This document shows, piece by piece, positions 1 to 64,000 of a stretch of DNA of 64,000 nt. Numbering within the stretch: the first letter of the stretch is position 1; every line of letters begins with the position of its first letter. The notes beneath the pieces are model-generated. The model ran no database searches, was not told the DNA's origin, and saw only the letters and a program-made list of their open reading frames with translations. Source of the stretch: Minisyncoccota bacterium (GTDB lineage Bacteria > Patescibacteriota > Minisyncoccia > Phycocordibacterales > Phycocordibacteraceae); assembly GCA_035627655.1 (NCBI GenBank), contig DASPLI010000001.1, forward strand, positions 259,355-323,354, read 5' to 3'. Both the position numbers and the translations under genes were made by a program.

Positions 1-3
1 GAG

Positions 4-1068
4 GTGCCTGCTGCGCCCCCGCCTCCACCACCTCCGCTAACACCAGCTCCTGTACCGACACCGACCGTTACGCTGCCTTCTGATCCTGAGAAGGAAGCGG
101 CGCTTACACGTATGAAAGCGCGGATGGTGCTTCCGCCAGAACCAAAGGCGCCAGAACCGATTGCGCCGTTGCCTCCGGTAAGCAAAGAGCCGCTTCCTCA
201 GCCTCCGCTTACTTCGTCACCAATTCATACCTACAAAACTGACTTTGCTGCGCATGTGCAAGGTTCAGGCGCTTCGCGCATTTCTATACTCGCTGCCCAG
301 CAAGACGCGTCCGCTGCGCCAGTCGTGCTTCCTGAAGTGAAGAAGAAGCGCTTCGGCATGATTGCGCTCAGCGTCTTCTTAATCGTTGTTGGTATTGTTG
401 GCGTTACAACCGCGTATCGCTATGCAACGCAGCAAGTTGTACCGCCGGAACTCTTTGTTCCGTCTCTTATTTTTGCTGACGAGCGCGTTGCTGTGTCTGG
501 AAGCGGGGAAGAACTGCGCCAGAAGCTTGGGAACCTTACTGAGGCGCGAGAGCTTTCTGATGGCGGCGTGGTTGTGACGTATATTACATACGCTTCAACC
601 ACCCCCGACGGAAAGACTGTCAATGTGCCAGCAAGCGGCGGCGCGCTCATAGAAGCACTCCGACTCTCGGCGCCAGATATTCTGCTTCGCAATATTGCTC
701 CAGAGAGCACGGTTGGCGTTGTGCGGGCGGGAAGTGAAACGCGACCGTTTTTCATACTACGCGTTACCTCATATGAACGTACGTATGCCGGCATGTTGTC
801 GTGGGAGTCGACGATGGAGCGCGATCTTGCCGTTCTTTATCCGCCCTATCCGGTCGAAGCGACGACTACGCCGCTTACGGAAACAGCATTCCGTGTCTCC
901 TTTATTGATGAGGTGATCGACAACCACGACGTGCGCGTGCTGCGCGACGCTGAAAACCGACCACTTATGCTCTACGGTTATCGCGATAAGGATACGCTGA
1001 TCATCGCCCGAGACGAGCAGGCGTTTCGAGAACTCCTCGCCCGCCTCGCTGCTACTCGCGCACGCTAG
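4..1068 (+). CDS. Proline-rich N-terminus, single TM segment, membrane-anchored hypothetical protein; ORF is open to window edge so 5' end may be truncated
   Basis: Long ORF with PPPPPPP tract, hydrophobic segment FGMIALSVFLIVVGIVGVTTAY, first codon at 4 is GTG with no upstream stop in window. Confidence 0.45.
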   Translation: MPAAPPPPPPPLTPAPVPTPTVTLPSDPEKEAALTRMKARMVLPPEPKAPEPIAPLPPVSKEPLPQPPLTSSPIHTYKTDFAAHVQGSGASRISILAAQQDASAAPVVLPEVKKKRFGMIALSVFLIVVGIVGVTTAYRYATQQVVPPELFVPSLIFADERVAVSGSGEELRQKLGNLTEARELSDGGVVVTYITYASTTPDGKTVNVPASGGALIEALRLSAPDILLRNIAPESTVGVVRAGSETRPFFILRVTSYERTYAGMLSWESTMERDLAVLYPPYPVEATTTPLTETAFRVSFIDEVIDNHDVRVLRDAENRPLMLYGYRDKDTLIIARDEQAFRELLARLAATRAR

Positions 1069-1089
1069 CGTGGTAGACTACTCGGTATT

Positions 1090-1443
1090 ATGAATACCGA
1101 TGCATATAAAAGCCGCCTGCTTGAGGAAAAAACCAATCTTGAAGCAGAGCTGCAGACCGTAGGCCGTAAGAATCCGTCGAATCCCGCAGACTGGGAAGCG
1201 GTTCCGGAAGAAACCGGACAGGAGGCAGATCAAGCAGATGCCGCTGACCTTATTGAAGGATACGAGTCGAATACGGCAATTCTCAAAGACTTGGAAATCC
1301 GTTACAACGATGTGCTTGGCGCTCTTTCACGCATTGAACAGGGAACGTATGGCACTTGTGAGGTTGGCGGGGAGCAGATTGAGGAAGACCGCCTCAGTGC
1401 AGATCCTGCAGCTCGTACCTGCAAGGCTCACCTTAACGCATAA
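1090..1443 (+). CDS. DksA/TraR-like (YteA-type) small acidic protein with C-terminal Cys pair
   Basis: 117 aa, coiled-coil N-term plus GTYGTCEVGG...ARTCKAH resembling DksA/TraR zinc-finger region (only two Cys). Confidence 0.45.
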   Translation: MNTDAYKSRLLEEKTNLEAELQTVGRKNPSNPADWEAVPEETGQEADQADAADLIEGYESNTAILKDLEIRYNDVLGALSRIEQGTYGTCEVGGEQIEEDRLSADPAARTCKAHLNA

Positions 1444-1448
1444 GATAT

Positions 1449-2036
1449 ATGTCTAATACTCTCTCGGTAAAAGAGTGCCTCAAGACCGGATGGCAGCTCT
1501 TTAAGGCGCGCCCATGGTTTTACGTCGGTATTACGCTTCTGGTGACGGTTATTCAGATGGTCATCAGCGGACTGCAGGCAGCAACGCCTGAACCGATCGC
1601 AACGCTTATTTCGTTTGTGTTCTCGACGCTTCTGTATGCCGGCATCTTGAACTTCTACCTCCGGGCGCACGAGGGAGCAGGGAAGGTGGGCGATCTCTGG
1701 AACCCAAAGCCATTTTGGAGCTATCTTGGCGTTTCGCTTCTCCTTCTGCTTATCGTTGGTATCGGCTTTCTCCTCCTTATCGTACCGGGCCTCATTCTTG
1801 CGATGATGTTCTTCTTCGCTGGCTACCTGGTGGTTGATCGTGGTCTCAATCCGATCGCAGCACTTAAGGAAAGCTACCGACTCACGAAAGGAAACCGCTG
1901 GAAACTCTTCCTGCTTACGCTTGCGGTTGCTGGTCTTGCTATCCTCGGCATGATCCCGCTGCTGCTCGGTCTTCTGATTGTCGTGCCGGTTACGGGACTT
2001 GCGAGTGTGCACGCATACCGAACGCTTTCTCGCTAA
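1449..2036 (+). CDS. Polytopic integral membrane protein, function unknown
   Basis: 195 aa, several hydrophobic helices; followed by hairpin terminator. Confidence 0.5.
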   Translation: MSNTLSVKECLKTGWQLFKARPWFYVGITLLVTVIQMVISGLQAATPEPIATLISFVFSTLLYAGILNFYLRAHEGAGKVGDLWNPKPFWSYLGVSLLLLLIVGIGFLLLIVPGLILAMMFFFAGYLVVDRGLNPIAALKESYRLTKGNRWKLFLLTLAVAGLAILGMIPLLLGLLIVVPVTGLASVHAYRTLSR

Positions 2037-2043
2037 GGTATTA

Positions 2044-2080
2044 AAACTACGCGAACCGGCCCCTCGGGTCGGTTCGTGTT
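2044..2080 (+). terminator. Intrinsic terminator (CGAACCG...CGGTTCG stem, then TGTTTGTATTAT)
   Basis: GC hairpin with CTCG loop followed by T-rich run immediately after stop of 1449..2036. Confidence 0.55.
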
Positions 2081-2234
2081 TGTATTATAAAAATAAGAAG
2101 TGAGAAGAGGGTGAAGGTTAGAGAGCGATCAGGCTCCATCTCGCTCGTGCCCACTGAATAATCGCACAACCGCTACCCCGGTAAAAGTCGGGGTCGTTTG
2201 TATATAAACTGTAGACGCTTGCTATCATTCCTGC

Positions 2235-3086
2235 ATGCGCCTCAAGAAATGGCACTACGTAATCTTGCTTATCGTAGTGCTTGCGATCAACGTACTGATT
2301 GCATTTCTCATTTTCTATACGCCAGACAAGCTTCGTGTTTCGTTTCTCGACGTCGGACAGGGAGATGCCATTTTGATCCAGGGACCGACTGGCATCGACA
2401 TGTTGGTAGATGCAGGTAAAGACCGCTCCGCGGTCCGGGAGTTGGGGAAGCAGCTGGGACCGCTCGACCGAACAATCGATATTGTTGTTGCAACACATCC
2501 AGATGCAGATCATATTGGCGGGCTTCCGGCAGTATTTGCGGGCTACCGCGTCCGTGCGTACCTCTCTCCATCTATAAAAAACGATACCGATCCAACGTAC
2601 GCGCTTGAAAGTGCGGTGGCACGCGAACAGGGGGTACGAATAGTGCCGGCACGCCGCGGTAGCAGAGTCGAACTTGGCGGCGGTGCGTACGCTGACATCC
2701 TCTTTCCAGATCGAGACGTAGATACTATTGAAACCAACACCGGTTCTGTCGTGCTGCGGGTGGTCTATGGCGACACCTCATTTCTCCTTACCGGAGACGC
2801 GCCTGATGATGTTGAGTCGTGGCTCGTCACGCTTGATGAGGGATCGATCAAAAGTGACGTGCTAAAAGCAGGACATCACGGATCTCGCACCTCGACCAGT
2901 GCTGCGTTTCTTGCAGCAGTTGACCCGAGCATCGTGGTTATTTCCGCGGGCAAAGACAATAGCTACGGTCACCCGCATCAGGAAGTAGTTGAGCGCATCC
3001 TCGCCTCCGGTGCAATTCTTGTTTCAACCATCGAAAAGGGAACCATAGTGTTTGAAAGCGATGGGGAAACCGTCATGGAGCGATAG
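2235..3086 (+). CDS. ComEC/Rec2-type metallo-beta-lactamase-fold hydrolase (stand-alone MBL domain with N-terminal TM anchor)
   Basis: Motifs DVGQGDA, HPDADHIGG, KAGHHGS, YGHP typical of ComEC C-terminal MBL domain. Confidence 0.7.
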   Translation: MRLKKWHYVILLIVVLAINVLIAFLIFYTPDKLRVSFLDVGQGDAILIQGPTGIDMLVDAGKDRSAVRELGKQLGPLDRTIDIVVATHPDADHIGGLPAVFAGYRVRAYLSPSIKNDTDPTYALESAVAREQGVRIVPARRGSRVELGGGAYADILFPDRDVDTIETNTGSVVLRVVYGDTSFLLTGDAPDDVESWLVTLDEGSIKSDVLKAGHHGSRTSTSAAFLAAVDPSIVVISAGKDNSYGHPHQEVVERILASGAILVSTIEKGTIVFESDGETVMER

Positions 3087-3148
3087 CTTGCAAATAATAA
3101 ATTACTGTGGGATAGTTTTATCTGGAAAGGCACGTCTATCGAACTGAC

Positions 3149-3718
3149 GTGAATGGGTACTACATGCTCTTAGAACTCGGAAGGAAGCCGGTTCGATCTG
3201 CACTCACTACCTTCATTCCGGTAGTGTTCGCAGTCGGGTGCTTTTGGTTGCTGCTTGCGACCTTTAAGGATCTTGGCGTTGCCGTCTACGGCACGCTTAT
3301 CGTTACCGCGCTTCTCGCTGTGGTTTCTTTCTTCATGCAGTTGTCGGTGTGGCCATCATTCGCACAGACCGTTGCCGTTGTCGGAGTCTTTCTCGGCTTT
3401 GTGTACGAAGGGGCGATTGAGACGCTTGTCGTCTGGCCGCCGCTTGCTGCAGCACTGGCTGGCGTTGCCGTCAGTGTTGCGAAGGGAGACAGGGAATCGG
3501 GGGACCGCACGATTGGTGTGATGTCGAAGTTCTTCTTCGATCTCGCGCTCTATTCGGGTGTGTTCCTCTCGGTACTCCTTCTGTTCTTCACGTATACGCC
3601 GGGAAGTCCCTACCAGTCGTACGGTCCGCCGCTTCTGGGCGTCCTGCTCACTATGGGATTCTGTCTCTGGTGGAGTATGAATGCTGCACGGAATCGGCCG
3701 CGTGACCCTCGGCGATAA
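3149..3718 (+). CDS. Integral membrane protein, hypothetical
   Basis: 189 aa hydrophobic ORF; start uncertain. Confidence 0.45.
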   Translation: MNGYYMLLELGRKPVRSALTTFIPVVFAVGCFWLLLATFKDLGVAVYGTLIVTALLAVVSFFMQLSVWPSFAQTVAVVGVFLGFVYEGAIETLVVWPPLAAALAGVAVSVAKGDRESGDRTIGVMSKFFFDLALYSGVFLSVLLLFFTYTPGSPYQSYGPPLLGVLLTMGFCLWWSMNAARNRPRDPRR

Positions 3719-3722
3719 CACA

Positions 3723-3756
3723 AAACGCGGGAGCTTGTTGCTCCCGCGTTTTTCGT
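3723..3756. terminator. Bidirectional intrinsic terminator between 3149..3718(+) and rpmB(-)
   Basis: AACGCGGGAGC-TTGTT-GCTCCCGCGTT hairpin followed by TTTTTCG. Confidence 0.7.
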
Positions 3757-3762
3757 ATTCGT

Positions 3763-4005
3763 TTAGATAACGCCTGCTTTCTTGAAGGTCTTGAAGGCGC
3801 CGTTCTTCTTGATGTGGCGCAGACCCTTGGCGCTGATGTCGACGAGGACAGACTTGCCGAGCTCAGGGACATAGACGCGGCGTTTCTGGAGATTTGCCTT
3901 GCGGCGAACCTTGCCCGTGTGGTTGTACTGCGTTGCGCGGGTACGGTTTGAATACCGCCCGCCAATCTGCGTGCTCTTTCCGGTAATGTCGCAAGCGCGT
4001 GCCAT
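3763..4005 (-). CDS. rpmB: 50S ribosomal protein L28
   Basis: MARACDITGKSTQIGGRYSNRTRATQYNHTGKVRRKANLQKRRVYVPELGKSVLVDISAKGLRHIKKNG matches L28; ATG at 4003-4005 (ORF-track upstream extension rejected). Confidence 0.85.
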   Translation of the reverse strand: MARACDITGKSTQIGGRYSNRTRATQYNHTGKVRRKANLQKRRVYVPELGKSVLVDISAKGLRHIKKNGAFKTFKKAGVI

Positions 4006-4128
4006 AGTGGGGGCATCGTAACACGGCCTATATAAACGGGCAACCAAGAGGAGGTTGACTTTATACATATGAAGTAGCATAATCATTCTTATATCGACGC
4101 AATAGTCGATGATTGGAAGGAGTTCCTC

Positions 4129-4353
4129 GTGTCTAGTTTGGGTCCGATGCTGATGTTGGCACTTACCTTCATCGGCAAATGTATCCTCTGGTTGGTATTG
4201 CTCGTGGTCTTCGTGATCTGCGCGCACTACTTTCCTGACCTTTGGAATATGGTCCGCGCCAGCTTCGGCGCCGGCCCAGCAGATCCATTCACCACGATCG
4301 TCTTTGCCTTCTCTGGGGGCATGGCGGGAGTCATCGTGTTTGGTTCACGCTGA
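4129..4353 (+). CDS. Small hydrophobic membrane protein, hypothetical
   Basis: 74 aa, two predicted TM helices; weak support. Confidence 0.3.
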   Translation: MSSLGPMLMLALTFIGKCILWLVLLVVFVICAHYFPDLWNMVRASFGAGPADPFTTIVFAFSGGMAGVIVFGSR

Positions 4354-4405
4354 AACAGCTCGAGGCCGTCGCGTCACTGCGGCGGCCTTTGCTATACTCC
4401 ATGCA

Positions 4406-5038
4406 ATGAATGATCCCGAACTGATGGTGTTTACGGTCGTTGTACTCATCTTCTCTGTGATTGTGCATGAGGTCGCGCACGGTTGGATCGCAAACGCGCT
4501 TGGCGATCCGACCGCCAAGCTTGCTGGACGACTCACGCTCAACCCGTTGCCGCACATTGATCCGATCGGCTCCGTACTCTTGCCGGGGCTTCTCGTTGCG
4601 TCGGGCTCCGGTTTTCTCTTTGGTTGGGCAAAGCCGGTTCCGTATAACCCGTATAACCTCAGAAATCAGCGATGGGGGGAGGCGATCGTTGGAGTGGCAG
4701 GCGTCGCGACGAATCTTGTGCTTGCAATTGTGTTTGCGCTTGTCGCTCGGTATGCCGCAAGTGTTGGTATGCTCGAATTCGCGTCGCTCGCTGCGATTGT
4801 GTGCTGGGTAAACCTCTTTCTCGGCCTCTTCAACCTGATTCCATTTCCGCCACTCGATGGTTTTACGGTGTTGCGCGGGCTCCTCCCGCTGCGTTTCTCC
4901 GTTCCGTTCCGCGCGGTTGAGGCGCAGCTTGGCGGATTTACCGGACTTCTTGTTTTCCTTTTGATATTCAACTTTGTTCTTGTTGAGCCGTTTGCCGCCT
5001 TCGCACAAAGCATCTTCTCGCTACTGCTCGGGAGTTGA
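4406..5038 (+). CDS. Site-2 protease family (M50) zinc metalloprotease
   Basis: HEVAHG (HExxH) inside first TM helix, multiple TM, LDG-like motif PLDGF; ATG at 4406 (ORF-track TTG start at 4304 rejected). Confidence 0.7.
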   Translation: MNDPELMVFTVVVLIFSVIVHEVAHGWIANALGDPTAKLAGRLTLNPLPHIDPIGSVLLPGLLVASGSGFLFGWAKPVPYNPYNLRNQRWGEAIVGVAGVATNLVLAIVFALVARYAASVGMLEFASLAAIVCWVNLFLGLFNLIPFPPLDGFTVLRGLLPLRFSVPFRAVEAQLGGFTGLLVFLLIFNFVLVEPFAAFAQSIFSLLLGS

Positions 5039-5098
5039 CTTTTATAGATTCTAGTTGTATAGATAATTGCCCTTGTTTGTAGGGTTGCACATTAGGAG

Positions 5099-5614
5099 GT
5101 GCACGTGACTTATGGTGCGGATGATTGGGAGGAAAACCCTCCCGCTCCACCACCGCGTCGTCGGCGCTTCAAGCTTCCCGAGAGCTCTCTCGGGAATGCC
5201 CTTGAAGCCGTCTTCACGTACGGGGTGAGCTTCTTCATCTATCTACCCATCAATGCCCTGCTCATCTTCGGTCCGTGGGAAATGAATCTCTCGTCTCCCA
5301 CGTTCTGGACGCTCTGGATCGGGCTGTCACTGGCGGTGGATGCGGGCAACCGCATCGCTGCCAATATCGGCATTCAGGAAAAGTTCGCCAGCAAGACGAT
5401 GCGTCTGTTCGCCGACCTCTTGTCGTCGGTGAGCCCGCTGCTGATCCCGCTCCTCATGATCATTCTGACCTTGACGGGCGTGTATCACGCGTCCTACGCG
5501 GACGGCGTGATCGCGATCCTCATGTCGTGGTTCTGCCTGAACGACGTGTTCGGCAACAGCAACATCGTCCATACGGCATTGCGTCGCGTCAACGAAGTCG
5601 CGCGCGATATCTGA
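5099..5614 (+). CDS. Integral membrane protein, hypothetical (probable start GTG 5105 after AGGAGG)
   Basis: AGGAGG at 5094-5099, hydrophobic helices. Confidence 0.45.
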   Translation: MHVTYGADDWEENPPAPPPRRRRFKLPESSLGNALEAVFTYGVSFFIYLPINALLIFGPWEMNLSSPTFWTLWIGLSLAVDAGNRIAANIGIQEKFASKTMRLFADLLSSVSPLLIPLLMIILTLTGVYHASYADGVIAILMSWFCLNDVFGNSNIVHTALRRVNEVARDI

Positions 5615-5730
5615 ATGACGGCAAACTCGAACGGCGCGCCTCTGGTGCGCCGTTTTGTTTTTATACCCACCCCCGTCTTGGCGTTCCACGATAAGTTTTA
5701 TACTTAAAGGGTTAGTACTAACGTTTCATC

Positions 5731-6120
5731 ATGCCCCTCACCATATTCCTTGCCCAAGTATTCGGTCTCTACATGATCATTGCTGGTATCGCTATCATTG
5801 CGAACCAGCGAAACATCATGCTTGCAGTTGCCGCTCTTGTTGAAGAGCGTTTCTCGCAGCTTCTTGTTGGCGTGCTCAGCCTCCTGCTCGGTCTCTTTCT
5901 CGTCAATTCGCATAACGATTGGTCCACGCTTCCAGCTGGCATCGTATCGCTCATCGGTTGGCTCTCGCTCGTAAAAGGTATCTTCTACCTCTTTACGCCT
6001 GAAAATTCCCTCACCAAGATCATCAGGAAGCTGAATCAGCGCAAGTGGTACATGATCGACGGAATCATCGCCATCCTCATCGGCGCGTATCTTGCCGGCT
6101 TTGGATACGGCTGGTTCTAA
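5731..6120 (+). CDS. Small polytopic membrane protein, hypothetical
   Basis: 129 aa hydrophobic ORF followed by strong terminator. Confidence 0.5.
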   Translation: MPLTIFLAQVFGLYMIIAGIAIIANQRNIMLAVAALVEERFSQLLVGVLSLLLGLFLVNSHNDWSTLPAGIVSLIGWLSLVKGIFYLFTPENSLTKIIRKLNQRKWYMIDGIIAILIGAYLAGFGYGWF

Positions 6121-6130
6121 CGTTCCATAC

Positions 6131-6165
6131 AAAAACAGCCCGCACGTGCGGGCTGTTTTTGTTTT
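6131..6165. terminator. Bidirectional intrinsic terminator (CAGCCCGCACGTGCGGGCTG + TTTTTGTTTT)
   Basis: Perfect 8-bp GC stem with T-run; also marks left edge of low-GC island. Confidence 0.8.
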
Positions 6166-6169
6166 CAGG

Positions 6170-6529
6170 TTATCGGTTTCGTAAGCTGGTCCAAGTAATT
6201 ACCACTATGCTGATGATGGAGAAGAGTCCGGCCATCAGCCACGTAACCATTTCTTTGGTAACCGAATAAAGCGGCATCCAGGTGTTGTTTGAATCAGGAG
6301 TAACTGCGATTAGAACAATTGAAAGTGGAAGCCACCACGCAGCAAGCTTTGCCCACGCCCCAAAGACCCCCTTCTTCTTTAGGAAAACTAGCAGAAGAGC
6401 AGGTATAAAAGTTGCTAAGCCAAGAATGTAGAGCGGTTCGCTTAACCAGGGATCATAAAGATCAAAATAATCAAAGATGTACCCAAGCGCACTTATTAAG
6501 ATTGTGGCGATTAGAATTTTTAATCTCAT
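6170..6529 (-). CDS. Membrane protein, hypothetical (within low-GC island)
   Basis: 119 aa, 3-4 TM helices, AT-rich codon usage. Confidence 0.45.
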   Translation of the reverse strand: MRLKILIATILISALGYIFDYFDLYDPWLSEPLYILGLATFIPALLLVFLKKKGVFGAWAKLAAWWLPLSIVLIAVTPDSNNTWMPLYSVTKEMVTWLMAGLFSIISIVVITWTSLRNR

Positions 6530-6534
6530 ATTTC

Positions 6535-9315
6535 CTAGAATATATTTTTGAACCAGGTAAGGATTTCTTTCATAATACTGTATAAGAGTCTAGGTAAATC
6601 GAAGAACCAATTTTGTGAATTTAGGGAGTCGTATATAGAGGCGGTTTGTGTACGTACCGAGCTAACCACTTCCTCGGTCGTTGTAGGTCCAGTCTCTAAT
6701 TCCATAGTGGTTGTTTGTGATACAGGTATCAGCCAGTTGAAAAATTCTGGAGTTGGAGGAGGTGTACTGGTGATAGTCGGGATTAAGTATTCGGGGGCGT
6801 CTTTCTCATCACTCTTTACAACTCGATTCGACCCTCTGCTGGAAGAAGATCCCGTTATTTCCTGAGGTTCGTAAGCGACAGTTTCCCCAGATGTCATAGC
6901 AATAAGAATCTCTGTTTCTCCGTCTCCATTTTCATCAATAGCGAGTGGTGTTGCATCTTCAATTCCATTGCTGATTGCAAAAGTTGCAAACGTATTAGGA
7001 GAAACAGGAAGGTTGGTTACAGTGCTTGTCTGGGTCACGTTCCCATCCTCCATCTCTTGAATATCGAGAGAAAAGGTACCTTCGTCTAATCCGTGTAACT
7101 CAACTCGGTACTCTGCTCCAGCCGGCGCAATAATGTATTGAACCTCTCCAAATCTTCCGTAGTGCGAGTCTGGAACATTTTCCTCTTCTGACCCATCGTC
7201 AACTGGTCCTGTTCGGTTCCCCCTGTTGTCGTGAAGTTCGAGAGTAAGAGGAGAGTGAAGGAAAAATATAAGTTTCTTAGTTTCTTGCTGTTGAATAACT
7301 GGAGAATCTTTTATAAATACAACTTCTCTGTCTTCTTGAAGAAGGAGATTGGAGATAAATGTTTGAACATCATCCATTTCCAAGAAGTTACCGTGGTCTC
7401 TGTCGGTATTGTCTTTATTGTGGTCCCGTATATTTACCCAAAAATTTTGTATGTTTAATATCTCTTCCTCCATCATAAGAGCACTGGCAACTGGAACAAC
7501 CCCATCACCGTCCTCTATAAATACTGGACGGTACTTTTTATTGCAGGACGTTCCACATTCCTCGTAGAACTCAATTCCAGAAATCGTGTCTTCACCCCAG
7601 CCAGCTATTTGATAAAGAGTGACTTCTCCAGGAGGAGTCCAGCTGTCTATTGAAGTATGTATCTGCTCTGCATAGCTGAGTAATGTTGAGTGAAGAACAT
7701 TTGCATTCTCGAAGTCAGAAGTGTCAGGCTTTGAACGCCCTCCCTCAGCTGCCTGAAGGAAGTCTTTAAGTTCAGCAAAGTTATCAATAGTTTCCCCGTA
7801 CATGTTTCGTTCAGCACTGTATGTTTCACTAAACCGGGCAACAGGATGCGTTCCACTATTCTTAGTGGATTCAAAATAGCGCTCTGTCGGGAGAAGGTGA
7901 TATCCCATGGGAGAGCGCTCTGCAAAATCGCGAGCAGTCGCTGGAGACACTAAAAATGGAAACCACCACGGCAGCCCTTCTTTGTAGCCGAACAAAAGAG
8001 CTCCAATAGCCTGCGGAGCACCGCTTTGTGGGACACCTACAAAAATCACATTATCGACAAGTTCTTCGGTTGCTTCAGGGCCAAGTTTCTCGAAAAGAGC
8101 TTTGGCAACCAATCCGCCATTTGAATGGGCAATGATAGTAACTTTCCCGGTCTTTGAGTTTGCAGCTAGTGAACGAAGTGTTTGTTCAATGTAAGGAGTA
8201 GATGTTGCTTCGCCGTAAAATATCCTTCCGTCGCGTTCAGCGCCCGTTTCAACAATGTCCTCAAGTGAGAGTCGCCAGTCATACGCTACTGGACGCCATT
8301 CGTTTATAGCTCCGTTCACTTGGAGATCATCCATATGCTCAATGAAGTCATCGTAGATATCGATGAACGACATGACTGAATCAATGACGTCGCCTTCTTT
8401 TGTATAAATCGCCTCCTGACTCTTCCCGTCTTCGTTTAGCAACAGCAGATTGATATCGTCTTCTCCTAATGGGTCCCACACTTTTTCTTCTGATCCGTTA
8501 TTGATATAGAGGCGACTCCCTTTAATTCCTGGTAAGAAAAGAACGTTTGATGCGCAAGGCGCTTCGCACACGGGTTCCGATTCTTCAAAATCACTAGCGG
8601 TTACCTGTAAGAATATCTCTGTCTCATTTGCGCCTTTTGTATAAATAACCCCATTAGTCCACCGCGGGTCTCCATTGACGCGGTACACAAGTGAAATTTC
8701 ATATTGCGCACCAGCTTCAAGCACGCAGTCGCTTTCTGGATGATCGAAAGTAATGAGCGCAACTGTCGACGCATCTCCAACCGGGATAGCGGCATAGTTT
8801 TCATGAGCATATCCGCTACCGTTTTCTTGTGCACTTAAGAGCCAACAAATATGCTCATGGGTTTCTGGCGACTTCAGTTCAATGGAAAGCCAGTTACCAG
8901 AAATGCGCGGCTCAGACGTGATGGTATTTTGCGCGAGATACAAACGCACTTTTGAAACATGACCGCTTGCGAGAGCGGTGTATATAGGACGAGGAGTAAG
9001 TTCGTGATATTCACCTCCAGCTGCTCCCGAGAATTCAATTTCATAAGAAGAATCGTCTTGCACTAGCAATAAGTCAGAGTCAGATCCAAGCGTAAGTATC
9101 TCAAAAGAAGATTCCGCTTCTGGAATTTCTCCAAGCGGAATATTTTCTGAGGAAATTTCTATTTCTGGAAGTGTTGGATCCTCAGGTTGAGAAATTATCT
9201 CGGGAAGTACTTTTTCAAGCGACCCGCCCAGCACCTCTTCCTCGGCGTGGGTAGTAATACCAAGTACCGGCAGCAACAGGGCCACCACTAGCGAGAGATA
9301 TGCTGCCCGCAGCAT
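6535..9315 (-). CDS. Large secreted alpha/beta-hydrolase (lipase/esterase-like, GxSxG = AHSNGG) with signal peptide and extended beta-rich N-terminal region
   Basis: 926 aa; signal peptide MLRAAYLSLVVALLLPVLGITTHA; lipase nucleophile elbow TIIAHSNGGLVA; Thr/Pro-rich C-terminal tail; low GC. Confidence 0.6.
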   Translation of the reverse strand: MLRAAYLSLVVALLLPVLGITTHAEEEVLGGSLEKVLPEIISQPEDPTLPEIEISSENIPLGEIPEAESSFEILTLGSDSDLLLVQDDSSYEIEFSGAAGGEYHELTPRPIYTALASGHVSKVRLYLAQNTITSEPRISGNWLSIELKSPETHEHICWLLSAQENGSGYAHENYAAIPVGDASTVALITFDHPESDCVLEAGAQYEISLVYRVNGDPRWTNGVIYTKGANETEIFLQVTASDFEESEPVCEAPCASNVLFLPGIKGSRLYINNGSEEKVWDPLGEDDINLLLLNEDGKSQEAIYTKEGDVIDSVMSFIDIYDDFIEHMDDLQVNGAINEWRPVAYDWRLSLEDIVETGAERDGRIFYGEATSTPYIEQTLRSLAANSKTGKVTIIAHSNGGLVAKALFEKLGPEATEELVDNVIFVGVPQSGAPQAIGALLFGYKEGLPWWFPFLVSPATARDFAERSPMGYHLLPTERYFESTKNSGTHPVARFSETYSAERNMYGETIDNFAELKDFLQAAEGGRSKPDTSDFENANVLHSTLLSYAEQIHTSIDSWTPPGEVTLYQIAGWGEDTISGIEFYEECGTSCNKKYRPVFIEDGDGVVPVASALMMEEEILNIQNFWVNIRDHNKDNTDRDHGNFLEMDDVQTFISNLLLQEDREVVFIKDSPVIQQQETKKLIFFLHSPLTLELHDNRGNRTGPVDDGSEEENVPDSHYGRFGEVQYIIAPAGAEYRVELHGLDEGTFSLDIQEMEDGNVTQTSTVTNLPVSPNTFATFAISNGIEDATPLAIDENGDGETEILIAMTSGETVAYEPQEITGSSSSRGSNRVVKSDEKDAPEYLIPTITSTPPPTPEFFNWLIPVSQTTTMELETGPTTTEEVVSSVRTQTASIYDSLNSQNWFFDLPRLLYSIMKEILTWFKNIF

Positions 9316-9364
9316 ATGGCTCTAGTATATAGCCCTAAAGCAACTTTAGCGGTAGGCTCATTGC

Positions 9365-10078
9365 ATGGAAGTCTGGCAGATCGTCGGTGTTGTGATGGTC
9401 CTTACGTACATTGCGTATTGGGGCGGGAATCTCTTTTTCAAAGCACGTGCCGCTCGTGCGCTCATGAGCGACGAGCGTCCGTTTACAGACGACACGGGAA
9501 ATTACGAGAAGACACTTCTTGTCTTGGGAGACTCAACCGGCTCAGGCGTTGGCGCAGCAGCTCCGGAAGAATCGGTTGCCGGACGACTCGCTACCTATAT
9601 AGGAGCAACGCATGTCGAGAACTATGCGGAATCCGGAGCAGAGGTGCGCGACCTGCCAGAGCAAATCGCAAAAGCGAAGCTTCCTCGGTACGATCTTATT
9701 CTCGTTCACATCGGCGGCAACGACATTCTTTGGTTCCATAACGCCAAAGCAACCGCTCATCGGCTCAAAGAGGTACTCGGAACCCTTCCGGACGCTGGCC
9801 AGGTTCTCCTAGTAACTGCGGGCAATGTCGGGGGCGCAACCCTCTTCCCACCAACCTTCCGGTACCTCCATATGTGGACGACCCTCCAGTTCCATAAGGA
9901 ATTTACGAAGGCGGCAAGCGTAGTCGGCGCGACCTACGTAAACCTCTACGAGGCGCCAAATGTCGATCCGTTTATGGACGAGCCCGAGCGCTACCTTGCC
10001 GAAGATGGCCTCCATCCCTCCTCAGAAGGGTACCGGCTCTGGTTTGAGAAGGTGAAGGCCGCCCTTAGGGCCATTTAG
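9365..10078 (+). CDS. SGNH/GDSL-family hydrolase with N-terminal TM anchor
   Basis: GDS(T)G block LGDSTGSG, GGNDI, DGLHP (DxxH) blocks. Confidence 0.7.
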   Translation: MEVWQIVGVVMVLTYIAYWGGNLFFKARAARALMSDERPFTDDTGNYEKTLLVLGDSTGSGVGAAAPEESVAGRLATYIGATHVENYAESGAEVRDLPEQIAKAKLPRYDLILVHIGGNDILWFHNAKATAHRLKEVLGTLPDAGQVLLVTAGNVGGATLFPPTFRYLHMWTTLQFHKEFTKAASVVGATYVNLYEAPNVDPFMDEPERYLAEDGLHPSSEGYRLWFEKVKAALRAI

Positions 10079-10079
10079 G

Positions 10080-10135
10080 TTGCATTCCGTAGGCCGCTCC
10101 TATATAGTCTCCCTATCCCGCAGGGCGGGATTTTC
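10080..10135 (+). promoter_or_regulatory. Putative sigma70-type promoter (TTGCAT-N15/16-TATATA) plus leader hairpin ATCCCGCAGGGCGGGAT-TTTT upstream of rpsL
   Basis: Hexamers at 10080-10085 and 10101-10106; hairpin 10116-10134. Confidence 0.35.
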
Positions 10136-10143
10136 ATTACCAC

Positions 10144-10554
10144 ATGCCAACTATCAATCAGCTCCAGAAGAAGCGCCGCAAGTCGCCCGCGAGGAAGTCC
10201 AAAGTCCTCGCTCTTGGTCGTGGTTTCAACCACCTGGAAAACCGCCCTACGTTCTACCCGTCTCCTTTTAAGCGTGGCGTCTGCGTCAAGGTAACCACCA
10301 AGACCCCTCGCAAGCCGAACTCCGCTATCCGCAAGATCGCTCGCGTACGCCTCACTAACGGCATGGAAGTCACCGCCTACATTCCGGGCGAGGGCCACAA
10401 CCTCCAGGAGCACTCAGTCGTTATGCTTCGCGGTGGTCGCGTGAAGGATATCGGTGTCCAGTACACGATCGTCCGTGGCCGCCTTGATACCGCCGGTATC
10501 GAGAAGCGCCGCCGTGGCCGCTCTCGCTACGGAGCTAAGAAGCCTAAGAACTAA
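10144..10554 (+). CDS. rpsL: 30S ribosomal protein S12
   Basis: [24 protein letters not shown]...PKKPNSA; canonical S12. Confidence 0.95.
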
Positions 10555-10556
10555 GC

Positions 10557-11018
10557 ATGCGTCGACCTATTAAAAAGCGTGCCCCGCGCGTTCCCGACAT
10601 TGAATACAAGTCGGAAGCTATTGCGCGCTTCATCAATACCGTCATGCTCGACGGTAAGAAGGATACTGCTCGTAAGGTAGTCTATGATGCCTTGAACATC
10701 ATCAAGAAGGATGCTGATCCGCTTGAAACCTTTGAGACTGCAATCCGCAACGTCTCTCCGCTTATGGAAGTCCGCTCTCGCCGCGTCGGTGGTGCAAACT
10801 ACCAGGTGCCGCGCGAGGTTCCCCAGCAGCGCCGCGTCTCTTTGGCCTACCGCTGGCTCATCAACGCAGCCCGCGCAAAGAAAGGGAAGCCAATGGCCGA
10901 GAAGCTTGCAAACGAAATCTTGATGGCCGCCAAGAACGAAGGCGAGGCAATCAAGAAGAAGGACGATATGCACCGCATGGCAGAAGCCAACAAGGCCTTC
11001 GCTCACTTCGCCTGGTAA
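10557..11018 (+). CDS. rpsG: 30S ribosomal protein S7
   Basis: Canonical S7 sequence, immediately after rpsL. Confidence 0.95.
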
Positions 11019-11033
11019 GACCGAATATACGAG

Positions 11034-11060
11034 AAAAAGCGCCCACCGGGGCGCTTTTTC
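11034..11060 (+). terminator. Intrinsic terminator after rpsG (AAAGCGCCC-ACCG-GGGCGCTTT + TTT)
   Basis: Hairpin plus T-run; separates rpsL-rpsG from fusA. Confidence 0.8.
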
Positions 11061-11142
11061 ATATATTGACCAACCGTATTATTTATGGTATTGTCAAGCC
11101 AGACTCGGGGTTGTCCCGAGCGTACTTGAAAAGGAGAAACAG

Positions 11143-11979
11143 ATGCAGCTTCGCAATCTCATCATTGCGATCCTCTGCGGCTTCCTGGTCGGCGCGATCG
11201 TGACCTACCACCCGCTTGCGCTCAACAACCCGGACTACTGGGCACTGGGAGCGATTGCGGGCGGCGTGATCGGCTGGATCGTCTACGACGTGAAGGCGTT
11301 TTTCGCCGCCGTCCAGCGTGCAGCGATGCGCACGTGGGCGGACCTGACGCGGGAGCGCGTTCGCGAGCCGAAAGAGCGCTTCGTGCTCTCGCGGCTTGAG
11401 CGCAGCTACGTGTTCTGGTGCGAAATGAAAAATTTCGCGATCAACTCGTCGTTCATGGCGTTGTTCTTCCTCGTCGTCGGCCTTGGCACCTACGAGCTCG
11501 CCGACGGCGAGATCCGCTTGTCTGCCTCGATGATGATGTCGTCCGTGATGTACGGATTCGTCATGACGCTCTACGCGCTGTCCGTCCTCTTTGCGCCGCT
11601 CTTCTCGGGCGGGCGCGAAGTTGTGCGGTCGGCTCGCCGGAACGAACTGAATCCCGAACAGCACCTCGCTGATCGGATCGCCATCCTCAAAAAGGAAGCG
11701 GGCGAATACAACGTCGTCGCGATCACCTACTTGCTCGTCGCGCACGGTATTCCGGCGGCGATCTTCTGGGTCGTCCGCGGAGCCTTCCTGCTGCTGAAGT
11801 ACACCTATCTCTTCTCGGCGTGCAACGGCCGCATGGCGTCCTTTATCGGCGTCACAGCCGGTCTCGCATCTGCCGCGTTCCTCAACAACCTACCGCTTGG
11901 TCTGGGCATCGGCCTCTTCACGGGGTTCGTGCTCTGGAGCATGCAGTTCGGCGTTGAGCGCGTGCGAGCCTGGAAGTAA
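11143..11979 (+). CDS. Polytopic membrane protein, paralog 1 of a duplicated module
   Basis: 278 aa; N-terminal region similar in pattern to 13319..14077 product; own promoter TTGACC-N17-TATTGT at ~11069-11097 and leader hairpin. Confidence 0.5.
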   Translation: MQLRNLIIAILCGFLVGAIVTYHPLALNNPDYWALGAIAGGVIGWIVYDVKAFFAAVQRAAMRTWADLTRERVREPKERFVLSRLERSYVFWCEMKNFAINSSFMALFFLVVGLGTYELADGEIRLSASMMMSSVMYGFVMTLYALSVLFAPLFSGGREVVRSARRNELNPEQHLADRIAILKKEAGEYNVVAITYLLVAHGIPAAIFWVVRGAFLLLKYTYLFSACNGRMASFIGVTAGLASAAFLNNLPLGLGIGLFTGFVLWSMQFGVERVRAWK

Positions 11980-11990
11980 TCCAACAAAAA

Positions 11991-12024
11991 GGGCGCGGAC
12001 ACACTAGTCCGCGCCCTTGATGCA
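11991..12024. terminator. Bidirectional terminator, GGGCGCGGAC...GTCCGCGCCC family (copy 1)
   Basis: 10-bp stem flanked by A-run (5') and T-rich (3'). Confidence 0.6.
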
Positions 12025-12025
12025 T

Positions 12026-12361
12026 TTATCGCCACGAGAAGTACACGAGTCCGTGACAAAGCGTCACCGATACCATCACCTCCGCACCCCAGCCGCGCGC
12101 ATCGACCCACTCTTTTATGAGCGATCGCACGTGATGTTCTTCAGCATGGTTGTGAAGCGCGAGAAGTGCGCTGTGGATCTGCTTGCACACTCGATGATCC
12201 ATTCCGTATCGGTAGCTGCGGTTATTTGCGCTTTCGATGACACCTTCCTCAAGGAGGTTGATTTCCTCATGAAAGGCTTTCTTCAGTGCTTGGATCTTCT
12301 TGCGCACTCGGCCGTTGTACAGTCGTCGGTTTCGCCGTATGGCTTCCAACACCTTCGACAT
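12026..12361 (-). CDS. Hypothetical helical protein (start MSKVLEAIRRNRR...)
   Basis: Convergent with upstream gene, shares bidirectional terminator; protein-like composition; no recognisable domain. Confidence 0.3.
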   Translation of the reverse strand: MSKVLEAIRRNRRLYNGRVRKKIQALKKAFHEEINLLEEGVIESANNRSYRYGMDHRVCKQIHSALLALHNHAEEHHVRSLIKEWVDARGWGAEVMVSVTLCHGLVYFSWR

Positions 12362-12456
12362 GTGGGACCTCCTTCCGGGTCGGACGATAGCACTTTTTGC
12401 GATATCGAGCACGACGCGTATACTCGCCAGAGAAGTTACTTATGGAGCGAGAAACC

Positions 12457-13203
12457 ATGCAAGTCATTGCAACTTCTACGGAGTTGCGCAAGGAACCGGA
12501 CTATTCTGCTTCGCTTGAAACAGAATTGTTAGCAGGCACATTGTTTGAGGTGGAGGGTGAACACCACCATCCTCTGGACAACAGCCGGTGGTACTTCGGG
12601 CGCTCTGCGTTTGATGGGTATGTTGGCTGGGTCAACAGTTCTGGACTCAGTCGCATCATCACGACGCCGACGCACCGTGTTTCGGTTGTGCGCACACCTG
12701 TGTATTTCGAACCCGACTTCAAGAGTCCGCGCCGTTCGATGCTCTCCATGAACGCACAGGTGTGCGTCGTAGAAGAGAAGGACGAATACGCGAAACTCGA
12801 CCACTTCGGATGGGTCTTTAAAGATCAATTGGTCTTGGCAGGGAAGCAGGCGACTGATTTTGTGGCGGAAGCTATGAAGCTGGTCGGTACGCCCTATTAC
12901 TGGGGTGGATTCGATACCAATCATGGTATCGACTGCTCGGCAGTGGTGCAGCATGCGCTCTTTGCTTGCGGCATCACGGTTCCGCGCAATAGCGGCGATC
13001 AGCAGAAAGCCATCGGGGTTGCCTGCGACGATCTTCCGTGTGAGCGTGGCCAGCTCTTGTTCTGGCCGGGGCATGTCGGGATCGTGGTAAGTTCTACCGA
13101 ACTCCTCCATGCCTCGATCTTCTGCCGGAACGTCGCGATCGAACCGCTTGAAAAAGCGATTGCCGAGCGCGGCGAGCCGACGGCTCGAAAGCGCATTGCG
13201 TAA
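12457..13203 (+). CDS. NlpC/P60-family cell-wall peptidase with N-terminal SH3b-like domain (YkfC/gamma-D-Glu-L-diamino acid endopeptidase-like)
   Basis: YYWGG, GIDCSAVVQ (Cys nucleophile), conserved His downstream; ATG 12457 with upstream GGAGCG. Confidence 0.7.
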   Translation: MQVIATSTELRKEPDYSASLETELLAGTLFEVEGEHHHPLDNSRWYFGRSAFDGYVGWVNSSGLSRIITTPTHRVSVVRTPVYFEPDFKSPRRSMLSMNAQVCVVEEKDEYAKLDHFGWVFKDQLVLAGKQATDFVAEAMKLVGTPYYWGGFDTNHGIDCSAVVQHALFACGITVPRNSGDQQKAIGVACDDLPCERGQLLFWPGHVGIVVSSTELLHASIFCRNVAIEPLEKAIAERGEPTARKRIA

Positions 13204-13210
13204 GTAGGAA

Positions 13211-13244
13211 GGGCGCGGACCAGCTCCGCGCCCTTTGACTTTTG
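13211..13244 (+). terminator. Terminator, GGGCGCGGA...TCCGCGCCC family (copy 2), overlapping -35 of next promoter
   Basis: 9-bp stem + TTTGACTTTTG. Confidence 0.6.
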
Positions 13245-13262
13245 TATAAATAGTTGTAGAAT
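13235..13262 (+). promoter_or_regulatory. Putative promoter TTGACT-N16-TAGAAT for paralog 2
   Basis: Near-consensus hexamers. Confidence 0.45.
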
Positions 13263-13318
13263 GCTTTTCAGACGCGGGCCCCTTCGGGCCCTTGTCGTTT
13301 GTGAGAAAGGAAACAGTT

Positions 13319-14077
13319 ATGAGTCTCTACCGGACTCTGATTGGCGTTATCTGCGGCTTTGCCGCGGGCGCCATTCTGACCTCGCTCTTGCTTGCGGGAA
13401 CGCACTGGGCCATCGGCGGACTATTCGGCGCTTTCGTCGGATGGGTTGCAGTGGATCCTGTTGCATTCTTCGTCGGCATCAAAGACGCGTTCGCAGCGAC
13501 GATTCGCAAATACCAGCAACGGCCGCAATGGACGAAGCTCCAGCGCGATCATCGGTTCTGGTACATCGCGGAAATGGCCGCGATGCAGCAATCGATCATC
13601 GTCTGGTTCGGCATCCCCTTCTCGTACTTCACCTTCACGGTGGCCGTGGATGGGATTACGCCGCTCGAAATCACGCTGTATATGATCGGCACGCTGAACG
13701 TCGTCTTCCTGATGATGAACACGAGCCTATTTTTCAGCGCGCCTCGCCATGAAGGTGAAGAATGGATGCAGAAATCGATCGCCGAGCGCAAGCAAATCGT
13801 GCGCGAATGGAATCCGATCGTGGCACCTGTGAGCTTCGTCCGCCTCGTGTGGCGATCTCGACATGCGGTCATTCACTTCGTGCAGGGCGTCTGGGACCGG
13901 ACGGTCTCCGATGCGCGGCTTATCGCTGCCATCGGCGCCTCTGCTGGCCTTGCGGCTGCGCACTTTGGCGGCGGAAACGCTGTCGCGCATGCACTCGGGC
14001 TCGGCTTCGGGCTTCTGCTTGCGACCGGATTTCACGTCGGCTACCGCCGGCGCCCGGTGAAGGTCAAGAACGACTAA
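13319..14077 (+). CDS. Polytopic membrane protein, paralog 2 of duplicated module
   Basis: ATG 13319 after GAGAAAGGAAACAGTT; N-term LIGVICGFAAGAIL.. resembles IIAILCGFLVGAIV.. of paralog 1. Confidence 0.5.
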   Translation: MSLYRTLIGVICGFAAGAILTSLLLAGTHWAIGGLFGAFVGWVAVDPVAFFVGIKDAFAATIRKYQQRPQWTKLQRDHRFWYIAEMAAMQQSIIVWFGIPFSYFTFTVAVDGITPLEITLYMIGTLNVVFLMMNTSLFFSAPRHEGEEWMQKSIAERKQIVREWNPIVAPVSFVRLVWRSRHAVIHFVQGVWDRTVSDARLIAAIGASAGLAAAHFGGGNAVAHALGLGFGLLLATGFHVGYRRRPVKVKND

Positions 14078-14088
14078 CCACAAACGAA

Positions 14089-14122
14089 AGGCGCGGACTA
14101 TCTTGGTCCGCGCCTTTTTGTA
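14089..14122. terminator. Bidirectional terminator, AGGCGCGGAC...GTCCGCGCCT family (copy 3)
   Basis: 10-bp stem + TTTTTG. Confidence 0.7.
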
Positions 14123-14123
14123 G

Positions 14124-14663
14124 TTATGACAGTAGTGGTGGCGGTGGGTGAGTGTATACCTTATCCACCACGAATCCTGCCGTCGGCATCACCGACTCTT
14201 CGTGATATTCCTGTGTTTCGCTTATGAGCAGCGCCGCGCATTTCGTTTCCTGGAAGGTCTCCAAGAATGCGTGCGCCCACGTGTTGCTCGCGTTTCCCGC
14301 GCTTTGCACCAGAAACTCAAACGGAACATCCTCAGCGGCATCTGTTGTCAGGTTCGCCATCAAGGGTCCGATCAGTTTCTTGAGCATCTGGCGTCCCGGC
14401 ATTGGAATGCGGAAGGCCACGATCAGTTCCGGATCCGGCGACTCAAGCTCCCAGAGATAGATCTCGGGTGAGAGCGTGTGGTCGCGCATGTAGGTGAAGC
14501 AGGGAGTCAGCTGCGCAAGATCAAGCAGGCGGTAGGCGAGCGTGACCGTCGGATAGAGCCGGGGAAGTCCCGGCACGCTTCCAAGGCCCACATTCGTAAA
14601 CGCAGGAGGGGCATCAAGAACAAGTCGATGTACGCCGGCGGCCACAATCCAGGCCAATTTCAT
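14124..14663 (-). CDS. Hypothetical cytoplasmic protein
   Basis: ATG at 14661-14663 preceded by GGAGG; 179 aa; no recognisable domain. Confidence 0.4.
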   Translation of the reverse strand: MKLAWIVAAGVHRLVLDAPPAFTNVGLGSVPGLPRLYPTVTLAYRLLDLAQLTPCFTYMRDHTLSPEIYLWELESPDPELIVAFRIPMPGRQMLKKLIGPLMANLTTDAAEDVPFEFLVQSAGNASNTWAHAFLETFQETKCAALLISETQEYHEESVMPTAGFVVDKVYTHPPPPLLS

Positions 14664-14783
14664 TGGGTACCTCCAGTGGTAATCAACGTCCAAGCGAAAC
14701 CGTAGCATACGTTGCGTTTTTCCTCGAGACTCAGTATTCTTCGAAGTAACGCTTCGGCGCCTTTTTATTTACTCTACCTATAT

Positions 14784-16931
14784 ATGAATCGCGATTATCC
14801 ACTAGAGCGAGTGCGCAACTTCGGTATCGTCGCCCACGTCGACGCCGGCAAGACCACCACGTCTGAGCGCGTCCTCTACTACACCGGTGCACAGCACAAG
14901 ATCGGCGAAGTGCACGAGGGTGAAACCACGACCGACTGGATGGAGCAGGAGCGCGAGCGCGGCATCACCATCACTGCAGCTGCTATTACCTGCTTCTGGT
15001 CCAAGTCCCAGGAAAAGGACAAGAAGGATCAGTCCAAGAAGTACCGCTTCAACATCATCGACACGCCAGGTCACATCGACTTCACCGCCGAAGTGAAGCG
15101 CTCCATGCGTGTCTTGGATGGCGCGATCGTCGTGTTCGACGGCGTTGCTGGCGTTGAGCCGCAGTCGGAGACCAACTGGCGCTACGCCGACGAGGCGAAC
15201 GTGCCGCGCGTTTGTTTCATCAACAAGCTCGACCGCACCGGCGCATCGTTCGAGGATTCCTACAAGTCCATCCTCGACCGCCTTTCAAAGAAGGCAGTGC
15301 GCGCACAGATCCCTATGGGCGCAGAGGGAAATTTCGAGGGTGTCGTCGACCTTCTTTCGATGAAGGCATACACCTTCTCCGGCAAGATGGGCGAGGAAGT
15401 TATTGAGGGCGAGATCCCAGCAGAATTCGTCGAAGAGGCGAAGAAGTATCGCGGGGAATTCGTCGAGCGCATCGTCTCGACTGACGAGAACGCAATGAAC
15501 GCATACCTTGAAGGCAATGAGCCGTCGCTTGAGGATCTTAAGGCGCTCCTCCGCAAGGCAGTTATTGCAAACGAAATCTTCCCGGTCTACACCGGTTCCG
15601 CACTCAAGAACAAGGGCGTGCAGCTCGTCTTGGACGCGGTCGTCGACTATCTCCCGTCTCCGCTCGATCTCCCGGCAGTGAAGGGAACCAACCCGAAGAC
15701 GAACGAAGAGATCACCCGTCAGGCGTCTGATAGCGAGCCGTTCACCGCGCTTGCGTTCAAGCTGCAGACCGACCCGTTCGTGGGTGCTCTTACCTTCTTC
15801 CGCGTATATGCAGGTTCGGTATCTGCCGGTTCTTACATCTATAACGCGAACACCGGATCAAAGGAGCGCGTCGGCCGCATCGTGCGCCTCCAGGCTGACA
15901 AGCGCGAAGAAGTGGAACAGGTCTTCACTGGTGAAATTGCCGCTTTCGTTGGTCTGAAAGATACGAAGACTTCCCATACGCTCTGCGACGAAAACAATCC
16001 GATCATCCTCGAGCAGATTAAGTTCCCTGAGCCAGTGGTGTCGCTTCGCATCGAGCCGGCAACCAAGGCTGACCAGGAAAAGATGGGCATGGCTATCAGG
16101 AAGCTTGCGGACGAAGATCCGACTTTCAAGGTTTCTTCTGACGAAGAGACGGCCGAGACGATCATCTCCGGCATGGGCGAGCTCCATCTTGAAATTCTCG
16201 TTGATCGCATGAAGCGCGAATTCAACGTCGTCGCAAACGTCGGTAAGCCGCAGGTGGCATACCGCGAGACGATTCTCGGCTCTGCAGATGCAGAAGGTAA
16301 GTACATCAAGCAGACGGGCGGTAAGGGTCAGTACGGCCACGTGAAGATCAAGATGAAGCATCTTGAACCGCTTGATCCGGAGGCAAAGATCGCGAAGAAC
16401 GTCACGCGCGAGGATCACTTCGAATTTATTAACAACATCAAGGGAGGTGCGATTCCGGGCGAATTCATCAACCCGATTGAGAAGGGTATTCGCGAGGCAA
16501 TGTCCCGCGGTATTCTCGCCGGTTATCCGGTCGTCGACGTGTCAGTCGACCTCTACGACGGCTCCTTCCACGATGTCGACTCCTCGGAAATCGCCTTCAA
16601 GATCGCAGCATCGATGGCCTTCCAGGACGGCGCCAACAAGGCAAAGCCAGTCATCCTTGAGCCGATCATGGCCGTTGAGGTTGTGGTTCCGGAGCAGTTC
16701 ATGGGTGATATCACCGGTTCGCTCTCGGGTAAGCGCGGTGCGATCGAGGGCATGGAAGATCGCGGCATGAATAAGGCCATCAAGGCCAAGGTGCCGCTCT
16801 CTGAAATGTTCGGCTACACCACCACACTTCGCTCCATGACGGAGGGCCGCGGTTCCATGACCATGGAATTCGACCACTACGAAGTGGTGCCGCAGAACGT
16901 CGCGAACGAAATCATCGCCGCGAGGAAATAG
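14784..16931 (+). CDS. fusA: Elongation factor G
   Basis: [19 protein letters not shown], full EF-G domain set; ATG at 14784. Confidence 0.95.
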
Positions 16932-16940
16932 CAGCACGCA

Positions 16941-16970
16941 AAAGCGCCCCTCTCGGGGCGCTTTTCGTAT
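16941..16970. terminator. Bidirectional intrinsic terminator after fusA
   Basis: AAAGCGCCCC-TCTC-GGGGCGCTTT + TCGTATT. Confidence 0.8.
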
Positions 16971-17407
16971 TAGCTTGTTTGTTCCAAGTCCTCCTCTGGG
17001 GGTTCGTAGAGGGCGTCCACCACAATGATGGTCGCCTTACAGTCGTTGTTACGGCATTGATACGCTTCGGGTTCAATAGTCTCAAATGCATCGCGGCGTT
17101 CGCGGCGCCAGCCGGGCGGTTTTGCGCCTGCTTTGAGCATGGGAGATCCGCACTGTGTGCAGATGCTGATGACCGGATAGCGAAGTTCCATCGGGCACTT
17201 CGAGCAGCGTTGCTCGATGTACGTGATGTACGACTTTTTGGTCGGATCGTGACCGGGGATTCTCGAGAAGTCTATTTCGACCGCGCGCCGTTGGGGCGGG
17301 TCGTACTTGTGGAGGCATTCGCTGTGCGCCTGCCGTACCAAGTCACGGAGTTCTCGGATCGGTCCTCGATCCTTGCTGGGATCAGTCGGTTGCGTCCGTG
17401 CGAACAT
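16970..17407 (-). CDS. Cys-rich zinc-ribbon protein, hypothetical
   Basis: CSKCP...CTQCGSP and CRNNDC motifs. Confidence 0.45.
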   Translation of the reverse strand: MFARTQPTDPSKDRGPIRELRDLVRQAHSECLHKYDPPQRRAVEIDFSRIPGHDPTKKSYITYIEQRCSKCPMELRYPVISICTQCGSPMLKAGAKPPGWRRERRDAFETIEPEAYQCRNNDCKATIIVVDALYEPPEEDLEQTS

Positions 17408-17517
17408 GTTCCCTCCAGAGGGGCTGGTTAAACAAAAAGAAAGGGCGTCTGGTCCCTCATAGTAGATACCACAGGTGAAGACAGAATGAGAAGAGGGGTG
17501 GGGTATACTACCTACAC

Positions 17518-18006
17518 ATGGCCTTTTTCGAACGAGGAAAGCAGGAAGCGCAGAAAGCGATGCTCAGAGAATATGTGGATTCCAAGTCGCTTGAATATGA
17601 CGCTGCAATGCAAAATGCAGAGCGAATCCAGTCAGAACTTTTGCTTGCCCAGACGCGTCTGAGTGAAATCGAGCATACAAATCAGGAGCGTGCGGTAACC
17701 AAGAAGCAGAAGGAGCACACCTCACTCTTCACTACTGCAAAAGACGCCTGCGTCGGACTCAAGGCATGGTTTGAAACGAAGGGTGGTCTCAAAGAACGTA
17801 ATCAAATGGCAGAAGGTGCCTATCGTGCACGCCGAGAGACGCGACAGATAGAACTCGATGGCTTAACTGAGCGTCGTGACGACCTCTCTCGCTCCCTTGA
17901 ACAGATGCGTATGGCGATGGGACGCATTCGCGAACGTCGTTCGCGCCTCTTTGCAGACAACAACACGCTGCTTGAAACCTCTCGCAGCATTCTTGCCGCC
18001 GCCTAA
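17518..18006 (+). CDS. Coiled-coil hypothetical protein
   Basis: 162 aa, charged helical composition. Confidence 0.4.
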   Translation: MAFFERGKQEAQKAMLREYVDSKSLEYDAAMQNAERIQSELLLAQTRLSEIEHTNQERAVTKKQKEHTSLFTTAKDACVGLKAWFETKGGLKERNQMAEGAYRARRETRQIELDGLTERRDDLSRSLEQMRMAMGRIRERRSRLFADNNTLLETSRSILAAA

Positions 18007-18008
18007 CT

Positions 18009-18254
18009 ATGAACCTACCCATTCTTAAACTCCTAGTAGAACGAAGCGCACTGAGCGACGAGCGTATGATTCAGGCGCGAGCTATCTTCGCCCGCGCGGA
18101 CGAACGAGGTTCCCTGGTTGGGGAGGAGCAGGCAGCGATCGCGAAACTCTTTGAGGAGGAGGTGCAGGAGAATACCCGGATGATCAAGGAGCTTGATGAG
18201 GCCGCCGCCATGCTTGATCGTGCGATGCGACCGCTTGCTATTGCGGTTCCCTAA
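18009..18254 (+). CDS. Small hypothetical protein
   Basis: 81 aa, adjacent/coupled to upstream ORF. Confidence 0.3.
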   Translation: MNLPILKLLVERSALSDERMIQARAIFARADERGSLVGEEQAAIAKLFEEEVQENTRMIKELDEAAAMLDRAMRPLAIAVP

Positions 18255-18291
18255 AAAGTGCTAGCATAGTCTCGGGAGTAGAGGAGGTTCT

Positions 18292-18762
18292 GTGATGACA
18301 GACCTTATTACATCTGAAGAAGCACTTGAAGTGTGCGCTGATTTTCTGGAGGAGTTTGAGTACTCGTTTTCGATGACTTCCAAGTCGATCGACCTTCGCT
18401 TGCGGACTGGGGTCTTCAACGACCATCACATCCGTATCCAAGCGTGCGACGACGAAAGCGTGTATGTCGGCACCATCCTCGCGCAAAGCGTCCCGGACGG
18501 GTTTGGCAGTTGGCTCTATGAGCTTGGCTGCTGGAGTTCTGGACGGGTCCAGTTGTTTGATGAGCAGCTTGCCTGGGGTGTGCGGCTTGAACCGCACGAA
18601 CTGGCAGACTTTGCGAGCGTTGATCAGGTCATCTCCTGGATTGAGCGTGAAAGCTTCATTGCTGAATGCGTCTTGGAACTCTACGAGAGAACCAAGCGCT
18701 TCTCCACGTCAGTTTTGTTCGTTGGCTTTGGCCAACACAGCGAATTTGACTGGCGGTGCTAA
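18292..18762 (+). CDS. Acidic cytoplasmic hypothetical protein
   Basis: 156 aa ORF, RBS GGAGG upstream. Confidence 0.4.
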   Translation: MMTDLITSEEALEVCADFLEEFEYSFSMTSKSIDLRLRTGVFNDHHIRIQACDDESVYVGTILAQSVPDGFGSWLYELGCWSSGRVQLFDEQLAWGVRLEPHELADFASVDQVISWIERESFIAECVLELYERTKRFSTSVLFVGFGQHSEFDWRC

Positions 18763-18767
18763 TACAA

Positions 18768-18800
18768 AAGCGCCCCGATTTGATTTCGGGGCGCTTGAAT
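18768..18800. terminator. Bidirectional hairpin terminator (AAGCGCCCCGA...TCGGGGCGCTT)
   Basis: T-run present in minus orientation (terminates 18804..19028), hairpin also follows plus gene. Confidence 0.6.
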
Positions 18801-18803
18801 TGG

Positions 18804-19028
18804 TCACGAGTTCTTGTCCGCGTGCCAATATTTATATGATTCGACCGTCCATACTGCGACGAAAATGACTCCTAGCAGAGAAAGCAGGAGCACGCCAAGC
18901 ATGAACATGACTGGTTCCCACCAGTTGGCCACAACGAACAGGAGGCCGCACATAAGCAGGACCGGGAAGATAGCCGTCTTGGACATGAACCCGAACGTGC
19001 TCGTGAAGCCCTTGAAGACATGGCGCAT
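18804..19028 (-). CDS. Small two-TM membrane protein
   Basis: ATG at 19026-19028 preceded by GGAGGTG. Confidence 0.45.
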   Translation of the reverse strand: MRHVFKGFTSTFGFMSKTAIFPVLLMCGLLFVVANWWEPVMFMLGVLLLSLLGVIFVAVWTVESYKYWHADKNS

Positions 19029-19148
19029 GTATCACCTCCGCCCCCACCTTCCTCCGAAAGGGGGTACCTGTCAACAGCGCTTGACCGCTCCACCAGCGCG
19101 CGCTACCTTGTAGCTAACGCGGATTTGCGCTCTTTTTATTTACCTCAC

Positions 19149-19220
19149 GGCCCTTGGGCCGGCGGGGGTGGTAAAAGGCGCTTCGCGGGCAATACGCAAA
19201 GCGCCTTTTGCTGTTTTTAG
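19149..19220 (+). promoter_or_regulatory. Structured leader upstream of tuf: palindrome CGGCCCTTGGGCCG and hairpin AAAGGCGCTT...AAGCGCCTTT followed by TGCTGTTTTT
   Basis: 10-bp stem and T-run ~50 nt before tuf ATG. Confidence 0.35.
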
Positions 19221-19264
19221 GCAAAGGCCGTTTATCACTAGTCTTACTGATAACTTAGAAACCT

Positions 19265-20464
19265 ATGGCAGATGCATTCGATCGCAGCAAGCCGCATATG
19301 AACGTGGGTACCATCGGTCACGTCGACCATGGTAAGACCACGCTCACGGCTGCAATCCTGAATGTCCTCAACCTCAACTCTGCTGCTGGCTACAAGGCCC
19401 GCGTCGAGAAGGTTGAGAACATCGACAACGCTCCTGAGGAAAAGGCACGCGGTATTACTATCGCGCTCCACCACTCGGAGTACGAGAGCCCGAAGCGCCA
19501 CTACGCGCACATCGACGCTCCTGGTCACGCTGACTACATCAAGAACATGATTACGGGTGCCGCCCAGATGGACGGCGCAGTTCTCGTGGTTGCCGCAACT
19601 GACGGCGCAATGCCGCAGACCCGCGAGCACATTCTTCTTGCAAAGCAGGTCGGTGTGCCTCGTCTCATTGTCTTCCTCAACAAGGTAGACATGGTAGATG
19701 ACAAGGACATGGTTGACCTCGTTGAAGAGGAAATCCGTGAGCTCCTTACGAAGCAGGGCTTCGATAAGGACACTCCTATGATCCGTGGTTCCGGTCTCAA
19801 GGCTCTTGAGGCATCGGATGCAAACGATGAGTGGGCCCTCAAGGTCAAGGAACTCGTCGACACCATGGACTCGTACTTCCCAGATCCGAAGCGCGAGACC
19901 GACAAGCCGTTCCTCATGGCAATCGAGGACATCTTCTCGATTGAAGGTCGCGGTACCGTCGTTACCGGCCGCATCGATCGCGGTGTGGTCAAGGTAGGTG
20001 AGGAAGTCGAAATCGTTGGTCTTCAGGACACGGCGAAGACGACCGTCACCGGTATCGAAATGTTCAACAAGCAGCTTCCGGAAGGTCAGGCTGGCGACAA
20101 CGCTGGTATTCTCCTTCGCGGTACCAAGAAGGAAGACGTGCATCGCGGTCAGGTGCTTGCCAAGGTAGGCTCTGTGACCCCGCACACCGATTTCGAGGCA
20201 GAGGTATACATTCTCTCCAAGGATGAAGGTGGTCGCCACACGCCGTTCTTCACTGGCTACAAGCCGCAGTTCTACATCCGCACGACGGACGTAACGGGCG
20301 AAGTAACCCTTCCTGAAGGAAAGGAAATGGTGATGCCGGGTGACACCGTGACCTTCAAGGTCAAGCTCACCGCACCGGTCGCCATGGAGGAGCAGATGCG
20401 CTTTGCTATCCGCGAGGGCGGCAAGACGGTCGGCGCCGGCGTTGTGACGAAAATCACTGCGTAA
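19265..20464 (+). CDS. tuf: Elongation factor Tu
   Basis: [22 protein letters not shown]; canonical EF-Tu. Confidence 0.97.
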
Positions 20465-20488
20465 GCACTAACCGCTTATCGTACTCGT

Positions 20489-20851
20489 ATGGCAACTGCA
20501 AAAGCGACCAAAAAAACTGCGAAAGCCGACTCGGCACCAGCTGGTGAAGCGAAGCTTCGCATCCGGGTCCGCGCCTACGAGCACAAGATCCTCGACCTCT
20601 CCGTCAAGCAGATCATGGATACTGCGAACCGATTTGAGGCGAAGATCGTTGGACCAGTGCCGCTTCCAACCGAAGTAAAGCGCTGGACCGTCAACCGCTC
20701 CACGTTCGTCCATAAGGACGCACGCGAGCAGTTCGAGATGCGCATCCACAAGCGCCTCATCGATATCCTTTCGCCGAATCCGAAGGTCATCGAGGCTCTC
20801 ACGAACCTCAACCTTCCGTCCGGCGTGACGATCGACGTGAAGATGGTCTAA
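20489..20851 (+). CDS. rpsJ: 30S ribosomal protein S10 with ~18-aa Lys/Ala-rich N-terminal extension
   Basis: IRVRAYEHKILD...GPVPLPT matches S10. Confidence 0.93.
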   Translation: MATAKATKKTAKADSAPAGEAKLRIRVRAYEHKILDLSVKQIMDTANRFEAKIVGPVPLPTEVKRWTVNRSTFVHKDAREQFEMRIHKRLIDILSPNPKVIEALTNLNLPSGVTIDVKMV

Positions 20852-20863
20852 CGACCACTAGCA

Positions 20864-20897
20864 AAACCGCCCCAGAGATGGGGCGGTTTTGTCTTTC
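20864..20897. terminator. Intrinsic terminator after rpsJ
   Basis: AAAACCGCCCC-AGAGAT-GGGGCGGTTTT + GTCTTTCC. Confidence 0.8.
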
Positions 20898-20898
20898 C

Positions 20899-21228
20899 CT
20901 AGTGCCGGGTTTCGTTCCCAGGCATTTGCGTAATGTTGTTTGGGGGTGGAGCGGTCTCTGGCATCGCGGCTACGATGCTTGCGCCAACAACAGCATCGCC
21001 AACCTGCTCGCGCTGAGCGACTGCTGCTTTGACCGAATCACCAAACTGCTGTTCGAGGTCCATGCTATGGCCGCTGCGAAACAGAATCTGGCCGTTGTAC
21101 TTGAGCGTGTCATGCATCACGTCGATGTTGCTTTTAGCAATAGCGGCAGGATCGCGAGTGATGGGAGCTGCTTCAGACTTTCGTTTCCAAAACATAGAGT
21201 ACGTATGGTTAGAGGGTACGTATTCCAT
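20899..21228 (-). CDS. Hypothetical protein
   Basis: 109 aa ORF in minus frame; the overlapping plus ORF is Cys/Trp-rich and less protein-like. Confidence 0.3.
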   Translation of the reverse strand: MEYVPSNHTYSMFWKRKSEAAPITRDPAAIAKSNIDVMHDTLKYNGQILFRSGHSMDLEQQFGDSVKAAVAQREQVGDAVVGASIVAAMPETAPPPNNITQMPGNETRH

Positions 21229-21313
21229 TGTTGCACGGGTATACCGGTGGGCAAGACAAGTTATTGCGTATTTTGAAACAAGTGTTTTACTGGTGCGAGG
21301 AAAGGAGGCCCGT

Positions 21314-21529
21314 ATGAAAGCATTGATCGGGTACCTGATGTTGGCAGTTTTTGGTTTGATCGGTCTGGCGCTTGCGGCAGCGGGGGTGCTGATGCTTATC
21401 TACAGCCCCCTCGATGTTCGCGGGTTCCTCTTCGATCTTTCCGAAACGGAACTGCACCGTTTTGCCTGGCTTCTGGTCGCGGGAGGGGGTTCCGTCCTCA
21501 TTCTGCTCCTGGTTGCCAGTCGAAACTAA
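21314..21529 (+). CDS. Small two-TM membrane protein
   Basis: ATG 21314 preceded by AAGGAGG. Confidence 0.45.
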   Translation: MKALIGYLMLAVFGLIGLALAAAGVLMLIYSPLDVRGFLFDLSETELHRFAWLLVAGGGSVLILLLVASRN

Positions 21530-21557
21530 GCTGAAGGGCTGCATAGTGCAGCCCTTC

Positions 21558-21670
21558 TTGCATATTCAGAGGTACCCCTGTATAGTGCCCGAGTCGCTAT
21601 GTCCTGCGGGACCACTAGCTCGGGAGAGGGAAGCCTCGAACGCGCCTAGTGAAGGCGCGCTTTATTTTTT
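21558..21670 (+). promoter_or_regulatory. S10-operon promoter (TTGCAT-N17-TATAGT) and structured leader ending in terminator-like hairpin CGCGCC-TAGTGAA-GGCGCG + TTTATTTTTT abutting the rplC ATG
   Basis: Hexamers 21558-21563/21581-21586; nested hairpins 21587-21660. Confidence 0.45.
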
Positions 21671-22282
21671 ATGAAATTCATTCTCGCGCGGAAAGACCGC
21701 ATGACCCAGATCTTCCAGGCGGACGGTCGGGTCAAGGCTGGCACGGTCCTCAAGACCGGCCCGATGACCGTTACCCAGGTAAAGGGTCCGGAGACCAAGG
21801 ACGGCTACAACGCCGTGCAGGTTGGTTTTGAAGCTAAGAAGCCTGAGAAGGTGAACAAGGCACAGCGCGCCACCAAACCATTTCGCGTACTCAAGGAATA
21901 CAAGGTAGAAAACCCAGCTGATTTCTCCGTCGGCTCCCCGGTTTCGCTTGATACCTTCGCCGTGGGCGATGAGGTTCGTGTTGTTGGTACCTCAAAGGGT
22001 AAGGGCTTTACGGGCGTCGTGAAGCGCTACAACTTCAAGGGCGGTCGCCGCACGCACGGTCAGAAGCACTCTGAGCGCGAGCGTGGTTCCTCCGGCGGCG
22101 GTCCAGGCCGTGCTGGCGGTCGTGTCGCACTTGGTATGCGCATGGCAGGTCGTGCTGGTACCGATCGCGTTACCGTGAAGAACCTTCGCGTGCTTCACAT
22201 TGATGCTGCAGCGGGCGAGATCATCATCTCAGGTGCCGTTCCAGGCGCACGTGGCTCCTTGGTCGAGATTATCGCTGCGTAA
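21671..22282 (+). CDS. rplC: 50S ribosomal protein L3
   Basis: Canonical L3. Confidence 0.95.
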   Translation: MKFILARKDRMTQIFQADGRVKAGTVLKTGPMTVTQVKGPETKDGYNAVQVGFEAKKPEKVNKAQRATKPFRVLKEYKVENPADFSVGSPVSLDTFAVGDEVRVVGTSKGKGFTGVVKRYNFKGGRRTHGQKHSERERGSSGGGPGRAGGRVALGMRMAGRAGTDRVTVKNLRVLHIDAAAGEIIISGAVPGARGSLVEIIAA

Positions 22283-22292
22283 TTATTTTCGT

Positions 22293-23051
22293 ATGGCAAC
22301 TACTAAAAAAGCACCGGCAAAGAAGAAGGCAGCCAAGAAGGCAGTCGCTCCGAAGGCAGCGAAGAAGGAGGTCGTCGCAGCAAGCGGCGAGGCGGTCGTC
22401 TACGGCATGAACGGTGCAAAGAGTGGTACCATCGCTCTTCCGGCCGAGCTCTTCGGCGCAAAGTGGAACGCTGACCTCGTACACCAGGTCGTCGTTGGCA
22501 TGCAGGCAAATGCTCGCCCGACGGTCGCACACACTAAGTTCCGCTCGGAGGTATCCGGCGGCGGTAAGAAGCCGTGGAAGCAGAAGGGTACCGGCCGCGC
22601 ACGCCACGGCTCGACGCGCTCTCCGATCTGGGTCGGCGGTGGTACGACGCACGGTCCTCGCGCTGAGCGCGACTACACCGTGAAGATCAATCGCAAGATG
22701 CGCGCTCGCGCCCTTGCTTCGCTTCTCTCAAAGAAGCTTGCTGATGGCGAAGTGATTTTTGTGGAGAAGCTCGCCTTCTCAAAGCCAGCAACCAAGGAGG
22801 CAAAGGCAGCGCTCGTTGCAATTGCAAAGGGTGCAGGCGCAGACATGCTTGCGACCAAGCGCCAGAACGCTGCAGTCATCGCGCTTTCTTCGAAGGATCG
22901 CAATGCCGAGCGCTCGTTCCGCAACATTGGCAGCCTCATCACGGAAGAGGTGCGCAACCTCAACCCGGTTGATCTCGTAACGAAGAAGTACATCGTTATC
23001 GAGAATCCGGTAGACGCGCTTCCGGTACTCGTTTCCCGTCTCACCAACTAG
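22293..23051 (+). CDS. rplD: 50S ribosomal protein L4 with Lys/Ala-rich N-terminal extension
   Basis: ATG 22293; canonical L4 core. Confidence 0.92.
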   Translation: MATTKKAPAKKKAAKKAVAPKAAKKEVVAASGEAVVYGMNGAKSGTIALPAELFGAKWNADLVHQVVVGMQANARPTVAHTKFRSEVSGGGKKPWKQKGTGRARHGSTRSPIWVGGGTTHGPRAERDYTVKINRKMRARALASLLSKKLADGEVIFVEKLAFSKPATKEAKAALVAIAKGAGADMLATKRQNAAVIALSSKDRNAERSFRNIGSLITEEVRNLNPVDLVTKKYIVIENPVDALPVLVSRLTN

Positions 23052-23054
23052 CGT

Positions 23055-23417
23055 ATGGCACTCTTTTCTAACAAAACCAAGAAGTCCGAGAAGAAGGCAG
23101 CTTCAAAGGCTCCGGCTCCTGCAAAGGCGCTTGAGAACTCAAAGCTCGAAGTCGCACTCGCTGCTCCGTGGATGAGCGAGAAGGCGCTTATCGGTACCGA
23201 GCGCGGTGTCTACGTCTTTGCTGTTCCGGCTGACGTCACCAAGACTGACGTTGCGCAGGCAGTCGAGCGCATCTACAAGGTCGTGCCGACGAAGGTGAAC
23301 ATTGCGAATCTTCCGGCTAAGCGCAAGGCGCTCCGCACTCGCCGCGGCTTTGGTGTTCGCGCACGTCGCCACAAGGCCTACGTCTACCTCAAGAAGGGCG
23401 AGACCCTCGAGTTCTAA
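23055..23417 (+). CDS. rplW: 50S ribosomal protein L23 with N-terminal extension
   Basis: Canonical L23 core. Confidence 0.92.
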   Translation: MALFSNKTKKSEKKAASKAPAPAKALENSKLEVALAAPWMSEKALIGTERGVYVFAVPADVTKTDVAQAVERIYKVVPTKVNIANLPAKRKALRTRRGFGVRARRHKAYVYLKKGETLEF

Positions 23418-23427
23418 TGCAATTCAT

Positions 23428-24270
23428 ATGAAAACCTACAAGCCATACACCAAGAGTCGTCGCAACATGACCACGCTTCCGTACCGGGAGCTCCTCTCTG
23501 GCGATCGCCCAATGAAGTCTCTCTTGAAGTCCAAGAAGGCGCAGGCAGGCCGCAACTCGCAGGGTCGCGTCACGACGCGCCATCAGGGCGGCGGGCATAA
23601 GAAGCGCTACCGCGATGTCGACTTCGTTTATAACAAGAAGGACATTCCGGCACGCGTCGAGACCGTTGAGTACGATCCGTACCGCACCGGCTTTATTGCG
23701 CGCGTTGTCTACGCAGACGGCGAGCGCCGCTACGTCCTTGCACCGAAGGACCTCAAGGTTGGCAGCACCTTCGTCGTCTCTGAAAACGCGCCGGTGAAAG
23801 TTGGTAACCGCCTTCCGCTTGGAAAGATTCCGACCGGCACCTTTGTCTACAACATTGAGCTCAAAGCAGGCGCAGGCGCAAAGCTTGCACGCTCTGCTGG
23901 TAACTACGCAGAAGTCGTCGCACATGACGCCGGATTCGCGCAGCTCAAGATGCCATCGACCGAAGTTCGCAAGATCACGGACAAGGCATGGGCATCCGTT
24001 GGCGCTGTGGGCAACGAAGAGTCCCGCCTCGTGAAGTTTGGTAAGGCTGGCCGCTCTCGCTGGCACGGCATTCGCCCGACCGTTCGCGGTACTGCCATGA
24101 ACCCGGTAGATCATCCGCACGGCGGCGGCGAAGGACGCCAGGGCCGCGGCCTCCGACGCGCAAAGTCCATGTGGGGCAAGCCAACCGGCAAGGGCCAGAA
24201 GACTCGCACCCCAAAGAAGTACTCGAACGTTTTCATCGTCTCGAGGCGTAAAGTGGGCAAGAAGGGCTAA
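23428..24270 (+). CDS. rplB: 50S ribosomal protein L2
   Basis: ATG 23428; PVDHPHGGGEG motif. Confidence 0.95.
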   Translation: MKTYKPYTKSRRNMTTLPYRELLSGDRPMKSLLKSKKAQAGRNSQGRVTTRHQGGGHKKRYRDVDFVYNKKDIPARVETVEYDPYRTGFIARVVYADGERRYVLAPKDLKVGSTFVVSENAPVKVGNRLPLGKIPTGTFVYNIELKAGAGAKLARSAGNYAEVVAHDAGFAQLKMPSTEVRKITDKAWASVGAVGNEESRLVKFGKAGRSRWHGIRPTVRGTAMNPVDHPHGGGEGRQGRGLRRAKSMWGKPTGKGQKTRTPKKYSNVFIVSRRKVGKKG

Positions 24271-24279
24271 TAAAGAACA

Positions 24280-24310
24280 AGCTCCGCAATCGCGGGGCTT
24301 TTTCTTTTCT
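24280..24310 (+). terminator. Intrinsic terminator directly after rplB (unusual position: S10 operon normally continues into rpsS)
   Basis: AGCTCCGC-AATC-GCGGGGCT + TTTTCTTTTC. Confidence 0.7.
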
Positions 24311-24349
24311 TGTATACTGCCGGCAGACTTGTACGAAAGGAAACAAGCA

Positions 24350-25192
24350 ATGACCGCGATACGCATCAAAGAGCTCGCGGAGATCGGACTGGTGTACATC
24401 AGTTACCCGCCCGAGCTGCGTGCTGCCATGGCAAAAGCAATGGAGTCCTGGAGAGTGTTCTACGCGCTCCCGGATGAGCAGAAGCTTCGCTTCGGCTATA
24501 TTCCTGACGCCAAGACGAGCGGCAACGGCTACGAACTCAAAGGCAAGGCCGGCGATGTGGACCGTAAAGAGAACATTCACCTGCGCCCCATCGTTCGCGA
24601 CGAGCTTATGGAGGCAGCGCATCGCGTTGACTCGGTGATCGCTCCGCGGTTCATCGAAGACGCGCTTGCCTTGAATCCGCTCATCGCTCCGCTCTTGCGA
24701 GCGTTTGGTGAAGCGGTTGAACGCGAGTACGACGTGCCCGGGTTCGCCGACGACATTATGGCCAAGCAGTCCGAATGGTTGCTGCGGTTCCTGCACTATC
24801 CGGGAGGCCGCAAGGTGGGCGAGGTGATCGCGCATCCGCATGTCGACAAAGGAGGATTCTCACTTCACCTCGACGAAAGTCATGGTGGCGTGCAGCGCCT
24901 CTCCTACGGCACGCGGGAGTGGGAACCGATGCCGCTCTCTCACAAGGAGACGGCCATCTTCACCGGTACCGGACTTCAGCATCGTTCGCAATGTCGCTTG
25001 CGTGCACTCAGCCACCGCGTGGTGGCGGTGCCGGGTGCTGCTGAAGAAGGTCGGGATTCCGCTGTCTGCTTCGTCGACTTTGCGCATCGCCGCTACTTCA
25101 ACAAAGAGAAGTTCGGCTCGCAGCAAGACTGGGCGCCAGGCGCGTTCTACGACATGCCGTTTGAAGAATACGACAAGCTCTTCATTGACTAA
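24350..25192 (+). CDS. 2-oxoglutarate/Fe(II)-dependent oxygenase superfamily protein (isopenicillin-N-synthase-like)
   Basis: HPHVDKGGFSLHLD (HxD) ... LSHRVV (distal His) pattern; ATG 24350 after GAAAGGAAACAAGCA. Confidence 0.55.
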   Translation: MTAIRIKELAEIGLVYISYPPELRAAMAKAMESWRVFYALPDEQKLRFGYIPDAKTSGNGYELKGKAGDVDRKENIHLRPIVRDELMEAAHRVDSVIAPRFIEDALALNPLIAPLLRAFGEAVEREYDVPGFADDIMAKQSEWLLRFLHYPGGRKVGEVIAHPHVDKGGFSLHLDESHGGVQRLSYGTREWEPMPLSHKETAIFTGTGLQHRSQCRLRALSHRVVAVPGAAEEGRDSAVCFVDFAHRRYFNKEKFGSQQDWAPGAFYDMPFEEYDKLFID

Positions 25193-25195
25193 GGA

Positions 25196-25233
25196 AACGG
25201 CCCGGGATACTCCCCGGGCCGTTCTCTCGTTTA
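25196..25233. terminator. Bidirectional hairpin terminator
   Basis: AACGGCCCGGG-ATACTCC-CCGGGCCGTT. Confidence 0.6.
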
Positions 25234-25240
25234 TGACAAG

Positions 25241-26041
25241 TTAGCGGTAGCGAGTCTTGAGAAGATCAGCAAGATCGCTTCGCGAGATGCGTGCTTCCTG
25301 GGTGCCGAGCGCCCATGGGCCAACCTGATACGGCGGGAAGATAAGGACGAGATCGGCACCATCAAGATAGAACGTGGTGAAGTTGCTTATCTGAGCCTCG
25401 GTTCCCGCATCAATCATACTGGTGTCCATCTCCGACTGCGGGATGTTCATCGCCTGCGCAATCTTTGGATAAAGGATGGCACGGGAAGTTTCGGAGAGTA
25501 CAGGGAGGAAGTTTGCGCCCGGGGTAAACAAGTCGTCGATCGTCAGTTCTTCGCCGCTCATGCGGTCAAACGTAAACGTCTTGTAGTAGGCATTCGGATG
25601 CGCACCCATCGTATCGGCATAGATGAGGTAAATGTAAGAGAGCGTTACGGGTGACGTTCGTGTTTCGTACTCCATGCCGAATGCGAACTTCCGATCTCCG
25701 CCAAGACCCATCATATCGATGTCTGCTTGAGTGAGCGTCGCAAGACCGCTGTCCGTCTTGAATTGCGCGATCTGCGCTTCAGCAAAGGTTTTCATGAGTG
25801 CGACGGCAGCTGCATCGGCTTGTGCGCCCGCAGTCGCGCGAAGTGGGGTGTCGCCCGGGTAGGTGACGGCAATTTCGTGGTACTGGCCGTCCTCGGTGAT
25901 GTACTGAGGGCCGGAAACGGAGCTTCCCTCAGGGGCAAGCTCGATACCTGGGGAAGGGCGGGAGAGTACATACCAGAGCACGCCTCCAGCAAGGGCAAGA
26001 ACGACGACTGCAGCAACGACAGGCAAGGGTTTAAGTTCCAT
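25241..26041 (-). CDS. N-terminally membrane-anchored protein with DUF3298/DUF4163-like (RsiV C-terminal-like) domain
   Basis: GAHPNAYYKTFTFDRMSGEELTIDDLF pattern typical of DUF3298. Confidence 0.5.
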   Translation of the reverse strand: MELKPLPVVAAVVVLALAGGVLWYVLSRPSPGIELAPEGSSVSGPQYITEDGQYHEIAVTYPGDTPLRATAGAQADAAAVALMKTFAEAQIAQFKTDSGLATLTQADIDMMGLGGDRKFAFGMEYETRTSPVTLSYIYLIYADTMGAHPNAYYKTFTFDRMSGEELTIDDLFTPGANFLPVLSETSRAILYPKIAQAMNIPQSEMDTSMIDAGTEAQISNFTTFYLDGADLVLIFPPYQVGPWALGTQEARISRSDLADLLKTRYR

Positions 26042-26111
26042 ATACGTTCCATCATAGCCTACCTTGACTTTGTCTTGAAAATGTCGTAAACCGCGGACAG
26101 CACTTGCTTTT

Positions 26112-26130
26112 TCTGTCTACTTAGTGTACA
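26112..26130. promoter_or_regulatory. Palindromic candidate operator TAGTGT-N7-ACACTA in divergent promoter region upstream of PP2C gene
   Basis: Same half-sites and spacing as site upstream of pnuC (49709-49727). Confidence 0.45.
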
Positions 26131-26218
26131 AATGACACTAGGTAGCGAAATGGCGCTGCAGTTCCTTGAAAGGACCCATAACCCATTGCATCTAATCAAT
26201 TGAAAGGGGGTTGATCCC

Positions 26219-27052
26219 ATGGAGCTACTTCCGTTCTCGGTCGCCGGCGGTTCAGTCCCCGGTACCGAGCACACCAAGCCAGGGCAACCCGGCTGGACCA
26301 ACAACCAAGACGCATTCGCATGGTCGCAGGTACCAGGCGCACTTGCCGCTGTCGTTTGTGACGGCTGCGGAGGCGCGCCAAAGAGCGAAGTTGGGTCGCA
26401 GCTCGCTGCACCCTTCATCGCCTTGCGGCTCGCAGAACTGTGTCGAAGCATGAGCGTCGATGAGGCGCTCCTACTCGTCAATCTTCAGTTGAAGAATTTC
26501 TTGAGTGCGACCGCCAACCACTTGGCGCACAGCGTTCATGATGTTCCCAACATCGCAGGTGACTACTTCCTGTTCACGGTGCTCGGCGTCGTCATGACGC
26601 CCGAGCGTACCGTGATCTTTGAAGCGGGGGATGGCGTCTACGCCGTAAATGGCGAAGTCGTATGCATCCCGCCTTATCCCGATAACGCGCCGCCCTACTT
26701 GGGGCATCGTCTGACGGGGTGGTATCCGCAAGAGAAGATCGGTATTCGCATCCGTGCGGATCTGCCGACAGCGAAGGTCAACACCATTCTTATCGGCACC
26801 GACGGAGTCGCAGACGCGATAGCCGTCGCCGATGAGTTACTTCCCGGCAAACGACAGGGAGAGGTTTTCGGACCGATCCAACAATTTGTCGAGAACGATC
26901 TCTTCGTTCGTAATCCAGACGCAATTCGTCGGCGCCTCGCGCTTGCGAATCGCGAGCTGGTAGACGGAGAACATATCAAGAAAGGTCTGCTGCCAGACGA
27001 CACGACTCTCGTTGTCGTGCAGCGGCGGATCGAAGGAGGCAGCAATGCCTGA
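26219..27052 (+). CDS. PP2C-family (PPM) Ser/Thr protein phosphatase
   Basis: GxxHxxNQD, VCDGCGG, GTDGV, DDTTLVVV blocks; RBS AAGGGGG. Confidence 0.75.
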   Translation: MELLPFSVAGGSVPGTEHTKPGQPGWTNNQDAFAWSQVPGALAAVVCDGCGGAPKSEVGSQLAAPFIALRLAELCRSMSVDEALLLVNLQLKNFLSATANHLAHSVHDVPNIAGDYFLFTVLGVVMTPERTVIFEAGDGVYAVNGEVVCIPPYPDNAPPYLGHRLTGWYPQEKIGIRIRADLPTAKVNTILIGTDGVADAIAVADELLPGKRQGEVFGPIQQFVENDLFVRNPDAIRRRLALANRELVDGEHIKKGLLPDDTTLVVVQRRIEGGSNA

Positions 27053-28910
27053 CTATGTCATCAACGGCAGAACGCTTACGCTTCGGCCAAAAGACGCAGT
27101 CGGGAAGGGAGGAGAAGCGGACGTCTTCATCGAAGGCGGACGCGCGATCAAGATCTACAAGTCGCCGCGTCACCCGGACTTTACGGGCGACCCTGAAGCG
27201 CAAGCTGCGGCGCGCGATCGGATCGAAGAGCATCAGCGAAAACTCCCCGCATTCCCGCGCGGGCTTCCGGGGCGAGTCATCGTCCCGTCGGAGCTCGTGT
27301 ACGACACACACGGTCGCATTGCCGGCTACAGCATGAAGCCCCTCTTGGGTGCTGAAGTACTGTATCGGTACGGCGAACGTTCCTTCCGCGATGCCGGCGT
27401 CAAAGACGAAACGGCGGTCGCGGTTCTTGCCGACCTTCGCGGCACGGTAGAAGCCGTGCATAACGCGAATGTCGTCATCGGCGATTTCAACGACCTCAAC
27501 GTACTCGTCCTCGGACGAAACGCGCATCTGATTGACGCAGACAGCATGCAGTTCGGATCGTTCTATACGCGCGTGTTCACGACGAAATTCGTGGACCCGC
27601 TCATCTGCGATCCGAGAGCGAAGGCGCTCATCATGCGGGAGCCGCACAACAAAGCTTCCGACTGGTACGCCTACGCTGTCATGCTGATGCAGACACTACT
27701 GTTCGTAGGACCCTATGGCGGCGTGTATGCGCCGCAGGATCCTACCAAGCGGATTCCGCACGATCTGCGGCCGCTTCGGCGGGTGACGGTGTTTGACGGA
27801 GACGTCAGATATCCGAAACCTGCACGCCACTACCGCATCCTTCCGGATGACCTTCTCGAGTACTTCAAAAAAACCTTCGAGAAGGACGAACGCGTCGTGC
27901 CGCCTGCGCGCCTCGTCGAGAGCCTCCGGTTCACGACGTGTGCAAAGTGTGGCACCAATCATGCGCGGGCTCACTGCCCGTCCTGCGTGCACGTTACGGC
28001 GCCCATGCAGAAGGAAGTCCATAAAGGAGGCATCTCTGCCTTCAAGGAATTCTCGACTGACGGCGTCATACTGCATGCAGTGCTTGATCGCGATACGTTG
28101 CGGTTCGTTTATCACGACACGCAGATGTATCGGCGGGAGGATGGTTCTGAGCTCGCTTCTGGCGCGCTTGATCCACACTTCCGTTACCGCATTAGCGGCA
28201 CCAAAACGATCATGGGTCGCGGCGAACACGCCATCGTCTTTGACGGTGGGCGTCGCGATCAACTTGCAGTTGAGTCCTACGGACTCTTGCCCCTCTTCGA
28301 CGCCAACGCGAAGAACGTGTTCTTCGTGCGCGACGGAGGGTTGTGGCGTATCGGCACGCTCGGGATCTCGTATCCTGAGCGCTACGGAGACGTGCTTTCC
28401 GGCCAGACGCTGTTCTGGGTCGGAGAGCAACTTGGTTTCGGTTTGTATCGGGCGGGGGAGCTCTCACGCTTCTTCGTCTTCGATGCGAATCGAGCGGGTA
28501 TCAACGATTCGGTCAAACTTCCGCCGCTACGGGGGAAGATCGTCGATGCGACTTGTTCCTTCGGCGATGATCGGATCTGGTTCCTTGTCTCGACCGCTTA
28601 CGGCGGGAAGACGACGAACTACTGCTACGTCCTCGACGGACGAGGCGCACTCCTTGGACAGGCCGAAGCAGAAGCCGGAGACGGCAGCTGGCTCTCGACT
28701 CTCCGAGGCAAGTGCGCAACGAAAGGATTTCTCCTTGCGGCGACGGACGAGGGCGTAACGCGGATTGAATCCGCTAACGGTCTTGTTCAAGTCGCGAAGG
28801 AGTTTCCTGCGACTGCTGAGTTTGTCGACGCCGAAACGCGGTTGCTCCTTGGTTCCCAAGGGCTCTATGCGATTCGGCGCGGCGAAATCTGGAAACTAGT
28901 CCTCAAATAG
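27045..28910 (+). CDS. Protein-kinase-like (PKL/APH-type fold) protein with central CxxC...CxxC zinc ribbon and C-terminal beta-rich domain
   Basis: VGKGGEADVF...AIKIYK (Gly loop + Lys), HNANVVIGDFNDLNVLV and IDADS catalytic-like blocks; ATG overlaps PP2C stop (ATGCCTGA) after GAAGGAGG. Confidence 0.6.
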   Translation: MPDYVINGRTLTLRPKDAVGKGGEADVFIEGGRAIKIYKSPRHPDFTGDPEAQAAARDRIEEHQRKLPAFPRGLPGRVIVPSELVYDTHGRIAGYSMKPLLGAEVLYRYGERSFRDAGVKDETAVAVLADLRGTVEAVHNANVVIGDFNDLNVLVLGRNAHLIDADSMQFGSFYTRVFTTKFVDPLICDPRAKALIMREPHNKASDWYAYAVMLMQTLLFVGPYGGVYAPQDPTKRIPHDLRPLRRVTVFDGDVRYPKPARHYRILPDDLLEYFKKTFEKDERVVPPARLVESLRFTTCAKCGTNHARAHCPSCVHVTAPMQKEVHKGGISAFKEFSTDGVILHAVLDRDTLRFVYHDTQMYRREDGSELASGALDPHFRYRISGTKTIMGRGEHAIVFDGGRRDQLAVESYGLLPLFDANAKNVFFVRDGGLWRIGTLGISYPERYGDVLSGQTLFWVGEQLGFGLYRAGELSRFFVFDANRAGINDSVKLPPLRGKIVDATCSFGDDRIWFLVSTAYGGKTTNYCYVLDGRGALLGQAEAEAGDGSWLSTLRGKCATKGFLLAATDEGVTRIESANGLVQVAKEFPATAEFVDAETRLLLGSQGLYAIRRGEIWKLVLK

Positions 28911-28939
28911 GTTGAGGACCATCACAACGGAGACGTAAC

Positions 28940-30028
28940 ATGGCTCAATCTGTAGCCAGACAACTTCCCACCCCGCCGCTCTTCAATCCGAAGAACGCGG
29001 GCAACTGGGGCTATCGCCCCGACCAGCGTGCAATCTTCGAAACCGCCGCTGCCTGGAAAGGCCAACACGGTCTCAAGGCAGCGCGGCTCGATGGACAAAA
29101 AGTCATGCTGCTGCTGATCGACGTGCAGAAGGACTTCTGCCATCCGGAAGGCGCCCTCTACGTGGGCGGCCGGTCGGGTCGCGGTGCGATCGACGACTCG
29201 GCGCGCATTGCCGAGTTCATCTATCGCAATCTGAACGTCGTCTCCGACATCGCGACGACCTTGGATACGCACTTCGCGTACCAGATCTTCTCGCCGTCAT
29301 TCGTCGTCGACGAGAGCGGACAGCCGCTCAAGCCGTTCGACGTCGTGCTTGAAAACTGCGACATCATGCGCGCGGGCGTGTGCGTCGGGAAGGCTTCGGT
29401 CAGCCCGGCCGCCGCCGCGGTCGTCGCCAACGGCGACTACGCGACGCTGCAAAAGCAGTTCGAGTATTACTGCAAGACGCTTGGCCAAGGCGGCAAATAC
29501 AACCTCATCATGTGGCCCGAGCACTGCTTGCTCGGGTCCGAGGGCCACACCCTGGTCGGCGTCATTCACGAAGCGCGTCTCTTCCACGCGTACGCCCGCG
29601 CCTCGCAGTCGCACTGCGAGATCAAGGGCGGCAGCCCGTACACCGAGAACTACTCGGTGCTACAGCCGGAAGTGATGACCACGTTCGACGGCAAAGCCCT
29701 CCCGGGCGTGCAGAAGAACGCGCGATTCATCAAAATGCTGCTCAACTACGACCGCGTTATCGTCGCGGGCCAGGCGGGCAGTCACTGCGTGAAGAGTTCG
29801 ATCGACGACTTCCTCGCGGAAATCGTCGTGCAGGACCCGGCGCTTGCGCGCAAGGTCTACGTGCTCGAAGACTGCATGTCCGCAGTCACCGTGCCTGACG
29901 GCAAGGGCGGTTTCATCGCCGACTACACGCCGGACATGGACGCCGCGCTCGCCAAATTCGGCAACGCCGGCATGCATGTCGTGAAGTCCACAACGCCAGT
30001 CTCCGACTGGCCGGGCTTCCTGCAGTAA
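28940..30028 (+). CDS. pncA: Nicotinamidase (isochorismatase-fold), long form
   Basis: LLLIDVQKDFC, DTH metal site, IVAGQAGSHCVKSS catalytic Cys block closely parallel to E. coli PncA motifs. Confidence 0.7.
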   Translation: MAQSVARQLPTPPLFNPKNAGNWGYRPDQRAIFETAAAWKGQHGLKAARLDGQKVMLLLIDVQKDFCHPEGALYVGGRSGRGAIDDSARIAEFIYRNLNVVSDIATTLDTHFAYQIFSPSFVVDESGQPLKPFDVVLENCDIMRAGVCVGKASVSPAAAAVVANGDYATLQKQFEYYCKTLGQGGKYNLIMWPEHCLLGSEGHTLVGVIHEARLFHAYARASQSHCEIKGGSPYTENYSVLQPEVMTTFDGKALPGVQKNARFIKMLLNYDRVIVAGQAGSHCVKSSIDDFLAEIVVQDPALARKVYVLEDCMSAVTVPDGKGGFIADYTPDMDAALAKFGNAGMHVVKSTTPVSDWPGFLQ

Positions 30029-30102
30029 CGGTCATCCGGGCGTGTGCGGCGAGAGTAATCTCGCCGCATGGGCCCATCACATCAACCAGGGAAGGACATC
30101 CC

Positions 30103-30888
30103 ATGAACTCAACTGACGTTGGCGCTCTATTTAGCGCCGCAGGTAAAGACGGAACGCTCTCCAAAGGAGCGCTCTCGGTGCTCGACGCCGAAGACATCGG
30201 CGCCGTGATCAACCAAGGACTCGGCATCACACCCGACGACATCACTGCAAGCGAGGTCAACAACGTGTTCATGCTGCTCGACGACTCCAGTTCGATCGAG
30301 CATGCGGGCAACACGCAGCATGTTCGCGACGGGCACAACCTGATCGTGGACTCGCTACTGAAGACCAAGCAGGCGGATGCCATCATCATGTGCGGTCGCG
30401 CCCTCAATCGCGGGCAGATCTACCCGTGCGTTCGCCTCCCGGATGTGCCGCGTCTTGACGCGAGCAACTACAATCCGTCGGGCGGCACGCCGTTGTATGA
30501 CGAATCGACGATCATTCTCGGCATGGCGGCCGCCAAGCATCAGCAGTTTGCTGACAATGGCGTGCCGTGCCGGACGATCGTGCCGATCATCACCGACGGC
30601 GCCGACGTGGGCTCCCGCAAGCAGCGGCCAGACCACGTGCGGACCATCGTGCAAGATCTTCTGCGCACCGAGCAGTTCATCGTGATCGGCGTCGGCATCG
30701 ACGACGGCGTGACGAACTTCCGGTCGGTGTTCCAAAGCATGGGCATCGACGACCGCTGGATCCTGACCCCAGGCAATTCGCCAAGCGAAATTCGCAAGGC
30801 GTTTGCGATGGTGTCCCAGTCGGTATCGCGTGCGAGCCAGAACGCGCAAGCGTTCAGCACGGCTGCAATGGGCGGGTTTGCGGGGTAA
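30103..30888 (+). CDS. von Willebrand factor A (vWA) domain protein, TerY-like
   Basis: MIDAS DxSxS (LLDDSSSI), GGTPL, ITDGAD. Confidence 0.75.
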   Translation: MNSTDVGALFSAAGKDGTLSKGALSVLDAEDIGAVINQGLGITPDDITASEVNNVFMLLDDSSSIEHAGNTQHVRDGHNLIVDSLLKTKQADAIIMCGRALNRGQIYPCVRLPDVPRLDASNYNPSGGTPLYDESTIILGMAAAKHQQFADNGVPCRTIVPIITDGADVGSRKQRPDHVRTIVQDLLRTEQFIVIGVGIDDGVTNFRSVFQSMGIDDRWILTPGNSPSEIRKAFAMVSQSVSRASQNAQAFSTAAMGGFAG

Positions 30889-30921
30889 GATCCGCAGACC
30901 TCGGGTCCTGTTCTTTACAGG

Positions 30922-30946
30922 AAGCAGGAGGAGCATGATGCTCCTC
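30922..30946. repeat. Near-perfect 25-bp palindrome CAGGAGGAGCAT-G-ATGCTCCTCCTG
   Basis: 12-bp inverted arms around single central base. Confidence 0.6.
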
Positions 30947-30960
30947 CTGCAATCCTCGCT

Positions 30961-31024
30961 GAGATTCCTTCGGGAATCTCCTTTATAGGAGGCTTGAATC
31001 CTTCGAGCCTCCTTCAAGGAGAGA
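30961..31024 (+). promoter_or_regulatory. Structured leader element copy A (outer TCTCCTT/AAGGAGA helix enclosing GGAGGCT...AGCCTCC hairpin; 3' arm overlaps ARH RBS)
   Basis: Paralogous to 32039-32088 with compensatory stem substitutions. Confidence 0.5.
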
Positions 31025-31029
31025 GTTCT

Positions 31030-31992
31030 TTGCAACAACAGATCTCGCTCATCGAACGCTATCGCGGCGCGATGATTGGCGTACATGTCGGAGATGCGCT
31101 TGGGGCACCATACGAAACGTGGCCCGAAGAACGTATTCTCGCGGACATGCAGGCGCGCGACGGGCTCGTGCTCTTCGACTACGAAGACCCGTGGGGTAAG
31201 GACGGCCTCTTTCCGGCCGGATGCCCGACGGACGACTCGGAGTTGACCGCCGTACTCGCCGAACATCTTATTGAGAACCCAGAAGATCTTGAAGATCTCT
31301 ACGCACGCTTTCGCAGCTGCGTGGTGGATCGCAAGAGCCGCTTGTGCGCGCTTCCAGCATATGGATTTGGCGGCACAACGCGACGGGCGCTCAAGGAGCC
31401 GACGTATCGGGAAGCAGTTCAGCAGCCTAATACGCGGCCGCCGATTCCAAGCAACGGAGCGTTGATGCGGGCAGTGCCGATACCGCTTCGGTTCTTCGGT
31501 AGTCCGCGACAGGTCTCCGACTGCGCGTACGTTACATCGCTTATGACGCACCGGCATCCGCAAGCCATCGACGCATCCGTCGTCTATGCGCATCTGCTCT
31601 ATGGCGTTCTCGAACACGGGAACTACGAGCAGGCGGTCGCACGACTCGTCGGCATGTTGCCCGGTCTCACTGTCGACCAGGCGATTATCGACATCTTCCA
31701 TTCGCCGGCTCAAAAACCGGTGTTTGAAGGAAAGTTCGGCGGCGGCGCGCTCCATACACTTTGTGTGGTGCATTGGGCCGTCTCGACATCCACTTCCTTT
31801 GAAGAGGGGATGACGAAAGCAATCACGATCGGTAGTGATACCGATACGTACGGCGCGGTCGCTGGCGGTCTCCTCGGCGCCACCTACGGTGTACGAGGGA
31901 TCCCAGCCAAGTGGAAACATGGATTGCTTGGCGGCGTTCGTATGTGGCAGCTTGCTGAGAAGCTGCATGCGCTCGCCAATCCAGCGTCGTAA
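31030..31992 (+). CDS. ADP-ribosylglycohydrolase family protein (DraG/ARH-like)
   Basis: IERYRGAMIGVHVGDALGAPYE N-terminal signature, DDSELT, GSDTDTYGAVAGGLLGATYG C-terminal signature; likely TTG start at 31030 after AAGGAGAG (ORF-track start 30994 also TTG). Confidence 0.75.
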   Translation: MQQQISLIERYRGAMIGVHVGDALGAPYETWPEERILADMQARDGLVLFDYEDPWGKDGLFPAGCPTDDSELTAVLAEHLIENPEDLEDLYARFRSCVVDRKSRLCALPAYGFGGTTRRALKEPTYREAVQQPNTRPPIPSNGALMRAVPIPLRFFGSPRQVSDCAYVTSLMTHRHPQAIDASVVYAHLLYGVLEHGNYEQAVARLVGMLPGLTVDQAIIDIFHSPAQKPVFEGKFGGGALHTLCVVHWAVSTSTSFEEGMTKAITIGSDTDTYGAVAGGLLGATYGVRGIPAKWKHGLLGGVRMWQLAEKLHALANPAS

Positions 31993-31996
31993 TGCG

Positions 31997-32024
31997 TGGT
32001 GTGCGGGCCTTCGGGCCTGCACAC
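31997..32024 (+). other. GC hairpin with UUCG loop (GTGTGCGGGCC-TTCG-GGCCTGCACAC) after ARH gene
   Basis: 10/11-bp stem, no T-run. Confidence 0.4.
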
Positions 32025-32038
32025 TCCGCTTGTTCTAG

Positions 32039-32088
32039 CGAGATCTCCTTTATGGAGCGTTTGAGTTTCTCGAACGCTCCTCAAGGAA
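32039..32088 (+). promoter_or_regulatory. Structured leader element copy B upstream of nadE
   Basis: GAGATCTCCTTTATGGAGCGTTTGA...TCGAACGCTCCTCAAGGAAA; stem GGAGCGTT/AACGCTCC. Confidence 0.5.
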
Positions 32089-32142
32089 ATTGTGATCTTT
32101 GAGAACTATCGAACTCACCACTTCTAACAGAAGGAGGACTAC

Positions 32143-34014
32143 ATGCTTGGTTCACCGGTCCGGATCGTCGTCGCGCAAGTGGGGGCGGTTCCGGGTGATG
32201 TTGCGACCAACTTCGCAAACATATTCGACACGATTGCGACTGCGCGACGCGCGGCCGCCGATATCGTGGTGTTGCCGGAGCTTGCAACCACGGCATATGT
32301 GCTCGGCGATCGCTGGGAATACGACGCGTTCATTCGCGAAACCCAAGAAATCAACGAGCGGATCCGCGAAGCCTCCCGAGGACTCACTGTCATCTGGGGC
32401 TCGATCAAAGCGGATTTCGGCAAGATGGGCGAAGACGGTCGCGTGCGAAAATACAACGCCGCCTTCATCGCATCTCACGGCCGCTGGATCTCAAACGGCA
32501 CGCTGGACGGGTTCGTTCCCAAGACGAATCTGCCTAAGTACCGCATCTTCGACGATGCGCGCCACTTCTACCCGGCGGGGAAACTCGCCGCGGAAATGCA
32601 GACGCGTCTTGAAACGCTGCTCGCACCCTTCCCGCTGGTCATCAAAGGCAAGCGCTACAACATTGCGCTCTCTGTCTGCGAAGACCTCTGGCAGGACGAG
32701 TACAACGAGAAACCGGCGCAGATCTACAGTGCGCACGACTCCGATCTCATCATCGACATCTCGTGCTCGCCGTGGACGTACGGCAAGTGGCATGCGCGCG
32801 AAAATATGCTGAAGCGCCGCGTGAAGGACACGGGCATCCCGATCCTCTACGTGAACGCGATCGGCCTCGAAAACAACACCAAGAACTTGATTTGGTTCGA
32901 TGGCGACTCAGCGCTCATCGACGCCGAAGGACGGTTCCGGTGGCGCGGCCAACAGCACAAAGAGCAGATCCACATCCTCGATCTCGATGATCTCGACGGC
33001 CCACTCCCTGAGCGGACCTATACGGGTATCAAAGAGATTCACGACGCGACAGTCGCGGCAATGAAAGCCTTCTACGCTCCGTTCGCACGGGTCGTCGTCG
33101 GGCTTTCAGGCGGCATCGATTCGGCGCTCGCGCTCGCGCTTCTCACCGAAGCGCTCGGCGCCAAGCGACTGCTTGCGGTCAACATGCCGACCGAGTTCAA
33201 CTCGGAAACTACCCGAGGACTCGCAGCGCTCTGCGCTCGGAACCTCGGTGTCGAGTACGTCATCTCTCCGATCCAAGAAGCGTACGAGGAAGAACTTCGT
33301 GCGCTTCAAAAGCTCGGCATGACGCCGTCCGCACTCGATCGGGAAAACATCCAGGCAGTCTTGCGCGGCACGCGTCTCAACGCGATCGCCAAAGCGCAAG
33401 GCAGTATGCATGGCGGCGCCGGCGCATTCACCTGCAACGGCAACAAGACCGAGATGGCCCTCAACTACTTCACCCTCTATGGGGACGGAGCGGGCGCTGC
33501 GGCCTTTCTAGCCGATCTCTGGAAGGGTCAGATCTACGAGCTTGCACGCTACATCAACGAGCGTGCGGGCCGCGAGCTGATCCCGCAAGGGATTCTCGAC
33601 ATCGTGCCGTCGGCGGAACTCTCGAAGGATCAAGCGGTCGATGAGGGGAAGGGAGATCCTATCTTCTTCCCGTATCACGACCAGCTCCTGCGGGCGTTCA
33701 CCGAACTGCGCTGGGATCCGACCACGGTGCTCGAGCACTTGTGCGAAAGCAACGAGGCGCTCGAGCAGAAGCTCGGCTGTGCTCCCGGCACCGTCGCTCG
33801 GTACTTCAACTCGCGCCGCACGCTCGTCGATAACCTCGAATGGGCGTGGCGCCAGTACAACACCGAGTTCAAGCGCGGACAGACGCCGCCGGTCTTCCTC
33901 ACGTCGCGCCGAGCCTTCGGGTTCGACCGACGCGATACGATCGCCGCGGGATACCTGACGAAGCGCTACCAAGAACTCAAGCAAGCGTACTTGGCCGGCG
34001 AACTCGTCGCGTGA
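32143..34014 (+). CDS. nadE: Glutamine-dependent NAD+ synthetase (N-terminal CN-hydrolase/nitrilase domain + C-terminal NAD synthetase domain)
   Basis: 623 aa; nitrilase-type N-domain; GLSGGIDSAL PP-loop in C-domain; RBS AGGAGG. Confidence 0.88.
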   Translation: MLGSPVRIVVAQVGAVPGDVATNFANIFDTIATARRAAADIVVLPELATTAYVLGDRWEYDAFIRETQEINERIREASRGLTVIWGSIKADFGKMGEDGRVRKYNAAFIASHGRWISNGTLDGFVPKTNLPKYRIFDDARHFYPAGKLAAEMQTRLETLLAPFPLVIKGKRYNIALSVCEDLWQDEYNEKPAQIYSAHDSDLIIDISCSPWTYGKWHARENMLKRRVKDTGIPILYVNAIGLENNTKNLIWFDGDSALIDAEGRFRWRGQQHKEQIHILDLDDLDGPLPERTYTGIKEIHDATVAAMKAFYAPFARVVVGLSGGIDSALALALLTEALGAKRLLAVNMPTEFNSETTRGLAALCARNLGVEYVISPIQEAYEEELRALQKLGMTPSALDRENIQAVLRGTRLNAIAKAQGSMHGGAGAFTCNGNKTEMALNYFTLYGDGAGAAAFLADLWKGQIYELARYINERAGRELIPQGILDIVPSAELSKDQAVDEGKGDPIFFPYHDQLLRAFTELRWDPTTVLEHLCESNEALEQKLGCAPGTVARYFNSRRTLVDNLEWAWRQYNTEFKRGQTPPVFLTSRRAFGFDRRDTIAAGYLTKRYQELKQAYLAGELVA

Positions 34015-34159
34015 CGTTCGATGTGCAGGAGGGTTTCGGCCCTCCTGCATACCGTCCTTTCCTCGGGAAAGGACTTCGTATGGGGCGCCTAAGCAGATGC
34101 TTGGACGCCGCAACGGAGTTACAGATCTTTTTCACCTATAGACAACAGAAAGGAAACCA

Positions 34160-35527
34160 ATGACTGACTTCGTGGGGCGCGTACTGCGTCCTGAAAAAGA
34201 CGATTGGGTAATCCGGTCGCTTCTCGACGTGGACTTTTACAAGTTCACGATGGGGCTCTTTATCTTCCTGCTGCATCGCGGCGTGGAGGTGGAGTTCTGC
34301 CTGATCAACCGAAACCTAAAGCTTCCCCTCGCCGATATCGTCGACGAGGAGGAGCTTCGGCGACAGCTCGATCACGTGCGTACGCTGTGCCTCTCGCGCA
34401 CGGACGTCGTGTACTTGCGTGGCCAGGATGTGTACGGGCACAACATGTTCCCGGAAAACTATCTGGCGTTCTTGCGGCAGCTCGCGCTGCCCGAGTACAC
34501 GCTTCGGCGCGTCGGCAATCAGTATGAGCTGAAGTTCAAGGGTTCGTGGGAAACGGTGACGTTTTGGGAAACCATCGCGCTCGCCATCATTTCGGAACTC
34601 TTCTACCGCGCGCTCATGCAGTCGATGCCTGAGCACGAATTGCGCGTGCTATTTGGCCGCGCGATTGATCGCCTCTATCGGAAGCTCGAGAAGCTCAAGA
34701 CGCGTCCCTGGATTCGGTTCGCCGATTTCGGGCAGCGTCGCCGCTTCAGCTTCCTCTGGCAGCGGTTCGTTGATCAGACGTGTCGCGAGGTCGTGCCGCA
34801 GCAATTTGTGGGGACCAGTAACACCTGGATGGCCTTCAATCAGGACTTGGTGCCCATCGGTACCAATGCGCACGAGCTTCCCATGGTCCTCACCGCGCTT
34901 GCGGAGGGGGACGAAGCGAAGCGGTACGCGCAGTATCAGGTGCTCAGGGAGTGGGGAGGCATGTTCCCGCAAAACGCCCTGCGCATCATGCTGCCGGATA
35001 CCTACGGCTCCGAGCAGTTCTTCCAGAACATGCCGGCCGATCTTGCCGAAGAAGTTGCCGAAACCTGGCGCGGCCAGCGTCAGGATTCGGGCGATCCGAT
35101 CACGGAATGCCGCCGCTACACATCGTGGCTGCGCGGTTATATCCAGCCGGCACGCATTCGTTCAGAGCGCCTCAACATCTTTTCCGACGGCCTCGACATC
35201 GATCCCATCTTTGAGTTCGATGACCAGGTCAGAGACGAGATCCTCATCTCAAACGGGTGGGGTACGACGCTCACGAACGACTTCATCGATTGCCATCCGC
35301 GACCAGACGACCGTGCGGTCGTGCGCGGCAAAACGCTCGAGCTGACGAACCGTCAGTTGTGGCGTGGGCACTCGATCGTCTGCAAAGTCGAGTACGCCAA
35401 CGGGCGTCCGGCGGTAAAACTTTCAAACAACATTAACAAGGCGACCGGTCCTTCCAAGGAAGCGATCGCCGAGTACGTGCGCATCTTTGGCAACGAAGGT
35501 CGCGCAGCGCAGGATGTTGTCGTCTAA
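34160..35527 (+). CDS. pncB: Nicotinate phosphoribosyltransferase
   Basis: SLLDVDFYKFTMG, FGQRRRFS, GTSNTW, QDSGDP blocks align with E. coli PncB. Confidence 0.88.
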   Translation: MTDFVGRVLRPEKDDWVIRSLLDVDFYKFTMGLFIFLLHRGVEVEFCLINRNLKLPLADIVDEEELRRQLDHVRTLCLSRTDVVYLRGQDVYGHNMFPENYLAFLRQLALPEYTLRRVGNQYELKFKGSWETVTFWETIALAIISELFYRALMQSMPEHELRVLFGRAIDRLYRKLEKLKTRPWIRFADFGQRRRFSFLWQRFVDQTCREVVPQQFVGTSNTWMAFNQDLVPIGTNAHELPMVLTALAEGDEAKRYAQYQVLREWGGMFPQNALRIMLPDTYGSEQFFQNMPADLAEEVAETWRGQRQDSGDPITECRRYTSWLRGYIQPARIRSERLNIFSDGLDIDPIFEFDDQVRDEILISNGWGTTLTNDFIDCHPRPDDRAVVRGKTLELTNRQLWRGHSIVCKVEYANGRPAVKLSNNINKATGPSKEAIAEYVRIFGNEGRAAQDVVV

Positions 35528-35574
35528 AAATACTTGAACCCCCTACGCGAACATGTTCGCGTAGGGGGTTCTTT

Positions 35575-36462
35575 TTATGGTCGTGTGCGAGTCAGGAGTC
35601 GATGACCAAGCGTGTGGTGCCAGGGCACCAAGCGCTCGATCAGCGCATCGCGCTTCACCCAGTGGACGCTATCCGCGTCGTCTGCCGCAGTGGGCGTACC
35701 GGAGAGGTACGTGCCACGGAAGAAGGTGGTCGTGATGCCGTCCGTGCTGTTGCGATAGCGAGGATCGTTGATCGGGTCTGACCCCAACCACGTGAGTTCG
35801 CTGATCTCAACGCCCGGCACTTCTTCGCCAAACTCGCGCGGAGCGGCGTCTTCGTCGCGTTCGCCGACATTGACGTGTCCGCCCGGGAAGGACAACAGAC
35901 CTTCGTGCCGATTCTTGCCGATGAGAAGTACCTCATCGGTCGACGGCCGTTCGATCGCGATGTCGACCGTGCGGAACGCAATCGGATACCGACTGTTTAC
36001 CTGCCAGATCGCCGCGTCGCGCGCGTCCCGGGTATTCATGAGTCGCGCCGACTTCCGCAGGGCGGTGCCGCTTTCGCGCGCATCTTCCGACGCAAGCTCA
36101 ACGGTCGGGAATGTGCCCGAGTAGAGCGGTAGGAAGCTGTCGCGCGATCCGTAGAGGGTGATCGGGTTGAATGGAAATTCTTTCCGGATCAGTGCATCCA
36201 GATCGCGCGACCAGAAGGTCGGGTTGATCGGATGATCGAAGATCTCAAGGATCTTCGCCCGCGGATACGCGGATTTCATCATGTCCCGCCGCGCTTCGAA
36301 GGGAAGCGGGTTTTCCCGCGTCGCCTGACCTCCGGTAGAGGCAAGGACGACGAGCAGGTAGGCATGATTGTCGCGAGCGGTGTTGAGCACATGCAAATGG
36401 CCGCGGTGAAGATAGGGCACTTGGAAGCGTCCTACCACCACCCCAACCGATGGCAGTCCCAT
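35575..36462 (-). CDS. nadM: Bifunctional nicotinamide/nicotinate mononucleotide adenylyltransferase - Nudix (ADP-ribose pyrophosphatase) fusion, NadM-Nudix type
   Basis: N-term GVVVGRFQVPYLHRGHL (HxGH nucleotidyltransferase), C-term Nudix box GGHVNVGERDEDAAPREFGEEVPGV; ATG 36460-36462 after AAGGAGA. Confidence 0.75.
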   Translation of the reverse strand: MGLPSVGVVVGRFQVPYLHRGHLHVLNTARDNHAYLLVVLASTGGQATRENPLPFEARRDMMKSAYPRAKILEIFDHPINPTFWSRDLDALIRKEFPFNPITLYGSRDSFLPLYSGTFPTVELASEDARESGTALRKSARLMNTRDARDAAIWQVNSRYPIAFRTVDIAIERPSTDEVLLIGKNRHEGLLSFPGGHVNVGERDEDAAPREFGEEVPGVEISELTWLGSDPINDPRYRNSTDGITTTFFRGTYLSGTPTAADDADSVHWVKRDALIERLVPWHHTLGHRLLTRTRP

Positions 36463-36475
36463 GGCATTTCTCCTT

Positions 36476-36491
36476 TTCTTGCTAGAAAGAA
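36476..36491. promoter_or_regulatory. 16-bp palindrome TTCTTGCTAGAAAGAA abutting nadM Shine-Dalgarno
   Basis: 7/8 matched inverted half-sites. Confidence 0.35.
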
Positions 36492-36495
36492 CGGA

Positions 36496-36524
36496 TGAAA
36501 AAAGGCAGGCTGGAATGCCTGCGC
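36496..36524 (-). terminator. Hairpin + U-run (minus orientation) between nrtR-like gene and nadM (terminator or attenuator)
   Basis: GCAGGC-ATTCCA-GCCTGC followed by TTTTTTCAT on minus strand. Confidence 0.55.
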
Positions 36525-36562
36525 TTTCTGTATTCAATCGTAAAAAAGGGGGAGTGTCAATG

Positions 36563-37249
36563 TTACAGCACCTCGATTTCCTTCACGTCCTTGGATGCAA
36601 ACGTATAGAGCTGGGCAGGGCGGGAACGGCCCCCGCGACGCTTTTTCGGGAGTTCCTTCAGGATCCCGAGCTTGAGGATTTTCTTGCGGAAGTTTCGCTT
36701 GTCGAGATCGCGCTCCAAAATGCATTCATAGGTGCGCTCAAGCTCGGTGAGCGTGAATTCCTCAGGCATCAGCTGTGCGATGAGGGTGGTGTACGTGATG
36801 CGCGAGCGCAGGCGCGCCCGGGCCGCTGCAAGCACTTCGTTGTGATCGTAGGCGAGGGTTGTCTTTTCGTGTGCCGGGCTCCACCAGGAATCGTCTGTGT
36901 CTTTGCGCTCCTCCTCCGTCAGGGCATCCCAGGGGACGCAGGCGATATAAGCGACCGCAACCGCCCGGCTGCGGGGGTCTCGATTCACTGCGCTGAAGGT
37001 CGCCAGCTGCTCCATATAGATGTGGGAGGAGGAAATGCCGGTACGACCCTTCAGGTGGCGAATAGCGGCCTCTTCAGCCGTTTCTGTGGCATCCAGGAGA
37101 CCTCCGGGAAGGCCGGGGACCCCCGGGAAGTGGGGTGGGCGGTTCACCCGGATGAGGCGGACCAAGAGGGTCGCCTCCCGAATCGTAAAGAGCGCGATGT
37201 CCGCAGCAAGGACCGCAAACCGCAACGGCTCCGGATTTTGAGGGGTCAT
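36563..37249 (-). CDS. nrtR: Nudix-related transcriptional regulator (NrtR-like: degenerate Nudix domain + C-terminal winged-helix)
   Basis: Degenerate Nudix box GLPGGLLDATETAEEAAIRHLKGRTGI (catalytic Glu positions altered), basic helix-rich C-terminus; gene context with NAD salvage genes. Confidence 0.55.
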   Translation of the reverse strand: MTPQNPEPLRFAVLAADIALFTIREATLLVRLIRVNRPPHFPGVPGLPGGLLDATETAEEAAIRHLKGRTGISSSHIYMEQLATFSAVNRDPRSRAVAVAYIACVPWDALTEEERKDTDDSWWSPAHEKTTLAYDHNEVLAAARARLRSRITYTTLIAQLMPEEFTLTELERTYECILERDLDKRNFRKKILKLGILKELPKKRRGGRSRPAQLYTFASKDVKEIEVL

Positions 37250-37292
37250 ATGGACACTATAGCAAGGCGCCAGGCCGAATGATACGAAAAGT

Positions 37293-37347
37293 TTGACATA
37301 CCTTCGCGTTTCCTATAGATTTTGCGTATCCGCCTCAGGCGGCTTTT
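37293..37347 (+). promoter_or_regulatory. Promoter TTGACA-N17-TAGATT and leader hairpin CCGCC-TCA-GGCGG + CTTTT upstream of rpsS
   Basis: Consensus hexamers 37293-37298 / 37316-37321. Confidence 0.55.
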
Positions 37348-37355
37348 GACTACTC

Positions 37356-37694
37356 ATGTCCCGCTCACTCAAGAAAGGACCCTACGTCGACGTCAAGTTG
37401 ATGAAGAAGGTTAAAGACAAGAAACCCGCATCCGCTGGGGTTATTCGAACATGGGCGCGCCAGTCGCAGATTGCGCCTGAGTTCGTCGGCTTTACCTTTG
37501 GCGTCCATAACGGCAAGACGCACGTGGATGTCCTCGTCACCGAGGATATGGTCGGCCACAAGCTTGGCGAATTCTCGCCAACCAAGAAGTTCCTCCGTCA
37601 CGGCGGAAAGATGCAGAAGGAGCTTGAGCAAAAGAAGAAGGAGGCTGAGATTGCCGCTGCAAAGGCGTCAAAGTCAGAGCCGGCTAAGAAATAA
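37356..37694 (+). CDS. rpsS: 30S ribosomal protein S19 with Lys-rich C-terminal extension
   Basis: Canonical S19 core. Confidence 0.93.
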
Positions 37695-37696
37695 GT

Positions 37697-38014
37697 ATGA
37701 AAGCGTCGCTCAAGAGTCATAATCAGGCACCGCGCAAGGTTCGCCTTGTCACGGACCTCGTAAAAGGGAAGACCGTTCCCGAGGCACTTGCTGCGCTCTC
37801 GTTCCTTCCGAAGCGCGCTGCAGAGCCAATCAAGAAGCTCATTGCTTCTGCTGCGGCAAACGCAAAGGCAAAGGGCGAGAATCCTGACACGCTTCGCGTG
37901 AAGTCGATCACTGTCGACTCTGCAGGCATGATGGTGAAGTACATGCCGCGCGCTATGGGCCGGGCAACCCCGATTCGCCGCCGCAAGAGCCAAGTGCACG
38001 TTGAGCTTGCCTAA
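37697..38014 (+). CDS. rplV: 50S ribosomal protein L22
   Basis: Canonical L22. Confidence 0.93.
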   Translation: MKASLKSHNQAPRKVRLVTDLVKGKTVPEALAALSFLPKRAAEPIKKLIASAAANAKAKGENPDTLRVKSITVDSAGMMVKYMPRAMGRATPIRRRKSQVHVELA

Positions 38015-38022
38015 CTTTTTAT

Positions 38023-38709
38023 ATGACACACACCGTACATCCTTACGCACACCGCCTCGGCATCATCCGTGATTGGAAGAGCCGCTGGTTCGCGCTTGAT
38101 AAGAAGAGCTACCGCGAGAACCTCAAGGTCGACGCGTCTATTCGCGCATTCCTCAAGAAGAAGCTCCGCTCTGCCTACCTTGCAGACGTTGAGATCGAGC
38201 GCTCGCAGACCGAGCTTCGCGTCATCGTTTCTACCGCACGTCCTGGTCTGGTGATCGGCCGCTCGGGCGAGAACGCCGCAAAGCTTCGCAAGGAGCTCTC
38301 TGACCTCGTACGCTCTGTTGCGCCGAAGCATAACCGCCAGGTAAAGCTTGATATCGTCGAGATCCGCCAGCCGGAAACCAACGCCGCAGTCGTCGGCTAC
38401 ATGGTTGCTGAAGGTCTTGAGAAGCGCCTTCCGTTCCGCCGCGTCCTCAAGAGCACGGTTGAGAAAGTCATGGCCGTCCGCGAAGTGATCGGTGTCCGCA
38501 TCGTCATTTCCGGTCGTCTTGGCGGCGCAGACATGTCCCGCATCGAGCAGATCAAGCGCGGCCGCATTCCGCTGCAGACTTTCCGTGCAAACATCGATTA
38601 CGCACACACCGAGGCGCACCTGCCATACGGCCAGATCGGCATCAAAGTATGGATCTACCTTGGCGACACGTACGCTGAGCGCGAGAAGCCGGCAGCCCGC
38701 ACCCGATAA
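38023..38709 (+). CDS. rpsC: 30S ribosomal protein S3
   Basis: Canonical S3 (KH + S3-C domains). Confidence 0.95.
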   Translation: MTHTVHPYAHRLGIIRDWKSRWFALDKKSYRENLKVDASIRAFLKKKLRSAYLADVEIERSQTELRVIVSTARPGLVIGRSGENAAKLRKELSDLVRSVAPKHNRQVKLDIVEIRQPETNAAVVGYMVAEGLEKRLPFRRVLKSTVEKVMAVREVIGVRIVISGRLGGADMSRIEQIKRGRIPLQTFRANIDYAHTEAHLPYGQIGIKVWIYLGDTYAEREKPAARTR

Positions 38710-38715
38710 ACGAGT

Positions 38716-39135
38716 ATGCTATTCCCGAAAAAAGTTAAGCACCGCAAGTGGCAGACTGGACGCAAGAGTCCGGAGCGCCTCGCGCGCCCTGATACCCGTG
38801 GCACCACTGTCGCGTTCGGTTCCCATGGCATGAAGGCAACCACGCCTGCACGCGTCACCTCAAACCAGATTGAGGCGGCTCGTAAGGTGCTTACGCGCGC
38901 AACCGGCAAGGGCGGCAAGCTCTGGATCCGCATCTTCCCAGACCGTCCGGTCACCAAGAAGCCGGCGGAAGTGGGCATGGGTTCGGGTAAGGGTAATCCG
39001 GAGTTCTTCGTCTTCGAGGTGCGCCCGGGTCGCGTGCTCTTCGAGCTTGATGGTGTTGAAGACGCTGTTGCGCGCGATGCAATGCGCCGCGCTGGCTCCA
39101 AGCTCCCGGTGAAGACCACCGTCATCACCCGCTAA
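38716..39135 (+). CDS. rplP: 50S ribosomal protein L16
   Basis: Canonical L16. Confidence 0.95.
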   Translation: MLFPKKVKHRKWQTGRKSPERLARPDTRGTTVAFGSHGMKATTPARVTSNQIEAARKVLTRATGKGGKLWIRIFPDRPVTKKPAEVGMGSGKGNPEFFVFEVRPGRVLFELDGVEDAVARDAMRRAGSKLPVKTTVITR

Positions 39136-39138
39136 TTT

Positions 39139-39330
39139 TTGAGTATGGCAAAGAAGACCTCATTGAATGAAAAGTCGAAGGCGGAGCTCACCAAGCTCTT
39201 GGCTGAGAAGCGCGAGGAGCTGCGCAAGCTTCGCTTTGAAGCTGCAGGCGCCCGGGTGAAAGACACCAACGCTCCTTCGAAAGTGCGCAAGGATATTGCA
39301 CGCATCATGACCGCGCTTGCGAACGTATAA
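39139..39330 (+). CDS. rpmC: 50S ribosomal protein L29
   Basis: Canonical L29. Confidence 0.9.
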   Translation: MSMAKKTSLNEKSKAELTKLLAEKREELRKLRFEAAGARVKDTNAPSKVRKDIARIMTALANV

Positions 39331-39334
39331 CACC

Positions 39335-39574
39335 ATGACTACCACTACTACCAAACCCCAGAGCTTCCGCGGCGTCGTCGTCAAGACGGCAATGAAAGAC
39401 ACGGCTACCGTTGCGGTTTCCCGCTACGTGAAGCATCCGAAGTACAAGAAGTACCAGACGCGCACGAAGAAGTACCTCGTCCACGATCCGGGCAACACCG
39501 CCCAGGTAGGGGACAAGGTCACGATCGTCGCATGCCGCCCGCTTTCTAAACTGAAGCGCTTTAAGCTTGCCTAA
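39335..39574 (+). CDS. rpsQ: 30S ribosomal protein S17
   Basis: ATG 39335 after rpmC stop; FRGVVVKTAMKDTATVAV core. Confidence 0.9.
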   Translation: MTTTTTKPQSFRGVVVKTAMKDTATVAVSRYVKHPKYKKYQTRTKKYLVHDPGNTAQVGDKVTIVACRPLSKLKRFKLA

Positions 39575-39583
39575 TACACGCGT

Positions 39584-39961
39584 ATGATCCAGGACCGTTC
39601 CATCGTCACGATTGCAGATAACACCGGCGCCAAGGTCGGACGCGTGTTCAAGGTGCTTGGTGGCTCAAAGCGCCGCTACTCCGAGCTTGGCGATGTCGTC
39701 GTGATTTCCATTCAGACCGCCGAGCCGCGCAAGGCCGTGAAGAAGAAGGATGTCGTCCGCGCGGTCGTTGTTCGCCAGCGAAAGCCGTATCGCCGTGCAA
39801 ACGGCTCGTACATCCGCTTTGACGACAACGCCGTCGTTATTATTGAGAAGCAGGGTAAGGAGATGGGTCCGAAAGGAAACCGCGTCTTCGGTCCGGTTGC
39901 TCGCGAACTTACCGAAAAGGGGTGGCAGAACATTGCGTCTCTAGCACCAGAAATCGTCTAG
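39584..39961 (+). CDS. rplN: 50S ribosomal protein L14
   Basis: MIQDRSIVTIADNTGAK canonical. Confidence 0.95.
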   Translation: MIQDRSIVTIADNTGAKVGRVFKVLGGSKRRYSELGDVVVISIQTAEPRKAVKKKDVVRAVVVRQRKPYRRANGSYIRFDDNAVVIIEKQGKEMGPKGNRVFGPVARELTEKGWQNIASLAPEIV

Positions 39962-39964
39962 CGT

Positions 39965-40288
39965 ATGAGGAAATACACCGACACACAGCAGAAGTCCTAC
40001 ACTGCCGGCCGCCGCAAGCGAAATGCGCGCAAGCCGCTTCCGGTCCGCGTGATCAAGATGAAGGTCAAGCGCGGCGACACCGTTGAGGTGATCACCGGCA
40101 AGGACAAGGGCAAGAAGGGCGAGGTAAGCCGCGTACTCCCGAAGGAGAACCGCGTCGTGATTGATGGCGTCAACGTCGTCAAGCGCAGCCTCCGCCGCAC
40201 CGGCACCCGCCAGTCTGGCCGCATTATCGAGCGCCCGGCGCCGATCCACGCATCAAACGTGCGCGTCGTAACGAAGAAGTCTAAGTAA
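39965..40288 (+). CDS. rplX: 50S ribosomal protein L24 (possibly with 31-aa basic N-terminal extension; alternative start ATG 40058)
   Basis: KVKRGDTVEVITGKDKGKKGEV core. Confidence 0.88.
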   Translation: MRKYTDTQQKSYTAGRRKRNARKPLPVRVIKMKVKRGDTVEVITGKDKGKKGEVSRVLPKENRVVIDGVNVVKRSLRRTGTRQSGRIIERPAPIHASNVRVVTKKSK

Positions 40289-40295
40289 TACTCGT

Positions 40296-40829
40296 ATGAT
40301 GCTTTCCAAACAAAAACAGCAGACCTCCTTCGAAGCGCTTGCGCCTTCCTTGGGCTACACCAACCGCATGGCGGCTCCCCGCATCATGAAGGTGGTAGTG
40401 TCTTCCGGCGTCGGCAAGAAGCGCGACAAGGCACAGCTTGCGCTTGTGGCTGACCGCCTTGCAAAGATTACCGGCCAGAAGGCGTCTCCGCGCGCGGCAC
40501 GCCTCTCCATTGCGCAGTTCAAGATGCGCGAAGGCGATATCGTCGGCTACCAGGTGACGCTTCGCGGCTCCCGCATGTTCGACTTCCTCGACAAGCTCAT
40601 CCACATCGCGCTTCCGCGCACCCGCGACTTCCGCGGTATCAATGAGAGCGCCGTCGACGAAATGGGCAATCTCACGATCGGTATCCGCGAGCACACCATT
40701 TTCCCGGAGACTGCCGATGAGGACCTCAAGGACGTGTTCGGTCTTGCCATCACGGTCGTCACGACCGCTAAGACCAAGGAGGAAGCGTCCGCATTCTTCC
40801 GCCACCTCGGCGTTCCCTTCAAGAAGTAG
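40296..40829 (+). CDS. rplE: 50S ribosomal protein L5
   Basis: Canonical L5. Confidence 0.95.
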   Translation: MMLSKQKQQTSFEALAPSLGYTNRMAAPRIMKVVVSSGVGKKRDKAQLALVADRLAKITGQKASPRAARLSIAQFKMREGDIVGYQVTLRGSRMFDFLDKLIHIALPRTRDFRGINESAVDEMGNLTIGIREHTIFPETADEDLKDVFGLAITVVTTAKTKEEASAFFRHLGVPFKK

Positions 40830-40838
40830 GAAAACAAC

Positions 40839-40872
40839 AAAGGCCCGAGCGAGAGCTCGGGCCTTTTTGCGT
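40839..40872. terminator. Bidirectional terminator after rplE
   Basis: AAAGGCCCGAGC-GAGA-GCTCGGGCCTTT + TTGCGTTT. Confidence 0.8.
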
Positions 40873-41163
40873 TTAGGGGAAGGGAATAAAGAAGAAGCCC
40901 AGGCCGCCACCGATGAAAATCCCAGCGAAAAGCGCCTGGATGGAGCCAATACAGAGGCAGTAGAATATCGAGTCATCGATCATGGTCACGTAGAACGTGT
41001 CCGTGGATCGACGCCTCGAGACTAATGCGGCCGCCAGCTCCTCTTCAAAGAGGCGAGCTTCCTTAAAGGACGTTCGAGCCCATTTCAGCATCAGGATACC
41101 GGCCAGTATCCCGCAGATCGCGACGAGCAGCTTTATTCCCAGAATGCCCAGTAGCGCATCCAT
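40873..41163 (-). CDS. Small membrane protein (inserted between rplE and rpsN)
   Basis: ATG 41161-41163 preceded by AGGAGA; hydrophobic. Confidence 0.45.
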   Translation of the reverse strand: MDALLGILGIKLLVAICGILAGILMLKWARTSFKEARLFEEELAAALVSRRRSTDTFYVTMIDDSIFYCLCIGSIQALFAGIFIGGGLGFFFIPFP

Positions 41164-41300
41164 GTACCTATCTCCTATCGTTGCCGTCTGCCGCAACAGT
41201 ACACGCAACAAAGACTGCGTCAAGGATTCGCACACTCGCGTCTATTGACTTCCCCTAGGACAGGCATAGGGTATTAAGTACCCCAAGAAAGGAGGGGTCG

Positions 41301-41681
41301 ATGAAACAGTTACTCATCATCGCCGCAGCGCTTGCTCTCGGGTGGTTCACCCCAGAAGCACGAGCGCAGGAGTACTTGCACCTTGATACACCGCCGCTTG
41401 CCCAGGAGGAGAAAGAACTTCCTCTTGAGCTTTCGTACACGCAAGACCGCCAGCAGTCCTTCGGCATCTTCTCGCCACTCGTTGAGAATGATGTAGAGAG
41501 CGACCGCTTGGTTTTGGTCTCGCCGGAAGTCCGGTTTGCCGAGGGAATCACTGGTTCCTTCTATGAGATTCGGGTTTCATGCCCGGTCTCGCGCCAGGAC
41601 TATCCAGCTGGCTGTCCGCCGGCGTACGAAAGCGTGAAAGCATACGGCGTGGTACTCCGCATACGCCTACCATTTCGGTAA
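41301..41681 (+). CDS. Small secreted protein with signal peptide
   Basis: MKQLLIIAAALALGWFTPEARA signal; RBS AAAGGAGGGG. Confidence 0.5.
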   Translation: MKQLLIIAAALALGWFTPEARAQEYLHLDTPPLAQEEKELPLELSYTQDRQQSFGIFSPLVENDVESDRLVLVSPEVRFAEGITGSFYEIRVSCPVSRQDYPAGCPPAYESVKAYGVVLRIRLPFR

Positions 41682-41686
41682 GGCGA

Positions 41687-41729
41687 AGGGGCGGACCCAT
41701 CCAAAAGACGGGCCCGCCCTTTTGTTTGA
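41687..41729 (+). terminator. Intrinsic terminator
   Basis: GGGGCGGACCC...GGGCCCGCCC + TTTTGTTTG. Confidence 0.7.
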
Positions 41730-41783
41730 CACCCCCCTCCGGCATTGATAGTATGTCGACACGCGAAACGCGGCTTTTTTATT

Positions 41784-42053
41784 ATGGCTAAACGATCCCA
41801 ACTGGCACGAAATGCCAAGAAGGCAAAACTCGCCGAGCGCTTCAAGGAGAAGCGCGCGGCTCTTAAGGCTGCCGGGGACTACGAGGGCCTCCAGAAGCTC
41901 CCTCGCAACTCCTCCCCGGTCCGCATCAAGAACCGCTGCGCCATCTCTGGCCGTGGTCGGGGCTATATCCGTGCCTTTGGCCTCTCCCGCATCCAGTTCC
42001 GCGAGCTTGCTCGCGAGGGTAAGATCCCGGGCGTTAAGAAGGCTTCCTGGTAA
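41784..42053 (+). CDS. rpsN: 30S ribosomal protein S14 (long, non-zinc type)
   Basis: ATG 41784; [16 protein letters not shown]... [15 protein letters not shown] core. Confidence 0.9.
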
Positions 42054-42063
42054 TACTTTTCAT

Positions 42064-42456
42064 ATGATTAGCGACCGCGTCGGCGATTTCATCATCCGTC
42101 TCAAGAATGCAGGTGCCATTGGGCAGGAGTCTATTACCTTGCCGCACTCAAACCACCTCGAGGCTATTGCGAAGAAGCTTAAGGAGCTTGGCTTTGTTGC
42201 TGACGTCTCCGTTTCCAAGAAGGACCCGAAGCAGCTTGAAGTTGCGCTTGCGTACGACGCGCAGGGCAACCACAAGATCAACGACGTGAAGCGCATTTCA
42301 AAGCCGGGCCGCCGTCTCTACGCTGGCGCCAAGGACGCACACAACGTGAAGAATGGTGCAGGTGCTCGCATCCTCTCAACGCCGAAGGGCATCCTCTCTG
42401 ACGCTGAGGCACGCAAGGTGCGCGCCGGCGGCGAAACCCTCTTTGAGGTCTGGTAA
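42064..42456 (+). CDS. rpsH: 30S ribosomal protein S8
   Basis: ATG 42064; MISDRVGDFIIRLKNA canonical. Confidence 0.93.
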   Translation: MISDRVGDFIIRLKNAGAIGQESITLPHSNHLEAIAKKLKELGFVADVSVSKKDPKQLEVALAYDAQGNHKINDVKRISKPGRRLYAGAKDAHNVKNGAGARILSTPKGILSDAEARKVRAGGETLFEVW

Positions 42457-42462
42457 TCCTAT

Positions 42463-42996
42463 ATGTCACGCCTTGCAAAAAAACCGATTCCCGTCCCGCC
42501 GAAGGTCCAGGTGACCGCGGCTGATGGCGTGCTTACGGTCAAGGGTGCCAAGGAGACCCTGACGCGCTCGGTGCATTCCTCGGTTGATATCACCGTTGAA
42601 TCTGAGGGTGTTGTCATCAAGCCAAAGAACACCTCCCGTCTCGCACGCGCGCTCACCGGCACCTTTGCCGCACACGTTCGCGCCATGATGCAGGGCGTCG
42701 AGACGCCATTTAAGAAGGTCTTGGTCCTCAACGGCGTCGGGTACCGCGTCGAGCTCAAAGGCAAGGATCTTGTCTTTGCCGTTGGTTTCTCGCATCCGGT
42801 TACGCTCCCTATTCCGGAGGGCATCACTGCCACCGTCGCAAAGAACGTCATCACGATTGAAGGCGCTGACAAGCAGCAGGTTGGTCAGTTTGCCGCTGAG
42901 GTTCGCGGCGTGAAGCCGCCGGAGCCGTATCTCGGCAAGGGTATCAAGTACGAGGACGAGGTCATCCTCCGTAAGCAGGGCAAGAAGGCCGTCTAG
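42463..42996 (+). CDS. rplF: 50S ribosomal protein L6
   Basis: Canonical L6. Confidence 0.95.
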   Translation: MSRLAKKPIPVPPKVQVTAADGVLTVKGAKETLTRSVHSSVDITVESEGVVIKPKNTSRLARALTGTFAAHVRAMMQGVETPFKKVLVLNGVGYRVELKGKDLVFAVGFSHPVTLPIPEGITATVAKNVITIEGADKQQVGQFAAEVRGVKPPEPYLGKGIKYEDEVILRKQGKKAV

Positions 42997-43005
42997 TAAT
43001 TTCGT

Positions 43006-43350
43006 ATGCCAACTCTCTCTAAAGCAGCATCTCGTGTTCGCCGCCATAAGCGCGTTCGCGCAAAGATCAAAGGTACTACCGAGCGTCCTCGTCTTGCGGT
43101 GTACCGTTCCAATCGCTTCATCAGCGTGCAGGTTATCGATGATGTGAAGGGTGCAACGCTCGCAAGCGCGCATGGTCGCGAATTCCCGGGTTCTCTCGGC
43201 AAGCAGGCTGCTGCTATCGGCAAGGCAATTGCTGAGCGCGCAAAAAAGGCAGGCGTCTCTGCGGTCGTGTTTGATCGTGGTGGCTATGCCTATGCCGCAC
43301 AGGTGAAGTCGATTGCAGATGCAGCACGCGAGGGCGGACTTACTTTCTAA
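43006..43350 (+). CDS. rplR: 50S ribosomal protein L18
   Basis: Canonical L18. Confidence 0.93.
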
Positions 43351-43356
43351 ACTTTT

Positions 43357-43914
43357 ATGGCTGAAACTACGACCGTTATGGATACTCCAAAGACAGACGC
43401 TCCGCGCGGGGGTCGTGGACCGGCACGTGGCCGTGGCGGACAGCGCTCGGGCGGACGTCCTCGTGAGCGTGCTCCCCGCGAGCGCAGCGAGTTCGATCAG
43501 GTGAACATCGAGGTTCGCCGTGTGGCTCGCGTTATGGCCGGTGGTCGCCGCTTCTCCTTCAGCGTTGCGGTGGTGATCGGTGATCGCAAGGGCCGCGTCG
43601 GCGTTGGTCTTGGTAAGGGTGCGGACACCGCGCTTGCTATCGATAAGGCAGTCCGCGATGCGCGCCGCAACCTCATTACGGTGCCGCTCACCAAGGACCG
43701 CTCGATTGCGCACGATGTTTCTGCTTCCTACGCATCAACCACGCTCACGATTATCCCGAGCCCGGGCCGCGGTCTCGTTGCAGGATCTGCTATGCGCACC
43801 GTGCTTGAATACGCCGGTATCGGAAACGTCGTCGGCAAGATTCTTACCCGCACGAAGAACAAGCTCACGATTGCTCGTGCGACCGTTGCCGCTCTCAAGA
43901 AGCTTTCCAAATAA
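43357..43914 (+). CDS. rpsE: 30S ribosomal protein S5
   Basis: Canonical S5 with Gly/Arg-rich N-term. Confidence 0.95.
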   Translation: MAETTTVMDTPKTDAPRGGRGPARGRGGQRSGGRPRERAPRERSEFDQVNIEVRRVARVMAGGRRFSFSVAVVIGDRKGRVGVGLGKGADTALAIDKAVRDARRNLITVPLTKDRSIAHDVSASYASTTLTIIPSPGRGLVAGSAMRTVLEYAGIGNVVGKILTRTKNKLTIARATVAALKKLSK

Positions 43915-43916
43915 GT

Positions 43917-44363
43917 ATGCAGTCAAACACTCTCGCTCCGAAGAATGCCCGCATCAAGAGCCCGCGCGTTGGTCGCGGTGGCAAGCGTGGTAAGACCTCT
44001 GGTCGTGGTACCAAGGGTCAGAAGGCTCGCTCAGGTCGCAAGATGCGCCCGGAGATGCGCGACCTTATCAAGAAGCTTCCGAAGCTTCGCGGTCATGGTA
44101 AGAACCGCAGCCGCACGGTCCGCAACCGCGCTGGCTTTGTGCCAGTAAATCTCGCTGCGCTTGAGGCAATCTTCGATAACGGCGCAACCGTCACTCCGGC
44201 AGTGCTCGTTGATAAGGGTCTTGCTCGCGTTCGCGGTGGTCGCATGCCGCGCGTGAAGATTCTTGGCACGGGCGAACTCACGAAGGCGCTCTCGGTCTCG
44301 GGCTGCGCAGCATCAGACAGCGCAAAGGCAGCCATTGAGAAGGCAGGGGGTTCCGTCCTCTAG
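43917..44363 (+). CDS. rplO: 50S ribosomal protein L15 (directly follows rpsE; no rpmD/L30 gene)
   Basis: Canonical L15. Confidence 0.93.
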   Translation: MQSNTLAPKNARIKSPRVGRGGKRGKTSGRGTKGQKARSGRKMRPEMRDLIKKLPKLRGHGKNRSRTVRNRAGFVPVNLAALEAIFDNGATVTPAVLVDKGLARVRGGRMPRVKILGTGELTKALSVSGCAASDSAKAAIEKAGGSVL

Positions 44364-44370
44364 GCGATCA

Positions 44371-45642
44371 ATGAATGCCCTCATCCACAAGCTAAAGCTT
44401 ATCTTCGGGGACCCGGTGCTTCGCATGCGTCTCCTCTTCGTGCTTGCCGCGTTTGCGGTCTACCGCCTCCTGGCTGCTATTCCGATTCCGGGCGTCAACG
44501 AGTTCGCACTCGCGCAGTTTTTCCAGAATAACCAGTTCCTCGGACTGCTCTCCGTCTTCTCCGGCGGCGGTTTCGCAACGCTTTCGTTGGTGATGCTTGG
44601 CGTCGGTCCGTACATTACTGCATCGATCTTGATGCAGCTTCTGACCGTGATCTTCCCGGCGGTAAAGCGCATGTATACCGAAGAAGGGGAGGCGGGCCGC
44701 ACTAAGTTCATCGCGTGGGGTCGCATGCTCACCATTCCGTTTGCTATTTTGCAGGCGGTCGCGTTCCTTTCGCTTCTGGAGACCCAGGGCGTGGTCGCAG
44801 CACTCTCTCCGTTTGAGTTTGCGGTCAACGTCTTTCTCGTAGCCGGAGGCTCCGTACTCCTTATGTGGATCGGCGAGTTGATTACGGAATTTGGTATTGG
44901 CAATGGCGTCTCGCTCATTATCTACGCCGGTATCATTGCCTCCATTCCATCCGCAATCTCGCAGATTCTCTTTACGGCAAGCGCACAGAACATTCCGTCC
45001 TACCTCGGCTTCCTCGTGCTTGCGCTTGCAACCATCTACGCCGTGGTGACGGTCTCCGAAGCTGAGCGCTCAATTCCGATTGCCTATGCACGCCAGGTGC
45101 GCGGCGCTGCGTCTGCAGCAGGTGCTGCAACCTACCTCCCGATCCGCCTTCTACAGGCTGGCGTGATTCCAATCATCTTTGCGCTCTCGCTCCTCCTCTT
45201 GCCGCAGATGGCGCTTACCGCGCTTGCAGCGGTCGGGGTAACCTGGGCAGTTTCAGCAAACCTCGCCTACGCTGCGTTTGCGGCAAACCCGCTTGCGTAC
45301 GGCGCCGTCTACTTCGTGCTCGTCGTGATGTTCACGTACTTCTATACCTCCATCACGTTTGAGCCGCACCGCGTCGCGGAGAATCTTCAGAAGACGGGTG
45401 CGTTTGTGCCAGGCGTTCGTCCGGGTCGCGAGACGGAGAAGTATGTCGGAAACGTTGTTTCGCGCGTGACGCTCCCAGGCGCGCTCTTCCTCGGCTTGGT
45501 TGCCGTGATTCCATTCGTCGTGCAGGGACTGACCGGCATCTCCGCAATTCTCGTTGGCGGTACGGCGCTTCTTATTGCCGTTACCGTGCTGCTTGATCTT
45601 ATCCGTAAGGTGGATGCGCAGGCGTCACTTCGCGAATACTAA
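44371..45642 (+). CDS. secY: Preprotein translocase subunit SecY
   Basis: ATG 44371; 10 TM, canonical SecY. Confidence 0.93.
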   Translation: MNALIHKLKLIFGDPVLRMRLLFVLAAFAVYRLLAAIPIPGVNEFALAQFFQNNQFLGLLSVFSGGGFATLSLVMLGVGPYITASILMQLLTVIFPAVKRMYTEEGEAGRTKFIAWGRMLTIPFAILQAVAFLSLLETQGVVAALSPFEFAVNVFLVAGGSVLLMWIGELITEFGIGNGVSLIIYAGIIASIPSAISQILFTASAQNIPSYLGFLVLALATIYAVVTVSEAERSIPIAYARQVRGAASAAGAATYLPIRLLQAGVIPIIFALSLLLLPQMALTALAAVGVTWAVSANLAYAAFAANPLAYGAVYFVLVVMFTYFYTSITFEPHRVAENLQKTGAFVPGVRPGRETEKYVGNVVSRVTLPGALFLGLVAVIPFVVQGLTGISAILVGGTALLIAVTVLLDLIRKVDAQASLREY

Positions 45643-45668
45643 AAGGCCCTTTGAGGGCCTTTTTGGTC
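45642..45668 (+). terminator. Intrinsic terminator after secY
   Basis: AAAGGCCC-TTTGA-GGGCCTTT + TTGG. Confidence 0.7.
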
Positions 45669-45686
45669 GCGGTACACTCTGTTTAC

Positions 45687-46250
45687 ATGACTCCGAGAAC
45701 TATTTTCTTTATTGGTAAGCCAGGCTGCGGCAAGGGTACGCAGGCGCGGCTCTTGTCTGAGCATACCGGCTGGCCAATCATCGGCGCGGGCGCGCAGTTT
45801 CGCCAGATCGCTGCAGAGGAAACGCCGGCAGGTGAGCGCACGAAGCGGGATATCGACCAGGGACTTCTCATGCCGCACTGGTTTGCTATGTATCTCTACC
45901 TGAAGGGACTCTTCTCGCTTCCGGGGAATGCGTCAGTCATTTTCGATGGCTTCAACCGCAAACTTGCCGAAGCAGAACTTATCGTCGCATCGCTCACCTG
46001 GCTTGAGCGCCCGTTTGATGTTGTGCATATCGCCGTCTCTGACGAGGAGGTGCGCCGCCGCCTTGAAGGACGCAAATCTGAGGGTCGTGCAGACGATCAT
46101 TCGGTCGATACACGGCTGACCGAGTACGAGACCTACACCACCAAGGCCATCTCTCTGTTTGAGACACATGGCGTACTCAAGACCGTCAACGGCGAGCAAC
46201 CGCCAGAAGCAATTGCCAAGGATGTGCTTGCCGTCCTCAATCTTGCATGA
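45687..46250 (+). CDS. adk: Adenylate kinase (short type lacking zinc LID)
   Basis: P-loop FFIGKPGCGKGTQA; position after secY. Confidence 0.8.
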   Translation: MTPRTIFFIGKPGCGKGTQARLLSEHTGWPIIGAGAQFRQIAAEETPAGERTKRDIDQGLLMPHWFAMYLYLKGLFSLPGNASVIFDGFNRKLAEAELIVASLTWLERPFDVVHIAVSDEEVRRRLEGRKSEGRADDHSVDTRLTEYETYTTKAISLFETHGVLKTVNGEQPPEAIAKDVLAVLNLA

Positions 46251-47023
46251 CCGTACGAAACACTCTAGAGCGTGGGCGTATCGTTGAGGCCGGCCGCCGG
46301 CTTGGCGTGGTGCTTGAAGCAGTGTCGCAGAAGGTTGCGCCCGGGGTAACGACCCGTGAGCTTGATCAGCTTGCCGAGCAGTTGATTCGTGCAGAGGGTG
46401 ATGTGCCGGCCTTTAAGGGCTACACCCCAGAAGGCGCACCTCGGCCGTACCCGGCAGCGCTTTGTGTGTCGGTAAACGACGAGGTTGTGCACGGCATTCC
46501 AGGAGATCGTAAGCTCGTGGAAGGCGATATCGTGTCACTTGATCTTGGCCTCGTGCACGAAGGGCTGATCGTGGATTCGGCTGTCACGGTGCCTGTTGGG
46601 AAGGTGAGTGAGACGTCGCTCAAACTTATGCGAGCAACCGAAGCGGCGCTCGCTGCAGCAATTGCCGCTGCGCGCCCGGGCGGGTATGTCGGTGATATTG
46701 CACACGCAACAGAAACGGCATTTTCCGGTACCGGATTTTCCGTCGTGAAGGTGCTTGGTGGACACGGTGTTGGCACTGCAGTACACGAGGAGCCGTACAT
46801 TCCAAACGCTGGCAGGGCAGGCACGGGAGAGAAGTTAGTTGAAGGCATGGTGCTTGCGCTTGAGCCGATTGCAAACGAAGGAAAAGCGGGAGTCGTGCTT
46901 GCAAGCGACGGCTATACGTATCGCGCGAAGGACGGATCGCGTTCCGCGCATTTTGAGCACACGATTCTCCTTGAGGGGGATGGCGCCATCATCTTGACGC
47001 GTCGTCCGAGCGAAGTGGCGTAA
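46247..47023 (+). CDS. map: Methionine aminopeptidase type I
   Basis: Pita-bread fold metal ligands; ATG overlaps adk stop. Confidence 0.9.
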   Translation: MTVRNTLERGRIVEAGRRLGVVLEAVSQKVAPGVTTRELDQLAEQLIRAEGDVPAFKGYTPEGAPRPYPAALCVSVNDEVVHGIPGDRKLVEGDIVSLDLGLVHEGLIVDSAVTVPVGKVSETSLKLMRATEAALAAAIAAARPGGYVGDIAHATETAFSGTGFSVVKVLGGHGVGTAVHEEPYIPNAGRAGTGEKLVEGMVLALEPIANEGKAGVVLASDGYTYRAKDGSRSAHFEHTILLEGDGAIILTRRPSEVA

Positions 47024-47078
47024 GGAACGGCTTTCCGCTATACTCCGGACATATAAGAGCCTTAGGGCTATTTTTCGT

Positions 47079-47687
47079 ATGGTACATCCACACCCGGCAA
47101 CCGAGCGTACGTTCGTCATTCTGAAGCCTGATGCGGTCCAGCGCGGACTCATCGGCGAGATTATCAAGCGCTTTGAGCGCGTGGGCCTCAAGGTCACGCA
47201 CCTCTCATTTCAAATGCTTGACCAGAAGCGCGTAAACGAGCATTACGGCAAAGAAGACGAGTGGTATTTGCGTAAAGGAAACGGCATTATCGAGAACCGC
47301 AAGGCGCACGGCCTCCCAGTGGAGAAGGATGCGCTTGAGTACGGCAAGGACATCATCCGCGTCGTCGAGGCGTACATGATCTCTGGTCCGGTAGTCATCC
47401 TCGTATTGCAGGGGAATCAGGCGGTTGCGGTGGTGAAGAAGCTGGTTGGTTCAACCGAACCGACGACCTCAGACGTTGGTACGATCCGCGGTGATTTTAC
47501 GCTCGACTCGTACAGCATCTCTGCGCTTGATGATCGCGGTATCCGCAACCTGATTCACTGCTCGGACTCTCCGGAGGAAGCAGAGCGCGAGATCAAGCTC
47601 TGGCTTACGGAAGACCAGATCCTCAAGTACCGCCTCGTCTCCGAACAGATTCTCTACGACGTGAACCTCGACGGGATCATGGAGTAA
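47079..47687 (+). CDS. ndk: Nucleoside diphosphate kinase with ~45-aa insertion
   Basis: FVILKPDAVQRGLIGEII, NLIHCSD (catalytic His). Confidence 0.8.
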   Translation: MVHPHPATERTFVILKPDAVQRGLIGEIIKRFERVGLKVTHLSFQMLDQKRVNEHYGKEDEWYLRKGNGIIENRKAHGLPVEKDALEYGKDIIRVVEAYMISGPVVILVLQGNQAVAVVKKLVGSTEPTTSDVGTIRGDFTLDSYSISALDDRGIRNLIHCSDSPEEAEREIKLWLTEDQILKYRLVSEQILYDVNLDGIME

Positions 47688-47690
47688 GGA

Positions 47691-47720
47691 AAACGGCCTG
47701 AAATCGGGCCGTTTTTCGTA
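47691..47720 (+). terminator. Intrinsic terminator after ndk
   Basis: AAACGGCC-TGAAATC-GGGCCGTTT + TTCGTAT. Confidence 0.75.
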
Positions 47721-47941
47721 TCCACACGACCTTCATAGCTGCGCGGTATACTAAGTGTAGGCCGCTTCGTATAAACGCAACTTGCTCTCTTTCAGGGAAT
47801 CCTACATTCAGGCGTCTCGGGTGAACATTTCATGCTCTAACGGGCGCCATGCGGATACCCACGTGGCATACAAAAGTTGCCACACGCGGAGCGGCTCTGA
47901 GACATCCCGCCTTAGAAAAGGGCGGGATTTCTCATGCTAGG

Positions 47942-48313
47942 ATGATCCTATCTATGCGTTTTCCGTGGCTTATTGCGGCGCTCTTGTTCGCCGCACTCCT
48001 CTCACTGTTGCAGCATTGGGCGCTCGCCGATTTTCTGTACTGGCGCTATGTCTGGTTTGACGTGCCGATGCACTATCTTGGTGGCGTGGCGCTCGGCTCA
48101 TTCTTGATCGCGCTTTCGCCGCAGTTTCGGCCGCGTGTGTACTTGCTTGGCATCATCATTTTGATTATCGGATGGGAGGTGTTCGAGTACATTTTTGGTC
48201 TTCCGCGCGAGCATAACTACGTACTTGATACGTCGATCGACCTTCTTATGGGAACCCTGGGAGCGCTGACGACTTATATCATCGCCCGTCGAACGTTATG
48301 GCGCTCCGTCTAA
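47942..48313 (+). CDS. Small polytopic membrane protein
   Basis: ATG 47942; hydrophobic. Confidence 0.4.
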   Translation: MILSMRFPWLIAALLFAALLSLLQHWALADFLYWRYVWFDVPMHYLGGVALGSFLIALSPQFRPRVYLLGIIILIIGWEVFEYIFGLPREHNYVLDTSIDLLMGTLGALTTYIIARRTLWRSV

Positions 48314-49689
48314 CGACTTACGGAGGAGCCGAGACAGTCACCGGCTCCAACTTTCTTGTCGAAGGAAGTCACGGCAAGGTGTTGGTTGATTGCGGTATTG
48401 AACAGGGGAAAGAGTATGCGGAGCGGCGAGCGTATGAGCCGTTTCCCTACGATGTCTCATCTATCGACGCGCTTGTGATTACGCACGCGCACCTTGATCA
48501 TGTCGGGCGTGCGCCGCGACTCGTGCGCGAGGGATTTCGCGGCAAAGTGTACATGACCGCGCCAACGCGCGATCTTACCGCTGCCATTCTTCATGACAGC
48601 ATTGCAATTCTTGCAGATAACGCTCGCAAGCATAACCTTCCGGTGCTCTATGAAGCGCATGACGTAGAAACCTTGCTCTCGCATATCGTGGTCGTGCCGT
48701 ATCGCAAGGAGACGGAAATAGCGCCAGGACTGACGATGCTTCTTCGCGACACCGGGCACATTCTTGGATCAGCGAGTGTTCGCTTGCGTGACGAGGATGG
48801 GAGTACGCTTGCTATCACGAGCGACATCGGCAATTCGCCTGCGCTCCTCCTGCCGGATGCAGAGCCGGTAACTGATGCGAGCGTCGTGCTCATGGAGAGT
48901 GTGTACGGAGACCGGGAGAACCCGGAGAAGGCGCATCGGGAAGAGAAGCTTCGAGATACACTCAAGGCTGCGATTGCGCGCGGCGGCACCATTCTCATGC
49001 CAGCGTTCTCCATAGAGCGCACGCAGCTCATGCTCTACGAGATTTCGCGCATGTTTACGGAAGGCCAGCTGCCGAAAGTTCCGGTCTTTCTGGACTCGCC
49101 GCTTGCGATTTCCGTTACCGATATCTATCGATCGTGGGGAGGGGAGTATTTCAATACTGAGGCGAAAAACGAAATGCATGCCCATGACCTGTTCTCGTTT
49201 CCGTTTCTGCATATGACGCGTTCGCGCGAAGAATCGCAAACCATCGGCCACGAGCCGGATCCAAAGATCATCATCGCGGGGGCGGGCATGAGCCACGGCG
49301 GTCGGATAGGGAGGTGGGAAGTGCGCTACCTGCCCGACCCAAAGACGACGCTCATTTTGGTTGGGTACCAGGCGCCGGGAAGTCCGGGACGCATGATGCA
49401 GGATGGGGCGAAGAAGGTACGAATTGACGGCAAGGAGGTAAAGATCCGAGCGACAATTGAAACCCTGCACGGATGGTCTGGACACGCAGACCGTGACGGA
49501 CTCCTCCGGTTTGCCGAAGCGTGTACGGGCGCGAAAGCATTCATTGTCGGAATAGGGGAGCCGTCCTCTGCCCGGTTTCTCGCCCAAAGAATCCATGATT
49601 TTGTAGGAAAAAAGGCCGTAGTTCCCGTCTCTGGCGAGACGTTCGAGATCACCCCGGCCGGTCTGGTTCGAGGAGAGTTCCGTGCTTGA
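48298..49689 (+). CDS. beta-CASP family MBL-fold RNA-metabolising hydrolase
   Basis: THAHLDHVG (HxHxDH), beta-CASP motifs, C-terminal RMMBL-like region. Confidence 0.75.
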   Translation: MALRLTTYGGAETVTGSNFLVEGSHGKVLVDCGIEQGKEYAERRAYEPFPYDVSSIDALVITHAHLDHVGRAPRLVREGFRGKVYMTAPTRDLTAAILHDSIAILADNARKHNLPVLYEAHDVETLLSHIVVVPYRKETEIAPGLTMLLRDTGHILGSASVRLRDEDGSTLAITSDIGNSPALLLPDAEPVTDASVVLMESVYGDRENPEKAHREEKLRDTLKAAIARGGTILMPAFSIERTQLMLYEISRMFTEGQLPKVPVFLDSPLAISVTDIYRSWGGEYFNTEAKNEMHAHDLFSFPFLHMTRSREESQTIGHEPDPKIIIAGAGMSHGGRIGRWEVRYLPDPKTTLILVGYQAPGSPGRMMQDGAKKVRIDGKEVKIRATIETLHGWSGHADRDGLLRFAEACTGAKAFIVGIGEPSSARFLAQRIHDFVGKKAVVPVSGETFEITPAGLVRGEFRA

Positions 49690-49727
49690 CAGCCTCTTCC
49701 CTATCAGTTAGTGTAGATTATACACTA
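49686..49727 (+). promoter_or_regulatory. pnuC promoter (TTGACA-N17-TAGTGT) overlapped by 21-bp palindrome TTAGTGTAgATtATACACTAA
   Basis: TAGTGT-N7-ACACTA at 49709-49727 overlapping -10. Confidence 0.55.
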
Positions 49728-49740
49728 ACAAATAAGGCTT

Positions 49741-50436
49741 ATGACTATCCGCGCACTTCTGGGAACCAAGCACGATGTCCTCGAGCAGACCTATGTTGCC
49801 CTTGCCATGCTCGTGGTGACGTTTCTCTACGAGGGCATCACCGCTTACGCCATTCCTGGCTTTACGTTCAACATCTATGAAGCAGTCGGTACCTGGACAG
49901 GTCTCGTCTGTGTCTGGCTTTCACGGACGCGTAACATCCTGTGCTGGCCGTGGGGGATTGTGAGTGCGCTCTCGCTCGGGTTCTTCTTCTCCCAGATTGG
50001 TCTTCCTGGGCAGCAGTGGCTCAACTGGGTCTACTTCATGATCATTCAGCTGTGGGCATGGCCGCACTGGGCCTTTGGCGGAGCGGATAAGACCGAACTT
50101 CCGGTAACAGAGCTCTCCTGGAAAGGGAAGGTGCTGACAGTTCTCGCGATCCTCGCTGGTACCGCACTCGTCTACTACGCGATCGGCTACTTTGCGCCAG
50201 GTTCCTTCCATCCGCTGCTCGACGCTCTGGTCGTCGCCTCAAGCGTGGTTGCGCAGTACCTGCTTGGTAAGAAGAAGGTGGAGAGTTGGATTCTCTGGCT
50301 GGGACCGGTGAACCTGGTTTCGATCGTGCTCTTTGCGATGGCAGGCGCGTATACAGTTGCCGCCCTCTACCTCGCATTCTTTATCCATGCGATCTTCGCG
50401 CTTGGTGCGTGGACGAAGGCGAAGAGCCATGTATAA
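49741..50436 (+). CDS. pnuC: Nicotinamide riboside transporter PnuC
   Basis: Blocks YEAVGTWTGLVCVWLS, QIGL...WLNW, VESWILWLGPVNLVSIVLFAMAGAY align with E. coli PnuC. Confidence 0.85.
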   Translation: MTIRALLGTKHDVLEQTYVALAMLVVTFLYEGITAYAIPGFTFNIYEAVGTWTGLVCVWLSRTRNILCWPWGIVSALSLGFFFSQIGLPGQQWLNWVYFMIIQLWAWPHWAFGGADKTELPVTELSWKGKVLTVLAILAGTALVYYAIGYFAPGSFHPLLDALVVASSVVAQYLLGKKKVESWILWLGPVNLVSIVLFAMAGAYTVAALYLAFFIHAIFALGAWTKAKSHV

Positions 50437-51400
50437 GCGCGGCCTCGTCATCGGCAAGTTCTATCCGCCGCATCGCGGGCATAAGTACCTTATCGATACC
50501 GCAGTCTCAAAGTGTGAGACGGTCACCGTCATCGTCTGCTGGAAGAAGAACGAGGTAATTCCAGGACCGCTTCGTGCCGACTGGATCCGAAAGATTCACC
50601 CGGGCGTCGAGGTGAAGGTAGTCGTCGACGACCATCTGTCCGATGACGACTCCAAGGGATGGGCGGAGGAGACTATTAAAGTGCTTGGGTATGTACCAGA
50701 CGCGGTGTTTACGTCAGAAGCGTATGGAGACCCCTACGCTTCCTATATGGGTTGCGTGCATGTGCTCGTTGATAAAGAGCGAGCAACCGTTCCCATCTCC
50801 GGCACGATGGTGCGAAGCGACCCGCAGCGCCATGGAGCGTTTCTCGAGCCGATCGTCCGTGCGTATTTCGCTAAGCGCGTCTGCGTACTTGGTGCAGAAT
50901 CAACCGGCACCACAACGCTTGCTCGCGCGCTTGCCGAGCACTACAAGACCGTTTGGGTGCCCGAATACGGGCGCTTCTACTCGGAAGGGAAGTTGTATGG
51001 CGGGGAAGAGGCTGCGTGGCGGAGCGAAGAGTTTACGGCCATTGCCGAAGCTCAGTGCGCACTTGAGGATTCGCTTGCAGAGGCAAGCACTGGCCTGGTG
51101 ATCTGCGATACGGACGCCTTTGCCACCAGTCTCTGGCACGAGCGGTATATGGGCACCCGCTCTCCTGCAGTCGAGGAGATCGCAGCCAAGCGGCAGTACG
51201 ACCTCTACCTTCTCACAGGGGATGAGATTCCATTTGAACAAGATGGAACCCGAGACGGGGAGCACATTCGCCACGACATGCATGCGCGGTTTATCGAGCG
51301 GCTCACGGAGGAGGGGAAACCGTACCTTCTAGTAACAGGAAGTAGGGAAGAGCGGCTTGCAGCAGCAGTTGCGGCGATAGATAAACTCCGAGCGGGCTAG
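50429..51400 (+). CDS. nadR: Bifunctional NMN adenylyltransferase / ribosylnicotinamide kinase NadR, lacking N-terminal HTH domain
   Basis: GKFYPPHRGHKYLID (HxGH) then Walker A VCVLGAESTGTTTLARALAEHY; overlaps pnuC stop. Confidence 0.85.
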   Translation: MYKRGLVIGKFYPPHRGHKYLIDTAVSKCETVTVIVCWKKNEVIPGPLRADWIRKIHPGVEVKVVVDDHLSDDDSKGWAEETIKVLGYVPDAVFTSEAYGDPYASYMGCVHVLVDKERATVPISGTMVRSDPQRHGAFLEPIVRAYFAKRVCVLGAESTGTTTLARALAEHYKTVWVPEYGRFYSEGKLYGGEEAAWRSEEFTAIAEAQCALEDSLAEASTGLVICDTDAFATSLWHERYMGTRSPAVEEIAAKRQYDLYLLTGDEIPFEQDGTRDGEHIRHDMHARFIERLTEEGKPYLLVTGSREERLAAAVAAIDKLRAG

Positions 51401-51415
51401 TGCTACTATGTGCAG

Positions 51416-51634
51416 ATGTTTGGCATCTTCAAAGGGCTCGATACCTTCCAGGGGGAGGATGAACATAAGAAACGTGTCGCCCGATCAACGCTGGGGGAGG
51501 CGGATGAGATTCTCCGCCGGGCCATTGCGGCAGGAGATCGCGGCGCAACCCTGACCCAACTCGAACGCGATATTCTCAAACATCATCACGGCGACGTGTT
51601 TGAAGAGGGCGGAGAAGGGAACAAGGCAGCATAA
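51416..51634 (+). CDS. Small hypothetical protein
   Basis: 72 aa helical ORF followed by terminator. Confidence 0.35.
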   Translation: MFGIFKGLDTFQGEDEHKKRVARSTLGEADEILRRAIAAGDRGATLTQLERDILKHHHGDVFEEGGEGNKAA

Positions 51635-51636
51635 CG

Positions 51637-51664
51637 AAAAAGGCCCCGTACGGGGCCTTTTCGC
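51637..51664. terminator. Bidirectional terminator (AAAAGGCCCCGTACGGGGCCTTTT)
   Basis: Perfect hairpin between convergent genes. Confidence 0.8.
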
Positions 51665-52011
51665 TAACCAACCTTGTCTGTGATCCGCTTGAAGACGGTG
51701 GGGTGCTTGGCGGCAACGGTTGCGAGAACCTTGCGATCAAGTACGACGCCCTGCTTCTTTAGCTTTGATACAAACGTGCTGTAGGACTTCTGTCCGTTCT
51801 CGCGGACCGCAGCGTTGAGGCGGACGATCCAGAGCTGGCGGAAGTCGTTCTTCTTATCGCGGCGGTGCGCAAAGGCATTGCGGCCTGCATGCACGAGCGA
51901 CTCCTTTGCGGCACGCTCCTTCTTCGAGCGGCCGTGGCGGTAGCCCTTGGCGCGCTTGAGCACGTTGCGGCGGCGCTTCAACGATATAACTCCTCCTTTG
52001 ACGCGTGGCAT
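51664..52011 (-). CDS. rplT: 50S ribosomal protein L20
   Basis: Canonical L20. Confidence 0.93.
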   Translation of the reverse strand: MPRVKGGVISLKRRRNVLKRAKGYRHGRSKKERAAKESLVHAGRNAFAHRRDKKNDFRQLWIVRLNAAVRENGQKSYSTFVSKLKKQGVVLDRKVLATVAAKHPTVFKRITDKVG

Positions 52012-52022
52012 ATGAAATTAGA

Positions 52023-52208
52023 TTACTTGCCCGGAAGGAAACGGCGGGTAAGGCGCTTGTTGAGCGTAAGGCTAACCGAGCGCTTCTTGGCGCCCTTCGT
52101 CCTGCCGCGTTCCTTGGCATTGAAATGGTCCTGACCCGACTTGCGAGCGATAAGCTTGCCGTTTCGGGTGACGCGGATCCTCTTGCTGAATGACTTATTG
52201 GTTTTCAT
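52023..52208 (-). CDS. rpmI: 50S ribosomal protein L35
   Basis: MKTNKSFSKRIRVTRNGKLIARKSG...; internal Met start. Confidence 0.85.
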   Translation of the reverse strand: MKTNKSFSKRIRVTRNGKLIARKSGQDHFNAKERGRTKGAKKRSVSLTLNKRLTRRFLPGK

Positions 52209-52800
52209 CGGTGTGTGTCGGTTTCTTCGCGGCCGCGGCATCACGCTCGATGATTCCGGCAAATCCCTTAGGAGACTTGGTAACCGGTTCGGCGATCTTG
52301 TACGCGTACGGTATGAGGAGCAGGAACTTCTCGAGCCGCTGCTTTAGGAAGGCTTCGTCCATGCCCTTGTAGCGCCCCTTGAGGAATAGCTCGGCACGCA
52401 CCCGATGCCCTTCGGCAAGCCATTCGGCCGCCTTTTTGGCTTTGAGGCGCATGTCGTTCTCCCCGGTGCCTACCTTGATCTGGACCTCCTTGGTCTCAGA
52501 AACCTTGGCTTTAGCCCTAGCAGCCCGTTCTTTCTTGCTTCGCTCGTACTCGAATTTACCATAATCAGCCACTTTAGCAACGGGCGGGACAGCATTCGGA
52601 GAAATCTCAATGAGGTCAAGCCCCTTATCCTGGGCGATTTTAAGGGCCTCATCAAAGGAAATGACTCCGAGGTTCTCTCCCTCAGAGCCAATAACGCGCA
52701 ACTCGGTTGCGCGGATCTCTCGATTGATACGGGTCTTATCAGTAGTCAAAGCGGTGTTGTGATGGACTGTAGCACGTAAATAGGTGTGCAGCAATAACAC
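52195..52800 (-). CDS. infC: Translation initiation factor IF-3 (start codon uncertain, likely non-AUG near TTDKTRINREIRA)
   Basis: INREIRATELRVIG...VISFDEALKIAQDKGLDLIEISPNAVPPVAKVADYGK canonical IF-3. Confidence 0.88.
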   Translation of the reverse strand: MLLLHTYLRATVHHNTALTTDKTRINREIRATELRVIGSEGENLGVISFDEALKIAQDKGLDLIEISPNAVPPVAKVADYGKFEYERSKKERAARAKAKVSETKEVQIKVGTGENDMRLKAKKAAEWLAEGHRVRAELFLKGRYKGMDEAFLKQRLEKFLLLIPYAYKIAEPVTKSPKGFAGIIERDAAAAKKPTHTDENQ

Positions 52801-52836
52801 CTGCCCTCGAATCGAGAGCAGGTGTTTGCTTTTTCG

Positions 52837-53136
52837 TTACTGCGGAGTCGGTGGGGTGGTGGTGGCGCTTGAGGTTGCCGCCGTTACGTCCTCACGGAAC
52901 TCTTCAAGCACATCCGCAAGCTCTTCAAGCGCATCCTGGCAAGCGTCTTCGTTCATTTCAGGGCCTTCGCACTTCTTTTCAATCTCCGCACGAACATCAA
53001 TCAGGTTTTCACGACCTTCTTCAAGCACCTGGTTCAGATCCTTGTTGTTGGCGTCGTTCCACATCATGCCAAGGAGCACGAGAATAACGACGGCCAACAG
53101 GGCCGCAATAATCCATCCGGTTCGATTTTGATTCAT
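52837..53136 (-). CDS. Small N-terminally anchored acidic protein
   Basis: 99 aa; one TM then acidic helical region. Confidence 0.4.
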   Translation of the reverse strand: MNQNRTGWIIAALLAVVILVLLGMMWNDANNKDLNQVLEEGRENLIDVRAEIEKKCEGPEMNEDACQDALEELADVLEEFREDVTAATSSATTTPPTPQ

Positions 53137-53258
53137 AGCTATGGTTAGTGAATAAACCTAGGATCGGTTCTACAGAATGGTGCATGAATCGGACATGAAG
53201 CATCTTTCATCATCTATGGTATTGTGCCCTCGGCTTGTTATTTGAAAGGAGCCAACCA

Positions 53259-54341
53259 ATGCCAACGGACGTAACGACTATCGTCCTGACCGGCGGCCCT
53301 TGTGGCGGGAAAACAACAGCGCTTGCACACCTTGAATGGGAACTACCGCGCCATGGCGTCCGGGTCATTACTGTCCCGGAGGCGGCACGGATGCTGATGT
53401 CTTCCGGCCTCATTCCGGCGCAGGTCGGATGGGGTGCATTTCAGGAAGCCATACTTCGTACCCAGCTTGCGCATGAGGATACGTTTCGCTCGCTTGCGTC
53501 TCGGTACGAGAGCGGGCCGACCGTCATGCTCTGCGACCGCGGAGCCATAGACAACCGGGCGTATGTTTCCGAAGAAGTGTTCCAGAATCTCTTGGACCAC
53601 GTCGGCGTGAAGCTTACGGAAGTGCGCGACAATCGCTACGACGCCGTGCTGCATCTGCTGACGGCGGCAAGTGGTGCGGAAGCGCACTATGTGCAGGACA
53701 ATGAGCGACTCGAGTCGCTCGAGGATGCGCGCCGTCTTGATCAGGCGACGCAGCATGCATGGGTCGGCCATCCGCACTTGCGGGTGATCGACAACTCAAC
53801 CGACTTTGAAGGCAAGAAGCAGCGCGTCCTTGATGAAGTGTTGCGCATTCTCGGGCTGCCCGTGCCGCTTGAGATCGAGCGTAAGTACATCATTGAACGC
53901 TGGGTCTTAAAGAAGCTTCCAGCGCATGCGCAGATGGTTGAAGTCGAGCAGTACTATCTCGACGGCAGCGGAGATGCGTATCAAGAGCGCATTCGCAGAC
54001 GCACGCAGCATGGCTGCTCCGTCTTCTATCGCACGTACAAAGTAAAAGTTGGTACCGGGGTCAATGAGGAGCGCGAATGGCGTATCACGGAAGAGGAGTT
54101 CAACCTTGAACGAGATACGCGCGCACTCACGCGGGTGTGCAAGAATCGCTGGTGCTTCCTCTATGAGCATCAGTACTTCGAGCTCGACGACTTCTCGCCG
54201 ATGGGACGCGATCTGTGCCTCATGGAGCTTGAACTAACCCACGAGCAGCAGACGCCCGTGTTTCCCGACTGGATGGGGAAGGTGATTGATGTCACCGATA
54301 ACCCGAGCTACGGGAATTACGCGCTCGCGTTTCCGGTCTAA
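53259..54341 (+). CDS. P-loop NTPase (NadR-kinase-like AAA_28-type) fused to C-terminal CYTH (triphosphate tunnel metalloenzyme) domain
   Basis: Walker A TIVLTGGPCGGKTTALAHL; CYTH signature EIERKYII at domain start; ATG 53259 after AAGGAG. Confidence 0.55.
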   Translation: MPTDVTTIVLTGGPCGGKTTALAHLEWELPRHGVRVITVPEAARMLMSSGLIPAQVGWGAFQEAILRTQLAHEDTFRSLASRYESGPTVMLCDRGAIDNRAYVSEEVFQNLLDHVGVKLTEVRDNRYDAVLHLLTAASGAEAHYVQDNERLESLEDARRLDQATQHAWVGHPHLRVIDNSTDFEGKKQRVLDEVLRILGLPVPLEIERKYIIERWVLKKLPAHAQMVEVEQYYLDGSGDAYQERIRRRTQHGCSVFYRTYKVKVGTGVNEEREWRITEEEFNLERDTRALTRVCKNRWCFLYEHQYFELDDFSPMGRDLCLMELELTHEQQTPVFPDWMGKVIDVTDNPSYGNYALAFPV

Positions 54342-54346
54342 GACTG

Positions 54347-54380
54347 AAGCCCGCACCGCAAAGGTGCGGGCTTTTCTTTG
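54347..54380 (+). terminator. Intrinsic terminator
   Basis: AAGCCCGCACC-GCAAA-GGTGCGGGCTT + TTCTTTG. Confidence 0.8.
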
Positions 54381-54397
54381 GGCTATACTTAAACCGA

Positions 54398-55153
54398 ATG
54401 AATATCTTCAAGAAGATCAACTCCATTACGGGAAAGTTGCCGCTTGCGGGTAATGAAGCGACGCGCGGCGTTATGCGCGAGGGCATCATCCGGGAGCCTG
54501 ATATAGAGAAGCGCATGAAGCGCATGGGGTTTGCGATGGGTTTTACGTCGGTCATGGTCATCTTCCATGCCTTTCAGGCGGATATGGGAGCTGAGAAGGG
54601 CCGCGAGCTCATGGAAGATTCGTACGAGCAGTTTCTCCAAGATGGCACGATCGATACTTCCGACCTGTCACAAGAAGCTGCAGCCGCATTCGCCTACATC
54701 TACGCGCTCGTCAATATCATGGTGGTCATTTCGCAGCTGTACGTGGCGTATCGCGCAGTCGCTGGCACTCGTTCACTGCTTGAAGAGAAGCAGCGAGCGT
54801 TTTTCGCAGAAATTGGTATTCATCCGGAGGGAAACAGCGACGTGGATACGCAGAAGTTGGTGCAGTATGTACTTGCGGCTGCTCGCGGAGATAAGCAGAA
54901 GCAGGACGTGCTCAAGATTGCGGTAGGGGAGAAGCCCATGCGACGACTGCTTGATGCGCTTACGCAGTCAGATCAGTGGGACACGCTTTCCATGTCTTAC
55001 GAAGAATTTGAAGCGATCATCGACCGTTTGTATAAGAACCAATGTCCGATCTATAACACCTACCCGCCCGGCAAGCCTCCCCGGATAGGCCTTCGCAATG
55101 CCGTAGAGCTTCTGGTTACTGGAGCTGCACAGGCCGTGATGCTCTCGATTTAG
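54398..55153 (+). CDS. Hypothetical protein
   Basis: 251 aa ORF with good coding appearance. Confidence 0.45.
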   Translation: MNIFKKINSITGKLPLAGNEATRGVMREGIIREPDIEKRMKRMGFAMGFTSVMVIFHAFQADMGAEKGRELMEDSYEQFLQDGTIDTSDLSQEAAAAFAYIYALVNIMVVISQLYVAYRAVAGTRSLLEEKQRAFFAEIGIHPEGNSDVDTQKLVQYVLAAARGDKQKQDVLKIAVGEKPMRRLLDALTQSDQWDTLSMSYEEFEAIIDRLYKNQCPIYNTYPPGKPPRIGLRNAVELLVTGAAQAVMLSI

Positions 55154-55223
55154 TCCAATTGTCGGTTTGCCTATTTGTTGTATAGTCCGCTCACGTTCTT
55201 TCTAATTAAAGGAGGTTGTACAC

Positions 55224-55763
55224 GTGAAGAAATTCTTTACGGACATGCTCGGGGTTCTTGCCCTGGTCGCGCTCCTAAGCCCCTACCTTGCGCTTATACT
55301 CGGGCTTTCGCTCATCGCGACAGGAGCTGCGGCACTTCTTGGGGTCTCAGCTGTGGCAGGGTATTTCTCCGTCGGCGTGATTGTCTACGGAGTATTCGCG
55401 ATCTTCACGTTCGCGTATCTCGTGACATTCGCCTATCTGCAGTGCTGTGTTGGTCTGGACTCGTTCTGGAACCATCTGCGGCATCGCGGGTGGCAAGAAA
55501 CGGGTTTCGACCTGCTTGGCGCAGTGATCTGGCCGTGGGTGTGGTTTGTGTTCGATCGGAACCTTCACGCCTTCAGGCTGACTTTCGCTGATAGCGTACT
55601 CCACGTACTGCAACAGTGGTTTGTTGGTTCGTGGCGTGGCACATCGCTCACGGTCTTCAATCCGGCAACCGGCGAAACGAAGACAGTGTACGTGAAGTCC
55701 GGCGAGCAATCTTCTGCGATGATTGCAAAAGAGATCCTGCACAAGGACGAAAAGCTGCACTAG
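55224..55763 (+). CDS. Polytopic membrane protein (GTG start after AAAGGAGG)
   Basis: Hydrophobic helices. Confidence 0.45.
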   Translation: MKKFFTDMLGVLALVALLSPYLALILGLSLIATGAAALLGVSAVAGYFSVGVIVYGVFAIFTFAYLVTFAYLQCCVGLDSFWNHLRHRGWQETGFDLLGAVIWPWVWFVFDRNLHAFRLTFADSVLHVLQQWFVGSWRGTSLTVFNPATGETKTVYVKSGEQSSAMIAKEILHKDEKLH

Positions 55764-55775
55764 CCGTATAACGGC

Positions 55776-55806
55776 AGAGCCGCCTCGATGAGAGGCGGCT
55801 CTTTCC
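55776..55806 (+). terminator. Intrinsic terminator
   Basis: AGAGCCGCCTC-GATGAG-AGGCGGCTCT + TTCC. Confidence 0.7.
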
Positions 55807-55814
55807 TATATATA

Positions 55815-56172
55815 GGTGGAGGTGGGGAGAATTGAACTCCCGTCCGAATCCGTCTTTGAGAGCGAGTCTACGACGCGTAGTCCTGATTAGGTGCTAGGGC
55901 AGGGTGCGAGGAATCGGGACGAAACCACTCCTGCCTGATCCCGATTATCTAGGCATTCCGTTCGGGAAGACGGATGCCGATCTCGTAGAAGATTCCGCCC
56001 ATATCAACCGCTACGAGAACCGGAAGATATGAACGTCGCGAAGGCGAAAACCCGGAGGTTACGCGTAGGCGAACGCAAAGTCCTTCATACCGAAGTACGG
56101 GGACTTAACGCTTGCAAAGGTATTCTTGGCAAGTTTGGGTGTGTACGTTGGTAAAGCGGTCAGCACACCTCC
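55815..56172 (-). ncRNA. ssrA: tmRNA (SsrA)
   Basis: tRNA-like 3' end on minus strand ...GGACGGGAGUUCAAUUCUCCCCACCUCCACC (T-arm + acceptor, cf. E. coli ...GGACGCGGGUUCAACUCCCGCCAGCUCCACCA); 5' GGAGGUG pairs 7/7 with 3' CACCUCC; adjacent to smpB; candidate tag ORF ...(M)KDFAFAYA-UAA. Confidence 0.7.
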
Positions 56173-56265
56173 GCTGCGTCGCACGTCTCTCAAAGAACAG
56201 ACCGTCAAAGCCGGTCACCCCCAGGAAGAAGACGATACACCGATCATCTGCTTACGGCGAGCTTC

Positions 56266-56715
56266 CTACTTTCGCTTCAGGATGCGCGCAACTTCGCGCT
56301 CCGCATCCTTCTTTTTCAGGTCTTCACGCTTGTCCGCTTTTCCTTTGCCGCGGACAACCGCGACGCGAACCTTTAGATATCTATCATTATACACCTCAAA
56401 AGGCACTATTGTCAAGCCTTTCTTCGACTCCGCATCAGCAAGTTCCGCCACTTCTTCCTTCTTAAGAAGAAGTTTTCGCGGACGCTCAGGGTCGTAGCCC
56501 TTGCCGGCGTTTGCAACCTGGTAAGGAGGGATGGTCGCGCCGATGAGATATGCCTCGCCGCCGCGCACCACAACACGCGCACCATCAAGCGATCCCTGCT
56601 TCTGGCGAAGAGACTTTGCTTCACTTCCGGTAAGCTCAATGCCCGCCGAATATGATTCGACGGTGAAAAAGCGAAGCTTGGCCTTTTTGTTCTCGAGGAG
56701 AACCATAATTCGCAT
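56266..56715 (-). CDS. smpB: SsrA-binding protein SmpB
   Basis: Canonical SmpB sequence. Confidence 0.9.
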   Translation of the reverse strand: MRIMVLLENKKAKLRFFTVESYSAGIELTGSEAKSLRQKQGSLDGARVVVRGGEAYLIGATIPPYQVANAGKGYDPERPRKLLLKKEEVAELADAESKKGLTIVPFEVYNDRYLKVRVAVVRGKGKADKREDLKKKDAEREVARILKRK

Positions 56716-56754
56716 TGTCCTACAGGAGCCTCCTACTGTATAGTGCTTGTATCT

Positions 56755-58692
56755 ATGGCACCAAAACGGGAACCGGTAAAAAAACCGGTAATAAAAAACG
56801 GTAAGAAGGGAGCACCGAAGACGCCGCGCGGACTTGTACCGGGTGGCGGCATTGGCGGCAACCTCCTCTACGTCATCATTGTGTTCTTGCTCATCATGAG
56901 CGTGTACACGCTCATTACGGGAAACAAGCCGACCGAAGAGATTGCACTCTCGCAGGTTGCCGGAGACGTGCGCGCTGGTCTTGTGACAACGGTTGAGGTG
57001 TCCGGAGACGAACTTACCCTCACGTACGTTGATGGCGCGACCAAGACATCTATGAAGGATCCGGATGCAGCGCTCACCGAGACGCTGGCATCCTATGGCG
57101 CAACTGCTGAAGAGCTTTCTAAAGTAACGATCAACATCAAGGGTCGCGGCGGATTTGAATTCTGGTTTGCAACGCTTGCGCCAATTATCCTGCCGATCAT
57201 CTTCCTGGCAGTCCTATTCTGGTTCCTCGCGCGCCAGGTACGGGGTGCCGGCATGCAAGCCTTTACGTTTGGCCAGTCCAAGGCGCGCATGATTGATCCG
57301 AAGGACACGGCGCAGCGCGTCGTGTTCGCTGATGTTGCAGGCGCGAAAGAAGCAAAGGAAGAGCTTTTGGAGATTGTCGACTTCCTCAAGAACCCGAAGA
57401 AGTTTCTTGATATTGGTGCTCGCATCCCGAAGGGCATCATTCTCATGGGTGCGCCTGGTACGGGCAAGACCCTGCTTGCGCGCGCAGTAGCTGGAGAGGC
57501 GGGCGTGCCGTTCTTCTCCATTTCCGGTTCTGAGTTCGTAGAAATGTTCGTCGGTGTGGGCGCATCTCGCGTACGCGACCTCTTCCAGATGGCAAAGCGT
57601 GCCGCGCCATCGATTATCTTCGTCGACGAAATTGATGCGGTGGGACGCGTGCGCGGATCGGGTATTGGTGGTGGTAACGACGAGCGCGAGCAGACCCTCA
57701 ACCAGATTCTCGTTGAGATGGACGGCTTTGATCCAGCTGAAAAGGTGATCATTATGGCTGCTACAAACCGCCCAGACGTGCTTGATCCGGCCCTGCTTCG
57801 CCCTGGACGCTTTGACCGCCGCGTGACGATTGACCTGCCGGACCGCAAAGACCGCGAGGATATTCTCATGATTCATGCGCGCAAGAAGCCGCTTGGACCG
57901 GATGTCGACCTCTCCGTTATCGCTGAGCGCACACCGGGCTTCTCGGGCGCCGAGCTCTACTCGCTTATGAACGAGGGCGCGATTCTCGCAGCACGCGAAA
58001 ACCGTAAAGAGGTAACGCAATACGACCTCATCCGCTCAATCGAGAAGGTGATGCTTGGCCCTGAGCGCAAGAGCCACCTCCTTTCGAAGAAGGAGAAGAA
58101 GGTAACGGCGTATCACGAAGCGGGGCATGCGCTCGTCTCGTCGGTGCTGCCGAACTCCGATCCGGTCCACAAGATTTCCATTATTAGCCGCGGCCGAGCA
58201 GGCGGCTACACGCTCAAGCTTCCGTTTGAGGACCGCAAGATGCAGTCGCGCAAGGAATTCCTCGATGACATTGCAACGACGCTTGGCGGCTACGTAGCGG
58301 AAGAGATGATCTTCGGCGACATTACGACCGGCCCTTCAAACGATCTTGCCGTGCTCACCTCGCTTGCGCGCAATATGGTTGCTCGCTACGGCATGTCTGA
58401 CACGCTTGGTCCGGTTGCCTTCGTCACCGATCGCGGCCTTGAAGCGGGCGAGCAGGTATCGCAGGAAGTTGCGGCAAAGATTGATGCGGAAGTGTCGCGC
58501 ATCATCGCCGAGGCGCGCGAGCGCGCAAAGAAAGTGCTTCTTGATCACCGGGGTGCGCTTGATGCGATCGCCAACCGCTTGGTGGAAGTAGAGACGGTAG
58601 AGCGTGCAGAGTTTGAAGATCTGCTTCGTGCAAACGGCATTACGCCAAAGAAGCGGGAAGAGTACGAAGAAGCAGTCACTATCACTGACTAA
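56755..58692 (+). CDS. ftsH: ATP-dependent zinc metalloprotease FtsH
   Basis: AAA Walker [20 protein letters not shown]. Confidence 0.93.
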
Positions 58693-58696
58693 AGAA

Positions 58697-58734
58697 GAGA
58701 CGCCGCGGCACGAAACCGCGGCGTCTTTCGTTTT
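58697..58734. terminator. Bidirectional terminator
   Basis: AGACGCCGCGG-CACGAAA-CCGCGGCGTCT + TTCGTTTT. Confidence 0.8.
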
Positions 58735-59662
58735 AGATGAGCAGGAACTCAAGGAGTGCCATGCGAACGAAGAGTCCGTTTTGCATCTGGATGAAGTAGC
58801 CGGCGCGCGGATCGGCGTCGATTGAGCGCGGCAGTTCATCGTTTCTAGGGAAGGGGTGCATGATGATCGCGTTTTTCGGAAGCTGATTTTTCATCTCTTC
58901 CGTAAACACGAGCACGTTCGTGATCTTCTTCTCGCCGCCCGTAACCCGGTACTCGTCTTGTGCGCGGGTGACGTACACCAGATCGAAGTCTCGGAAGTTT
59001 GGCGGGCGCGAGAGGTCGAAGCTGTGCGTGATTCCCGAGTTCAAGACCTGGTCCTGCACGTCGGGCGGTGGCACACCAGCTCCTTCCGGTCCGTAGTAGC
59101 ACAGCTGCTGCGGATGGATCTGCAGCTCAGCGCCATAGGACACCAAGAGTTTCGTGAGCGAGCGCACGGTTCTGCTTTGGTTGTTATCGCCAAAGAAGAG
59201 AATGCGCGGACTGCTCGGCAGCCGGCGACGCTCCATGAACCGCCAGATCGTGTAGAGATCGATATACGCCTGCGTCGGGTGTTCGTTATTTCCATCGCCG
59301 GCGTTGATGATCGGTACGGGAGATACGGCTGCTGCGCGCGCTGCCGCGCCCGACCTGTCGTGCCGAAGCACGATACAGTCGGCGTAACAGGCTTCCGTGA
59401 GGATCGTGTCTTCAAGCACCTCGCCCTTCACTTCGGACGAATAGTTCTTCATTTCCGGCATCTTGAGGACGCCGGCCCCGAGCCGCTTGGCCGCAGCATC
59501 GAATGAGTCGATGGTGCGGGTCGACGGCTGGTAGAAGAGAAGCGAGACGATGCGATCCGTGAGCACGTCGTAGCGCTGCTTCTTGTACTCGGTTGCCCGC
59601 CAGAAGACCTTCCGCAGCTCGATGGCTGAGAGGTCAGTGACGCTCACTATGTGTCTCACCAT
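58733..59662 (-). CDS. pyrB: Aspartate carbamoyltransferase catalytic subunit
   Basis: PSTRT, HPTQ, MHPFPR (HPLPR-type) motifs. Confidence 0.75.
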   Translation of the reverse strand: MVRHIVSVTDLSAIELRKVFWRATEYKKQRYDVLTDRIVSLLFYQPSTRTIDSFDAAAKRLGAGVLKMPEMKNYSSEVKGEVLEDTILTEACYADCIVLRHDRSGAAARAAAVSPVPIINAGDGNNEHPTQAYIDLYTIWRFMERRRLPSSPRILFFGDNNQSRTVRSLTKLLVSYGAELQIHPQQLCYYGPEGAGVPPPDVQDQVLNSGITHSFDLSRPPNFRDFDLVYVTRAQDEYRVTGGEKKITNVLVFTEEMKNQLPKNAIIMHPFPRNDELPRSIDADPRAGYFIQMQNGLFVRMALLEFLLI

Positions 59663-59781
59663 GTGAATTCTCCTTCTTGTAAGGTGCGACTGAGCGAAAC
59701 TGTAGACCTGGAAAGGATAAAAAGCAAAGACGCTTGTCGTTGCTTTGCAATTGGGTCTGCGCCCGCTACCATGCTCTATAT

Positions 59782-59994
59782 ATGGATCCGTCCTCGCACA
59801 ACATAGAGCAGTTGCTTGCAGAAAATCTTCGCATCGCTTCAGAAAACGCAGAAGAACTGAAGCGTATCCGGAAAGAACTTATGTGGATGAGTATTTTGCG
59901 CATCGTGGTGTGGCTTATCCTTGCCGGCGTCCCGGTGTTCGTTTACCTCCATCTCGTGAAGCCACCGCTTCAAAATATCTTCGGCCTTTCATGA
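59782..59994 (+). CDS. Small C-terminally anchored membrane protein, translationally coupled to next gene (ATGA overlap)
   Basis: 70 aa; ATG 59782. Confidence 0.4.
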   Translation: MDPSSHNIEQLLAENLRIASENAEELKRIRKELMWMSILRIVVWLILAGVPVFVYLHLVKPPLQNIFGLS

Positions 59995-60803
59995 TCCGAA
60001 CGATCGTCGCGTTTCTTGTGCTTGCGCTCGTAACAGGAGGGGTACTGGTGGTCTTGTTTCGCCAGCCGTCCAACGAAAAGACTTGGAAGGACTATCTCGC
60101 CGTACCAACAAACGTGACCTTCTCCGAAGACGGTGAGTCTGTGACGCTTAGCAGCGTGCGCGACTGGACCTACAACGAGGAAGAAGCGGTCTCGCGCACA
60201 TACGTGGACCGCACGTATGACCTCGGTTCCGTTTCAGGGCTCTGGTTTGTCGTCGAGCCGTTCCCGGACATGCCATCGTTCGGGCACACCTTGCTGGTAT
60301 TTGAGTTTACGGACGCGCCGCCAATCGCGTTCTCCGTCGAAGCGCTGCTTGAGGAAGGGGAGAACTACTCAGCATGGAAAGGACTCTTCAACGAATATGA
60401 GCTTGCCTATACGTGGGGCACGGAGCGAGACTTCCTTACGCGCCGGGCGGTGATGCTTGGCCATGAGATTTACCGGTACCAGCTGGCCGTCTCGCCAGAA
60501 GTCGCACGCGAAGTATTCGTTTCTTTCCTCAAGGGAACGCAGACGCTCGCTGAGCGCCCCGTCTTTTACAACACCCTCCTTCATAACTGCACGAACGAAC
60601 TCGCACATCTCATAAACGAACGCACGCCAGGTGCGCTTCCGTGGGATTGGTCGCGCGTGTTTACGGGCACGGCTGATCAGTATCTGTATAAGCTTGGATA
60701 CATCACCGGATCTTCTTTCAAAGAGGCGCAGGCAGCCGCACGCATCACTGAGCGCGTACGGGAACTTTCCTTGGATCCGGCATTCTCTGAGAAACTTCGT
60801 TAG
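59991..60803 (+). CDS. DUF4105 (Lnb N-terminal-like) domain protein with N-terminal TM anchor
   Basis: PSFGHTLLVFEF ... YNTLLHNCTNE pattern. Confidence 0.5.
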   Translation: MIRTIVAFLVLALVTGGVLVVLFRQPSNEKTWKDYLAVPTNVTFSEDGESVTLSSVRDWTYNEEEAVSRTYVDRTYDLGSVSGLWFVVEPFPDMPSFGHTLLVFEFTDAPPIAFSVEALLEEGENYSAWKGLFNEYELAYTWGTERDFLTRRAVMLGHEIYRYQLAVSPEVAREVFVSFLKGTQTLAERPVFYNTLLHNCTNELAHLINERTPGALPWDWSRVFTGTADQYLYKLGYITGSSFKEAQAAARITERVRELSLDPAFSEKLR

Positions 60804-60877
60804 TCCACCCGCTTGGACTCGAACCAAGGACCGCCGAGGTATAAGCTCGGAGCTCTAACCAACTGAGCTACGGGTGG
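60804..60877 (-). tRNA. tRNA with anticodon UAU (reads AUA; tRNA-Ile(UAU)-like), CCA not encoded
   Basis: rc = CCACCCG UA GCUC AGUUGGUUAG AGC U CCGAG CUUAUAC CUCGG CGGUC CUUGG UUCGAGU CCAAG CGGGUGG A; all four stems pair. Confidence 0.75.
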
Positions 60878-60922
60878 CTCCCTGCACTGTAGCGCAGGGA
60901 AGAAGGGAAGGCGACCCCTGGT

Positions 60923-61816
60923 ATGATGACCTACATGCTTGAAATACCGTGGTATGTCTTTGCGCTCCTTGGCGCACTGTTCGTATCCTTTGCGTCGGTG
61001 TTTGAGAAGAAAGTGCTCATCCACGACGAGCCGCTCCATTTCTCCGCCTCTTCTTCCGCGCTCATCGGCATCCTCTCGCTTCCGTTTCTGTTTTTCGTGG
61101 ACTGGAGTGCGATTCCTTCGATCGCGTTTCTTATCATGTACGGCGTTTCCATTCTTGCGATGCTCGCGTTTTGTTTGGTCGCCTTCTCGCTTCGAGCGCT
61201 CGAAGCAGGGGAGCAAACGCTGATTCTTGCGCTGACGCCTGCCGTTACCGCGCTCTTCGGGTTTTTATTTTTGGGAGAGACGCTTTCCACGCAAGCGTTT
61301 CTCGGTCTCATACTGATTGTGGTTGGACTGATCGTGCTTGAGTTTCCAAGCGCAAAAGCAGGATTGCACTCCCACGCCTTTCGCAAGAAGCTCGTGCCGA
61401 TATTTCTCGCCTTCGGTGCGGTGGTGGTCTACTCCCTCAGTGCCGTCGGCGACCGCATCGTACTCGGGCACTACGACGTCGACATCATCGACTTTCTGAT
61501 GATCGTGCAAGTTATGGCGCTTGCGAACTTCCTGGTGCTGAGCTGGTTTGATCGATCGCACAAGAAGTTGCTCACCTCCTCGTTCCGCCGGCACCCAATG
61601 CAGGTTGCCACGTTCTCGATCTTGCTGATCCTCTCGCGCCTTATGCACTCCCAGGCAGTATCCATGGCATACGTTGCGCTTGCCGCTGCCATCAAGCGAA
61701 GCGGCGCGCTTTTTACGATCGTGATCGCCCGCACGTATCTCAAAGAGCGCAGCGTCGGACATAAGCTGCTTGCCGGAGGCATTATTCTTGCAGGCGTCTT
61801 GTCCATCATTCTCTAA
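60923..61816 (+). CDS. EamA/DMT-family transporter
   Basis: 10 TM, two EamA-like repeats. Confidence 0.65.
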   Translation: MMTYMLEIPWYVFALLGALFVSFASVFEKKVLIHDEPLHFSASSSALIGILSLPFLFFVDWSAIPSIAFLIMYGVSILAMLAFCLVAFSLRALEAGEQTLILALTPAVTALFGFLFLGETLSTQAFLGLILIVVGLIVLEFPSAKAGLHSHAFRKKLVPIFLAFGAVVVYSLSAVGDRIVLGHYDVDIIDFLMIVQVMALANFLVLSWFDRSHKKLLTSSFRRHPMQVATFSILLILSRLMHSQAVSMAYVALAAAIKRSGALFTIVIARTYLKERSVGHKLLAGGIILAGVLSIIL

Positions 61817-61820
61817 ATTA

Positions 61821-61848
61821 AAAAAGCTCGCCCCCGGGAGGGGGCGAG
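61821..61848. terminator. Hairpin terminator (U-run in minus orientation)
   Basis: GCTCGCCCCC-GGGA-GGGGGCGAG preceded by AAAAAA on plus. Confidence 0.6.
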
Positions 61849-61868
61849 GATAGGCGAGGGGTTGTTTG

Positions 61869-62177
61869 TCAGTGGTGGCGCAGATACTGCGCCGGGCGCT
61901 TCGTCTGCCCCTTCCACGAACGATCCTTCCACGAAGAAGGGTAGCGGTCCTGCTCCCAGCCCTTCAAGGGGCGCTGGCGCGGGCTGAGGCTACGTGCGAG
62001 ACGGGACGGGAGCGCGAACTCCGGGCCCACGTCGAACACTTCGTCCGCGAGCGTCCGTTGGTTTGGACGACGCAGGGCCGACGCGACGCGGCCGTGAGGC
62101 GGGCGACCGATCGTCTTTTCATAGACGGTACGGCCGTCGCGGATCACGAACACCGGAATTGCGTTGACGTTGAACAT
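61869..62177 (-). CDS. Hypothetical protein
   Basis: ATG after GGGGAGA; competing plus-strand ORF is Arg-rich and rejected. Confidence 0.35.
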   Translation of the reverse strand: MFNVNAIPVFVIRDGRTVYEKTIGRPPHGRVASALRRPNQRTLADEVFDVGPEFALPSRLARSLSPRQRPLKGWEQDRYPSSWKDRSWKGQTKRPAQYLRHH

Positions 62178-62238
62178 GCACATTCTCCCCTGGCTGTTCC
62201 AAGGGCAATGGTACCATATACTGGACAAATTGTCAATA

Positions 62239-63039
62239 CTATCGCGGGAAGATGTCCAGGAGGAGGTCGGAGTTATAAAAGTCAGCTGCTAGGCCGCCAA
62301 AACTATAGGTCGTACCGCCTATTTCGATGGCCGCCCCGCCTGGTTTCGGGTCGGGTTTCGGTTTTGAGCGCTCAAATCCGATGTTATAGAGGGTCGAGAG
62401 AATAGCGACTTCGCCTTCAATCGGGAAACCGGCTCGGCTCCACTGCGCTTCAATCTGCTTGAGGTACAGGCCGGCATAGAGGTAGCTCCAGTAGTGGTTG
62501 TGTTGGTCGGTCATGCGTACAAACCGCTCCGTCTTGCTGTCGGTTGTGGTTGCAGGGAAATCGAGCAGGTGTTCGTAGCGGGGCCCAAGGTAAAACGGGG
62601 AAGCAGGGTCCTTGAGATGCATCTCAACCGGGATCGCCGTCTCTTCCTTCATGCCCATGACGCCCCAGGAGAACTGTGTTTGCGGCCCGAGAATCTTGAG
62701 CGGATAGAAAAACTGCTTGTAGGCTTCGCGCTCGGTAAAGAAAAGACGCAACTGCTCGGCAACGAGGTTTGCGACAATGAGGCGCGCGGGCACCCCTGCG
62801 TCCGTCGCTGCTCGCTTGATCACGTCTTCGTCGCGACGAATCGCTTCTTCGAGCACTGCCCACTCCTCAGTATCTTCCCAAGTCACTACCTGTCCGCCTT
62901 CGATAAAGGATTCGCGCTGCTCGTCGATGATGCCGGTTTCATTCGTTAGTCCAATGCGGACGGCAACATACCCGGCGACCAGAAAGAAGCCGATGGCAGC
63001 AAAAATATAGAGAAAGACGGTAAAGATCCGTTTCAGCAT
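62239..63039 (-). CDS. N-terminally anchored hypothetical protein
   Basis: 266 aa; TM then soluble domain. Confidence 0.45.
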   Translation of the reverse strand: MLKRIFTVFLYIFAAIGFFLVAGYVAVRIGLTNETGIIDEQRESFIEGGQVVTWEDTEEWAVLEEAIRRDEDVIKRAATDAGVPARLIVANLVAEQLRLFFTEREAYKQFFYPLKILGPQTQFSWGVMGMKEETAIPVEMHLKDPASPFYLGPRYEHLLDFPATTTDSKTERFVRMTDQHNHYWSYLYAGLYLKQIEAQWSRAGFPIEGEVAILSTLYNIGFERSKPKPDPKPGGAAIEIGGTTYSFGGLAADFYNSDLLLDIFPR

Positions 63040-63083
63040 TATCTCCGGAGTATGCCGGGAGACATGAAAAGGCGCAATGAAGC

Positions 63084-64000
63084 CTATTCGCTGTAGAGGT
63101 GCTCGGCCAACAGTTGCACGCGCGCGGCAAGCAGCGGATGCGTCTTGAGTTCCGGATCCTGATCAATAATGTTTCGCGCCGCGTCTCGCGCAGCCTCTAC
63201 CATTTTGAGATTCTTGAGCGCTTCCATGGCGATATCTGAGATGCCCCACTGGCGCGCGCCATACAGTTCGCCAGTGCCGCGAAGCGCCAGATCTTCCTCA
63301 GCAAGCGCAAAGCCGCTAGCAGATGTTGTGAGCGCTTTGAGGCGCGCAACAGTCGCGTCTGATTTTGATTCGGACTGCAAAAAGCAGTACGACTGGTGCG
63401 TCGAGCGAATGACGCGCCCGCGAAGCTGATGTAGTTGGGCAAGTCCGAAACGCTCCGCGCCCTCAATGAGGATCACGGTTGCATTCGGTACGTTGACGCC
63501 TACTTCAACCACCGACGTTGCAACAAGCACTTGAATTTCGTTTGCGGCAAACTTGCGCATTTCGTCTTCCTTCTCCGCAGGCGTCATCTTGCTGTGGAGG
63601 AGGCCGACCACATAGTCTTTGAACTCAGTCTTCTGAAGACGATCGCGCTCTGCCTTGGCAGACTTTGCTTGGAGCGCGAACTCTTTGCGTGGATCCGGCT
63701 CGTCAATGCGCGGACAGATGACGTAACACTGCCGTCCCGCCTTTAGCTCCTCATGCATGCGAGCATAGGCTTTCTTTCGAAGCGCTTCCGTTACGACTTC
63801 CGTAATGACCGGCTTTCTTCCGGCAGGCATCTCATCGAGTACCGTCAGATCAAGGTCGCCGTAGATCGTGAGTGCGAGCGTGCGCGGAATTGGAGTTGCG
63901 GTCATAGAAAGGAGGTGTGGTTCCTTGCCGTCCTTGCGCGCAAGCTTCTTACGCTGCACTTTGCCGAAGCGGTGCTGCTCGTCAATGATGGCAAGCGCTA
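63084..64000 (-). CDS. recG: ATP-dependent DNA helicase RecG (C-terminal part; gene continues beyond window end)
   Basis: MTATPIPRTL helicase motif; upstream in-frame sequence to window edge reads ...IIDEQHRFG (DEQH motif II). Confidence 0.85.
   Translation of the reverse strand, partial: ALAIIDEQHRFGKVQRKKLARKDGKEPHLLSMTATPIPRTLALTIYGDLDLTVLDEMPAGRKPVITEVVTEALRKKAYARMHEELKAGRQCYVICPRIDEPDPRKEFALQAKSAKAERDRLQKTEFKDYVVGLLHSKMTPAEKEDEMRKFAANEIQVLVATSVVEVGVNVPNATVILIEGAERFGLAQLHQLRGRVIRSTHQSYCFLQSESKSDATVARLKALTTSASGFALAEEDLALRGTGELYGARQWGISDIAMEALKNLKMVEAARDAARNIIDQDPELKTHPLLAARVQLLAEHLYSE

Follow-up and report, generated by a model that had tools for sequence, protein, structure and literature searches.

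An ftsH-linked tRNA-Ile(UAU) that appears to stand in for the lysidine system of AUA decoding in Patescibacteria

The window, by which we mean the whole 64-kb stretch of DNA analyzed here, is bacterial in content, with a tmRNA and SmpB. Its G+C content is ~56%, and the nearest relatives of its SecY come from Parcubacteria, Paceibacteria, and Minisyncoccia MAGs. The ribosomal-protein super-operon is fragmented across the window. Two flanking pieces, L001 on the downstream side (7.8 kb) and L209 on the upstream side (8.5 kb), bring the sequence that we read to ~80 kb, or ~11% of the 742-kb contig. The features used below are as follows.

10.1-11.0 kb: ribosomal proteins S12 (10144-10554) and S7
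14.7-16.9 kb: EF-G
19.3-20.9 kb: EF-Tu and S10
22.2-24.3 kb: L4 and L2
44.3-45.6 kb: SecY
53235..56742: interval preceding ftsH; it contains smpB and the tmRNA gene as well as an AAA_28 protein gene and two unknown ORFs (Pfam, Rfam)
55814-56222, minus strand: tmRNA (Rfam, 94.8 bits)
56266-56715, minus strand: smpB (Pfam)
56743..58692, plus strand: ftsH, the synteny anchor (Pfam Peptidase_M41 and AAA)
60804..60877, minus strand: tRNA-Ile(UAU) gene, 74 nt (ARAGORN and Rfam RF00005)
60839..60845, minus strand: anticodon loop CUUAUAC (read off the sequence)
60879..60900, minus strand: GC-rich hairpin of 9 bp next to the 5′ end of the tRNA, within the 45 nt that separate the tRNA from the divergent EamA gene

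The sole tRNA called by ARAGORN in the 64-kb window was a tRNA-Ile with anticodon tat (60803-60877, minus strand), which lies ~2.1 kb downstream of ftsH between a gene with an Lnb_N domain and an EamA transporter gene. Rfam RF00005 matched 60804-60877 on the same strand over the full model, with 67.8 bits (gathering score, 29; E value, 1.3e-12) and a posterior probability of '*' in all columns, so that the gene is assigned to the tRNA family by both its cloverleaf, with the conserved nucleotides of the D and T loops, and a score above the curated threshold. In the RNA sense it reads CCACCCGUAGCUCAGUUGGUUAGAGCUCCGAGCUUAUACCUCGGCGGUCCUUGGUUCGAGUCCAAGCGGGUGGA. A first-pass annotation made from the sequence alone had described a clean cloverleaf at these exact coordinates, with the loop CUUAUAC and a UAU anticodon, and both ARAGORN (anticodon tat, Ile assigned) and RF00005 agreed with that description. 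The strand had been left unstated there; the gene is on the minus strand. In plus-strand coordinates, the anticodon bases U34, A35, and U36 are at 60843, 60842, and 60841, respectively. The tRNA has C1-G72, C4-G69, C5-G68, and U12-A23 pairs, A37, C38, and a variable loop of 5 nt. Its 7-nt anticodon loop, with the TAT anticodon, U33, and a purine at position 37, has the sequence expected of a decoder of the Mycoplasma mobile type. The discriminator is A73, and CCA is not gene encoded, with which a CCA-adding enzyme gene nearby (L209:1503-2966, ~7 kb upstream of the window) is consistent.

Several other features of the neighborhood were inspected. The 40 nt upstream of the tRNA fold at −19.8 kcal/mol, forming the hairpin at 60879..60900. 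This hairpin had no counterpart in the tRNA leaders of 10 relatives and may be separate from the tRNA unit. We found no match to a sigma-70-type promoter in 60500-61300, neither an integrase nor a phage gene in the surroundings of the tRNA (59-62 kb), and no tRNA-modification enzymes in the 64-kb window. The decoding loops of S12 (10144-10554), checked for ribosomal adaptation, were canonical, with PNSA and the second motif both in place.

A search of JGI metagenomes with FtsH gave 80 ftsH-anchored loci, in which tRNAs were called with ARAGORN. A tRNA-Ile(tat) was present in 29 of them, typically 0 to 4.4 kb downstream of ftsH. Among loci with an FtsH at least 60% identical to that of the window and a downstream flank of at least 1 kb, 16 of 20 carried it, and the ftsH-tRNA(tat) synteny was kept down to an FtsH ~53% identical to that of the window. 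The single-sequence fold of the window tRNA gave a minimum free energy structure other than the cloverleaf (z = −1.95); since such a fold is uninformative for a tRNA, we turned to covariation. In an alignment of 30 UAU tRNAs from ftsH-anchored loci, the window tRNA among them, the acceptor stems were highly varied (CCACCC, GGGCGC, GCGCGC, GCACGC, and others), while pairing was standard in 99.4% of cells and compensatory changes on both sides were seen at 17 of 21 stem pairs. The covariation score was 0.756, versus 0.184 for shuffles and ≤0.151 for slid structures. Loop positions 32 to 37 (CUUAUA) and A73 were invariant across all 30 diverged tRNAs. On a covariance model of these 30 family members, the window tRNA, itself a member, scored 90.8 bits. 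A cloverleaf held by compensatory changes around an invariant loop points to a functional tRNA whose anticodon is under selection.

The same 74 nt were found, identical, in four separate assemblies (two from ENA, one from Logan, and one from JGI), and T34 was constant in the 29 diverged relatives. Together, these observations exclude a base-call error at position 34, the weak point that the first-pass annotation had named, and the call is sound. We conclude that the tRNA-Ile(UAU) is genuine and under purifying selection, that its UAU anticodon is invariant, and that its synteny with ftsH is conserved.

We then considered the codon that such a tRNA would read. In 65 confidently called window genes, AUA made up 39 of 16,056 codons (2.4 per 1,000; 4.3% of Ile codons) and was present in ftsH, smpB, infC, nadE, and a carbamoyltransferase gene, among others. 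At these AUA positions, isoleucine accounted for 35 of 52 homolog residues in the fetched loci (24 of 27 in SmpB and 6 of 7 in IF3), a share comparable with that at AUC and AUU positions. Since homologs mostly have isoleucine where this genome has AUA, comparison of the sequences indicates that AUA is a sense codon read as isoleucine here. The codon is rare and used, at conserved Ile positions; with a clean UAU tRNA in place, the expectation that this gene bears on how the organism decodes AUA was upheld. In AT-rich relatives bearing the UAU tRNA, AUA reached up to 30 of the 52 Ile codons in ftsH, so the UAU decoder is no marginal tRNA in those genomes.

The first-pass annotation had further tied a gene-encoded UAU anticodon to loss of tilS. 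Pfam and tblastn with seven TilS queries detected no tilS in the window, L001, or L209 (~80 kb in all, ~11% of the contig), and no CAU tRNA of any kind was found in the same three pieces. Directly upstream of the window ftsH (53235..56742), there was no PP-loop or TilS gene; smpB and the tmRNA gene occupy that place. By comparison, eight FtsH loci that have no tat tRNA did have TilS directly upstream of ftsH: in L072 and L081 it was backed by Pfam ATP_bind_3, with or without TilS_C, and in L040, L058, L065, L075, L076, and L079 it was identified by tblastn. Protein searches with a profile of four CPR (candidate phyla radiation) TilS proteins and with a Parcubacteria-group TilS (best 120 matches each) showed TilS to be kept, among the matches listed, in Moranbacteria, Kazan, Gracilibacteria, the 'Parcubacteria group', and the 'Patescibacteria group'.

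Seven TilS-bearing loci (L205 to L208 and L210 to L212) were fetched, and none had a tat tRNA. The Moranbacteria-type loci L205, L206, L207, and L210 have the order S1 - cmk/gmk - TilS - FtsH - ... - tRNA-Val(gac). The Kazan-labeled L211 and L208 ('Patescibacteria group') have three CAU tRNAs, then TilS, then FtsH, and the Gracilibacteria-labeled L212 has TilS followed by FtsH. UAU-bearing relatives such as L033 and L063 have the order S1 - x - FtsH - tRNA-Ile(tat) - tRNA-Val(gac); in L048, S1 immediately precedes ftsH, and the FtsH-tat-Val(gac) part of this arrangement is present in L053.

We next compared the distributions of the two genes. TilS was found in none of 149 sampled tat-bearing loci (1.27 Mb), of which 64 included ftsH and 43 included at least 1 kb upstream of ftsH. 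Conversely, none of 14 TilS-bearing loci, all with tilS directly upstream of ftsH, had a tat tRNA. TilS and tat thus occurred together in 0 of 163 loci, each 1 to 22 kb long. A Fisher test on the first 80 loci gave only P = 0.046, with phylogeny ignored. Many tat-less FtsH loci also had no tilS upstream, indicating that tilS-ftsH adjacency is not universal. One locus labeled Moraniibacteriota (L168), a group with TilS, carried a tat tRNA, which makes co-occurrence within the CPR possible. The proposed link with tilS loss is well supported by comparison: across the 163 loci the two are mutually exclusive, and tilS is missing from its conserved place upstream of ftsH. For this particular genome, of whose 742-kb contig ~80 kb were covered, the loss is likely. 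Within the CPR, linkage to ftsH holds for tilS as well as for the AUA-decoder tRNA, and the CAU/TilS and UAU states lie apart in the sampled loci.

Near tilS-ftsH in L065, L208, L210, and L211, one CAU tRNA scored 76 to 82 bits on the covariance model of the UAU tRNAs. Most true UAU tRNAs outside the training set scored 73 to 88 bits on this model, Met-type CAU tRNAs 60 to 68 bits, and fMet-type tRNAs 37 to 66 bits. A tRNA-Val(UAC) also reached ~78 bits, so the score sets the Ile2-like tRNAs apart from Met and fMet tRNAs and not from Val(UAC), and it lends weak support to descent from tRNA-Ile2(CAU). In L210, the Ile2-like tRNA is a neighbor of tRNA-Val(gac) on the downstream side of ftsH, where TilS-less relatives have their UAU tRNA. 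In the clusters that have the UAU tRNA (L089, L100, L116, L165, L183, and L188), the CAU tRNAs were of the fMet and Met types only. Derivation of the UAU tRNA from tRNA-Ile2(CAU) is plausible.

To date, gene-encoded tRNA-Ile(UAU) without tilS has been described in nine bacterial species of three clades, including M. mobile, Bifidobacterium, and Neorickettsia, and tRNA-Ile(UAU) is also known from Nanoarchaeum and Korarchaeum. Literature surveys list it for 19 species in tRNADB-CE and for 17 genomes in the tRNAscan-SE 2.0 survey, and recent papers speak of 'rare cases', with tilS in ~98% of annotated bacterial genomes. In 2013, 371 unique metagenomic tDNA-Ile(TAT) sequences were reported, presumed mostly bacterial, from organisms unnamed there (Taniguchi et al., PMC3575796).

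For a wider view, one genome per GTDB species was scanned with a degenerate tRNA(TAT) pattern, which gave at least 120 matches. All 120 matches listed were tat tRNAs by ARAGORN, and 68 of these 120 carried depositor labels of CPR lineages. The labels among the matches listed were as follows.

CPR labels: 'Saccharibacteria', 26; Patescibacteria group, 11; Paceibacterota/Pacebacteria/Paceibacteria, 8
CPR labels: Taylor-, Nomura-, and Parcubacteria, 3 each; Kaiser-, Uhr-, and Levybacteria and Minisyncoccia, 2 each
CPR labels: Jorgensen-, Woese-, Shapiro-, Dojka-, Peri-, and Moranbacteria, 1 each
Non-CPR labels: unlabeled 'bacterium', 14; Gammaproteobacteria/Pseudomonadales, 10; Planctomycetota, 9
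Non-CPR labels: Chloroflexota, 5; Archaea, 4; others, 10

For 35 of the 120 matches listed, the 8-kb piece with the tRNA also contained an FtsH match, and these ftsH-linked cases include Kaiser-, Taylor-, Nomura-, and Jorgensenbacteria, Paceibacterota, and Minisyncoccia. MAGs labeled 'Saccharibacteria' had an FtsH 64 to 75% identical to that of the Paceibacterota window, and MAGs labeled 'Gammaproteobacteria' and 'archaeon' had CPR-type tRNA clusters or a Parcubacteria-like ValRS. Several depositor labels thus look wrong, and the tally is indicative only; because the labels are partly unreliable, the CPR share is probably higher than labeled. The planctomycete matches listed lie within large tRNA arrays. 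UAU had initially been called rare, which is accurate for the cultured bacteria that have been surveyed and does not extend to this lineage, given its frequency in the closest loci (16 of 20) and in all ftsH-anchored loci (29 of 80) and its synteny with ftsH. The UAU tRNA is the norm in this Paceibacteria/Parcubacteria lineage of the Patescibacteria, where it is syntenic with ftsH.

The best-studied counterpart is that of M. mobile, in which tilS is absent, U34 is unmodified, IleRS has Arg865, and the ribosome blocks reading of AUG (PMC3575796). Arg865 replaces a Trp conserved in tilS-bearing species, and acceptance of U34 depends on it (PMC3575796). An IleRS adapted to U34 would be expected to have Arg or Lys at the position of E. 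coli Trp905, or else a C-terminal domain of the IleRS2 type. The window tRNA resembles that of M. mobile in its gene-encoded UAU for AUA, in A37 (t6A in M. mobile), in the small genome, and in the absence of tilS from the expected place, and both tRNAs may be Ile2 derived. The two cases differ in age and breadth: in the mycoplasmas this was a late event in a few species, whereas here it is common to a large radiation and syntenic with ftsH. The window tRNA also has an unusual C1-G72 end. In M. mobile, the unmodified state of U34, the role of Arg865, and ribosomal discrimination against AUG were demonstrated by experiment. As to the IleRS of this clade, a motif screen of all fetched loci together with NCBIfam gave only ValRS and TrpRS. 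ValRS was the sole class Ia synthetase in a related CPR locus, and the distant class Ia enzymes detected by tblastn with ValRS were confined to one archaeon-labeled locus and one Dormibacterota locus.

With the TilS and tRNA-Ile2(CAU) system, the window tRNA shares the task, namely, to read AUA as Ile and to leave AUG unread, and the same CPR ftsH neighborhood (L065, L208, L210, and L211). It also has C4-G69 and C5-G68, which are determinants for E. coli TilS. It differs in that the wobble U is in the gene, so that no C34 modification is needed, and in that TilS was found in 0 of 149 UAU-bearing loci. Eukaryotic tRNA-Ile(UAU) likewise has a gene-encoded UAU anticodon, which is pseudouridylated. 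In the ultra-small, reduced genomes of Nanoarchaeum equitans and Korarchaeum cryptofilum, tRNA-Ile3(UAU) replaces the decoder with a modified C (agmatidine/TiaS) (PMC8450103). These archaeal and eukaryotic tRNAs belong to other domains of life, and their likeness to the window tRNA is one of function. Bifidobacterium and Neorickettsia also lack tilS and have tRNA-Ile(TAT) (PMC3575796, PMC8450103); a eukaryote-type IleRS (IleRS2 type), gained by horizontal transfer, has been proposed as the basis of their adaptation.

Several explanations of the gene have to be weighed. It might not work at all, being a pseudogene, a tRNA of a mobile element or phage, or the product of an assembly or base-call error at position 34; the planctomycete tat tRNAs do lie in large arrays of a type often linked to mobile DNA. 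The window tRNA, however, has a perfect structure and a high Rfam score and is identical in four assemblies, its anticodon is invariant amid abundant compensatory changes, and its synteny with ftsH persists to ~53% FtsH identity with no integrase or phage gene at 59-62 kb. The assemblies, the covariation, and the synteny effectively refute a nonworking gene, and we assign it a negligible probability. Alternatively, the tRNA could have another identity, with Met or another amino acid charged and AUA reassigned, or with AUA and AUG read indiscriminately. Many mitochondria read AUA as Met (PMC2655697), and the AUA at codon 419 of the beta-CASP nuclease aligns with Met in three homologs. Against such a change of meaning, AUA positions are mainly Ile, like those of AUC and AUU (35 of 52, including 24 of 27 in SmpB and 6 of 7 in IF3), A73, A37, and a tRNA-Ile-like body are conserved, ARAGORN gives Ile, and the clusters of relatives have separate Met and fMet tRNAs alongside the UAU tRNA. 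We consider it highly improbable.

A second AUA reader is the alternative that deserves the closest attention: tilS and tRNA-Ile2(CAU) could lie elsewhere in the ~660 kb, leaving the UAU tRNA redundant, as in the 'transition stage' of Taniguchi et al. Both systems together are documented in Lactobacillus casei/plantarum, Cyanothece, and Ferrimonas (PMC3575796). The inspected part of the contig is ~11%, and L168 has a tat tRNA under the label of Moraniibacteriota, while Moranbacteria have TilS. The sampled loci argue the other way. The 14 TilS-bearing loci, all with tilS directly upstream of ftsH, were without tat; no tilS was found in the 43 tat-bearing loci that include ≥1 kb upstream of ftsH; and the tRNA clusters show two CAU tRNAs plus the UAU tRNA instead of three CAU tRNAs. 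Redundancy in this genome is therefore unlikely, although it keeps an appreciable share of the probability. Our preferred reading, which we consider probable, is that the tRNA-Ile(UAU) is a functional minor Ile tRNA and most likely the sole AUA decoder, tilS and tRNA-Ile2(CAU) presumably having been lost. In these ultra-small CPR bacteria, the UAU tRNA appears to stand in for the lysidine (TilS) system of almost all other bacteria.

In this reading, the gene-encoded U34 would form a direct pair with the A that ends the rare AUA codons, as extrapolated from the M. mobile work, and by this U34-A pairing a single tRNA would do the job of tRNA-Ile2(CAU) and TilS together. IleRS would have to accept U34. 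Misreading of AUG by U-G wobble would presumably be suppressed by the ribosome, by competition from tRNA-Met, or by modification of U34. A37 would be expected to bear t6A, and the CCA-adding enzyme, whose gene lies ~7 kb upstream of the window, would supply the CCA end. Both tilS and tRNA-Ile2(CAU) would be absent from the other ~89% of the genome as well. The trait is old and common to the lineage, with the AUA-decoder tRNA near ftsH in both the CAU/tilS and the UAU states. Most likely, an Ile2-type tRNA was recruited or underwent a C34-to-U change, and tilS and the CAU gene were lost afterward.

Beyond this genome, the evidence tips modestly toward the view that a large part of the CPR swapped TilS and lysidine for tRNA-Ile(UAU) at the same ftsH-linked locus, in Paceibacteria/Parcubacteria lineages such as Kaiser-, Nomura-, Taylor-, and Jorgensenbacteria and Minisyncoccia, and apparently in other classes of Patescibacteria. 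If this is true, lysidine would be far from near-universal in bacteria, and many of the 371 metagenomic tDNA-Ile(TAT) sequences of 2013 would likely have come from the CPR. The IleRS and reduced ribosomes of the CPR would then need a general means of AUA/AUG discrimination with U34, even in AT-rich members that use AUA more than any other Ile codon. Chloroflexota and Dormibacterota MAGs also had UAU tRNAs. Some phylogenies place Chloroflexota/Dormibacterota next to the CPR, and the UAU trait could even predate the CPR radiation.

These genomes will be scored too low by annotation pipelines, and by marker sets for completeness, in which tilS or tRNA-Ile2(CAU) is expected; TIGR02432 (tilS) is one of the GTDB bac120 markers. 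In a literature search that mostly covered sources outside subscription journals, we found no paper linking lysidine or tilS with Patescibacteria or the candidate phyla radiation. The class of mechanism is already known; what may be new is its extent, with an ftsH-linked UAU decoder conserved over much of the CPR. Recent papers present lysidine as the bacterial answer to the AUA/AUG problem, and our data indicate that a major uncultured radiation uses the UAU solution as standard and has long done so. This raises, for the CPR, the questions of how U34 avoids AUG on minimal ribosomes, how IleRS recognizes U34, and whether tilS is truly dispensable at the scale of a radiation. As a single gene, the tRNA-Ile(UAU) is ordinary; it is noteworthy as a sign of routine lysidine-free AUA decoding in a large radiation.

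The window's str operon is fragmented. A gap of ~3.7 kb (11143-14708) separates the S7 and EF-G genes and holds four genes, one of which encodes an NlpC/P60-SH3 peptidase, and three small open reading frames with no Pfam match lie between the EF-G and EF-Tu genes (16979-19200). Further along, rplB (23302-24270) is split from the remaining ribosomal-protein cluster (37356 onward) by ~13 kb of nonribosomal genes. These and other features of the window are as follows.

24300-37300: genes for a PP2C phosphatase, a 632-aa protein without a Pfam match, an ADP-ribosylglycohydrolase, NadE, NAPRTase, a NUDIX/cytidylyltransferase protein, and an NrtR regulator
49741-50436: PnuC NMN transporter
55814-56222, minus strand: tmRNA, full-length with large insertions (Rfam, 94.8 bits)
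56266-56715, minus strand: smpB, adjoining the tmRNA
60879-60900, minus strand: GC-rich 9-bp hairpin, in a 40-nt leader folding at -19.8 kcal/mol

The gene set at 24300-37300 looks like an NAD-salvage island inserted in the S10 operon. The tmRNA was not reported by the ARAGORN run on the window; in relatives, ARAGORN detects tmRNAs with tag peptides at the equivalent position.

The hairpin abuts the 5′ end of the UAU tRNA, inside the 45-nt spacer that precedes a divergent EamA gene, and was not found in the leaders of related UAU tRNAs. Several relatives carry a TA(G/C)AGT or TATAAT box 8 to 10 nt upstream of the mature tRNA 5′ end, a position which suggests that their UAU tRNAs have very short leaders.

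UAU tRNAs also occur in genomes labeled as belonging to groups outside the Patescibacteria radiation (CPR). Among the matches listed, they were found in five Chloroflexota metagenome-assembled genomes (MAGs) (loci L085, L098, L124, L174, and L192) and in one Dormibacterota MAG (L139); these phyla are the nearest to CPR in some phylogenies. In Planctomycetota MAGs (L118, L130, L131, L136, and L194), the gene sits inside dense arrays with 7 to 34 other tRNA genes in a span of 5 to 8 kb, a setting quite unlike the CPR one. On a 788-kb contig labeled "archaeon" (L154), the UAU tRNA (3785-3858, minus strand) is directly adjoined by a class Ia aminoacyl-tRNA synthetase (1292-3652, minus strand) with 23% identity to ValRS; this enzyme is possibly an IleRS.

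Depositor taxon labels among the species-level matches L086 to L204 (e.g., L123, L170, L116, and L179) look unreliable. MAGs labeled "uncultured Candidatus Saccharibacteria" encode FtsH proteins 64 to 75% identical to that of the Paceibacterota window, and CPR-type tRNA clusters occur in MAGs labeled "Gammaproteobacteria" (30 to 54% GC). "Archaeon ARS54" carries the tRNA cluster tat-Val-Leu-Val and a ValRS with 44% identity to a Parcubacteria ValRS.

Among the protein-search matches listed, TilS-bearing CPR are mainly Moranbacteria, yet a locus labeled Candidatus Moraniibacteriota (L168) has a good UAU tRNA, scoring 82.9 bits on the covariance model built from 30 related UAU tRNAs. The locus may come from a lineage that has two AUA decoders, or its label may be wrong. 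In TilS-bearing locus L072 (64% GC), AUA accounts for 12 of the 45 Ile codons in ftsH, an unexpectedly high share for a GC-rich genome. Two other TilS-bearing Patescibacteria loci carry, downstream of ftsH, genes that ARAGORN calls "tRNA-???" (L065, 11273-11346; L208, 14578-14654); their anticodon loops are abnormal, giving "anticodons" of 2 nt and 4 nt.

The acceptor end of the window's tRNA (60804-60877, minus strand) begins with the pairs C1-G72 and C2-G71, in contrast to the usual G1-C72. C1-G72 is present in 10 of the 30 aligned UAU tRNAs, including all of the closest relatives in the alignment, and thus the first acceptor pair has been fully flipped within the UAU-tRNA family.
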